This document shows positions 1-64,000 of a DNA stretch of 64,000 nt, piece after piece. The stretch is from Azolla caroliniana (taxonomy: Eukaryota; Plantae; Polypodiophyta). Every line of letters begins with the position of its first letter. The first letter of the stretch is position 1. The translations under genes and the position numbers were made by a program. The notes beneath the pieces were generated by a model that saw nothing but the letters and a program-made list of their open reading frames with translations, was not told where the DNA came from and ran no database searches. Location: the NCBI GenBank assembly GCA_043228905.1, contig JBHGNT010000013.1:7192001-7256000 (forward strand), in the 5' to 3' direction.

Positions 1-430
1 CTTCACATATGGCGGCGGTGCTATATCATGGAGTCGAAGCTTCAAGAGTGCACGACCCTATCTACCATACAGGCTGAGTACATAGCAGCATCGGAGGCAG
101 CGAAGGAAACAATCTAGTTGCACCATCTATCTGCCGACTTCTCAGCTACAAGTCGAATAGACCAACCAACGCCGACCATCCATTACGACTTACAGAGCTC
201 AATACACCTGACCAACCATCCTGTCTAGCATGGAAAGACAAAGCATATTGAGGTGCAATATCATCACATCCGGGAGCTCATAACCAAGAGGAAGCTCGAA
301 GTCCGGAAGATCAACACCGAGGTGAACATCGCCGATTGCTTGCCAAAGCCACTCCTAGATCAACGATTCAAAGCATTAAGGATAAAGATGGGACTACAAC
401 AAGAGACCAAGCAGAAGAAGGCCAAATGAG
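1..430 (+). pseudogene. Ty1/copia RNase H 3' end, decayed
   Basis: Translates to FTYGGGAISW...AEYIAASEA...KHIEVQYHHIRE with frameshifts and stops; homologous to 24196-24700. Confidence 0.85.
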
Positions 431-559
431 AAGCAAGGGGTAAGTTGAACCAATTGACTCAGATAAGTCAATCTGTCTAACTAGCCGAACCAGGCCAAGG
501 GACAGGCTTCAAGGGAGTATCCACGGGATAAGACAACAAACTCCGACGTGGGAAACATT

Positions 560-3050
560 TGAAGAAGCACTAGAGACCACGTTCGCCATCGAGGACTCCT
601 CCAAGCCAACGCGGAGGGGATTCGAAGATTGGGTGGAAACGCTAGACAAGGGGTTGAAGTTCCTTGATGTGTTTTTGGCATTCGAAAGTCAGTTCAGGAG
701 GTTGTCCGCGAGAGATCAAGCTATCCTCGCACCGGACAAAGTGATCATGTTCTTACAAGCCATGGATGTCCGGGACCAGAAAGATCTTGAAATGCTTCTA
801 GAGGACACCACTACTAAGAGTGGCCTCACCAATACATGGGAAAACGTGCAGGATATCGTCGCGTGATACAAAAAGAGAGGGCAGTGGCTTGGTAGTGAAG
901 AAAAGAGGGGTTCGGAACCAATTCTGAAACCAAGATCTAGATTGGAAGACCATCAATCGTGGGCTCGGGAGACTACGACCAAGAAGGGAATCGATGCAAC
1001 CACGGTGGAGCAGTTGCTAAAGGAGATGGAGAACTTGAACATCGCGATGGTAAAGAAGTCGGATGACCGTCCCACAAGTTCCAAGTATATGGATCGTCGA
1101 TGAATATGGTGCAATAACACCAAACATGATCGGAGGGATTGCGACGAGCACAAGGAGGCACTACGACGGGACCTTATCTACTACGAGGGAAATCGGATTC
1201 ATTCGATGGACTCTCGGAAGCCACTCTGATAGAACTTCCGAAAAGGTGGCATGAAGAAGGTCCTAGAGGAGGCAATAGTGGCGAAAAGCAATTATGCGAC
1301 AACAGCAGGGATATGTGTGGGTGAGTCATCTAGAGCAAAAGCATCTTTTTGGCCCGAAGTGTTAGAAAAGCCCGAGAAAACTAACTCTAATGAGATCTGA
1401 AGCACCACGTAAGGCATTTGAGAAGCTAAGGGATGGGAGTGGCCCGTCGATAAGAATAGCATGTACACCCTATGCCAATTACATGAGATGTATGTAGATG
1501 AGAAACGACGGCGCACAGATGATGCGGCCGGACCATCAAAGACGCCGGAGAGCTGGAACTCCGAAGGGAAGGGGAAAGGAAAACAAATTCCAGCATTGAG
1601 ACTCGCTTCAGACACCGAGCAACGGACGGACTTAAAAACGGTGTTCAAGGAGAGAATCCTCGATAGCTGGGTAGATTTTTCGCTTCGGGAATTACTCGGA
1701 ATAGCGAAGGAGTTCCTCGATCTTCTTGTGGATCTCGTAAAGAGAAAAAGACAAAATACGGAGGAAAATGCTCCAAGGGTGAATGAAAATACCATTCTAA
1801 TGATTGACACCGAAGTGGAGAATGAAATTCCAAACTCCCACTACAGAAGGCCCTACTGGGCACGCGCAATTGCGAAGACTCTGGTCCGAATCGGAAACAT
1901 CAACGAGCTCGTACTAGCATTGATTGATTACGGATCGGAGTTCAATTAAATGTCCAAGGAGTTCTACCAGAAGGGGAAGTGGCCTATTAATACTAATCAT
2001 GGGTGGAAGATCTGGGCAGCCACTAAAGTAACGGAAGATTTATTTGTGGCTTGCCTAGATGTGACGGTCAAGATCGGAGATGTGGAGATTGACCAAAATT
2101 TCTTCATGCAAGATGAGGTCTCACACTCCATGATCCTCAGGCCACCCCTTATCACAGGTTCATGGATGGAGACAAAGGTGCTCGATAGCGGAGCGGCTTT
2201 TGCCCAAATTCGGAGCCAAAGCGGAGGGAAAACCGTCCAATTCCTAACCGTGCCATCAAATCACGAAAGGAACAAGAGAGAGGTCTTGTCCCAAACAAAA
2301 ATGGATTTTTAAAGCGGACTGTTATGGAGTGGTGAAGTAATAGTCCAAGAAGCCCTGATACCCCACATAGGAAGAAAATTCTTGGAGCAAAACAAGTACG
2401 AATCGGTTCGGATGGAGCATCTACGTACAAGGCCGTAATCAGAGTAATGAAGAAAGAAATCCAAAATGTGCAAGATGAGTTACAATCTGCATCAATAATA
2501 AAAGAAATCGTGGGAGTAGTCAAAGAAGTGTTCTACGGGAGCATGCTACAACGGCTTGAAGAGCTAATAGAAGAGAATAGGTAGGGAGACTGGGTAGTTC
2601 CAGTGGAATCGGTCGAGATGTATGAGATCATTGCGAAAATGGGGCCGGATGTGCTCCGCAAAGAAGAAGCAATGGTATGTACGAAATATAAGACCGTGGA
2701 CCACTACCCGCCGATAGCGAACAAAAGATGAAAGAAGTCTCGGGAGATCCGGCACATCGGAAGTCCGTGGATATTGGACATGCCTTCAGGGATGAGACCC
2801 GGAAGAAACTTCGGTGGAGGTGGGTTCTACTCACAAAATGAAGGAGAACCGTTTTGTGCGATGTTGGAGCAACATGGAAGAGCATTTGCATTCAAATCGA
2901 AAGAGATAGGGTGTGCTAACCCGAAGGTAGTGCAGCCGATGGTGATCTTCACAATTGATCATGTGTCGTGGAACCTGAAACCAATTCCGGTGCCACGAGC
3001 GCATATTCCAAAAATCATTGATTTGCTCAAGGGGAAGGTGGCGATGGGGA
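560..3050 (+). mobile_element. Ty3/gypsy (Phygy/Selgy-like) gag-protease-RT start fragment, decayed
   Basis: ORF pieces LALIDYGSEFN (protease) and PMVIFTIDHVSWNLKPIPVP (RT start); colinear with 32450-34290. Confidence 0.85.
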
Positions 3051-3501
3051 CTCGTCGTACAACCTCGAGGTTCTCATCTTCTTATTTTTCTTTTCTATCC
3101 ACTTCATCAAGGCATGTCGAGTCATCCTCAACAAATCTTCCGTCGTGAACTCCGCTAATATTTCTCTCTCGACCTCGGACCATGTTTTCTTGCCTTCTTC
3201 AAGCTTGATGATGCGTCTTTGGATGTTGTTGGAGACCACTCTCTTGAAACTTGTAATTTGACGTGCTTCAGACACGTCCCTTTGATTCATCTCCCTTTTG
3301 TATGCATTAAGGAACTTCGTAATGTTCCTTCCATCAAATTGACCCTCGACCTTCTCCACGTTCGCATCATTGTCCCGAGATCTTATCATTTGTTCGATGA
3401 TTAGCATCATCCTTTTGAACTCTCCCGCTTGATTACTTGAGGACGCCATCTCGAACTATCGGTTGATCCTCGACTTGATCCTTCCTACCACCACTTTCAT
3501 T

Positions 3502-3513
3502 TCGGGTTCACCA
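3502..3513 (-). promoter_or_regulatory. Primer-binding site TGGTGAACCCGA, complementary to the plant tRNA-Trp 3' end
   Basis: + strand tcgggttcacca matches the recalled plant tRNA-Trp end (...UCGGGUUCACCA); lies 8 nt inside the LTR boundary. Confidence 0.7.
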
Positions 3514-4035
3514 CTTAATTATGTCGTGAAAAATCCGTCACTACGTGCGGATTGTGAGGCAGAACCGTCAGGGTTTTGGACTGAAAAGATTCGAAGTTTG
3601 CACTAGCTTTAGCAAGAAAGTATTTAAGATAGATTGAAAGAGAGAGAGATTAAGATTGAACCCTTGACTTTAGATTTGAGGAACAAAATATCATCATCAA
3701 TTGGATAACGAATTTTTTTTTTCTTATTAAATTCTTTATTAATACCTAGCTCGTTTTTCTTCTTCATCCACTCTTTTATAGATGCCCCCATGCATATAAT
3801 GCATGTGAGGGTACAAGACATGCATACAATGCATCGAATGCATGTGATGCATGTTTTCCATTTGGCGCTCATGCATTACATGTGGTACATGATAAGCATA
3901 TCACTCATTCAAGCTTTAATATGAGATTTTACATGTGAAAATATAATGATAGAAAAAGCATTTCTAAAGAAATGACTTGTCTTAGTAGTAAGCTTACTGC
4001 CTCCTATCTTGGAGGTGCAAGGTTCAAGCCTTGCT

Positions 4036-4331
4036 TGCATCGCTGTGTATACAAATTTTTACTAGGTTTTTTAGTCTAGATGATTTTGTTCGTTTCACAT
4101 TGAAATCATCGCAATCAACCTATCCGATCGATCCGTCTATCCGGTCCATCTAGTTCACATCTAACCCGGTGATCCGTCCGATCTGCATCGCTGTGTATAC
4201 AAATTTTTACTAGGTTTTTTAGTCTAGATGATTTTGTTCGTTTCACACTGAAATCATCGCAATCAACCTATACGATCGATCCGTCTATCCGGTCCATCTA
4301 GTTCACATCTGACCCGGTGATCCATCCGATC
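4036..4331. repeat. 148-bp tandem duplication inside the LTR
   Basis: tgcatcgctgtgtatac... starts at 4036 and 4184; copies nearly identical. Confidence 0.9.
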
Positions 4332-4949
4332 TGGTCCCGATTCCGTCTGTCGCCGTCTGTTCCCGGTTCCAGTCCCGGTCCCGATTCCGTCGCCGTCTTT
4401 TCCTGGTTTTAGTCCTGATTCCGTCGTCGTCGTCGTCATCCAGTCTGGTTCCGGTTCTCCAGAACCATTTTGAACAACTTAATCGTATCCATTCATCCAA
4501 GTTATACAACCCAACCTTTTTGTGCTCCTAACACATAGATAGAATATAAAGAGTTATAGCTCTACTTATATACTCTTGAACCCTGCTGGTGTCCTATTTA
4601 TGTGGGATATCTCATAGTTTTGTTTACCTCTTCTTCTTCTCAAACTTTATACTCACATAACTTGACACTAAGTTGTCCATTTCACATGTAGTAAAATGCA
4701 TTCGGAAGCTCTTGAAGACATCTATCTTTTCATACCAAGATATAATATAAAATAATATCTTCACTATTACTGTTTCATATTGTGTGTGAAGAACCACACT
4801 CGATTTTGTACATTCCATGCAATTTTCACATCGTTGCCGAAAATCTTCATGACAACGTGATTGGCACTTAAAGATAACACAATATCTTCATCGAATCGGC
4901 TTTCAAATGTCGAAATCCGACAACTCCCTGTACATATGAAATGACTCTG

Positions 4950-6480
4950 AAAGCCTGATTATCATCATCCTATATTTGGATGATCTGGTCATTGGAGTTG
5001 AAGTCTAGTCGACATCAACAAGGTCAAGTCCCTCCTCCCCAACAAATTCAAGATGATGGACATGAAGGAGCTTCATTACCTCCTTGGCATCAAGGTAATT
5101 CAGACTCTAGTTGGCATTATGATCTCTCAACGGCACTACATCCTCAACTTGTTATACAAGTTCAGGATGACTAATTGCACATCTATGGCAACCCCTCTCG
5201 ATCGAAACCTCAAACTAGATGTCGACTCCGGCACAAAATAGTGCGAGCCGAATCAGTGTCGAAAACTGATCGGGAGCCTCATCTATCTCATGATCACTCG
5301 ACCTGACCATGAGACAAAAACCATGAGACATTCACTTGGATTGCGCTAAGTGAGTATTACGATATGTGAGCGGCACAATGGATTGTGGTATTCTCTACGA
5401 ATCAGCCACACCAATTCAATTCATAGGGTACACAGATATCGATTGGGCCGGCTATAGAGCCGATCAATGATCGACCTCCAAATTTGTTTTCTGCCTTCGT
5501 AACGGAGCGATTTCGAGGAGTAGCAAGAAGCAACCGACTATTGCACTTTCGAGCACAGAGGCCGAATACAGGGGTGTAGTCGTGGCTGCAGGTGAAGTTG
5601 TATGGCTCAAGAGGATTTTGAAGGATCTGGGCGTTCCCATCAAGGATCTGACTCCCCTTTACTGCGACAACATGAGCAGTATTTATCTGGCTAAGAACCC
5701 GATGTTCCACGCATGAACAAAGCATATTGAAGTGCATTATCACTTCATTTGAGAGCACGTACAGGTCGGAGATGTCCACCTTCAACACATCAGCACGAAT
5801 CTTCAGACATTTCACATCTTCACTAAGGCCCTAGGAGCTGACAAGCTTCGACAATTCATGTCAAACCTTGGATTGATGATCTCTGACTTGCCAAGCTTGA
5901 GGGGGAGTACAAGAGAGAACCGGATCTCGTCCGAACTGGGTACCAACCGAAGCAGACACTGGAGATCATCTAAACCGGAGGCTAGCCGAAGCAGACATCA
6001 ACTGAAAGGAACCGACTCGAGTTGAGCTTGAGGGGGCGTGTTAAGAATCAAGCTCAACCTAACATTGTGTGTGAACACACCCTTTGAGAATCTATGAGCA
6101 CTCAAAGGTCAAGTGTCACACCACTCTCTACACATTAACTATGTGTCATAGAATCATATTCTATGAAAGATAACTAATGAGTTCCATATTCCCCATGACT
6201 AATGAGCCTTCACATTCATCAAGGTTCTAGAGAGAGAGTGGACATTGTAGTGAGTTAATGAAGAGGGAGGGTGACCTTATATAAAGCACCCTCCTCCTAC
6301 TTCATAAAGTGTCGGTTGTGACTCCTTGTAATTCTACATTTTTGTATCTCATATTCTCCTTGTGAATATACACCTTCTTCTTGAGTATTCTATTTTCCAT
6401 TCTATCTAATCTATCTTGTGTTTTCTCTTCTCTCCTCTCTTTCCTCTCACACATACACAGAACACACATCTCTTTCACTG
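4950..6480 (+). mobile_element. Ty1/copia RT C-terminus/RNase H relic, PPT and 3' LTR starting at 6039 (LTR end uncertain)
   Basis: MKELHYLLGI, SKKQPTIALSSTEAEY, KHIEVHYHF; gagggggcg then TG at 6039; TATA-like tatataaag near 6278. Confidence 0.75.
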
Positions 6481-8675
6481 CACAAGAATCATATTCGATT
6501 CTTTACAAGGACATTCGGCGAAAATCGATGGGACTCACCAACGACGAGTTGGTAGAAGCCCATCACTCGACCGAGTCGATCGAGAGAACAAGCCGACAGA
6601 ACCGATCAAAACACTTGTCGATCGAGAAAGAGGGGAGATCAACTATGCTCCAAGTCGAGAAATAGTTGAGCAAGTGATTTCTGCACTCATTGCATAAAAG
6701 TCGATCACAACATTTCCGACTACTGGTCGATCAAGAGGAAAGAGAGCAGTCGGTGATTCGAGCGGAACCCAAGATGATCCAACTTGAACCGCTCTCCAGT
6801 CGCCAACCAACTCAATGTTGCTGATTCCCAATCAGGAGAAATCCTCTCTTTAGAGGATTGGATGGTCAAAGAAGTCCTCTACATGTGCACAACATGCACA
6901 CATGTGGTTATTTCATGTGACCCTAAACATCGAATGGTTTTCGAACTATTCGGCTAACGCCAGCAGCACTGCCTGACTTGGCAACGGGCAAGAGTGCATA
7001 ATAGTAGGGATCGGAGAGGTTCCCATTCGATTGTTGAAGGGCAACATGATCACCGTGCACCAAGTTCGGCATGTACTCAATCTAAAAAGGAGTCTAGTCT
7101 CCATCGGCATGCTAGCTGAAGACAGGTACATAACGACTCTCAATGAGTCGACATGGATGATCAACCGGGGAAATCTCAGAAAATGGAGTGGACACAAGTA
7201 CAATAACTTGTATCCAATAATGGTGATCAATCCAAGAGGGGTCGCGAACGTAGCCAAATAGACTGACCTAAACCTATGGCATGGCCGACTCGGTCATATG
7301 TCACAAGCCAGAAGACTGTTCCATACACACCCATGCAAAATGGAGTGATAGAACAGATCAATTGAACGATCTAGGAAAGGGTGACGACAATGCGCCAGCA
7401 AGGCAGACTAAAGCTTGAGTTCTAGGCTGAAGCGTTGCAAATGGCAGTTTACTTGATAAATCTATCACTGTCGAAAGCAATCAGCCTCGAAGTGCCACAT
7501 GTACTATGGTTAGGAAAATCACCGACCTACAATAGGCTCCGTATATTCAGACGCGAATCCTATGTATTCATGCCTAGGGAGAAAAGAACCAAGTTGGCTC
7601 CCCGTGCAATAAAATGCATATTTCTCGGTTATGGAACCAATGGGGAATTCGGCTACTGACTATGGGACCCAGAGAACTAGAAATTGATCTTGAGTAGTGA
7701 CATAGTCCTCAATGAAGACTCTATTCTCTTTTAGAGGAACCAACAGAAAATAGTTGGTAAAAAGGTATCCTTTGAAGGTGACAAAGATGTCGTAGAAGGA
7801 CTGACTCACTGGGCCAAATCGAAAGTTTGACAAATAGTCAATACCGACCAAGCAATCGACACCTTTGCCGACTTTGAATTGGCAAATGGTCCATTGGTTG
7901 ACACCGATTCTACTACGAAACTAACGAGAGGAGAGAGAGTCAAAAACATCATGTCTCCCACATAGACTAAGGCGTTGAAAGGCCGAGTCGAACCGGCCAA
8001 GACCCCACTCCCTTTATCAATCTATCCCAAAGAAGGGGAGGATGATTTGATATAATCACCAAAATCCTATCACAAGGGCAAATCATTCTAAAGGACTCCT
8101 GAAGATGGATTAAGTAATCCCAGTTAGCCAACCGAATTGACTAAAGAGGTTGAACCGACAAAATTGACACCTAGGGGATCCGGACAAGTCCGAAGGTTGA
8201 CAGAGTTTTATCAACCAGGCTTGGCCTATGTCAACTACATGGACGCAACGATTCGAGCTCCTATGAGGAAGCCATATTCCCGCTGAATCCCCACACATCG
8301 CTACAAGCCATGAGATCTGAGATGGACTCGATCCATCAGAACAATACATGGGAGTTGGTCGAACTACCTAGTGGAAGGAATCCGCTACCCTACAAATGGG
8401 TATTCAGATACAAAAATGTATCCAATTCGGAGAAACCCAAATACATAGCTCGGCTCATCGCAAAGGGATTCAAATAGCGACATGGGGTCAACTATGATGA
8501 TATATTCTCACTAGTAGTCAAGATGACCACCCTTCGGCTCCTACTTGGGGTCGTGGCGATAGCAAATCTAGAGCTCGAGCAGATGGACGTCAAGATGGCA
8601 TTCCTACACAGAGATCTGGAAGAAGACATCTACATGTCTCAACCGGAAGGCTCCACGGCGATGGGGAGGAGGAAG

Positions 8676-9116
8676 TGTTGCCTCTTAGGAAACACGGGCC
8701 GTGGTCAGTCCTTCGACCTAGACCCCAAGGTGGGTGTGGAACAACGAACAGAGCTTAATCATACTACGTAAGGAGAGAACCTCTGTGACTCCGCTGTGTG
8801 TAAAGGGAGACGGCTACAACCGATTCCTTCTCAAAAGTTGCGCTTACGTACTAATACGATTACGTATCCGAGACACTGACACTGAATTAGCCGTAGCTAT
8901 ACACAGAAACTCAGAGAAGATAGTATTCTATTATCAGGCGTTCTTTTTACAATTCCCAGAATTTACACACCTCCTTACGAGGTTTTCTGCCCTTTATATA
9001 TGTAGGGTCTAATTAGCCGTTCACGAGTACCCGCGTGAACCGTTACATACGTTACGCTTTATATAGTTTCTTTTTCCTACACTTTTGGCCGTCGGTTACT
9101 ATTCGGGCGGACAACA
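8676..9116 (-). repeat. Complete LTR (441 bp), 3' relative to gag-pol
   Basis: tgttg...caaca; minus-strand TATATAAAGGG; 8850-9116 matches 17313-17579. Confidence 0.9.
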
Positions 9117-9163
9117 CCTGGCACGCCTGTGGGACAGTGCCTTTGCACGTTGGACCCATCCCG

Positions 9164-11738
9164 TTAATTTTCTTCCAAAATGCCCCGGATGTTTGGCTCT
9201 ATTGTGGTGTCCTCGGCCGAAGTTGATGTAGGGCCCGTAGGAGCATCGTGGTGCGGCTCCTCTGCTTGGTCGGCCTGATTTCTCCCGGAGTCGCCTTCGC
9301 CGTGTGCGGTTGGTTCAGATACGGTGGGCTCTTCTTGAGTTCGTGGAGTGGGCTCCGCCGGTAGCGTGCTTGCTGTCAGCTGCTGCTCCGCCTCTATTGT
9401 TACGTCCTCCACGGTGTTGGCCATTTTTGTGTGTCCTTGGGCGTGGGGCGGGGATTTCGCCTGGTCCGCACTATTTTCCACATTTTCTGAAGATGGCGTG
9501 GGCTGGACCTTTTCTTGGTTAATTGTTTTGCTATCTGGTCTTGTGGGGAACTCCGCTCGTTCGTCCCCGCTATTCTCCTCCGTTGTCATCGCTGGTGATT
9601 GGTTCTGAGGTTCCTCTTCTTCGGCTGGGCCTGGAATTGGTGTCTCGTTGGGTTCCTCGTTTGTATGTGTGTTGCCGGTTTGTGTGATCTGGTGAAATAG
9701 CTCCTCCTGACTTTCACCAAAATCATCTAGGAGTTGTGCGAGTTCTTCGGAGTGTTGGTCTGCTAACGCGCGATAGTCTTGCGCTAGGTCCTCCCGTACG
9801 GTCGCAATGCTCTCCTCGTTTAGCTTATAAAACCGTCGGTCGTCTTTCCGCCGGTTCTCCCAGTCCGCACGATACGCGTGCAATTCCGCTGCTTGGGTTG
9901 CCCACGCCATCCATCCTTTGTCCAGTGCCGTTTTTAATTGCGCTGTGAACCTTTCCCGGTTGGTTTGGAGAAGGATGCACACGTTATCCGTGATGGCCTG
10001 GCAGCGGTTGCGTGCGTCTTCCATCGACTTCTGGAGATTTGCGATTTCCTGCTGTTTAACGGCTACCGCTTCCTCATACGTGGCCTTCACGCCCGCCCAC
10101 AGCTGGGATTCCTTTTCATGTTGTTTTTCTAATTTCCCCATCTAGTTTCTCTTCAAGCGTTTTTACGGCTTTTCGTCCGTTAGCCCGTATCTCCTTTTCT
10201 CTGTCGGAGGATTGGCGTAGCTCTGCTCGAAGGCGGTTAATTTCGGATTCCGCTAGCTGCACGACCCTTTTTGCTTTTGAGGCGATGGCGGTCTGAGCCT
10301 CGATTTCTTCTTTGAGGGTGTTGATAACGTGGTTCAGTGGCGGGGTTTCGTGTTGCGCCGTAGTCGTATGAGCTTCTAACTCGGCGATGCGTGTGTTGGC
10401 CTTTCGTAGTTCGGCTTCAGTCATTTTAACCTTCTTCCAGACATTCTTATTTTTTATGGCCATCTCCTTGGCGCCCGTGCTGACCTTTGCCAGTTCCCGA
10501 AGGACTTCGACTAGGGCCGTGTTTAAGGGTGGTATTTCCATCCCTACTCACCGTACCCCAGCGTTCCTCTGTCTGCCGACCCTGGCCAGCCGGTCCTCAT
10601 CGTCGCTCTCCGTTGTTTGTGTTAGGGCGCGCTCTATCATTTGTCGTTCTGCATGCTCTTCGGCCATGCATTGAGCGGTTTTGACTTGTTGTGCTACCAG
10701 GAACTCCATGAGCTCTAAAGAGGTCCTGAACTGCAAGAGGGCGCTGAATTCGTGGGACGTATCCGGAATATCCGGATATGCCAAAACCTCGCTTTCCGCT
10801 GTCAGTACGGCTTTCCCTCGCTGGGACTGAGTCGTAATAATCGGCCGCGGCTCCTAGATGATTTCGAAGGTGGTATTCGGCTCTGCTGTTGCGGGGCCTT
10901 CGCCTGCGGTTGGTGCCTCCGGATCTGTGGGGGCATTTTTTACCAACCCCTACCCATCCTTTCTGTCCAATCTGCGTTGTTTGGGTCTAGGGCTTTCCCC
11001 ACGTGCTTCGGTGGCTGGTTCTGGGGCTGCCTCCATGGGGTGTCTCGGTTGTTCCTCCTGTGTCGCCCGTATATCCGGTTGGTCAGTAGGAGGTGTTGTT
11101 CATGGGTCTGGTTGGGCCGGTTGGGGTTCCTCCTCCCATGTTGGGGCCGCTAACTCCGCTAACCTGCGTTTCGCAGAGCGGGGCGGGGCCATGGGTTGGC
11201 TGTTGGGCTGTGGTGCTGTTAGACCTCGGGGTGGAAATAGTACCGTAAGGTATTGTTGGATGATTGGCCGGAGCTTTTTGCCTGCTTGGTACGCATGCAA
11301 GACTTCCCGTAACGCCGGCCCTGTGATGACCCCCCAGTCGACTGTACGCCCCTCAAAGGTGTCGATAATGATGCCCGCCTTCTGTTTAGGCATTCCGTAA
11401 GCATTGACATGGACGCAGCCTACTTCCAGTAGGAACTTGGCCACTTCACGGAAGAAGGGATCCGGAATCTGTTTTGTTCTATAGGCTTTGGCGGAGGATG
11501 AGTATGGGCCAAAATTTCGCTGCAGCGCCTCTGTAGGAGGTATTTCGAAATGTCTTTCGCCTAGTGAAGATAGGTCTAACTTCTTCCGAATGGAAGAGTT
11601 TGTGACCGTGTCGATGTTAAGCCGCCTGGCGATGTCCATGGCGTCCGGGTGCGGAGATGCTTCTGCGACCCGAAGATAACCATCTAGGCGCTTCTCCACG
11701 AGCCATCGGCGTAGGGCAGTAGAGATGAAGATCGGCAT
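9164..11738 (-). pseudogene. Additional ORF downstream of integrase: N-terminal globular domain, Pro-rich linker, long coiled coil, acidic tail (~850 codons; stops and one frameshift)
   Basis: ORFs 11100-11924, 10548-10784 and 10116-10541 share one frame; 9164-10141 follows a frameshift; heptad-like E/K/A/L-rich sequence. Confidence 0.7.
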
Positions 11739-12078
11739 CGCCAGGGTAGGTTCGTGGGGAGGCAACGGGTAGTATTGGTGAGTTAGAGCTCTGAGATGTG
11801 ATGGGGAAGAAGGTGAGGAGGAGCGATGGGAGCATTGATAGCTAGACTCTGTATTTCTGCTTTGTGCAGAAAACCTTCTATTTCCTTCTTTTTGTGGCTT
11901 AGGGTTCCTTGGGCGGTGAGCCATCGTGGTGCCACTTGTTCTTGAACTAGGAGTTTGTGCATGCCTTTAGTCGTTTTAATAGTCGCTATCTTCTCTTTCT
12001 TTTTTCTTTTTCTTTTTTTTTTCCTAACGGTTAGTTACCCCCTATTTTTACATTATAGTACAATTGGGCCTGTCCCTT

Positions 12079-15000
12079 TTACGCTACGGGTTCTCCGGAT
12101 TTGTCCCGTTCGGCGGTGAATGGGTTAGGTGGCCTAGGGCCCATGTAAGGTTTGAGCCAAAACCCATTCACTTTTTGCCGTACTATTTCTCTAGCCAGTG
12201 TTCCTAGTTGGAACGTGCCCTGTTCCACTCCAATTATCCAGTATGGGCCGGTCCAGCGGAAACGTAGCTTACCCGACGTGTTTGAAAAACTAGCACTGCT
12301 CGACCCACAGTGAACTCCTTTTCCCTTGCGCTCCAATGCCGATCGACAAATGCTTTATGCCGTCGCTGTTCTTCTTCCAACACAGCCATGCTGTGGATGC
12401 GTTTCTCCCCTAGTTCGAGGAGTTGGTACAGACGTTCCTCCTCTGACTTGGTTTTTGATAATTGGTTTCGTACCTGAATGCGCAAAATAGGTACCCGGAA
12501 TTCGACCGACATTACCGCTTCTAGTCCAAACGCTAGCCGGAACGGTGTTGACTGTATGCTCGTTTTGTAACTAGTTCTGTACGCCCATAACGCGCTTTGG
12601 AGTTTGGTATCCCAGTCCGTTCTGTTTTCATTGACGGTTTTCTTTAAAATGGTCTATAAAGTTTTGTTCGTGGATTCGACTAATCCATTCGCCTGAGGGT
12701 AGTATGGCGTGCTTTTCTTGTGGATGACTATGTAATGTTGTGTTAGTTCCCGAACCACCGTATTGAGGAAGTGGCTCCCCTAGTCACTGATGAGCTCAAT
12801 CGGGCAACCGAACCGGCACCAGATGTGCTCGTACAGAAATTTGGCTGTGACGGCCGCCGTATTTTCCCGTAGTGCCTTTGCTTCTACCCATTTGGTACAG
12901 TAATCCGTGGCTACCAATATGTATTTGTTACCTGTACGGGCTGCTGCTGGTGTGAAGGGCCCCACAAAATCCAATCCCCACTTTTGGAAGGGGTCCAGTG
13001 GTAGCACGGGCTGGTGTGACATCCTTGCATCCTCCGCGGGCTGACCCATCCGCTGGCACAAATCACACTTTCTACAATACTCGGATGCGTCCTTCTATGT
13101 TGTTGGCCACCATAAGCCCGCCTACCATACTTTGCGGGCTGTCACGTTGCCTGCGTAATGGCCGCCGGCCGTGCCGCAGTGTGCCTCCCGTAACATTGCT
13201 TCTTTTTCATCCTGACGGACTCCCCGTCGCCAAATGTCGTCATTTCCTGTGTGATATAAATACCCTTCGACCAGGCAGAAGTGACGGATTCGGACGGCTA
13301 GTCGTTTCTTCTCGTCTATGTGTAATTGTGGTGGAGGTAGTCCTGTAGTCAAAAAGTACGTCATTTCCATAAGCCATCGATCCGGAAAGGTGTATTCCGT
13401 TTTTTCTGCAATCGTCGCTACTCGCCAGATGTCGGCATCCGGAAAATCGTCGTTGTCTTTCTGTACTGTTTCTACACTCTCAAGTCTGCTCAAAAAATCC
13501 GCCACTGCGTGTTGCGTCCCTGGCCGGTGCTAAATTACGAACTCGAATTCCTAGAGCAGCAGCATCCACCGTGCCAATTTCCCTGTCAGGGCTTGTTTCT
13601 CTACCAAATACAATAATGTCGAATGATCCACGTGGAACGTGAATTTCCGTCCTAGTAAATAATGTTGGAATTTATTGATGCTATAGATCATCCCTAGCGC
13701 CTCCCGCTCTGTTGTGGAATAGTTACGCTCTACTGCTGATAATTTACGACTTGCGTAGTATATTGGCCTGTACCAGTTTGGTTTGGTGAGTTGCATTAGC
13801 ACGCTTCCTATTGCTGTGTCCGAGGCGTCGACGAACACGTGAAATGGTTTCGCCCAAACAGGAGGTTGTACTATGGGGGCCTGTGTAAGCATTTTCTTAA
13901 GTGCCTCATATTGCTTATCCTCTGTTGCAATCCATTGAAAAGGAGTCTGATGTACGGTAGCGTGTAGTGGCGTGGCGAAGTCCGCCAAATACCGTATCAT
14001 CCGACTATGCCACCGTATTTGGCCCAAAAACCGGCTAAGTGCTTTGGCATTTGTCGGAGTTTTAGCTTGCGTAATAGCGGAGATCTTGTTTGGGTCGACT
14101 GCTATTCCTTCCTTACTGACTATGTGGCCTAGGAGAGCCCCGCTGGTCACGCCGAATGCACATTTCGCGGGATTCAGGCTTAAGCGTGCAGTGCGGCAAC
14201 GTTCCAGGCAGAGACGTAAGTGTGAGAAATGGTCTTTTGTTCGCCCATATACCGCAAAATCGTCTAAAAAGACTATCATGAACGTCGGAATGTATTCCCC
14301 AAAGATCTCCGTAATTGTTCGTTGGAATGTTGCCGGTGCTGTCTTTAGGCCGAACATCATGACGACCGCCACATATACTCCCCAGTCCGTGACAAATGCC
14401 ATCTTCTCCTGGTCGTCGGGGTGCATGCGCACTTGGTTATAGCCACTGAAGCCATCTAAGAAACTGTACATCTCATGGCCTGCGACGGCGTCCAGCACGC
14501 TATCAGTGAAGGGTAAGGGAAATGCGTCTGTAATGGTTACGACGTTTAATTTTCGGTAATCCCCGCATACCCGTATTTTGCCGTTTTTCTTTGGGACAAC
14601 CACTATCGGGCTAAGCCGTGTCGCTTGTTTTACTGGTCGTATGACCCCCGCCCTCAGCAGTTTGTCAATTTCTTCTTTCACACGGGTCGCGTAATTAGGG
14701 TTCATGCGGTATCGACACTGCTGGACAGGTTTCGCGTCTGTTGCTAAATTTATCTTATGCTGATAGAACTTGGGATCTAACCCCTTCATGTCCTCATGAG
14801 CCCACACGAACACATCTTTATATTCTGTGAGTAGTGCGATCATTGTGGTTCTCTGGTCCGGCCTCAATTCCTTTGCTATGGAGAGGAACCGGGGTTTCGA
14901 TCCCATACCCACATTCACTTCGTCGAGAGCGGAAGCGGTGACCCGTCGTGAAATCTCCATTTCCCTTTCGAAGGCCGCCCGTGCTCTGTTGAGTTCCAAT

Positions 15001-15938
15001 ATGGACTCTGGGTTTGGTTCGTACGGCTCTTCGCTTGGAACAATGGTCGTAGTATATTCTGCCGCAGTTGCGATGACATCTATCTCTAACAACGGAATAA
15101 TCTGAGGATGTTCGTCAAGGTATGCTTCCAATTCGGCATCCTCCACCCCAGCCAACATATTGATGTCTTCCGCATATAACGGTGTTATCCCCTTAGGTTG
15201 GGGCGTGTTGCCTTCTGTAGGCACACGAACCTTGATGCGTCCCTGCCGGAAACTGATACACTCGTGTTGCCAGCTTTGCTTGATATTTGTTGTCCGAAGC
15301 CACAGTCTGCCCAGAAGCACTGGGTACGCGCGAGGCGCGTCCAAAGCGAGGACAACCGCCGATATGTCGAAGCGGTGTCCGCCCATGATGATGCCTATTT
15401 TGCGAATTAGCCCCAATGGTCGCACTGATTAGGTATCTGCCATGCGAAGCCAGAATGGACACGCCTCCCATTCAGAAATGCCAAGCTGTTCGCAAGTTTT
15501 CGCGCTAATCACATTGACGCCTGAGCCGCCGTCAATTACACATCTAGGGACTTCCTGTCCGTGCAATATTACTGTAATGGCCGGGTAGTGCTGATCTACC
15601 ACTGGTGGTCCCTCGCTGATGTCAGTTAGGTTTGTGGCAATGCTTGCCCCAGTCGTGCCCGCCACCTGTGCTTCCATGGTCTGGCAGAAACGTGGAACTA
15701 GCTGTAGCAGTTTTTCCATAGTTAGCGTGATTTCACAGCCCGTTAACACCTGCCAAATGGGGTCCGGCCCCGTTTTTTCGTTCTTTGTTTGCTTCATTGC
15801 ATTCGCGGACTCCTGCCTCATACGCTCCGTATTGGCCGCGTTTGCTTTTTCCACCCAGGCTTGGGCTTGTCGGCGTACCTTGTCCTGCGCAGCCCAATCC
15901 GCCGTTTTCGTTTGCTGGCGTGTGGTGACTTGTTGCAC
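12079..15938 (-). pseudogene. pol: pol (protease IDGGSG, RT FLDD, RNase H VDAS, integrase HHCC/DDE, GPY motif), interrupted
   Basis: ORFs 15429-15938, 13551-15425, 13122-13505, 12780-13061, 12079-12336. Confidence 0.92.
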
Positions 15939-16185
15939 CTCCGTCGTAATCGTGTGGACGGCGGGCCCCTTTCCCTTGCATGTTGGGCATTGTGTGGCAT
16001 AATGTCCGGGTTGCTGACAAATAAAACAGTGGATGCTTGATTCTCCCTTCTCAACCCTAGGTGGAGTGTGCCGTTCTCCGGGCGCTACTTGCTCTTCGCG
16101 GTCCAGCCTCGTTTGTCGGGACGTACGCGGTGGCTGTTGTTGATCCCGTCATTGTTCCTGGTGCCACTCATCCCCTGAGCTTTCA

Positions 16186-17223
16186 TCATTGAAGCCATTG
16201 AAGCCGCCCCGTTTGTTCATCGAGCGTTGATGTTCGTATCGCCGGCCTCCTTTGGCGTAACTCAGATGTCCACAATAATCCTCGTCCTCCGGGTCCTCCT
16301 CCTCGGCGATTCCGGTTGTACTTGTCCTCCCACGGGTTGCGATCCCTATACCGGGGTCGGTCTTCTTGCCTCTTTTGTTCCACCCGATGTGGTTGCCGCT
16401 GTGTGTCCATGTTGCGGACCGCAGGCGTAGCTCTATTTAACATATTGTACTCGCATTGGTCAACTGTGTGAACCTTCAAGTGGCAGATTGGGCAGTGGAT
16501 TCGCATATTGCACTCCATCACGGAATGCCCAGAGTTCAAGCAAATCGTACACTAGATTGCCTGACGAAATTGGTGTTCCTCATCCTAAGGTAATGCTTGT
16601 CGTAAGGATGACATCGAAAACCTCTCCTCCTCGTCATCCAACTCGAGCTGTAACGCTCGTTCAATCACCATATCTGTCGTTTCCCCTTTCATGTTATTGT
16701 TGTTGAGAGTTGCCCTGATGGGCTGGCGTAACGCTGCCAGAAACATTTCCCGTGCATCCTCCTCCGTAGGGCTTCGATCCAGTTTCCGTCATAAATTTTG
16801 GAACCGTAAGTTGAAGTTTGCTATTGTCTCAGTCGGTAGTTGCTTAATTGTATAAAACTGCCCGAGAATCTCGCGTTGTGGAACCCTCCGGTGAAAAAAA
16901 CGCAAGAAGGCGGACTGGAGCTGATCGAAGGTTGTTATGGCCGGTAAATCCATTTGTGAATGCCAGAATGCCGCACGCCCATCTAATGTTAATCCGAACT
17001 CCATCATTTTCGACTGGTGTGCCACTGTCTCAGAAAGGTTCTGTGCCATGTGGTTCGCATTCCAAACGTTCAAGAACATGCGAACATGAGTTGCGGCGTC
17101 GGTTTCGCCATTAAAGCGGGGGTAGGCAAAGGCCATCATAGGAGCTACGGCGGATCGGAGAAGGTCACTGGGAGGCTGCGGTAATCGTGGTCCCCTCGCC
17201 TCGTCGAGGTATTTGGGGAGCAA
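16186..17223 (-). pseudogene. gag: gag with capsid-like region and Cys/His zinc knuckles
   Basis: YPRFNGETDAATHV...IKQLPTETIANFNLRF; GHSVMECNMRIHCPICHLKVHTVDQC. Confidence 0.8.
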
Positions 17224-17312
17224 GGACTCCTCTTTGCGCTCCTGGCAGGTATTACTGGGGTCGTCGATGCGTGGCTTTTGCCGAGCGCGCTCTTCTGCCT
17301 GGCATGTGACGA

Positions 17313-17579
17313 ACTACTACGATTACGTATCCGAGACAGAGACACTGAATTAGCCGTAGCTATACACAGAAACTCAGAGAAGATAGTATTCTATTATCAG
17401 GCGTTCTTTTTACAATTCCCAAAATTTACACACCTCCTTACGAGGTTTTCTGCCCTTTATATATGCAGGGTCTAATTAGTCGTTCACGCGTACCCACGTG
17501 AACCGTTACATACCTTACGCTTCATATAGTTTCTTATTCCTACACTTTTGGCCGTCGGTTACTATTCCGGCGGACAACA
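17313..17579 (-). repeat. 5' LTR, internally truncated (U5 side and adjacent primer site deleted)
   Basis: 267 bp matching 8850-9116; fused directly to gag-upstream sequence. Confidence 0.9.
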
Positions 17580-17804
17580 GGAAGGTCACCACATATGTTG
17601 ACAGAAGAAAATCCTTTACGGCCTAAAACAAGCGTTGAGGATGTGGTGCCAAAAGTTGGACTCCTACATTAGGCAGCTTGGCTATCCCCGGTCCGACTCT
17701 GACCCATGCATGCATACTCGACAACTAGCCGATGAGTCCCGAATCTATCTGAACCTATATGTCAAAGACATGCTGATTGCAGGGAGCAATCAAGACAAAT
17801 CGGA

Positions 17805-18322
17805 AAGCTAAAGTGGAGCCTTCACGACATGTTCGCGATGAAGGAACTCAGACAAGCCTGACATATATTGGGCATGAGGATCAAGCGAAATCGAAAGACA
17901 AAGACTCTCCAAGTCTCACTACATTCGCAAAGTGTTGAAGTGCTTCAACATGGAGAATGTGAAGCCAGCAACAATACCACTTCTGACTATCGAACAAAGA
18001 CTCTCCTTCAACGGATAAGGGGAGAGAGCTCAATGGAAAGATACCCTACGCATCGGCCATAGGAAGCTAAAGCGGAGCCTTCACGACAAGTTCGCGATGA
18101 AGGAACTCGGACAAGCCTGACATATATTGGGCATGAGGATCGAGCTAAATTGAAAGACAAAGACTCTCTGAGTCTCATTACATTCGCAAAGTGTTGAAGC
18201 GCTTCAACATGGAGAATGTGAAGCCAGCAACAATACCACTTCTGACTATTGAACAAAGACTCTCCTTCAACGGATAAGGGGAGAGAGCTCAATCGAAAGA
18301 TACCCTACGCATCTGCCATAGG
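17805..18322. repeat. ~259-bp tandem duplication in copia RT
   Basis: aagctaaag(t/c)ggagccttcacgac starts at 17805 and 18064. Confidence 0.88.
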
Positions 18323-18778
18323 AAATATCATATACGCGATGGTGATGACCCGACCCGAGCTTGCCTATGTCGTTGGGGTTGGCAACCACTACATATCGAA
18401 CCCAGAACGTAAGCATTGGGAGGCCGCCAAGCACATCTTCAGGTACTTGTGAGGAACCGACGATGCACAATTGACTTTCGGATGTCATGATATGGCCAGA
18501 CTCGAACCCATAACCTTATGTTACATGGGTCGTGCTCTTCACCATTAGACTATATGTAGTAATACAAAGGATATTATTTTCATTTAAGTTTTACTATAGA
18601 AAATTGATGTATATTCCAGATTTCTCTGGAACATTCTAGAAACTTCAGGAGTACTCCTGAGAACACTATAAAAGGAGGCACAAGTCATTATTTCGAACCA
18701 AATCGATTCAACGCCAGTCTTAAGCCTCTTAGCTACTATTGTATATTCTCTTAACATAATATATATTTTTTGTTATCA

Positions 18779-18835
<57 letters not shown>

Positions 18836-18985
18836 TTCTCTCGAGAGTTCTACACCTCCCTTAGTACTAATACTCATCTTTTAGTACTAATTCCTTCTCT
18901 ATCTTAGTAGTATTCCTGACAGTACTTCTCTATCTTAGTACTGTTCCGGACAATACTTCTCTGTCTTAGTATTGCTCCTGACAGT

Positions 18986-19000
18986 TTGAACCGATTTGGT
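18986..19000 (+). promoter_or_regulatory. Self-priming PBS (Tf1/Tcn1 type)
   Basis: ttgaaccgatttggt is the reverse complement (1 mismatch) of accaaatcgattcaa at 18697-18711, ~30 nt downstream of TATA at 18667. Confidence 0.85.
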
Positions 19001-20536
19001 CTCCTTCCTTCTCTTCCTTTATCTTTTTACTTCTCCCTCCCTTCATACTAATCTCTTATTCCTATTTTCTCTCATACTATGGCCACTGTTAGGGGAGCTT
19101 CAACAAATCTCCTTAGCGAAGCAACAGACGCAACAACAACACGGGGAACTAGTGTTACGTGTGCAACAGCTCGAAGCAACCATAGTAGCAATGCAACAAC
19201 AAGGACCCAGTACGCAAGGGGTTCATAAAGAACCCAAGATCGGCCTTCCCATGAAATTCGATGGAACGTGATCGCAGTTTAGAGGATTCCTTAATCAGGT
19301 ATGATTAGTCATTCAAATGCATCCTTCCCGATATCCCACCGATGCATCACGAGTGGGTTTAGTAGGCACGTTATTAAGTGGCTCAGCTTTGGCATGGTTC
19401 GCTCTGTTGTTAGAAAAGGAATCTCCTTTACTAAACAATTTTGAAGAGTTTTTAAGTGAGTTTAAAGCCTATTTTGGAGATACTAACAACATAAGGACAA
19501 CAATCAACAAAATCCGACAATTACATCGAGATGATCGTCCAACCTCCGCATATGGTACAGATTTTCACCTACTCGCCTCCAATATCCCCTTGGATGACCA
19601 AGCACTTATGGAGAAATTTCGTTATGGTCTACGTAACGATGTCAAGGATTTATTCTTGATCTTCCCCGAAGAACCAAAGTCATTGATAGAAGCAATCAGT
19701 CGCGCGGTGAGATGCGACAACCGTCTTTTTGAACGAGATTCGGAATGTCAGTTCCAGATGCCAAGGGCAAGATCAAAGCTCACCTACGCCTCAGTGGTAG
19801 CAAAACCTTTTCCAAGGGATTCATATAATACGTCTCCAGTGAATACTCCAACTCCGATGGAATTTGGCACTACATGTCGTCGCGAACCATTATCGGAAGA
19901 AGAAAAGCAACGACGCCGAGAAAATCGACTATGTCTTTATTGTGGTGGACCAGGGCATATTGCAGTGAACTGTCCCCATAGGCTACGAAGACAGGTGAAC
20001 CAAATAGTTGCTAGTTCTAATTGTACGAAACCCAAGTCTATTTCAATAGGAATATCTGATAGTCCTAATAGTATGAATAGCCCAAATCTATCGAACAAAT
20101 TTGATGTCCTTAGTCAGTTAGAAGAAGAGTTAAATGACTAAGTCCAGTCAAAATAGGAGTCGTTTGGTTGGACAACCCTAGATCTGTGCAACCCATTAGT
20201 GGTTCCATTCCCTCTAAGCAAGTTAGAAATGTGTTCTTAGCCCAAGTAACCGTTAGTACTAAAAGTACCTCTCTAGTACATGTCTCAGCACTCCTAGATT
20301 CCAGAACTAATTCTTGCTTCATAGGTAGGAATTTTTCCCAAGCTTATTAGATATCTCTAAGAAAACTCCCGTGTTCAGCCTTTGTAGTAGTCATTGATGG
20401 TCGTCCCATTGCTTTCGGAAATATCATAGAAGAGTCAGAGCCCGTTAGTATTGTCCTAGATAATTTAGTGTAGTATCCTTTAATATAACTAGTATCCCAG
20501 AACATCCCATTGTTTTCGGATTACCATGGTTCGAAT

Positions 20537-21155
20537 TGACAAAAATATGTGGAATATTGCTCGGCCACAACCGAGTCTTAGGACCAACCACAAAAAGATG
20601 GGAATAGGAAGAAATGCACGTATACACACTAACAATAGAGCAAGAGAGAGTACATAGGATGTTTACATGGAAAATCCTAAATAGGAAAAACCACAGGAGC
20701 CTACTAGCTCCAAACTATGAGTATGTCTGGAATAATACAACAGGAGGAACACAGAGGCAACGACCTCGTGCTCTCAATCTTCGCCAACAGGCGGTTACAG
20801 TAGAGACTGTTCAATCTCTCTCTCTCTCTCTCTCTCTCTGTTACACTTTGTACATCAGTTACACCTGCAATGCAACAACTCTTACAATGATCTACTACCA
20901 CATACACTCAGCATTGTGTTTGCCCTAGGTCATATTTATACTAATATGACTTTCAGGCTATCTACAAATATAGCCACAGTAGGCTAACAAAAACATATTT
21001 ACATCTATGTCCCTTCATCCGGTGAGAGGTTCTCACCGGGCCTGCGTCATCCAGTTTCCACCAGGTCTTCCTTGCCAGGTACTCATCATCTGGTTCCCAC
21101 TGGGTCTGCGTTGCCGGGTACTCATATCCCATCCGGAGGGACCAAAATCCTAACA
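20537..21155 (-). mobile_element. Solo LTR of the Tork-like copia family; TSD CGAAT
   Basis: CGAAT at 20532-20536 and 21156-21160; similar to LTR 47188-47796. Confidence 0.9.
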
Positions 21156-23988
21156 CGAATTACATAATCCAAAAATAGATTGATGAACAAGAGAAATCCG
21201 GTATCGATAAACCCGAGGATCTACTCATAAGATTGCAACCATTTTGCTACATCAGTTGCGTGAGGAAGGACACAAGGAAGAAATGTTTCTCTTCGCAATA
21301 TCAATAAAACCCTCCAACACCATTAAAGACGAGTCCATCGTTCAACTTCCAGAGAAGTATCGTCATTATGCCAATGTGTTTGATAAAGTACAAGCCAATA
21401 CGCTTCCTCACCATCGACAATATGATTGCCCCATCGATTTACAACCGGGAAAAGAGCCACCATGGGGACCGATCTACAATTTTTCACCAACCAAGCTAGA
21501 AGTCTTCCGACCCTGTATAGAGGAGAATTTGGCAAAAGGTTTCATTCGACATTTGAAATCTCCAGCCGGCGCACCCATTTTCTTCGTCAAGAAAAAGGAT
21601 GGATCACTTCGTCTCGTCCTCGTATGGATCCGACCAGGAGATGAATGGAAGACCGCGTTTCACACCAGAGATGGGCACTTCGAGTACACGGCCATGCCAT
21701 TCGGCCTCACTAATGCGCCAATAGTCTTCCAACACATGGTAAATGATATATTCCGAGATCTCTTGGATGTTTGTTTGATCATCTATTTGGATAATCTACT
21801 ATTTTATTCGAAGACCCAAGAAGAGCATGAGTCTCATGTACTATTAGTACTAAAACGACTTCAAGAACATGGTCTTTATGAAAAGCTAGAAAAATGTAGT
21901 TTCGAGTGCAATTGGGTAGAATTTCTAGGCTATGCCATTTCCTCGGAAGGCATCTCCGTCGATCAGGCTAAGGTCAAAACGGTGGTAGAATGGCAGACTC
22001 TGCGTTCGTTGTGAGATGTGCAATGCTTTTTAGGCTTTGCCAATTTCTACCTCAAGTTTATACAGGATTACTCAAAGCTCGTATCTAGCACCGTGTCCTG
22101 GTGAGCTAGCTTTTGATAACCAAAAGCAAGTAATCCTGGGACCAGCACGACTGCAAGCAACGCAGGTCTTCGGAATTCCCTTGGATTCCCACATTATTGA
22201 TACCATGCGCGAGGAGTTGAAGACAGATGCTTTCGCCCAAGCCATTCTAGCACAAATTGATCCCTCTCGAGCATCTTGTTCACAGTCGCAACAACCAGGT
22301 ACGGACTATCGATAATTCGAATGTCATGATGGATTACTATTCTTTAAGAAACTCTTGTATGTTCCTAATGGTTCTTGTCGCCTTCGAGTAGTACAAAACT
22401 GTCATGACACATATACAGTTGGGCATTTTGGTAGTACTGAAACATTAGATTTAGTTCAACGATCATTCTAGTGGCCCCATATGCGACAATTTGTCACAGA
22501 TTTTGTTCGGACTTGTGATACATGTTGCTGAGCAAAAATGCCAAGGCATCATCCATATGGTTTATTAGAACCATTACCATTTCCAAGAAAGTCGTGGTAA
22601 TCCATTGCTCTAGATTTCATCACAGATCTTTCGGTCTCTAAGGGATTTGATGCGATCTTAATAGTAGTAGATCGATATACAAAGATGACCCATTTTCTGC
22701 CATGTACTAAGGAAATCTACTGTGAGGAAACCGCCAAAACTGTCATGCGTGAAGTATGTCGGCATCATGGCCTTCCCGATAGTATTATTAGCAACCGTGG
22801 ACCCTAGTTCATCTCGAAATTCTAGAAGCACCTCTTTAAAATGCTCAAGGTCACTTGTAACCTCTCCTCCGGCTACCACCCTCAAATAGACGGCCAAGCA
22901 AAACGAACAAATCAAATGTTGGAGCAGTATCTTCAGTGCTTTCTAAACTATCATCAAGATGATTGGGTGGATATTCTCCACTTCGCCGAATTTGCGTATA
23001 ATAACTCTATCCACTCATCAACAAAGGTTACACCATTTTATGCTTATACGGGTTGTCACCCCCGGTGGTGTGTATTTGAAACCCTAGAGTTACCCACAAA
23101 TCCTTCTGTAGAGGATCATTTGGAGCAGTTACGCAAGATACAAGTGGATTTATCTACTCATCTATAGCAAGCTCAACAAACACACAAGGTTTACGCGGAT
23201 CGTCATCAGCTTCCATCTAGTTTTAAAATTGGAGATCAGGTATGGCTACTTCGACAACACATCAAGACTACTCGCCCATGCGAGAAGTTGGATTATCGGC
23301 GATGAGGTCCTTTCCATATTATCGGAAAAATTAATGATGTTGCTTTTCATCTCGATCTACCTCCACAACTTTGGATACATCCGGTGTTTCATAGTTTTCT
23401 CTTCAAACCCTATCAAGACAGCACCATCCCCTGTTGTATTAAACAACCTCCACCCCCGATCTAACTTGAAGATGGACCTGAGTACGAGGTTGCTGCCATC
23501 CTCGATTCCAATATTGTTCGCAACAAGCTCCACTATTTAGTCGATTGGCTAGGATATAGTCCCAGCAAGCGTACTTCGGAACCAATAGAGAATGCGACCA
23601 ATGCCCATGCTCTTCTTCAAGATTTCCATCGTCAATATCCAGACAAACCGGGTCCTCAATCCAAAACAACTCGTGACACTCGTCGTTTTAAAGGGGGGAT
23701 AGTGTCATAATATGGTAAGACTCGAACCCATTACCATGGACCGAGCTCTTGACCATTAGACTATATGTGGTAATACAAAGGATATTATTTTCATTTAAGT
23801 TTTACTATAGAAAATTGATGTATATTCCAGATTTCTCTGGAACATTCTAGAAACTTCAAGAGTACTCTTGAGAACACTATAAAAGGAGGCACAAGGCATT
23901 ATTTCGAACCAAATCGATTCAACGCTAGTCTTAAGCCTCTTAGCTACTATTGTATATTCTCTTAACATAATATATGTCTTTTGTTATC

Positions 23989-24029
<41 letters not shown>

Positions 24030-27000
24030 ACTCACTCACTCTTTCCTTCTCTCGAGAGTTCTACACCTCCCTTAGTACTAATCCTCATCTTTTAGCACTA
24101 ATTCATTCTCTGTCTTAGTATTGTTCCTAACAGTACTTCTCTATCTTAGTATTGCTCCTAACATCGGATCGGCAAATCCAACCGATGACAAAGGCTACAC
24201 CGACTCGGACTATGCCGAGAATCCAGATAATCGGAAGTCAACATCAGGTTACGTTTTCACCTATGGAGGGGGCGCCGTATCATCGAGGTCGAAGTTGCAA
24301 GAGTGCAAGGCTCTGTCTACCATAGAGGCCGAGTACATAACAGCATCAAAGGCTCCATAGGAAGCCATCTGGTTGCACCAACAGTAAGTCGACTTCTCAA
24401 CGATGAATAAAATTGGCCATCCAGTGCCAACCATCTATTGCGACTCACGGAGTGCAATACACCACATTCGGGACCCAGACTATCATGCAAAGACGAAACA
24501 TATTGAGGTGTGATTCCATCATATCCAGGAGCTTGTAATAGAAAAGAAGCTCGAAGTCAGGAAGATCGACACTGAGGTGAACATCGTTGATTGCTTGACA
24601 AAGCCACTCCCGAAACAACGCTTCAAAGCACTAAGGACAAAGATGGGACTACGACAAGCTACCGAAATGAAGAGCGTTGAGCGAGCAGAAGGTAAGTCGA
24701 AGACCGAGTCGACAAGGCAAAATCAAAAGAATCAGAACGCTAAGAGGCTGAAGATGTAGCACTAAGTGAGGACGTCAACTAGAGAGGAAACAATTGAGGC
24801 ACCTATCATTCCTTCTATCCAATCACATTAGTCCCCTTTTTAACATTAGTGAACATACCCTTCCCTTATGTAAATATTAGTGACCTAACCTCACATACGT
24901 TATGTGAACATAACACTCTCCTACTTGAAAAGATTGCACTCTTGAAATATAAAGTGTGGAAATTGTGCCTTAAGAGTATGCTCGCGTTCCCATGTGGCAT
25001 CATCAATAGGTTTATCCATCCATTTGATCTTGAATAGCCGAATCTCTTTGGAATATAAACGTTTAGTACGAGAATCAAGAATTCGTTCAGGAACATGAGG
25101 TTTGTAAGAAAAATCCTCTAATGTTACAAGATCTAGGATTGTGATGGTGTTATCACCGAAGCCTAAAAATGGTTTTAAACAACTGACGTGAAAGACGGCT
25201 AACTTAGCGCACTTGCCCGTAGAAATGATGTAGAGTCAGTAGGGACACGGAAAAAAACTTTTTGACCAATAGTAAATGCACGAGGACGTCTATCCTGACC
25301 AACATAAAATTGAGCACTATCTTTAGCTGTCTCGACATTTTCTTTGGCAATATGCAACATTTGGTTCATGTCTTGCAAAACATTGTGTGTGTTGTCTAAT
25401 GTATCATGATGAATCGTGACATCAACTGGGGGCACGTGGCTGGAAACCATACATCAACATAAAAGGACTATATCTATGTTTAGAGCTATTATAGGCAAAT
25501 TCTAAGATAGGAAGGTATTGCTCCCATTTACGAGGGGTTTTTGCTACATAAGCTCGAAGCATGTCCTCAATAATTTGATTAACTCCTTCAATTTTTCCAT
25601 CAGACTGAGGATGATCTACGGAACTCATGCTCAATGTAGTGTCTAGTTTCTTAAAGACATGAGTCCAAAAGTCACTAGTAAACTTGGAATCTCAATCACT
25701 AACAATATCCATCGGTAATCCATAAAAATGAAATAACTCATGAACAAATTGATAAGACAATTGTTGAACAGTTACCGCGGTTTTGGTAGGAATAAATCTA
25801 GCCAATTTTGTTTGTCAGTCAACGACAACCCAAATGGCATCATGACCCCTCTACGTATGAGGAAACTAACAATAAAATACATCGTGGTACTTTCCCATTT
25901 GTTGTTGGGAATATCTAAGGGATGTAAAAGACCAGCAACTTTAAGTCGTTCTGACTTATTAATCTGCCATTGTAAGCATTGAGTTACGTATTTATGCACA
26001 TCAGAGCACATCTTAGGCCAGAAAAAAGTACTCAAGATGAGAACGAGTCTGCGTTGTATTCCAGGATTGTCAACAGATGGTGCATCATGAAATTCATGAA
26101 GAATTTTCTATTTTACGTTTGGTAAAGCTGGAACACAGACCTTTCCACTATGGTATAGCAAATGATTTGTAATGTGAAAGCTCACCTTCGAGAGTAGGGT
26201 GCTAGTAATGGCCTCAAAACCAGATTCGGCTTTCGTCCCGTATTTCGAGAAATAACTGTCATCAAGGTATTTCCCTCGAAGGTGATCTAAAAGATCGGAT
26301 TTTATTTTCGTGAAGCTAAGCATGTTAACTTCTTTAATGCGACTAAGAACATCCGCAACGATGTTCATAGTGTTGGGAATTCGGCCCCTCTGGATGGGAT
26401 CCAGATAAGATCCAAAAACTGGATGTCATGGATCCGACAACTATCCGGATAGATCCAGTGTGAACCAGATCCAGGGACATATCTGTAAATATGTTTTCAA
26501 TGTGCATGTCATGGCCATATTTGTAAATAGTCCTAAAGTCATATAAGTATAAATATGACCTAGGGTAATCACATTATGTGTTGTAGTTGTTATTATCGTT
26601 GTATAGTGATAGATAGTGCGATAGAGAAATAGAAAGTATTTTTCTGTTGTAACCGCCTGTTGGCAAAGACACAGAGCTTGGGGTCATTGCCTCCGAGTCT
26701 CCCATTGTATTCTTCCTCTCATAGTGATAGTTGGAGTCTGTGGGCTCCTGTGGTTTTTCCCGATTAGGTTTTTCCATGTTTAACATATTGTGTCGGTCTT
26801 ATTTCTAATTTCGGTTCGTTTCCTCCATTGAGTGGGTAAGACTCGGTTGTGGCCGAGCATTATTCTCTACAAACTGGTATCAGAGCATGGAAGATCCATT
26901 CAACGACATGTTCAAGCTCACCGGCTCCAACTACCTAGTGTGGAAGTCGAAGATGAGGGACATCTTCGTGGTCAAAGATCTTTGGCTGCCGGTATAGTTC

Positions 27001-28244
27001 AGAGACAAAAGACCAGATAAAATTGATGTCGTGAACTGAGAGGTGATGCACATGAAGACGAAGGCATACATTCGATGCTTCATCAACATGAGCCTGTATA
27101 AAAACTGTAATGAAGAGAGTAAGGCTCATGTGCTCTGGGAGAAAATCGATACTATGTTGGAGAGCAAAAATGTTGTGAATCGGGTCTCAGTATTCTGGAA
27201 GTTAGTGAGACTCTAATACCAAGATGGATCCAGCATGGTGGAGCACATGAATGCCTTCCAAGGGCTGATAAACCAAACAACCTCGTTGGAAGTACCTCTA
27301 GCCGACGAGGTACTTGCATTGCTCCTGCTCGGTTCCCTCTCGAATAGCTGGGAGACGTTGGTTGTCACTTTGGGCAACACCGAGCCGGAAGGAAAACAAT
27401 TGTCCCTAGCAAAGGTAAAATCAAGCTTGCTGGATGAAGAAGCTCGCCAGAAGGACTGGGAGTCCGGAACCGATTTGAAGACCTTGGTTACAAAAGACAA
27501 CCATAACCGGGGAAGAGGTTGGAATCGGAATCACCAGAACTGGGACAAATCAGGGATGAGGTCGAAGTCAAGGGGGGCCCACTTGCTTTTATTGTAGAAA
27601 GTCAGGCCACTTCCAGAAAAATTGTCGATGCTTTCGGAAGGAAAAAGGAGGAACCGACATTCCGAAACCAAAGAAGATTTTGGAAAGGCGAGGAACGTTG
27701 GCAATCGTGACAAGTGAAGAAGAGTTGTTGCTCATCACCAAGGAAAACGAGTTACGTCTTGTCAGTGACGAAACGACGTGGATGGTCGACTCTGGTGCTC
27801 GTTCCATCTGACCCCCGACCAGAAGTGGTTCTCATCTTACAGAGCTGGAGATCACAGTTCTATTTGGATGGGAAATGAAGGGGCATGTCGAATTGTCGGC
27901 ATAGGAGACATGTGGTTGACGACATCAATCGGGTGCAAGTTGCTGTTGAAAAATGTCTGACACGTTCCTGAGGTTCGGTTGAACCTGATATCAGTCGGTT
28001 GGCTAGATGATGAAGGCTACATGGGTAGTATCTGGAATCACCAAACTAGGGATTCCTAAATGATGAAGTTCAAAAGATGTAAACCACTCCCTTTGTTGAG
28101 TCACAATGAATAATACACCTAAATCAAATTGAAGAGTTTACATTGAATCGGTTGATTGATCTATTCAACAGTTCGACCCACAAGTCGACAGTCCAGTTAG
28201 TTCGAATAGCTGACTCCTATGTCGACTATCCAATCAGCCCGACT

Positions 28245-30200
28245 AGCCGAGTATTGTAGAGTGGGGGCGTGATAGTCTGAGGAGCCCTGATATCCCATGT
28301 AGGAAGAAAACTCTCGGATCAATACAAGTGCAAATAATTGTGAATGGGGCATCTACGTACATGGCCATGACCGGAGTAATGAAGAAAGAATTTTGGAAGT
28401 TGCAAGATGAGCTATGGTCTACATCAATCATAAAAGAAGACGAAGAAATCACGGCAGTAGTCGAAGAAGTGTTTTATGGGAGCACGCTACAATGACTTGA
28501 AGAGCTTGCGGAAGACGATAGCCACAGAGACTGGGTAGTTCTGGTACGAGATCATTACGGAAATGGGGTCGGATGCACTCTGCAAAGAAGAAGCAATGGT
28601 TTGTACGAAATATAAGACCGTGGAAAAGAAGGTGTTCAACCATCTACGGGACCATTACCCACCAATAGTGAACAAAAGAGGAAAGAAGTCTCAAGAGATC
28701 CGACACTTTGGAAGTCCATGGATATTGGACATACATTTACGGATGAGACTTGGAAGAAACTCTGAATCGGTGGAGGTGGGTTCCTCTTATCAAATGAAGA
28801 AGAACGATTCCATGAGATGTTGGAGCAGCATGACAAAGCATTTGCTTCCACATCAAAAGAGATAGGGTGCGTTGATCCGAAGATAGTGGAGCCGATGGTG
28901 GTCTTCACGATTGAACATGTGTTGTGGAACCTGAAGCCGATTCCGATGCCACAGGCGCATATTTTGAAAATCGTTGACTTGCTCAAGGAGAAGGTGACGA
29001 GGATTCTAGAACCATCAAATGCTCCGTACTCAAATCGGTGGTAAATACAGTTCCAAAGAAGAACATATCGCTACAGTGTTGCAGATATCCACGCGTATGT
29101 GTCGGATCGGAGCAGGACCATCGGGGACTTGAACCAAGGAAAGACGAATACGGAGGGACCAAACATCGCCGATAGCAATCGCTCCGGCTAGGACACCAAC
29201 TAGGTCATCCTTCTCAACCGCGCCGGATGCAATCGATCGAGAGAGAAAGAGACACACATGCGCGCACACACTCACACACACCTCGTTCACAGAAACCGAA
29301 AAGCAGAGGACACCTCCGACACAAAGAGAGAGTGTTATGGACAACAAATATACATGAGCAATATATTAGATTACAACGAATGTCTGTAGGCAAGCCTCCA
29401 GTCGGGGAGCACTCGGGCTCTGTTGTGAGTGGAAGCCTTGCGTAGAAGGCACAATAGAAACAGGGACCCTTGGAGCTTATGAGCTCCAACCGAACTAAAT
29501 CCTAAACACACCAAAAACGGAACCCCCACCCAAACCCTAACAGAAAACAAATCGAAGACCTAAATTGATTCGGTGAACTCTACAAAATGGTGAGAGACCA
29601 AAACTGGGGACAAAACCTAAAATGGGGGGGACCCCTAAAGAAGAGCCCCTCACCCCCTTTTATAGTCCAAGGAGGGAGGGACATTACAATGTGGCAAGCG
29701 AAAATATTTCCCTCCTTTTTAGAGGAGGATATTTGCCTTGATTCTAGGGGGTGTTACATTAACTCTGTTCTAACTTCCACCCCACTTCCTACTACCTAAC
29801 GTGTGATGTACACTAAAGTACTCATCACACGTACCTCTCACTAACTACTTAGTGCACTTCAACACCTTATAGTCCCGTTTCCTTTCTCATAAATATTTAC
29901 ATTTTCTCGATGTTGATGTGCAGACGTTGCACATCACCGTTTTATTCGCTCCCACCTGGTTTTCTCACCGTTGCTGGAAATTCTCACAACAACGGTTCAT
30001 CCAGGACTTGCAACTAGTGAACAAGGTCACAATCCAGAATGTTGGGGTTCGACCAATAGTCGATGAATTGGCGAAGGCATTTGCCGGTCGGGCCATATAC
30101 TCGATCGAAGACCTATACTTCCGGGTATGACCAATTCCAATTAGCTGTGGATAGTCGGGATATCACTACAATGCGAACACCGATAGGATTAGTCCAAATA
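28245..30200 (+). mobile_element. Phygy-like Ty3 pol fragment (RT N-terminus), interrupted by a solo LTR
   Basis: PMVVFTIEHVLWNLKPIP..PSNAPYSNRW / FIQDLQLVNKVTIQN. Confidence 0.82.
29077..29991 (-). mobile_element. Solo LTR, Phygy-like lineage; 4-bp TSD ACAG/ACGG
   Basis: tgttg...caaca; removing it with one TSD restores KKNISLRFIQDL. Confidence 0.85.
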
Positions 30201-30204
30201 CGTA

Positions 30205-30485
30205 GGCACCTACCTCGAGCTCTTCTTATTCGCCTGTAGGCGGTTACAATGGAGATGCTACGCTTCTCTTGCGCTCTCTCTCACTCTCTCTATCACACAG
30301 TTCCAGAATCAAAACTCTACTTTTACTACATAAAGTTTTGCCCTAGTTATCTTTATACTTACAAAACTTAGGACTATTTACAAATCTAGCCTAAATAGGC
30401 GTAGCACAAAGAGAAACCTATTTACATATGTGTCCTTTTTCGGATACCTATCCAGATTTGATCCGGACGCTGATACGGATCCGTT
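30205..30485 (-). repeat. LTR fragment of the Tork-like copia family
   Basis: Similar to 20757-21010 (gcggttaca..., gccctag..tttatac). Confidence 0.65.
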
Positions 30486-33109
30486 CTTTCTCTTCCTCCG
30501 AATTCCACCATGGCAAGGAAACCCACCCAATCCTCTTGTTGGTAGCTTATTGTACACCAGAGGTATTGTTCGAGGATTTGGTTGACTCTTTTGGTTTGGC
30601 CATCAGTTTGAGGGTGGTACGCTATTGACAAGTTCACAGAAGTCCCAAATGTTTGCAAAAGTCGTCGCTAGGAGTGGGAAATAAATTGAGGACCTCAATC
30701 AGAGGGAGAGATCACGATGGACATCTTGTAAAGTGTGGGCACGCATCTCTACCAACGGATTGACGAAAATCGCAGGAATGGAAATGCTGAAACGAGGGTG
30801 GAACCCATAGTTTGCAAAGAATGAGGAAACATCAATGGAGGCATGGATACAATTATTGTAGGCAAATTCCACCATCGCAAGGAAGCCCACCCAATCCTCT
30901 TGTCGGTAGCTTATTGTACACCGGAGGTATTGTTAAAGGATTTGGTTGACTCTTTCGGTTTGGTCATCAATTTGAGTGTGGTATGTTGTTGACAAGTTCA
31001 CAGAAGTCCCAAATGTTTGCAGAAGTTGTCGCCAGGAGTGGGAAATAAATTGAGGACCTCGATCAGAGGTGACATCCTCGGGTAAGCCATGTCAACGAAC
31101 GACATTTTTTAGAAAAAGATCCATCGTCTCCTCCCCGAAATGGTTTTTGAGCATGGGACAAAGTGAGCCATCTTTGAAAACCGATCAATGATCACTAGCA
31201 CTGTGTCATAGCCACCGACGTGAGGGAGGTTCGTTATAAATTCCATCGAGAGAGAGGCCCATGGTCGACTAGGAAGTGGAAGCGGGTGGAGAAGGCCGTA
31301 TCGACGATGGTGAGCCGCTTTGGAGTGGGCACATACATCACACATCTTGATAAATTCTTTGACAAATTTCTAAGGTTGGGGCCACCAAAACCCCCGAGAT
31401 AACAACTCCAATATGTTCGCGACCCCAAAGTGGCCGACAAGAGGATCATCGTTGCAATTTTGTAGGACTCAAGTGCGACATGCTGCAACTAGTACGTAAA
31501 GGAGGTGATTACGATAGAGTAGCCCATCCCGAGTTGTAAAGTGACTGAGGTCCGTGCTTTGCATTCCCTAGGATGGGTTGTTGATGTGCGCTAGGATGTT
31601 GGTAGCAAATGGCTCTAACATGGTGGCCTGGGCGATTTCGTTGAGCAAGGAATCATCATGCAACATGTAGGTTGCAAACATTGTTGTGAAGATTTTCGGC
31701 AATGGTGTGAAAATCACATAAGATGTACGAAATCAAGTGTCAATCATATAAAATAATAATAGTGAATATACTAATTCTAAGTAAGTTTAATATCTTAGTA
31801 CAAAAGACGAAGATCTTGAAGAGATCCACTTTACTACATAAGAAACGGACATCTAAGTGTCAACTTATGTGGGTAAGAAGTTGCGAAAGAAAAAGAGAAA
31901 ATACGGACATCTTTGTATCTATGTGTGGAGCATAGAGAGTTCAAGGTAACTTTAACTAAGAGTGGAGGTAGCCTAGCCACTCGTAAAGGTTTTGCCCAAC
32001 CAAAACGGAACTCAACGGTAACCGGCATCCAACGGAGCCAGCGAGGCGGCGATATCTGGCATCCGGCGGCAATGGCATTCGGCGACCAAATTAATAAATA
32101 TATATATATATCACATATATATACAAGGAGGGCAAGTAAGGATTTGAACCTTGCACCTCCTAGTTACGAGTCAATAGGCTTACCACTAAGCCATGACATT
32201 TAGTTGAATTTATATTTCTATCATTGTACTTTTACATGTAAATTCACATACATGAGAGCTAAAATGAGTGACATGGTTATCATGCACCACATGTAATACA
32301 TGAGCGTCAAATGGCAAACATGCATTTTATGCATGTCTTGTACCCTCTCATGCATCATATGCATGAGAGCATCTATAAAAGAAGGGATGAAAAAGAAGAA
32401 GGGTTAGGTTTTTTTGGTTATGAAATTAAGAAGAAGAAAATTCGTTATTGAATATGAGAAGAAGGGAAAAGTTACTTCGAACGAAGTAGAGCTTGTGGAT
32501 CGAAGTGTACAAAGTATAACCGGATGGTCGGATCCGGTGGACGACAACACCATCCTCGCGGAGGTTATGTGCGACAACCACGAGGTGTTCGTCGAAGAAA
32601 AGAGAAAAAGAATAGAAGAGCAAGGCCCATCAAAAAGACATGAAACAAGGAACGCGAAAAAGAAGGACGATGTGGAGACGAGTCGACCTTCACAAACAGA
32701 GGAACGAGAATCAAGCCGAAAAGGGGAGCCGAGCATAGGAGTTGAAGAAACGGTTCTGCCTGTGAAGGTTGGTGTGGAAGACCCCGCTCGGAGGACAAGG
32801 GCTATGCCTACCTATAAGCTAAGGTCGGACAAAGAGCAGATGACGGACCTAAAGAAGATTTTCAAAGAACGTGTTCTTGATAGCCACGTAACTTTGTCCT
32901 AGAGGGAATTGCTTGGCATTACGAAGGAGTTCCATGACATGATCATGGACCTTGTAAAAAGAAAAACACAACAATCGGAAGAGGAAGAAGAGAAGCTGCA
33001 AACAACAAAAACAAATGCCATAACGATGGCAAGAGAGGAAGTCATTGAAGATATGGTGGACAGCCACTATACTCGAGCTCATTGGGCATGAGCGACAACG
33101 GAGACACCG

Positions 33110-36100
33110 GTGAAGATCGGGGAGAAGAAAGAGACTGTGGTAGCCTTGATCGACCACGGCTCGGAGATCAACCTCATGTCAACCAACTTCTACAAAAAAG
33201 GAAGATGGCCAATCAATACAAACCATAGATGGAAGATTCGCGCGACAACAAAGTCTACAGAGGACTTGTACGGAGCTTGTCCCAATGTGAAAGTCACGAT
33301 CGGGGATGTGGAGATGGATCAACACTTCTTCGTGCAAGAATCGGTGTAGCATCCTTTCATCCTAGAACAACCGTATATCATATCATCTCAGATGGAGACC
33401 AAAGTGTTCGATAATGGAGCAGCCTTCGCACGAATAAAGAGTCTTGACAACCAAAGATTGGTCCAATTCCTAACGGTGCGAGCCAATCATGAAAGGAATC
33501 AAGATAGTCTCGGAGGCGAATCCTCGGATTTTTAGAGAGGACTATTGAAGCATGGGGCACAAATAGTCCGAGCAATCACAAGACCCCACAAGAAAGAAGA
33601 GTGTGTGGATTGCGAGGAGAAGCAACATGTGTCACACCTAGTGGCGCATGTAGACTAGTACTACCCAACAAGAAGGACAAGCGTCGGATACAAGAATTCG
33701 AGAAGATGCTGAAAGAAGAAAACATAATAGAAGAAGGAGAGTTTGTGACTCATATTATTGAAGAAGCCTCATTTAACGACACCATCGGCGAAATCGAGGA
33801 AGTCGTGGACTTGAGCTATCTTCACGATCATTACGTGATTTCAATTAACTCTGTCAACATGTATGCTACCATCGATGAATACCGTCGTGGTATCTCGATG
33901 AAGGAAGCTGACATCAACACGAAATATAAAACGGTGGATAAGAAGATCAAGCCAGTTGCGGTTCCGCTACCGGAAGATAGCTGGCAAAAGATGAAGGAAG
34001 TCGCTAACGATCCAAGTTTAAGAGATCTGAAGACGATAGGTCATGCTACGAGTTTGAAAGGAGGATTTCCTTCTCCCTGAAGAGGAGCGAAGGTTTCGCA
34101 ATATCCTTGAGAGACATGGGAAGGCTTTCGCATTCTTCCCACGAGAAATCGGATGTGCCAACCCAAAGGTTAGAGAGCCAATGGTGATCTTCACGGTGCC
34201 TCATGTGCCTTGGAATTTGAAACCGATACCGGAGCCGAGAGCACACCTTCCGAAGTTGATCGAGCTCTTAAAGGAGAAGGTGAGTATGGGAATTCTAGAA
34301 CCGTCGAATGCTCCTTATTCCAATAGGTGTTTCACGGTGCCAAAGAAGAATGGATCATTGCGATTCATCCAAGATCTTCAACCCATCAATAAGATGACAA
34401 TTCGAAATGCCGGAATCGGTCTGAGCATGGACAAATTTGCTGAAGTGTTTGCGGGCCAGTCCATCTACTCCATTGGCGATCTCTACTCCGGATATGACCA
34501 ATTCCAATTGGCGATCGACAGTCGGGACATTACAACCATGAAGACTCCTATCGGGCTTGTGCGGATGTGTATCTTACCCCAAGGCGCAACGAACTCAGTG
34601 GCTCATATGGTGAATGCCATGAATAAAGTCTTGAAGGATTGCATCTCAGACATCACGATGCCATTCTTGGATGATATTCCGATAAAAGGATATTCGGATG
34701 AGGCGAAAGATGAATCGAAAGATAAGGAAGGTTGTAGAAAGTTCGTTGCAGATCATATGAAAGATTGCGAGAAGGTGCTTCAAAGGCTCGAAGATGCGAA
34801 TTTGACATTTTCGGGAGAAAAATCTGCATTCGGGCAACCAGAGATCTTGGTGGTAGGTCACTTGTGTGGGGCATACGGCCGGAAGCCTTCACCATACAAA
34901 GTGAACGCGATCCAAGACATGAAAGAAGAATGCGAAAACCAGACGGAGGTTAGAAGGTTCCTTGGAGCATGTGCATTTTATCATATATGGATTCCGCACT
35001 ACGCTCATGTCGCCAAACCGTTATATGGGTTGCTAAAGAAAAGAATGAAGTTCGAATGGTGAGACGAGCACACGAACGCAATGCGAAGATTGAAGAAACT
35101 ACTTCTTGAAGCTCTAGCACTAAGAAAAGCTAACTATACCGAAGGAAAGCCGATTTATGTGACTGTAGATACGAGCCCAACCGGAATTGGGTGGGTCATC
35201 AACCAAGAAGGAGAAGATAATGCGCGGTATGCCATCCGGTTTGGAGCAAAGGTTCTTAGAAAGAGACAACAAAGATACACCCAAGTCAAGCGGGAACTTT
35301 GGGGTATTGTGTCGGCACTGAAGACGGACAAAGACTACCTGATCGGGTTGGAAGTAATAATTGAGACAGATTGTCTCCCAATCCTCGGGATGATCTCAGG
35401 ATGTGCAACACCAGATCTAGCTATGCTAAGGTGGATCGCCTATATTAAGTCTTTAAACCCAGAGATCCGCCATATTGCAAGGAAGAAAAACGCCATGGCT
35501 GACATGCTGTCGAGGGCAAGATTTGAGAATGAAGGTGACATGGTTTCGGAAGATGAAGACGTCACCCTCGACTTCTTCAAGATGGCTCCACTATCGGCGG
35601 AAGACAAGGGCACGCTAACCCTCCACACCTTCAACGAGGACGAGTACGAAGGGGAGTGGTTACTAATCGGCAAATTCCTAAGAACGATGACGACAGATGC
35701 TTCGTTGACGAAGGAGGAGGCCCTACGAATCCGGAAGAAAGCCTACCAATACTTCTTGAAGGGAGGATTCCTTTGGCGACACCCAAAAAGAAGGACAGGA
35801 ATACCACGTCGAGTGGTGGTGAAGAAAGAAGAGCAAGTGACGCTAATGACCAAATTCCACGAGAGTGCTTGGGCAGGTCATAGAGGAGCATGGGCGACGT
35901 TCGAGAAGATGAAGGAGAAGTACTGGTGGCCAAGCATGTACAAAGATGTACGTCATTTCGTGTCCACATGCGAAACATGCCAAGTACATTCGAATATACG
36001 TCATCGTGATGAGCTACAACCGACATACCCACTCACCATACACTTCAAATGGATGGTGGATCTGGTCTCAATGCCAATGGGAGTGGGACAAATGAAGTAC

Positions 36101-36992
36101 TTAGCTCTGGCAAGAGAAGACTTGACAAATCAAGTGGAAGGATGGGCCTTGACAAATAAAACAACGTCGGCTGTTTGCAAATTTCTACTCGAAGAAGTTG
36201 TCTGTCGATACGGATGTGTGGGAAAGATAGTTGCCGACCGAGGAGAGTTGGATGCACACGAAGCGACGGAGCTCTTTGAACGACTAGGCGTGAAGCTCTC
36301 CCTCACGACTGCCTACAATCCAGAAGCGAATGGGAAGATCGGGCGAGGGCATGGACCTATCATTAAAGCCATCGTACGGGCATGCAACGGTCGAGTAGGG
36401 AATTGGCCACGATTATTGCCCTATGCCTTGTGGGCCAACAGAACAACACATAGCTCGGTGACGGGGTATATGCCAACGGAGCTTATGTATGGACAAAAGC
36501 CGGTAATGCCCATCGAAAGGATGATCGTCTCATGGGTAGCGATACAATGGGAGAACGAGATGAGCCGAGAAGAGTTATTAGCAACATGGATAAGGCAACT
36601 TGAAAGGAGACCTGAAGATCTAGAAAAAGCGCGAAAGATGTTGGAGGCAGCCCGAGTGAAGAACAAAATTCGGTTCGACAAGACACATCAACTACGTCCC
36701 AAGAAGATCGAAGAAGGAGATTGGGTATTGGTCTACAACAATAGCCTTGACAATCAACACACTACAACAAGAAAGTTCACAAGAAGATGGTTCGGGCCGT
36801 ATGTGGTGACAAGTGCCCACAATCATGCCACATACCACCTTGCGGAGCTAGACGGATCAAGGTTAGCCCTACCCATTGCAGGAAAAGAGTAAAGATTTTC
36901 AAGAAAAGACAAGACAAGGATCCTGACCCCGATCACCTCGATGATGAACATAATAGGGCGGATGTAAATGAAGACATGGAGGAATCTGATTG
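33110..36992 (+). pseudogene. pol: protease-RT-RNase H-integrase with a few stops and frameshifts
   Basis: IDHGSEIN; RT FLDDIPIKG (34181-35062); RH VDTS and INT HHCC/DDE, WFGPY (35081-36892). Confidence 0.92.
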
Positions 36993-37661
36993 ATCACCGT
37001 AGCCGAAATCTCACTTTCTCTCTTCTTGGCACGTACCGGAGGACGTGCGGTTTGGTGGGGGTGGATGTTGTGAAGATTTTCGGCAATGGTGTGAAAATCA
37101 CATAAGACGTACAAAATCAAGTGTCAATCATATAAAACAATAATAGTGAATATACTAATTCTAAGTAAGTTTAATATCTTAGTACAAAAGACGAAGATCT
37201 TGAAGAGATCCACTTTACTACATAAGAAACAGACATCTAAGTGTCAACTTATGTGGGTAAGAAGTTGCGAAAGAAAAAGAGAAAATTGTGAGATATCCCA
37301 CATAGATAGGACGAATAAGGCTCTCATCATATATGAGGTAGAGCAAAAGTTATTATCTTTGTATCTATGTGTGGAGCATAGAGAGTTTAAGGTAACTTTA
37401 ACTAAGAGTGGAGGTGGCCTAGCCACTCGTAAAGGTTTTGGCCAACCAAAACGGAACTCGACGGTAAACGGCGATCGGTGATCCGGCGGAGCCAGCGAGG
37501 CGGCGGCGGATCTAGCGATATCGACATCCGACAGAGCCAACAAGGCGGCAATATCGTCATCCAACGGGCCGACGACCGGCGATATCTGGCATCCGGCAGC
37601 AACGGCATTCGGCGACCAAATTAATAAATATATATATATATATCACATATATATACAAGGA

Positions 37662-37715
37662 GGATTCGAACCTTGCACCTCCTAGTTAAGAGTCAATAGG
37701 CTTACCACTAAGCCA
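37662..37715 (-). promoter_or_regulatory. tRNA-derived Pol III A box (TGGCTTAGTGG) and B box (GGTTCGAATCC) inside the LTR
   Basis: Consensus boxes at tRNA spacing with a CTCTTAAC anticodon-like loop; homologues at 32140-32193 and 3976-4032. Confidence 0.72.
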
Positions 37716-40700
37716 TGACATTTAGTTGAATTTATATTTCTATCATTGTACTTTTACATGTAAATTCACATACATGAGAGCTAAAATGAGTGACATGGTT
37801 ATCATGCACCACATGTAATACATGAGCGCCAAATGGCCAACATGCACTTTATGCATGTCTTGTACCTTCTCATGCATCATATGCATGAGAGCATCTATAA
37901 AAGAAGGGATGAAAAAGAAGAAGGGTTAGGTTTTTTTGGTTATGAAATTAAGAAGAAGAAAATTCGTTATCGATTTGATGGTGTAACTTGTTTCTTAAAA
38001 TCTAAAATCAAGAATTCAATCTTAATCTCTCTCAATCTAAAGTCAAGTGTTCTATTCTATCTCAAGCTCTCTCTCTCTTTCATTCTAGCTTAAGTACTTT
38101 CTCGCTAAAGCTTGCACCAACTTCAAGTTCTTCCGTTCCAGAACCCCGGCGGTTCCGCCTCATGATCCGCGCGTAGTGACGGATCTTCACGACAACATCT
38201 GGAGTTGACCAAGTGGTAATAAAAAATGTGATTGCTGAGAATATGCGTCATCACCTGGGCATAGCGCAAAATCTTGTCTCTGAGAGAGGGCATCCGCTTT
38301 CCCATGTTGAATGTCAGGTCGAAACAATATTTTGAAGTCGTAGTCGGCGAGAAAAGATGACCAACAAGCCTATCTCCGATTCAACATACGACTGGTGGTG
38401 AAGTAGATGAGATTCTTGTGGTCAGTCAGCACCTAGATACGATGTTGGGCCCCAGCGAGATAGGGTCACCATTCGGCGAAGGCAGAGATGATAGTTGCAA
38501 GCTCCTTGTTGTAGACCGGATAATTGATTTCTGGCGATGTAAACTTTCGGGTAGAAAGGCGACCGGATGTAGTGTGTCATTGTCGTCTGGTTGGGATAGA
38601 ACCACGCCAATGGCGAAGTCGCAGGAATTGGTCTCAACCTGGAAGGGTCTCTTGGGGTCAAGGTGAACCAACACTAAGGCTAAGAGAAAAGTTGCTTTGA
38701 GGCTCTCAAAAGCATTGTGTGTCGTGGGGGTCCAGAGAAATGGAGTATCTTTTTGAGTAAGTTAGATAACAGGTTGCACGACGGAAGAAAACCCGTCTAT
38801 AAATTTTCTATAGAAATTTGCCAAACCAAGAAATGATTGTACCTCTTTCAATCGAGTCGAGAGAGGCGAATCAGTGATTGCCGCTACCTTGTGCTTATCC
38901 ATTGTGATCCTGGTGGGTGAGATCATGTAACTCAGGAATTCGCCAAAGGTTCGATCGAATTCACATTTCTCACTTTTGGCGTAAAGCCCATATTCCCAAA
39001 GTTTGGTTAGTACCAACCGGACGTGTTGTGTGTGCTCCTCTAAGTTGGAAGAAAAAACTAGGATGTCATCAAGGTAGTTTACCATGAAGTGATCGAGGTA
39101 CTCTCGAAATATATCGTTCATCATGTGTTGGAAGACTGCTAGGGCGTTGGTAAGACCTAAATGCATCACCTTGTACTCGAAATGCCCATAGCGCGTCCGA
39201 AAGGCCGTTTCCCACTCGTCCCTAGGGTTGATGCGCACTAGATTGGAGGCTCCCGAAGGGACCAAATTCCCAACAAGCTCCCCCTTCACTCCGGCATGGG
39301 ATGTCTTGTCAATCCAATCCGTCTCCTACACGCATCCAGCTTGTCAGCTGACAACACCTTCATCAACATATCCGATCCGTTTTCTTCCGTGTGGATCTTT
39401 ACCAGCGCGAAGTCTTGATCTTCTACTCTCTCCCGGAGCCAATGGTATCTACGTTGGATGTGCTTCGTCCTGGAATGATAGGCCGCGTTCTTCGCAAGGT
39501 GGATGACACTCTAACTGTCGCAGTAGAGCCGGAATTCCTCTTGTCAGATCCCTAGCTCTCCGATGAAGTCCTTCATCCAGATTACCTCTTTGCCGGCTTC
39601 CATGGTTGCCATATACTCTGCTTTAGTTGTCGACAATGCAACAGACTTCTACAACCTCGACTGCCACGATACAACTCCCCCTACATAAGTCATGACCAGA
39701 CGGTATCCGCATCAGCCGACATATCCGAATCCGTGAATCCTTCAAGTTGGGGTTTTCTTGAGGTGAATCGGAGGCACATACTTGAGGTGCCTTTCAAGTA
39801 CTAGAGTATCCAGTTGACCACAGTCCAGTGTTCTCTTCCCAGATTGCGCATGAACCAGCTGACCATTCCGACTGCATATCTGATATCCAACCGGGTACAC
39901 ACCATTGCGTACATCAAGCTTCAGATGGCAGAGGCATATGGTATCTTCATCATCTCCGACTTCTCTGCCTTTATCTTCCGGCTTTGCTTTCCAGACAGTT
40001 TGCAGTTTGTCGGAAGTGTTGACCCAACCGGCTTAGCATCTGACCTACTGAATCTTTGAAGCACCTTTGTCATGTACTTCTCTTGTGACAACCACAACAA
40101 CTTCTTCGTCCAGTCCCGGACTATGTGCATCCCAATATCTGTCTTGTCGGACCTAGATCTTTCATTGACAAGGTTCGCTTCAAAGCCTTCTTCAAATTTC
40201 CGATTTTGATCCGGTCCGATTCGACGATCAACATGTCATCCGCATACAATAGTAGTATCAGGAAGTCTCTTCCGTTGAACTTGTTCACAAACACGCAGTG
40301 GTCGGCCTGAGTCTTGTGGTATCCTTGATTGGTCATGAAGGAGTCGAACTTCCAGTACCATTGTCGGGGAGCTTGCTTCAGTCCGTATAAGCTCTTCTTC
40401 AACCGGCACACTAGGTGCTTCTTCCCTTTCTTGACAAATCCTTCTAGTTGTTGCATGTAGATCTCTTCTTCGAGGTCGCCATGTAGAAATGTCGTCTTGA
40501 TGTCTAGTTGCTCTACCTCGAGGTTCATGCTTGTTGCTATGCTCAACACAGTCCGGATGGATGTCATCTTGACTACTGGGGCAAAAATCTTGTCGAAATC
40601 CACTCCTTTCTTTTGTTGGAAACCCTTCACCACGATTTGGCCTTTGTATCTCGGTGGGTTTTCAGCATCTCCTAGTTTTAACTTGTACACTCACTTGTTC

Positions 40701-43429
40701 CGGAGCACTCTCTTTCCTTTCAGCAGCTCCGTCAATTCATTTCTGGTTCTCGTGCAAGGAATCCATCTTGTCTTGCATGACACTTAACCACTTACGGTTG
40801 TGGGTGTCTTTCTTTGCTTCTTCGAAGCTTTCCAGCCACCCCTCGTCAATCAGCAACACATGCTCTACATCCGGGAATCTCTGGGGGCCTTTCTCACTCT
40901 TAGAGGATATCTACGTCCCTGGTTTTCGACTACTGATTCCTCCGTTTGTTCTTCATCCGAATCTAATTCGGGGTCTTGTCCGGTTCCAGTGTCCGATTCT
41001 TCTTCTTCGGTCGATTCGGTTCTTTGTCTGAATCCGGCCGGTTCACCATGGTCTTCGGTTGACATCCGGCTTCCGACGGGATGCGTCCTAACATCTTTCA
41101 ATCGATCCCTGTCAATCGACCTGGAGTCCACCAACTCCCAGTCGGCGATGGTCTTGTCTTCCATGAAGACTATGTCTCGACTCCGAAAGACCTTCTTGTC
41201 CACCAAGTCCCACAATCGATAGCCGAACTCATCATCACCATATCCAAGGAATATGAATGGTTGGGACTTCGGATCCAATTTTTTCTCTTGTCCTTTGCTA
41301 CGTGCATGTAGGCAAGACAACCGAAAACCTTCAAATGTCGGTAAGACACGTCTTTACCGATTCATACTCTTTGTGGTGTGTCTCCGTCCAAGGGTGTTGA
41401 GGGTGATCTGTTTATCATGTATGTCGTCGTCATCAGCGCCTCGACCTAAAACATCTTGGCTAACTTGGCATGTGACAGCATACTCTGGAATCTCTCCATT
41501 ACGGTCCAGTTCATCGTTTCAGCCAATCCGTTCAGCTCCGGTGTCTTCGACATAGTAACTTTGAGCCGGATTCCCTTCAACCGACAGTACTCCTCAAACT
41601 GCCCACGATATTCTCCTTCGTTGTCCGCTCAAACCGCCTTCAGCTTCCGACCGGTTTCTATTTCCATCCTCGCATGCAACTCCTTGAAGATGGTTAGTAC
41701 TTGATCCTTCATCTTCAGTGGTGAGACCCACAACTTCCGGCTGTGGTCATCTATGAACATCATGAAGTACTACGATCCGGCATGTGACTTCATGTCCACT
41801 TGGCATACATCAGTATGCACAAGTTCCAACGGTGCATTCCATCTCATCGGTGGTCTTGTTCGAAAGGAGGTTCGGTTTTGTTTGCCAGCCAAGCAATCGG
41901 TGCACTTCTCAAGATGCACGTCTTTCACCTCCGGAATGAGGTTATCATCGGCAAGTTTACGCATCCCCTTCTGGCTCATGTGACACAACCTCTTGTGCCA
42001 CAACTCATCGGCATTGTCGGATGCCACATTCACTTCTTCCCGACATATCCGGGCATGCATCATGTACAATGTGTTGATCTTCTAGGCTGGGGCCATGATG
42101 AGTCTTGGTATATTCACTATAGTCCTAAAATCATATGTGTATAAATATGACTTAGGGCAATCATTGCATGTGTTGTAGTTGTTGTTATTGTTGTATAGTG
42201 AGAGATAGTGCGAGAGAGAAATAGAAAGTATTTTTTTGTTGTAACCGTCGGTTGGCAAAGACACGGAGCTCGAGATCGTTGCCTCCAAGTTTCCCATTTT
42301 ATTCTTCCTCTCATGGTAATAGTTGGAGTATGTGGGCTCCCGTGGTTTTTCCCGATTAGGGTTTTCCATGTTTAATGTCTTCTGTCGGTCTTATTTCTAA
42401 TTTCCGTTCGTTTCCTCCATTAAGTGAGTAAGACTTGGTTGTGGCCGAGCACTATTCTCTACACATAGAACCCTTGCAATACCGTATCCAAGAAAGCATC
42501 TCACATCTTTACCCCTCTAGACATATGAGATGTGATTTGAGATCCGATAACTATCGTAACACTATGGTGTTTTAAAAATCATGGGGGAAAACATTGCAAA
42601 GATGTCTTTCTCGATCTCTATCTTGAATAATCATGGAGGCTCCACGAGGTTCAACCATGGTTCTAGCATCAATGTAATTTCCTAGTTAGCCTTATATTAA
42701 AATGCCAACTCAACATGTATTGATATGATCGAGAAAGTGTGTTACGTGCAAAAACAAGGGCACTCGCAATTAATATTCTAGTCTTGTGAGTAGAAAGCAA
42801 ATGTTATGAAAAAAAGAGAAAAATAAGTCACTGCTTATAAGAGTCAAGAAGTGACGAAAACAAGGTTCAAAAAAACATGCGTTGTCTACTAAACAAAAAT
42901 ACCACAAATAAATGGATGGTGTGAGGTATGCACATATCCATCCCAAATATGGAGATTGTAATTTTCACAATGGTGACATAAGCCACAAGTTGATACAAAT
43001 GGTGGTGGTGGTGTACGCAAAGATGTAGTACTCAAATTATGAGTATTTAAACATCAATAGGGGAACTCATGTGTTTTTAATCGAGTTCTAAAGCTCAATT
43101 ACATGGGTTAAACCTAGAGGACACATTGGAAAAAATATTTAAAAAGCAGCATGATGCCCACTCAATACAAAAAAAATAGACCACACAAAATTGTTACCCA
43201 ATAGGGAAACACACATAAATAGTGTAGATGAATATAAAAATTAAGGGTAAAAAAACAACGAAGTGTGGGTGGGTAGATGAAAATCATAAGGAAATCTTAA
43301 GAAAGGGAGAAGATAACTTGTGTAATTAGAAAATAATTAGAATAATAATCAATTAGGTGTATGAAACATTAAGCATGCCATAAGGTAAGAAACCCTAGGG
43401 TAATCAACATGCACCTACCTCCTCAAGAC

Positions 43430-43860
43430 CACCACATCCCATAGAAACGGCCAAGTGATGGCTCAATAGAGAGAAGAGTGGCATAAGTAAGCGACATACA
43501 CCTCGTGAAGGCCACAACATCCCATAAAATTGGCCAAGTAATGGCTCAATAGAGAGTAGAGTGGCATAGGTAGGTGGCGACATACACCTCGTCAAAGCCA
43601 CATCATCCCATAGAATCGGCCAAGTGATGGCTCAATAAAGGGAAGAGTGTCATACGCAACATCATATGCAAAAGGGCCATGAGATGAGCATGTGCGATTA
43701 GGGCAAACGCGCTCGACCCGATGCACAAGAATAATTAGTATCGTAAGAGATGGCTTAAAAGTGGGGAGAGTGGGAGATACATCGCAACATGCAAAAGAGC
43801 CATGAGTTGAGCATGTGCGATTAGTGCAAACATGCTCAACCCAATGCACAATAAGATTGT
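43430..43860. repeat. Degenerate tandem repeats (three ~80-bp units, then two ~120-bp units) in the chromovirus 5' internal region
   Basis: acatcccata.aa..ggccaagt.atggctcaata x3; gcaaaag.gccatgag.tgagcatgtgcgattag x2. Confidence 0.75.
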
Positions 43861-44844
43861 AAATCGTATCATCGTAGAAAGAATAAAGAAAAGGAAAGAA
43901 ACATGATACAATTTCCATGGGACCAAGAATAATGCATCATAGAAAAGAAGAGAGATAGAGAAAGAAGAATATCGGGTTTAGAATGTTGTTTTGATCCTGA
44001 GAAGAGCATGACGAGCCTTGTTAGATCCCCATCGCTCACACGCAAAAAACATCAAAACAATGAAAAAAAAAGTTAGTAAATGCTCTAATACCATTGTTTA
44101 GAGTCTATTACTAATAAATAGACCAAAATAAAGTAAAAGAAGGAAAATAGATTGGATAGAAGAACCCGTTCTAGCCGACCACCCCCGAGCTATGATCTAG
44201 ACATAGCCAACCTACCACCGATGTCCCATACCGCCGGATATTAGGATGAATAATACCTTGGAAGAGATTACACGATCATCGAGACGAAAGCCTAGCCCGC
44301 ACCACTGGTGTCTAAGACAGTAGCCTTCCGACGTAATGTGCTTATGAGGGTAGCTCGGCCTCATATTTATACCTTTTCTTAGGCTCCTTGAATAGATGTG
44401 CCTTTCTAAAAGGCTCTCCATTCATTGGTTGTCCAAATCATGATAGTGCATGCACCTATCATTCCTTCTATCCAATCACATTAGTCCCCTTCGTAACATT
44501 AGTGAACATACCCTTCACTTATGTAAATATTAGTGACCTACCCTCACCTACGTTATGTGTACATAATGTAAACCCTAACATTGTAACGTAGATCAATCTT
44601 AAGTTTTGTAGAGAGAGAGAGTTATAGAGAAATAGAGAATTAACTGTATTTACTGTGTCTATCTTTTTCTTTTTCTTAGCACTACATATCTGTGTTGTTT
44701 GTTGTGCATAAAAAGACAGGTCTTCATACACATACTTCCGCGCATAGAACGTAATATTCGTGTTCATGCAAGCATTCAAACGTTTGAAATGGGAAAAATA
44801 CGTACTCCTTTTTTTCCATTTTTTTCATTTATTATGATTACAAT

Positions 44845-45320
44845 TTAGCTCACCCGAATGGTAAGGAGTCATATTGTTGTTGTCTATGTCTTGGGTTCAA
44901 TTCCCAATTTTATGTTAGTATTATAATAGTTTTTTTCTTTTCTTTTATTATTATTAAAATTAAGCACAACCTAGTGGTAAGTTGTGCTACTATTGCTTGT
45001 GTCTTGGGTTCAATTCCCAACTTTCTCATATCCTCTTGTTAGTGTCATGGCAAAATTTTATCTTAGTGTCATGTTCCTTTTCCTTTCTTTCTTTCTTTCT
45101 TATTAGAAATTAGTTCACCCTAGTGGTAAATTGTTATGCTACTACTGCATATGTCATGTTTTCTTCATATTCTCGAATATATGTTTTATGAATTTTTTAT
45201 CATTTCTTTTTTCTTTTCTTTTTTTCTTTCTTTGTTATTAGAAATTACCTCACCCTAGTGGTAAATTGTTATGCTACTACTGCCTATGTCATGATTTCTT
45301 CAAATTCTCGAATATACGTT
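44845..45320 (+). repeat. Four degenerate tRNA/SINE-like units (tagtggtaa...gggttcaattccc) separated by T-rich tracts
   Basis: A-box-like core at ~44855, 44972, 45121, 45255; B-box-like gggttcaattccc in the first two units. Confidence 0.5.
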
Positions 45321-45432
45321 TTATGAGTTTTTGAATGTTTGATTATAATTTATAATGACATATTTTGATTCGATCTCTATAGTTCATACTCATTTTTTTG
45401 TAAAGTTCTAAAGTGAGGATGATAGAGATGTC

Positions 45433-45540
45433 TTGATTCTTAAGAAGCATCCCAAAAGTATGCATGTGATACAATGCAAATATTGCAACCATACTTACAT
45501 TGGTGGTTCACAATGGATTAGAGTCCACTTATTGGGTGTT
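45433..45540 (+). pseudogene. hAT transposase BED zinc-finger relic
   Basis: IQCKYCNHTYIGGSQWIRVHLLG matches the hAT BED pattern CxxC..GG..R..HL.G. Confidence 0.65.
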
Positions 45541-45591
45541 GAGAGACAAGCTCAACATTGGGTGCGTAAACGGGTGCGTAACCCAGTACGT

Positions 45592-46422
45592 TGTCGCGGA
45601 ATTCCGCGGGTACGTGTAGGATCTTAGGTGAGACCGCAGGGGTCTTGGACTAGGGAGTAGAGGGGGAATGGGAGCTTAACTTTCGACCTTTGAGTTCAAG
45701 AGGAAGGGAGAAAGAATAAGAGGTTAGCATGGTAGAGAAAATAGAGACAAGATACATCAACAAACTATATTAAGAATCTATTATACGATTACAACCATGG
45801 CCGCGTAAGCCAAATCAAAACCCTAGAAGAAACCCTAACCGGATATGTAAAGAAGAAGAAGAAGAAGAATGAAACCCTAAAACGAGATCCTAAATCTCCA
45901 AACCCTAAAACGAAATAGGGATCATTAAAACCCTAATGGTCTACCTCGAAACAACAAAATGGCAACTCCCCAAAGAAAACCCCAAAAGTGGAAGCCCCTC
46001 CTCACTCAAAATAGGCAACCCCTTCAAAAGAGACCCCTCACTCCCTTTTATAGTAGTAAGGGGTGAGGCACATTACAAAAGGAGAGGTCAAATCCCCTTC
46101 TTTCAATGGGGAATATTTTTCCTTGATCTTAAATCGGTGGGCTTTAACTCTCTCTCCTCTCACATTCACATTCACACTCAATACCCACTACTCCCTACAC
46201 CCATTCTTCATGTACTTTCCTCTAGTCTACAAAATGCACATCACCTTTATGCCTCTACGAACCTCATGGTGCACCTTTAGCACCTTAGATTATTACCCTT
46301 CCCCTTACATTTTGTTATCTTATTCTCATTATACAAATTTACAAGTGCATGTGCAATATTGCACATCCCCATTTTATTTGTCCTACCCGAGTTTCTCACG
46401 GTAGCCGGAAATCTTCATGACT
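45592..46422 (-). mobile_element. Solo LTR, Phygy-like lineage; 4-bp TSD ACGT
   Basis: ACGT at 45588-45591 and 46423-46426; termini related to 29077-29991 and 37066-38194; several aaaccctaa telo-boxes. Confidence 0.8.
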
Positions 46423-46436
46423 ACGTAGACTAGGTG

Positions 46437-46950
46437 TGTAAAACCATACGCAAAATATGGTTGTGGCAATGTTTAAACCGAAAAGCCGTTATAATGATTT
46501 TTCTCGTAAGGAATAGTTTTGGGAGTTAGTGTAGGAGGCTAATTTATGAGTGGTGAAGTACAATCAGTACTTGTGTCAGCCCAATAGTCGAGGCTTGTAT
46601 AAAAGGTGCTCACTGAGCACGAAATATGTAACAGAGAACATATAGAGAATTATTTTGAATATAGTTTTGTATTTCTGCTCTCTCTATCTCTCCCTCACTT
46701 TCTTTGTGATTTTTGTGCTTTACCGAACTGACGTACTACCGAACCGTGTACTCTGTGTTCTTACGCATACGATTCCGCACACGTATTCTTTTACATGGTA
46801 TCAGAGCACGAGGGTTGAGACTCCTTTGGAGCCAACATAAAAGCTTGCGATAAAGATAGAGTTAACTTATTGTCTTCGGAAAGGATGGAGCTCGATAAAG
46901 ACAACAATATGGAAAGAGGAATGGGAAGCTCGCTACCGACTGAGGAGCTC
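46437..46950 (+). mobile_element. 5' LTR (46437-46795) with iMet PBS (46796-46807) of an unrelated LTR element, truncated
   Basis: tgtaaaa...ttttaca followed by tggtatcagagc; TATA tataaaagg ~46598. Confidence 0.8.
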
Positions 46951-47187
46951 CGTCGACGTATTGCCGAATGGTTGCAACGGCTTTCCGGTTCAGAAGCCTC
47001 CATTCCGACTCAAGTACCCCCTTCGGTATTTCCGACCTGTCAATCGGTTCGTACAGGTCCCGAACAATCAGAAGATCCTCCATCTTGATCTTCCAGTCGG
47101 CGTAATTCTGCGCATTCAGCACCATCATCCCCGGCTGCCCGCTGCCGCCGCCTTCCATTTTCTGCAGCAGTCGCTCTGATACCAGTT

Positions 47188-47796
47188 TGTTGAGAAATCG
47201 ACGCTCCGATTAGCCTTCACCACTCGGCCACAACCGAGTAAGCGCGAATCAATGCAGCAGAAAATAGGAATCACAGAGAAAGACACGAATACACAGAGAT
47301 TAACGTGGAAAACCCTGTACGGGAAAAACCACGGGAGTGCAAGACTCCAAACCAACACTATACACAGAGAAGTATACAATGGCGAGCTGCAAGGCGACGA
47401 CCTTGAGCTCGTTGTCCTCGCCACAGGCGGCGGAAATACACAGAGGCGTCGACCTCTTCCTCTCTCACGCTCTATCTCTCTCTCTCTCACGGCTGCTCTC
47501 TCTCTTCACTCCTCTTGAGTGGAAAAACAGAAAAATGAGTAGCGACAATAAACCTGTTTGCCCTAAGTCATATTTATACATATATGACTTTGGGGCTATT
47601 TACAACTATAGCCTCAGGGGCCCTTAGCAAACATATTCACGGATATGTCCCTGCATCCGGATCTCTCTCCGGGTACATTCGTCATCCGGCTCCGAAGCCG
47701 GGGTCTTCATCATCCGGTTCCGAAACCGAAACCGGGCTCGTCGGCATTCATCTCCGACATACGACCATCCCATCCGAAGGGACCGTAATCCCAACA
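47188..47796 (-). repeat. LTR-A (609 bp), shared between two units
   Basis: PBS gctctgatacca 47173-47184 on the left; PPT aactccccct 47797-47806 on the right. Confidence 0.95.
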
Positions 47797-47806
47797 AACT
47801 CCCCCT

Positions 47807-50800
47807 TCACTTCGGCATGGGATGTCTTTCCAATCCGATCCTCTTCCAGCATGCTTCCAGCTTGTCGGGTGTGAGCACCTTGGTTAGCATATCCGACCCG
47901 TTCTCATCCGTGTGGATCTTTGTCAGCACGAACTCCTTGTCTTCTATCCTTTCCCGGATCCAGTGATATCTTCGCTGGATGTGCTTCGTCCGGGAGTGAT
48001 AGGCCGCGTTCTTCGCAAGCTGGATTGCACTCTGACTATCGCAGTAGAGTCGGTACTCCTCCTGCCGAATCCCGAGCTCTCTAATGAAGTCCTTCATCCA
48101 TATTACTTCCTTGCCGGCTTCAACAGCCGCCATGTACTCCGCCTCCGTGGTTGACAACACAACCGTCTTCTGCAGCCTCGACTGCCATGAAACAGCTCCC
48201 CCTGCATACGTCATCACATACCCTGATGTGGACCGGCTGGTATCTGCATCAGCCGACATATCCGAATCGGTGAAGCCGTCGAGTTCGGGCTTACCGGAGC
48301 CGAATCGGAGGCACACGTCTGCCGTGCCCTTCAGGTATCGGAGTATCCACTTGGCCGCGTTCCAATGCTCTTTGCCGGGATTGCTCATGTACCGACTCAC
48401 CACTCCGACTGCATATCCTATGTCCGGTCGGGTACACACCATCGCGTACATCAAGCTCCCGACGGCAGAGGCATATGGTACTTTCATCATGTCCTCCTTC
48501 TCAGCCTTTGTCTTGGGGCTTTGCTTGCTGGACAGCTTGCAGTTTGCCGGGAGGGTCGATCCGACCGGTCTTGCTTCCGACATGTTGAACCGGTGAAGCA
48601 CCTTCGTCACGTACTTCTCCTGTGACAGCCACAACTGCTTCTTCTTCCGGTCCCGGATGATGTGCATCCCTAGTATTTGCCTCGCCGGACCCAGGTCCTT
48701 CATTGAGAAGGTTCGGGGAAGAGCCTTCTTCAGCATCCGTATCTTGACCTAGTCTCGTCCGACGATCAACATGTCGTCCACATACAGGAGGAGTATTAGA
48801 AAGTCTCCTCCTTCGAACTTCTTCACAAACACGCAGTGGTCGGACTGCGTTTTGAGGTACCCTTCGTCGGTCATGAAGGAGTCGAACTTCCGGTACCATT
48901 GCCGGGGAGCCTGCTTCAGTCCGTAAAGGCTCTTCTTCAACCGGCACACCAGGTGCTCCTTCCCTTCCTTCTCGAATCCTTCCGGTTGCTGCATGTAGAT
49001 CTCTTCTTCGAGGTCACCGTGAAGGAATGCCGTCTTCACGTCCATCTAATCTACCTCGAGGTCCATGCTTGCCGCTATGCTCAGCACCGTCCGGATGGAG
49101 GTCATCTTCACTACCGGGGCAAATATCTCGTCGAAGTCGACGCCCTTCTTCTGCTGAAACCCCTTCACCACGATCCTGGCTTTGTATCTCGGGGGGTTTC
49201 CGGCATCTCCCGGCTTCAGCTTGAACACCCACTTGTTTCGAAGTGCCCGCTTACCTTTCGGCAACTCCACAAGTTCATATGTGTGGTTCTCATGCAGGGA
49301 ATCCATCTCGTCCTGCATGGCACTCAACCACCTGCGGCTCTGGGTGTCATGCTTTGCTTCTTCAAAGCTCTCCGGCTCCCCCTCGTCGGTTAGCAGCATG
49401 TGCTCTGGTTCCGGAAATCTCCGGGGGGCCCTTCTCTCTCTTAGAGGATATCTCCGTTCCGGAGCTTCGGTAACCGGTTCTTCCGATTCTTCTTCATCCG
49501 AATCCATTTCGGGATCGGGGCCGGTTCCGGTATCAGTTTCATCTTCCTCGGCCGGTTCTGTTTCTTCATCGTCTTCGGCCGGATCCTCGAGTGATAACCG
49601 GTCCCTTGCTGGTCGGGACTGCCCCTCGTAGAGTTGATCCTCACCGGTCGACTTGGAGCTCTTCATCTTCTTCTCCGACTCCCAGTCGGCGAGTGTCTTG
49701 TTCTCCATGAAGATGATATCACGACTCCGGAATATCTTCTTGTCGACCGGGTCCCATACTCGGTAGCCGAACTCGTCATCGCCGTAACCGAGGAATATGC
49801 ATGGCCGGGTCTTTGGATCTAGCTTTCCTCTCCGGTCCTTTGCCACATGCACGTATGCGAGACACCCAAACACCTTCAGATGCCGGTAGGATACTTCCCT
49901 ACCGGTCCACACTCTCTGCGGCGTGTCTCCGTCCAAAGGTACTGAGGGTGATCTGTTTATCACGTATGTCGCCGTCGACATCGCCTCAGCCCAAAACCCC
50001 TTGGGTAATTCCGCATGCGCCAGCATACTCCGGACCCTCTCCATTATGGTCCGGTTCATCCTCTCGGCCAACCCGTTCAGTTCCGGCGTTTTCGGCACAG
50101 TAAACTCGAGCCGGATTCCCTTCGAGCGACAGTACTCCGCGAACTGCCCCCGGTATTCCCCTCCGTTATCCGCTCGTATCGCTTTCAGCTTCTTGCCGGA
50201 TTCCCTTTCCACTCTCGCGTGGAGTTCTTTGAAGACGCACAACACTTGGTCCTTTGTCTTCAGCGGTGCCGTCCACAGCTTCCGGCTGTGATCATCAATG
50301 AATGTTACGAAGTACTGGGCTCCGCCATGTGACTTCGTTTCTACCTGACACACATCAGTGTGCACCAACTCCAATGGTGCGCTACGTCTTGTCGGTGGCC
50401 TTGAGTGGAAGGAGGTTCGGTTCTGCTTACCGGCCAGGCAATCGGTGCACTTCTCCAGGTGCACATGCTTCACTGGAATATGGTTGTCTTCTGCAAGCCT
50501 CTTCATCCCCTTCTCACTCATGTGGCACAGTCTTTTGTGCCACAGCTCACCGGCAGTGTCGGCTGCCACATTCAGCTCTTCCGGACATAACCGGGCATTC
50601 ATCAAGTACAGTGTGTTGTTTTTCCGGGCCCGAGCCACTATCAGGCTCCCCTTGCTGAACTTCATTACGCCGTTCCGGATGCTACCTGTGTAGCCTTCAT
50701 CGTCTAGCCTCCCGGCCGAAATCAGGTTCAATCGAACCTCCGGAACGTGTCGGACATCCTTCAGCAGCATTTTGCATCCGGTCGGGGTTGTCAACCACAC

Positions 50801-51189
50801 GTCTCCTATGACGGCAATCCGGTACGTACCTTCATTTCCCATCCGAACACAGCCATGCTCACCGGCTGTGTAGGATGAGAAGTATCTTCTCTCCGGGGTC
50901 AGGTGGAACGATGCTCCGGAATCGACCACCCAGGTCGTCTCATCGCCGGCAATGTTTAGTTCACCTTCTTCGGTGATGAGCATGATTTCTTCCTCACTTG
51001 CCGCGAGTGCCGTCGTTCCTTTCCGGTCCTGCCCTCGCTGATCCGAACCTCTCCGGTCCGTGGCTCCCCGGTATGCACCGTTTCTCTCCGGTGACTTCTT
51101 CGAATCGGTGTCGTCGGCTCCGTTGTCTTTTCGGTAATGCCGACAATTCTTTTGGAAGTGCCCCGGCTTCCCACAGTGGAAGCATGTGG
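47807..51189 (-). pseudogene. pol: Subfamily A gag-pol 3' part (Zn knuckle-AP-INT-RT-RH); stops at 49046 and 48749
   Basis: ORFs 49046-51235, 48749-49045, 47807-48736; WVVDSGASFH, LLLYVDDML, TDSD. Confidence 0.95.
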
Positions 51190-51687
51190 TGTTGAGAATC
51201 GCCGTTTCGATTCTCCTTCGTCTCTTCGGCCACAACCGAGTAGTCGCGAATCAATGCAGCAGAAAAAATAGGAAACCACAGAGAAAGACACGATACACAG
51301 GGATTAACGTGGAAAACCCTAAACGCGAAAAAACCACGGGAGTCCTCAAACTCCAACTATCACTATACGCAGAGATGTACAATGGTGAAGCTACAAGGCA
51401 ACAACCTTGAGCTCACTATCTTCGCCACAGGCGGCGGTAATACACAGAGGCGTCGACCTCTTCCTTTCTCTCTCTCTCTCTCTCTCGCGGCTGCTCTCAC
51501 TTCGCTCCCTCAAAAAAAAAGGAAAAACAGAAACTGAGCAACAACAGCAGCATAAACAGTTTGCCCTAAGTCATATTTATACACATATGACTTTCGGGCT
51601 ATTTACAAATATAGCCTCAAGGGCCCTTGGCAAACATATTCACAAATATGTCCCCGCATCCGGATCTCTCTCTCCGGGTACATTCGT

Positions 51688-51830
51688 CATCCGGCTCCGT
51701 AGCCGGGATCTTCATCATCCGGCTCCGTAGCCGGGTCTTCATCATCCGGCTCCGTAGCCGGGTCTTCGTCATCCGGCTCCGTAGCCGGGGTCTCCTCATC
51801 CGGCTTCATGCCGGGTACTCTTCATCGTCC
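51688..51830. repeat. 27-bp tandem hairpin units (ccggctccgtagccgg) in U3 of LTR-B; repeated in all three LTR-B copies
   Basis: catccggctccgtagccggg(a/-)tcttc x4 plus degenerate copies. Confidence 0.9.
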
Positions 51831-51915
51831 GGTTCCGTAACCGCAACCGGGCTTGCCGTCATCCATCTCCGGACATCCCATCCGGAGGGACCGTAAATCC
51901 CAACAAACTCCCCCT

Positions 51916-54900
51916 TCACTTCGGCATGGGATGTCTTTCCAGTCCGACCCTCTTCCGGCACGCTTCTAGCTTGTCGGGTGTGAGCACTTTGGTCAGCATA
52001 TCTGACCCGTTCTCGTCCGTGTGGATCTTCGTCAACACGAACTCCTGGTCTTCTATCCTTTCCCGGATCCAGTGATATCTTCGCTGGATGTGCTTCGTCC
52101 GGGAGTGATAGGCTGCATTCTTCGCAAGGTGGATGGCACTCTGACTGTCGCAGTAGAGTCGGTACTCCTTCTGCCGGATACCGAGCTCTCTAATGAAGTC
52201 CTTCATCCATATTATTTCCTTGCCGGCTTCAACAGCCGCCATGTACTCCGCCTCCGTGGTTGACAACGCAACCGTCTTCTGCAGCCTCGACTGCCATGAA
52301 ACAGCTCCCCCTGCATACGTCATCACATACCCTGATGTGGACCGGCTGGTATCTGCATCAGCCGACATATCCGAATCGGTGAAACCGTCGAGTTCGGATT
52401 TACCGGAGCCGAATCGGAGGCACACGTTTGCTGTGCCCTTCAGGTATCAGAGTATCCATTTGACCGCGTTCCAATGCTCTTTGCCGGGATTACTCATGTA
52501 CCGGCTCACCACTCCGACTGCGTATCCTATGTCCGGTCTTGTACACACCATTGCGTACATCAAGCTTCCGACGGCAGAGGCATATGGTACTTTCATCATG
52601 TCCTCCTTCTCAGCCTTTGTCTCGGGGCTTTGCTTGCTGGACAACTTGCAGTTTGCCGGGAGGGTCGATCCGACCGGTCTTGCTTCCGACATGTTGAACC
52701 GGTGAAGCACCTTTGTCACGTACTTCTCCTGTGACAGCCACAACTGCTTCTTCTTCCGGTCCCGGATGATGTGCATCCCTAGTATTTGCCTCGCCGGACC
52801 CAGGTCCTTCATTGAGAAGGTTCGGTGAAGAGCCTTCTTCAGCATCCGTATCTTGACCTGGTCCCGTCCGACGATCAACATGTCGTCCACGTACAGGAGG
52901 AGTATTAGAGAGTCTCCCCCTTCGAACTTCTTCACAAACACGCAGTGATCGGACTGCGTTTTGTGGTACCCTTCGTCGGTCATGAAAGAGTCAAACTTCC
53001 GGTACCATTGCCGGGGAGCCTGCTTCAGTCCGTAAAGGCTCTTCTTCAACCGGCATACCAGGTGCTCCTTCCCTTTCTTCTCGAATCCTTCCGGTTGCTG
53101 CATGTAGATCTCTTCTTCGAGGTCACCGTGAAGGAATGCCGTCTTCACGTCCATCTGTTCTACCTCGAGGTCCATGCTTGCCGCTATGCTCAGCACCGTC
53201 TGGATGGAGGTCATCTTCACTACCGGGGCAAATATCTCGTCGAAGTCGACGCCCTTCTTCTGCTGAAACCCCTTCACCACGATCCTGGCTTTGTATCTCG
53301 GGGGGTTTCCGGTATCTCCCGGTTTCAGCTTGAACACCCACTTGTTACGGAGTGCCCGTTTTCCTTTCGGCAACTCCACAAGTTCATATGTGTGGTTCTC
53401 ATGCAGTGAATCCATCTCCTCCTGCATGGCACTTAACCACCTGCGGCTCTGGGTGTCGTGCTTTGCTTCTTCAAAGCTCTCCGGCTCCCCCTCGTCGGTT
53501 AGCAGCACGTGCTCTGGTTCCGGAAATCTCCGGGGGGCCCTTCTCTCCCTTAGAGGATATCTCCGTTCCGGAGCTTCGGTAACCGGCTCCTCCGTTTCCT
53601 CTTCATCCGAATCCATTTCGGGATCGGGGCCGGTTCCGGTATCAGTTTCATCTTCCTCGGCCGGTTCTGTTTCTTCACCGTCTTCGGCCGGATCCTCGAG
53701 TGCTAGCCGGTCCCTTGCCGGTCGGGACTGCTCCTCATAGAGTTGATCCTCACCGGTCGACTTGGAGCTCTTCATCTTCTTCTCCGACTCCCAGTCGGCG
53801 AGTGTCTTGTCCTCCATGAAGATGATGTCTCGACTCCTGAATATCTTCTTGTCGACCGGGTCCCATACTCGGTAGCCGAACTCGTCGTCGCCGTAACCGA
53901 GGAATATGCATGGCCGGGTCTTTGGATCTAGCTTTCCTTTCCGGTCCTTTGCCACATGCACATATGCGAGACACCCGAACACCTTCAGATGCCGGTAGGA
54001 CACTTCCTTACCGGTCCACACTTTCTGCGGCGTGTCTCCGTCCAAAGGTACTGAGGGTGATCGGTTCATCACATATGTCGCTGTCGACATTGCCTCAGCC
54101 CAAAACCCCTTGGGTAATTTCGCATGCGCCAGCATACTCCGGACCCTCTCCATTATGGTCCGGTTCATCCTCTCGGCCAGCCCGTTCAGTTCCGGCGTCT
54201 TCGGCACAGTGAACTCGAGCCGGATTCCCTTCGAGCGACAGTACTCCAGGAACTGCCCCCGGTATTCCCCTCCGTTATCCGCTCGTATCGCTTTCAGCTC
54301 CTTGCCGGATTCCCTTTCCACTCTCGCGTGGAGTTCTTTGAAGACGGACAATACTTGGTCCTTTGTCTTCAACGGTGCCGTCCACAGCTTCCGGCTGTGG
54401 TCATCAATGAATGTCACGAAGTACTGGGCTCCGCCATGTGACTTCGTTTCCACTTGACACACATCAGTGTGCACCAACTCCAATGGTGCACTACGTCTCG
54501 TCGGTGGCCTTGAGTGGAAGGAGGTCCGGTTTTGCTTACCGGCCAGGCAGTCGGTGCACTTCTCCAGGTGCACATGCTTCACTGGAATAAGGTTGTCTTC
54601 TGCAAGCCTCTTCATCCCCTTCTCACTCATGTGGCACAGTCTCTTGTGCCACAGCTCACCGGCAGTGTCGGCTGCCACGTTCAACTCTTCCGGACACAAC
54701 CGGGCATTCATAAGGTACAGTGTGTTGACTTTCCGGGCCCGAGCCACTATCAGGCTCCCCTTGCTGAACTTCATTACGCCGTTCCGGATGCTACCTGTGT
54801 AGCCTTCATCGTCTAGCCTTCCGGCCGAAATCAGATTCAGTCGAACCTCCGGAACGTGTCGGACATCCTTCAGCAGCATTTTGCATCCGGTTGATGTCAT

Positions 54901-55989
54901 CAGCCACACGTCTCCTATGCCGGCAATCCGGCACGTACCTTCATTTCCCATCCGGACACAGCCATGCTCACCGGCTGTGTAGGATGAGAAGTATCTTCTC
55001 TCCGGGGTCAGGTGGAACGATGCTCCGGAATCGACCACCCAGGTTGTCTCATCGCCGGCAACGTTTAGTTCACCTTCTTCGGTGATAAGCATGATCTCCT
55101 CTTCACTTGCCGCGAGTGCTGTCGTTCCTTTCCGGTCCTGCCCTCGCCGATCCGAACCTCTCCGGTCCGTGGCTCCCCGGTATGCACCGTTTCTCTCCGG
55201 TGACTTCTTCGAATCGGTGTCGACGGCTCCGTTGTCTTTTCGGTAATGCCGACAATTCTTTCGGAAGTGCCCCGGCTTCCCACAGTGGAAGCATGTGGGC
55301 CTTCCTCTTGACTGCGACCGGGTCCCCGACTTCTCCCGTCTTTGCGGACTCCGGTTCCATTGTCTTCCCCGTTCCGATTCGGTAAGCAGCGCCTTCGTGT
55401 CGGAGGCCGGTTCTTTATCTCTCCGACGCGCTTCTTCATTCAAAATACTTGTCTTTACCGTTTGTAGAGACAAGTTATCTTCGGTGCAGGAGGTGCTGAG
55501 AGTCACCACCAAGTTCTCCCAGCTTTCCGGCAATGTACACATCAGGATGATGGCTTGCATTCCATCCTCCAACGGGAACTTGATCGCCGCAAGCTGGTTC
55601 ACGAATCCCATGAACGTGCTTACGTGTTCGACCATGCTCTCGCCGTCCCGGTACTTAAGATTCACTATCTTCCTCATCAGGGAGGTCCGGTTCAACGCAT
55701 TCTTCCTCTCATACAGTCCGGACAGCTTCCGCCACATCTCATGGGCGTTCGTATCGTTCGCCACATGTTGCAGGACACTTACATCGACATATTGCCGGAT
55801 CGTCGCTACGGCTTTCCGGTTCAGAAGCTTCCATTCCGACTCAAGTACTCCCTTCGGTATTTCCGACCTGTCAATCGGTTCGTACAGGTCCCGAACAATT
55901 AGAAGATCTTCCATCTTGATCTTCCAGTCGGCGTAGTTCTGGGCATTCAGCACCATCATGCCCGGAGGCCCACTACCGCCGCCTTCCAT
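51916..55989 (-). CDS. gag-pol: Subfamily B gag-pol polyprotein, near-intact (single CGA>TGA stop at 52447-52449)
   Basis: MEGGGSGPPG... through ...ERHPMPK; ORFs 52447-56121 and 51916-52425 are in frame. Confidence 0.93.
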
Positions 55990-56735
55990 TTTCTGTGTTG
56001 CCGTCGCTCTGATACCACTTGTTGAGAATCGCCGTTTCGATTCTCCTTCGTCTCTTCGGCCACAACCGAGTAGTCGCGAATCAATGCAGCAGAAAAAATA
56101 GGAAACCACAGAGAAAGACACGATACACAGGGATTAACGTGGAAAACCCTAAACGGGAAAAAACCACGGGAGTCCTCAAACTCCAACTATCACTATACGC
56201 AGAGATGTACAATGGTGAAGCCACAAGGCAACAACCTTGAGCTCACTATCTTCGCCACAGGCGGCGGTAATACACAGAGGCGTCGACCTCTTCCTTTCTC
56301 TCTCTCTCTCTCTCTCGCGGCTGCTCTCACTTCGCTCCCTCAAAAAAAAAGGAAAAACAGAAAATGAGCAACAACAGCAGCATAAACAGTTTGCCCTAAG
56401 TCATATTTATACACATATGACTTTCGGGCTATTTACAAATATAGCCTCAAGGGCCCTTGGCAAACATATTCACAAATATGTCCCCGCATCCGGATCTCTC
56501 TCTCCGGGTACATTCGTCATCCGGCTCTGTAGCCGGGATCTTCATCATCCGGCTCCGTAGCCGGGTCTTCATCATCCGGCTCCGTAGCCGGGTCTTCGTC
56601 ATCCGGCTCCGTAGCCGGGGTCTCCTCATCCGGCTTCATGCCGGGTACTCTTCATCCTCCGGTTCCGTAACCGCAACCGGGCTTGCCGTCATCCATCTCC
56701 GGACATCCCATCCGGAGGGACCGTAAATCCCAACA

Positions 56736-57431
56736 TGTGGGCCTTCCTCTTGACTGCGACCGGGTCCCCGACTTCTCCCGTCTTTGCGGACTCCGGTTCC
56801 ATTGTCTTCCCCGATCCGATTCGGTAAGCAGCGCCTTCGAGTCGGAGGCCGGTTCTTTATCTCTCCGACGCGCTTCTTCGTTCAAAATACTTGTCTTTAC
56901 CGTTTGTAAGGACAAGTTATCTTCGGTGCAGGAGGTGCTGAGAGTCACCACCAAGTTCTCCCAGCTTTCCGGCAATGTACACATCAGGATGATGGCTTGC
57001 ATTCCATCCTCCAACGGGAACTTGATCGCCGCAAGCTGGTTCACGAATCCCATGAACGTGCTTACGTGTTCGACCATGCTCTCGCCGTCCCGGTACTTAA
57101 GATTCACTATCTTCCTCATCAGGGAGGTCCGGTTCAACGCATTCTTCCTCTCATACAGTCCGGACAGCTTCCGCCACATCTCATGGGCGTTCGTATCGTT
57201 CGCCACATGTTGCAGGACACTTACATCGACATATTGCCGGATCGTCGCTACGGCTTTCCGGTTCAGAAGCTTCCATTCCGACTCAAGTACTCCCTTCGGT
57301 ATTTCCGACCTGTCAATCGGTTCGTACAGGTCCCGAACAATTAGAAGATCTTCCATCTTGATCTTCCAGTCGGCGTAGTTCTGGGCATTCAGCACCATCA
57401 TGCCCGGAGGCCCACTACCGCCGCCTTCCAT
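56736..57431 (-). pseudogene. gag: Chimeric B/A gag fragment (duplicated unit)
   Basis: N-part is B-type (GPPG, NAHEM); C-part is A-type (SDSKALLTESDRG). Confidence 0.9.
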
Positions 57432-58177
57432 TTTCTGTGTTGCCGTCGCTCTGATACCACTTGTTGAGAATCGCCGTTTCGATTCTCCTTCGTCTCTTCG
57501 GCCACAACCGAGTAGTCGCGAATCAATGCAGCAGAAAAAATAGGAAACCACAGAGAAAGACACGATACACAGGGATTAACGTGGAAAACCCTAAACGGGA
57601 AAAAACCACGGGAGTCCTCAAACTCCAACTATCACTATACGCAGAGATGTACAATGGTGAAGCCACAAGGCAACAACCTTGAGCTCACTATCTTCGCCAC
57701 AGGCGGCGGTAATACACAGAGGCGTCGACCTCTTCCTTTCTCTCTCTCTCTCTCTCTCGCGGCTGCTCTCACTTCGCTCCCTCAAAAAAAAAGGAAAAAC
57801 AGAAAATGAGCAACAACAGCAGCATAAACAGTTTGCCCTAAGTCATATTTATACACATATGACTTTCGGGCTATTTACAAATATAGCCTCAAGGGCCCTT
57901 GGCAAACATATTCACAAATATGTCCCCGCATCCGGATCTCTCTCTCCGGGTACATTCGTCATCCGGCTCCGTAGCCGGGATCCTCATCATCCGGCTCCGT
58001 AGCCGGGTCTTCATCATCCGGCTCCGTAGCCGGGTCTTCGTCATCCGGCTCCGTAGCCGGGGTCTCCTCATCCGGCTTCATGCCGGGTACTCTTCATCCT
58101 CCGGTTCCGTAACCGCAACCGGGCTTGCCGTCATCCATCTCCGGACATCCCATCCGGAGGGACCGTAAATCCCAACA

Positions 58178-58873
58178 TGTGGGCCTTCCTCTTGACTGCG
58201 ACCGGGTCCCCGACTTCTCCCGTCTTTGCGGACTCCGGTTCCATTGTCTTCCCCGATCCGATTCGGTAAGCAGCGCCTTCGAGTCGGAGGCCGGTTCTTT
58301 ATCTCTCCGACGCGCTTCTTCGTTCAAAATACTTGTCTTTACCGTTTGTAAGGACAAGTTATCTTCGGTGCAGGAGGTGCTGAGAGTCACCACCAAGTTC
58401 TCCCAGCTTTCCGGCAATGTACACATCAAGATGATGGCTTGCATTCCATCCTCCAACGGGAACTTGATCGCCGCAAGCTGATTCACGAATCCCATGAACG
58501 TGCTTACGTGTTCCACCATACTCTCGCCGTCCCGGTACTTGAGATTCACTATCTTCCTCATCAGGGAGGTCCGGTTCAACGCATTCTTCCTCTCATAGAG
58601 GCCCGACAGCTTCCGCCACATCTCATATGCGTTGGTGTCGTTCGCCACATGTTGTAGAACGCTCACGTCGACGTATTGCCGAATGGTTGCAACGGCTTTC
58701 CGGTTCAGAAGCCTCCATTCCGACTCAAGTACCCCCTTCGGTATTTCCGACCTGTCAATCGGTTCGTACAGGTCCCGAACAATCAGAAGATCCTCCATCT
58801 TGATCTTCCAGTCGGCGTAATTCTGCGCATTCAGCACCATCATCCCCGGCTGCCCGCTGCCGCCGCCTTCCAT
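58178..58873 (-). pseudogene. gag: Subfamily A gag 5' part, interrupted by B
   Basis: MEGGGSGQPG...RGRPT; continues at 51189. Confidence 0.93.
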
Positions 58874-58902
58874 TTTCTGCAGCAGTCGCTCTGATACCAG
58901 TT

Positions 58903-59511
58903 TGTTGAGAAATCGACGCTCCGATTAGCCTTCACCACTCGGCCACAACCGAGTAAGCGCGAATCAATGCAGCAGAAAATAGGAATCACAGAGAAAGACA
59001 CGAATACACAGAGATTAACGTGGAAAACCCTGCACGGGAAAAACCACGGGAGTGCAAGACTCCAAACCAACACTATACACAGAGAAGTATACAATGGCGA
59101 GCTGCAAGGCGACGACCTTGAGCTCGCTGTCCTCGCCACAGGCGGCGGAAATACACAGAGGCGTCGACCTCTTCCTCTCTCACGCTCTATCTCTCTCTCT
59201 CTCACGGCTGCTCTCTCTCTTCACTCCTCTTGAGTGGAAAAACAGAAAAATGAGTAGCGACAATAAACCTGTTTGCCCTAAGTCATATTTATACATATAT
59301 GACTTTGGGGCTATTTACAACTATAGCCTCAGGGGCCCTTAGCAAACATATTCACGGATATGTCCCTGCATCCGGATCTCTCTCCGGGTACATTCGTCAT
59401 CCGGCTCCGAAGCCGGGGTCTTCATCATCCGGTTCCGAAACCGAAACCGGGCTCGTCGGCATTCATCTCCGACATACGACCATCCCATCCGAAGGGACCG
59501 TAATCCCAACA
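58903..59511 (-). repeat. LTR-A (609 bp), shared
   Basis: About 2 substitutions versus 47188-47796. Confidence 0.95.
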
Positions 59512-59521
59512 AACTCCCCCT

Positions 59522-62500
59522 TCACTTCGGCATGGGATGTCTTTCCAATCCGATCCTCTTCCAGCATGCTTCCAGCTTGTCGGGTGTGAGCACCTTGGTT
59601 AGCATATCCGACCCGTTCTCATCCGTGTGGATCTTTGTCAGCACGAACTCCTTGTCTTCTATCCTTTCCCGGATCCAGTGATATCTTCGCTGGATGTGCT
59701 TCGTCCGGGAGTGATAGGCCGCGTTCTTCGCAAGCTGGATTGCACTCTGACTATCGCAGTAGAGTCGGTACTCCTCCTGCCGAATCCCGAGCTCTCTAAT
59801 GAAGTCCTTCATCCATATTACTTCCTTGCCGGCTTCAACAGCCGCCATGTACTCCGCCTCCGTGGTTGACAACACAACCGTCTTCTGCAGCCTCGACTGC
59901 CATGAAACAGCTCCCCCTGCATACGTCATCACATACCCTGATGTGGACCGGCTGGTATCTGCATCAGCCGACATATCCGAATCGGTGAAGCCGTCGAGTT
60001 CGGGCTTACCGGAGCCGAATCGGAGGCACACGTCTGCCGTGCCCTTCAGGTATCGGAGTATCCACTTGGCCGCGTTCCAATGCTCTTTGCCGGGATTGCT
60101 CATGTACCGACTCACCACTCCGACTGCATATCCTATGTCCGGTCGGGTACACACCATCGCGTACATCAAGCTCCCGACGGCAGAGGCATATGGTACTTTC
60201 ATCATGTCCTCCTTCTCAGCCTTTGTCTTGGGGCTTTGCTTGCTGGACAGCTTGCAGTTTGCCGGGAGGGTCGATCCGACCGGTCTTGCTTCCGACATGT
60301 TGAACCGGTGAAGCACCTTCGTCACGTACTTCTCCTGTGACAGCCACAACTGCTTCTTCTTCCGGTCCCGGATGATGTGCATCCCTAGTATTTGCCTCGC
60401 CGGACCCAGGTCCTTCATTGAGAAGGTTCGGGGAAGAGCCTTCTTCAGCATCCGTATCTTGACCTAGTCTCGTCCGACGATCAACATGTCGTCCACATAC
60501 AGGAGGAGTATTAGAAAGTCTCCTCCTTCGAACTTCTTCACAAACACGCAGTGGTCGGACTGCGTTTTGAGGTACCCTTCGTCGGTCATGAAGGAGTCGA
60601 ACTTCCGGTACCATAGCCGGGGAGCCTGCTTCAGTCCGTAAAGGCTCTTCTTCAACCGGCACACCAGGTGCTCCTTCCCTTCCTTCTCGAATCCTTCCGG
60701 TTGCTGCATGTAGATCTCTTCTTCGAGGTCACCGTGAAGGAATGCCGTCTTCACGTCCATCTAATCTACCTCGAGGTCCATGCTTGCCGCTATGCTCAGC
60801 ACCGTCCGGATGGAGGTCATCTTCACTACCGGGGCAAATATCTCGTCGAAGTCGACGCCCTTCTTCTGCTGAAACCCCTTCACCACGATCCTGGCTTTGT
60901 ATCTCGGGGGGTTTCCGGCATCTCCCGGCTTCAGCTTGAACACCCACTTGTTTCGAAGTGCCCGCTTACCTTTCGGCAACTCCACAAGTTCATATGTGTG
61001 GTTCTCATGCAGGGAATCCATCTCGTCCTGCATGGCACTCAACCACCTGCGGCTCTGGGTGTCATGCTTTGCTTCTTCAAAGCTCTCCGGCTCCCCCTCG
61101 TCGGTTAGCAGCATGTGCTCTGGTTCCGGAAATCTCCGGGGGGCCCTTCTCTCTCTTAGAGGATATCTCCGTTCCGGAGCTTCGGTAACCGGTTCTTCCG
61201 ATTCTTCTTCATCCGAATCCATTTCGGGATCGGGGCCGGTTCCGGTATCAGTTTCATCTTCCTCGGCCGGTTCTGTTTCTTCATCGTCTTCGGCCGGATC
61301 CTCGAGTGATAATCGGTCCCTTGCCGGTCGGGACTGCCCCTCGTAGAGTTGATCCTCACCGGTCGACTTGGAGCTCTTCATCTTCTTCTCCGACTCCCAG
61401 TCGGCGAGTGTCTTGTTCTCCATGAAGATGATATCACGACTCCGGAATATCTTCTTGTCGACCGGGTCCCATACTCGGTAGCCGAACTCGTCATCGCCGT
61501 AACCGAGGAATATGCATGGCCGGGTCTTTGGATCTAGCTTTCCTCTCCGGTCCTTTGCCACATGCACGTATGCGAGACACCCGAACACCTTCAGATGCCG
61601 GTAGGATACTTCCCTACCGGTCCACACTCTCTGCGGCGTGTCTCCGTCCAAAGGTACTGAGGGTGATCTGTTTATCACGTATGTCGCCGTCGACATCGCC
61701 TCAGCCCAAAACCCCTTGGGTAATTCCGCATGCGCCAGCATACTCCGGACCCTCTCCATTATGGTCCGGTTCATCCTCTCGGCCAGCCCGTTCAGTTCCG
61801 GCGTTTTCGGCACAGTAAACTCGAGCCGGATTCCCTTCGAGCGACAGTACTCCGCGAACTGCCCCCGGTATTCCCCTCCGTTATCCGCTCGTATCGCTTT
61901 CAGCTTCTTGCCGGATTCCCTTTCCACTCTCGCGTGGAGTTCTTTGAAGACGCACAACACTTGGTCCTTTGTCTTCAGCGGTGCCGTCCACAGCTTCCGG
62001 CTGTGATCATCAATGAATGTTACGAAGTACTGGGCTCCGCCATGTGACTTCGTTTCTACCTGACACACATCAGTGTGCACCAACTCCAATGGTGCGCTAC
62101 GTCTTGTCGGTGGCCTTGAGTGGAAGGAGGTTCGGTTCTGCTTACCGGCCAGGCAATCGGTGCACTTCTCCAGGTGCACATGCTTCACTGGAATATGGTT
62201 GTCTTCTGCAAGCCTCTTCATCCCCTTCTCACTCATGTGGCACAGTCTTTTGTGCCACAGCTCACCGGCAGTGTCGGCTGCCACATTCAGCTCTTCCGGA
62301 CATAACCGGGCATTCATCAAGTACAGTGTGTTGTTTTTCCGGGCCCGAGCCACTATCAGGCTCCCCTTGCTGAACTTCATTACGCCGTTCCGGATGCTAC
62401 CTGTGTAGCCTTCATCGTCTAGCCTCCCGGCCGAAATCAGGTTCAATCGAACCTCCGGAACGTGTCGGACATCCTTCAGCAGCATTTTGCATCCGGTCGG

Positions 62501-63595
62501 GGTTGTCAACCACACGTCTCCTATGACGGCAATCCGGTACGTACCTTCATTTCCCATCCGAACACAGCCATGCTCACCGGCTGTGTAGGATGAGAAGTAT
62601 CTTCTCTCCGGGGTCAGGTGGAACGATGCTCCGGAATCGACCACCCAGGTCGTCTCATCGCCGGCAATGTTTAGTTCACCTTCTTCGGTGATGAGCATGA
62701 TTTCTTCCTCACTTGCCGTGAGTGCCGTCGTTCCTTTCCGGTCCTGCCCTCGCCGATCCGAACCTCTCCGGTCCGTGGCTCCCCGGTATGCACCGTTTCT
62801 CTCCGGTGACTTCTTCGAATCGGTGTCGTCGGCTCCGTTGTCTTTTCGGTAATGCCGACAATTCTTTCGGAAGTGCCCCGGCTTCCCACAGTGGAAGCAT
62901 GTGGGCCTTCCTCTTGACTGCGACCGGGTCCCCGACTTCTCCCGTCTTTGCGGACTCCGGTTCCATTGTCTTCCCCGATCCGATTCGGTAAGCAGCGCCT
63001 TCGAGTCGGAGGCCGGTTCTTTATCTCTCCGACGCGCTTCTTCGTTCAAAATACTTGTCTTTACCGTTTGTAAGGACAAGTTATCTTCGGTGCAGGAGGT
63101 GCTGAGAGTCACCACCAAGTTCTCCCAGCTTTCCGGCAATGTACACATCAAGATGATGGCTTGCATTCCATCCTCCAACGGGAACTTGATCGCCGCAAGC
63201 TGATTCACGAATCCCATGAACGTGCTTACGTGTTCCACCATACTCTCGCCGTCCCGGTACTTGAGATTCACTATCTTCCTCATCAGGGAGGTCCGGTTCA
63301 ACGCATTCTTCCTCTCATAGAGGCCCGACAGCTTCCGCCACATCTCATATGCGTTGGTGTCGTTCGCCACATGTTGTAGAACGCTCACGTCGACGTATTG
63401 CCGAATGGTTGCAACGGCTTTCCGGTTCAGAAGCCTCCATTCCGACTCAAGTACCCCCTTCGGTATTTCCGACCTGTCAATCGGTTCGTACAGGTCCCGA
63501 ACAATCAGAAGATCCTCCATCTTGATCTTCCAGTCGGCGTAATTCTGCGCATTCAGCACCATCATCCCCGGCTGCCCGCTGCCGCCGCCTTCCAT
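59522..63595 (-). pseudogene. gag-pol: Subfamily A full gag-pol with stops at 60761 and 60464
   Basis: ORFs 60761-63595, 60464-60760, 59522-60451. Confidence 0.95.
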
Positions 63596-63624
63596 TTTCT
63601 GCAGCAGTCGCTCTGATACCAGTT

Positions 63625-64000
63625 TGTTGAGAAATCGACGCTCCGATTAGCCTTCACCACTCGGCCACAACCGAGTAAGCGCGAATCAATGCAGCAGAAA
63701 ATAGGAATCACAGAGAAAGACACGAATACACAGAGATTAACGTGGAAAACCCTGCACGGGAAAAACCACGGGAGTGCAAGACTCCAAACCAACACTATAC
63801 ACAGAGAAGTATACAATGGCGAGCTGCAAGGCGACGACCTTGAGCTCGCTGTCCTCGCCACAGGCGGCGGAAATACACAGAGGCGTCGACCTCTTCCTCT
63901 CTCACGCTCTATCTCTCTCTCTCTCTCACGGCTGCTCTCTCTCTTCACTCCTCTTGAGTGGAAAAACAGAAAAATGAGTAGCGACAATAAACCTGTTTGC
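63625..64000 (-). repeat. LTR-A, runs off the window end
   Basis: Matches 58903 onward; one extra TC unit. Confidence 0.93.

Follow-up and report, generated by a model that had tools for sequence, protein, structure and literature searches.

The 64,000-nucleotide stretch of Azolla caroliniana contig JBHGNT010000013.1 analyzed here (hereafter the window) contains a Ty3/gypsy element of about 8.9 kb, which occupies 17579 to 8676 on the minus strand between the copies of a 5-bp target-site duplication (TSD; Table 1). The element is inserted in a decayed copia RT (8175–8675 and 17580 onward), which resumes in frame-like fashion past the right TSD. Its TG...CA LTRs and its TSD are those of Metaviridae, and its domains follow the order gag-PR-RT-RH-INT; the related locus L004 has one 1886-codon frame. 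A reading made from the letters alone (the sequence-only reading) had put gag-pol and the LTR TATA on the minus strand and taken the LTR at 8676–9116 for the 3' LTR, and the TSD, the domain matches, and the strand of the TATA-like box agree with that orientation. The box was found on the gag-pol strand in all six LTRs examined and on the opposite strand in none (0/6), and a TAATAGAA-type signal follows it by 40–70 nt in five of the six, the sixth LTR being cut before the signal. The 5' LTR copy is identical to the first 271 nt of the 3' LTR at 258 of 271 positions. The deletion that had been read at this end of the element was confirmed by alignment with L002, relative to which about 280 nt are lost at the gag end (170 nt of LTR, the PBS, the leader, and the gag start).

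Table 1. Features of the Ty3/gypsy element and its flanks, in window coordinates
Feature	Position	Strand	Remarks
Left TSD, GGAAG	8671–8675	+	Within copia RT fragment; RVT_2 match 8178–8768
3' LTR, complete, 441 bp, TG...CA	8676–9116	−	End-to-end alignment with 458-bp 5' LTR of L002
Putative polyadenylation-type signal, TAATAGAA	8926–8933	−	Function presumed
TATA-like box, TATATAAAGGG	8990–9000	−	Same strand as gag-pol
Spacer, 2 nt (CC), LTR to tRNA site	9117–9118	+	2 nt in 6/6 copies
Block 1 of tRNA site	9119–9135	+	Complement of tRNA-Arg 3' end, positions 76 to 59, minus one acceptor-stem base
Inserted small hairpin	9136–9149	+	Stem 9137–9140 with 9145–9148
Block 2 of tRNA site	9150–9159	+	Complementary to the T loop and the 5' strand of the T stem (tRNA positions 58 to 49); window copy decayed
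Extra sense ORF past integrase, four fragments	9164–11966	−	Single 976-codon frame in L004; ends just before tRNA site
N-terminal domain of extra ORF, folded	11226–11738	−	Weak structural likeness to VANC21
Integrase (rve), interrupted by stops and a frameshift	12079–13529	−	
RT and RNase H	13551–15428	−	RNase H acidic motifs present; second RNase H absent
gag (Retrotrans_gag, zinc knuckle) and protease region, broken	15429–17313	−	
5' LTR, cut after 271 nt	17309–17579	−	Deletion takes U5, PBS, and gag start
Right TSD, GGAAG	17580–17584	+	Copia RT resumes beyond; loose read ends at 8666 resemble right flank

The tRNA-matching site next to the 3' LTR

The plus-strand primer of Metaviridae/Ty3 elements and retroviruses is, according to the available portions of PMC7879559, PMC5371799, and PMC12789967, a tract of about ten purines, A or G (polypurine tract, PPT). 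As the sequence-only reading had reported, none abuts the 3' LTR in the window, where no purine run within the last 30 nt is longer than 5; across all six copies with the tRNA site, the longest runs are 3–5 nt. Also as reported, a motif in PBS geometry, TGGCACGCCTGTGGGAC, was located on the plus strand 2 nt past the LTR end (...ACAACA). It is the single match in the 64 kb at three or fewer mismatches, with a chance mean of 0.12. The 17-nt site thus stands as it was read, but the feature proved longer, with about 41 nt that comprise a tRNA 3' end, a small hairpin, and the 5' part of a T-arm. On the cDNA strand the order is LTR, 2 nt, block 1 (17 nt), an insert of 13–15 nt, and block 2 (about 10 nt). 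On the genomic RNA block 1 is the sense copy, its CCA end falling at the PPT position and, in 6/6 copies, 2 nt before the TG of the LTR. The motif had been described as 1 nt shorter than its tRNA counterpart, which holds against the fetched tRNA-Arg ends in every copy (6/6), whereas the 5' PBS retains that acceptor-stem base. The missing base is a clade-wide trait and not a lesion of the window copy.

The stems of the insert differ between families: GTGC/GCAC in the window, GGGC/GCCC in L003 and L004, GTAC/GTAC in L011 and L017, and a decayed form in L043. These pairs were read by eye, as MAFFT misplaced the hairpin gap in the alignment. The stem sequence varies in a compensatory manner that keeps the pairing, while the tRNA-matching blocks are conserved, which points to pairing with an invariant outside molecule. 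An outer stem, GTGGG with CCCAC, can self-fold and so mask a portion of the site; next to this stem is a base pair that seems to covary, being C-G in L003 and L004 and T-A in L043. The hairpin tip on the cDNA strand is C-TT-G-like in three families, the RNA equivalent being an AA/AAG loop. Such pyrimidine hairpin loops may favor the DNA strand; a literature search for a preference of the C-TT-G loop found no source.

Bacterial ends stood in for the host tRNA in the comparison with tRNA-Arg. A two-block T-arm/acceptor pattern built from the motif matched 25 bacterial loci, a design that makes the T-arm match circular but leaves the anticodon outside the pattern; ARAGORN called 21 of these tRNA-Arg and 1 tRNA-Asp and made no call over the match in 3. 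One bacterial tRNA, L096:120–194, has an Arg-type body and the ARAGORN call tRNA-Asp(atc). When the last 28 nt (five distinct bacterial 28-mers) were paired with the six sites, energies of −32.6 to −47.9 kcal/mol were obtained with RNA parameters applied to an RNA:DNA hybrid. Pairing with both blocks, the hairpin being looped out, went beyond all 200 shuffles in 28 of the 30 pairings made with these stand-ins from a motif-derived pattern. By the putative numbering, the insert falls between tRNA positions 58 and 59; position 58 is a methylated RT stop. For a stand-in tRNA-Arg 18-mer, the observed score was reached by 2 of 25,590 windows of 25 nt, both over the site, a lenient comparison in that the stand-in is motif-derived. 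Matches of 12–14 nt to this kind of tRNA end are also seen in the 5' PBSs of the clade, so short pairing suffices for the RT of the clade. ARAGORN identified no tRNA gene in the window and none in 35 of the 80 element loci described below.

Relatives and the gag-end PBS

Relatives were collected in a metagenome scan with the RT-RH alignment, and the best 80 of at least 521 confirmed loci were used. Five of these best 80 (L003, L004, L011, L017, and L043, the last tied to the clade by homology of the extra ORF) reach a recognizable 3' LTR junction of the clade. Together with the window they represent about four families, with all contigs from one accession series, a narrow sample. The same 17-nt site lies 2 nt before the LTR in all five, though most of their LTRs no longer align with that of the window. 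The sequence-only reading had allowed for a normal PPT in other copies of a rearranged element; the site was found at 5/5 related 3' junctions instead. A single LTR lies between the site and the PBS in L011 and L017, which reflects either tandem copies or a collapsed assembly. L022, from the sister clade, stops before its 3' LTR. Six distant JGI loci with paired LTRs (38–47% RT-RH identity) have a purine tract before the 3' LTR, with runs of 8, 8, 11, and 11 nt in the four measured. Among viral contigs no relative was found by protein (9 pattern matches, 0 confirmed) or by motif, and the motif was not found in the genome contigs collection.

Four of 16 sequencing runs, from three samples and two coded organisms, were mapped on 8600–9400. 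The bin that contains the motif has the highest summed depth in 4/4 runs, and positions 9117–9143 show no substitution among the 40 of 151 listed and no indel among the 12 of 18 listed in these runs. The junction of LTR and motif is bridged by 1 of 32 listed read pieces under a 31-letter rule. Common run variants were 9144 T>G in the hairpin and 9151 T>C in block 2, with loose ends at 9143.

A sense-strand PBS was found 4–7 nt past the 5' LTR in seven contigs, of the type TGGCA(C/T)GCCTGG in L002, L003, and L004 and of the type TGGCGACCAC in L007 (42–60), L011 (918–935), L017 (885–902), and L030 (19–36); L010, in which a PBS-like site at 194 has a doubtful context, was omitted from this count. 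The TGGCGACCAC type is also present in the distant PPT-bearing loci L069 and L070. In L003 and L004 the PBS, gag-pol, the extra ORF, and the 3' site are all encoded in one contig, and both long frames of L004 (1886 and 976 codons) are unbroken. Coverage of the PBS was high when the four runs were mapped to the L002 junction, which 3 of 32 listed pieces bridge, and the run consensus at the 5' junction of the window family is TGGCACGC(C/T)TGGTG. Loose ends at the left end of the window LTR likewise show TGGCACG on the gag strand, followed by an eighth base that differs (agreement only 0.7–0.8). The 5' PBS typical of Metaviridae, deleted in the window copy, is therefore present in the relatives and in the runs of the family. 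In L011 and L017 this PBS has switched to TGGCGACCAC with the 3' site unchanged, so the 3' site is not coupled to the PBS type. A U3 stretch at 9078–9097 (minus strand, GGCCAAAAGTGT) is complementary to the U5/PBS junction of L003, L004, and the loose read ends, and common run variants at 9081 and 9088 disrupt this complementarity.

Placement of the element and its extra reading frame

The window was placed in a quick RT tree together with 33 of the 80 loci and 45 proteins (79 rows in all). One 17-row clade of this tree (SH-aLRT 99) contains all six rows that have the tRNA site, the rows that have a PPT lie in a second clade, and the deeper nodes are tentative; the closest named proteins, from Riccia, Adiantum, and Marchantia (38–56%), suggest a host among the non-seed plants. 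The sequence-only reading had used a Tat-group label. A second RNase H (aRH) was found neither in the window pieces nor in the whole polyproteins P0001 and P0002, and the tRNA-site rows lie apart from the aRH-bearing rows in the quick tree. Because aRH is absent, the Tat assignment (TatI–III, Ogre, Retand) was ruled out and that label was dropped. According to the portion of PMC6317226 available, TatIII, Ogre, and Retand do share a tRNA-Arg PBS with this element, and aRH is what sets Tat apart from it; the same portion gives plant non-chromoviruses (Athila, Tat, Phygy, Selgy) a non-Met tRNA PBS and no chromodomain match, as found here. The RT forms its own clade apart from angiosperm and pine rows, which are taken as Athila by a label assigned in this quick tree without a reference set. 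The 5-bp TSD, the lack of aRH, and the extra 3' ORF are Athila-like traits, the first and last of which PMC6317226, in the part available, gives for Athila/OTA. Athila PBSs, however, match tRNA-Asp/Asn/Ala (Asp/Asn in that part of PMC6317226), and those of this clade match tRNA-Arg-type ends. Phygy and Selgy, also considered and set aside, have a 4-bp TSD, a tRNA-Trp or tRNA-Ala PBS, and no extra ORF, against a 5-bp TSD, an Arg-type PBS, and a long extra ORF here; the available part of PMC6317226 likewise sets their Trp/Ala PBS and their TSD apart from those of this element, whose RT clade is its own in a tree without Phygy or Selgy references. On these sequence traits, the element is classified as an unplaced non-chromovirus outside Tat.

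In 6/6 copies (the window, L003, L004, L011, L017, and L043), the extra ORF closes with a short acidic motif that is conserved (9164–9190 in the window), and its stop lies 10–25 nt before the tRNA site. The N-terminal domain of the ORF (L004:7207–7710) has 76 relatives and 333 representatives. After a first poor fold (pLDDT 52), a confident fold was predicted (pLDDT 92), for which the sole match above Z 5 among 48,161 chains was a VANC21–DNA complex (9lnk_A; Z 6.4, below the confidence threshold of the structure-search tool; rmsd 3.7, 161 of 171 residues aligned), the next match having Z 2.6. VANC21 is an anti-silencing protein. Foldseek returned nothing for the extra ORF at E ≤ 0.001, and Pfam returned sub-threshold matches only. 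An RNase III/dsRBD identity (scores 0.77–0.82) is not supported by the fold. The predicted structure suggests that the N-terminal domain is of a DNA-binding, anti-silencing type and not a nuclease for the hairpin.

Candidate primers for the plus strand

The clade shows a real and conserved departure from PPT priming, the mechanism of which we infer from its sites. The CCA end lies where the plus-strand primer must end, so the site presumably supplies that primer. As judged from the sequences, a second host tRNA, tRNA-Arg, probably primes plus-strand DNA at the 3' site, a reading to which we lean with some reserve. Minus-strand synthesis would be primed by a tRNA at the 5' PBS, as usual, and after first strand transfer RNase H would clear the RNA over the 3' site. 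The tRNA-Arg could then pair through its 3' 10–17 nt with the minus-strand cDNA just upstream of U3; its T-arm may pair as well, the DNA hairpin being looped out where tRNA positions 58 and 59 meet. RT would extend from the CCA of the tRNA via the 2-nt spacer into U3, RNase H would remove the tRNA like a PPT primer, and integrase would trim the 2 nt after CA. With the balance tipping modestly in its favor, the wider proposal is that a whole plant Ty3/gypsy clade does without a PPT and that host tRNAs prime both strands from two inward-facing sites, the second being a split 28-nt T-arm/acceptor cDNA site with a DNA-tuned hairpin; this would make it the first LTR retroelement known without PPT priming.

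The held tRNA letters, the covarying hairpin, and the failure of the site to track the PBS switch of L011 and L017 favor pairing of a host tRNA with cDNA. Against a tRNA acting in trans, the missing base forces a bulge that perfect tRNA pairing would not need, and the foldable outer stem with its flanking covariation appears to fit a structural role. The clade-wide missing base and the foldable stem keep alive a model, unlikely in our estimate but to be taken seriously, in which the genomic RNA provides the primer in cis: its own tRNA-like piece (hairpin plus CCA tail) would escape RNase H, be cut after CCA, and prime the plus strand as a structured replacement of the PPT. Position and polarity are indeed those of a PPT, 4/6 MFE structures of the genomic-RNA motif show a long hairpin whose 3' tail is free, and neither the missing base nor the flanking covariation requires a tRNA partner. 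Folding of the whole motif, however, is no stronger than that of shuffles on either strand (RNA z +0.39 to −0.98), and the outer stem and T-loop letters hold the tRNA sequence instead of covarying. A mixed GC-rich RNA/DNA hybrid is normally cut by RNase H, and the RNase III lead for the extra ORF found no support in the fold. It is very improbable that the 3' LTR gives rise to a short antisense transcript on which the site would act as a true PBS and a tRNA would prime the plus-strand strong-stop DNA: the PBS geometry on that strand is exact and loops of the CUUG type are stable tetraloops in RNA, but no antisense TATA match exists in 6/6 LTRs and an extra packaged RNA would be required.

The site could instead have another job (recruiting or packaging of tRNA, joining of the RNA 5' and 3' ends via the PBS, or RT pausing), with the plus strand primed by an unrecognized RNA fragment nearby. 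In the window family and in L003 and L004, 8–10 nt of the sense 3' motif are complementary to the 5' PBS, and Ty3 offers a precedent in 3'-UTR tRNA contacts for minus-strand priming (PMC5371799, in its available part). This pairing drops to 4 nt in L011 and L017, however, the Ty3 3' segment is, as far as that source goes, complementary to tRNA on the RNA whereas the RNA here carries the site in tRNA sense, the constant gap of 2 nt before U3 is that expected of a primer end, and no other purine tract lies nearby; we regard such a role as doubtful. The sequence-only reading had put forward two models, dual tRNA priming and an antisense genome. The sense PBS at the gag end in seven contigs is the outcome it had named for dual tRNA priming, the antisense branch was rejected, and the tRNA-like RNA of the element itself was added as a third model. 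An RNA reverse-transcribed in the direction opposite to the gag-pol mRNA, with the 3' site as its only PBS, would account for the PBS geometry at 9119, but the gag end has a sense-strand PBS and no opposite-strand purine tract (seven contigs and the family runs), and the TATA boxes and poly(A)-type signals face gag-pol, which makes this model scarcely credible. The window copy is old, broken, and deleted at its 5' end, as a rearrangement or chance match would have it; the presence of the site at 5/5 related 3' junctions, with L003 and L004 refuting this directly, the intact TSD, and the deepest coverage over the site in four runs reduce its probability almost to nil.

Dual tRNA priming can be set beside known systems as far as the available parts of the sources describe them. 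Canonical Metaviridae/Ty3 elements share the U3-R-U5 LTRs, the PBS past the 5' LTR, the gag-PR-RT-RH-INT order, and, if the favored reading is correct, an RNA that primes on DNA immediately ahead of U3; they differ in having a PPT there, where this clade has none and carries a tRNA-matching site in its place. A conserved PPT junction is likewise given for Athila in the accessible text of 10.64898/2026.03.20.713144. In the bipartite PBS of Ty1/Ty3, T-arm contacts are split in blocks, one Ty3 block being at the 3' end, and the 3'-UTR tRNA contacts of Ty3 serve minus-strand priming (PMC5371799, in part). Extended T-arm contacts in split blocks are common to both, but the Ty1/Ty3 blocks are complementary to tRNA on genomic RNA, for the minus strand, and Ty3 keeps its PPT, whereas the blocks here match tRNA only on the cDNA strand. 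Helenus TRIMs are also LTR elements with tRNA-derived sequence; according to the part of PMC10886601 available they are non-autonomous, have the tRNA-like part inside the LTR as a Pol III promoter, and keep PBS and PPT, and a priming role was excluded by the author. Self-priming in Tf1/Tcn1 likewise lets the RNA of the element substitute for the standard primer, but of the minus strand and with the PPT kept (10.1101/2022.12.06.519325 and PMC6317226, in their available parts).

The statement that neither model had been described for plant LTR elements agrees with our literature search, which found no description of an LTR element that lacks a PPT and has an inverted tRNA site; subscription papers and Repbase were thinly covered, and absence from print is unproven. 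Such an element is absent from the available parts of PMC6317226, PMC11963269, 10.1101/2022.12.06.519325, PMC5014426, 10.64898/2026.03.20.713144, PMC5371799, PMC10886601, PMC7879559, PMC4408406, and PMC12789967, and the motif was not found in five REXdb supplement text files of PMC6317226, which apparently do not include the per-element PBS table. A text search for the motif brought up 104 papers, and the titles of the 20 listed concern other subjects. Minus-strand priming is known to vary (whole tRNA, half tRNA, self-priming), and the sources, in their available parts, treat the PPT as constant in retroviruses and Metaviridae. A second tRNA starting the second DNA strand would, if true, be an undescribed way of retroelement copying. 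Under either this model or that of a cis primer, a high-copy clade without a PPT indicates that the plus-strand priming step can be rebuilt. It opens to test, with L004 at hand as an intact natural element, how RNase H selects primers, how tRNA is used on a DNA template, and how sensitive both strands are to tRNA fragments. Such elements would be missed or given the wrong orientation by annotation programs for which a PPT is obligatory.

Other retroelements are present in the window. A young tandem copia array at 46947–64000 has shared LTRs, 4.2-kb blocks that are 99.7% identical, and internal repeats of 1442 bp. Another Ty3 element occupies 31682–37973, with RT, RH, and INT at 34058–36892 between LTR-like repeats at 31682–32451 and 37066–37973, and an inverted relative of its LTR is located at 3522–4858.
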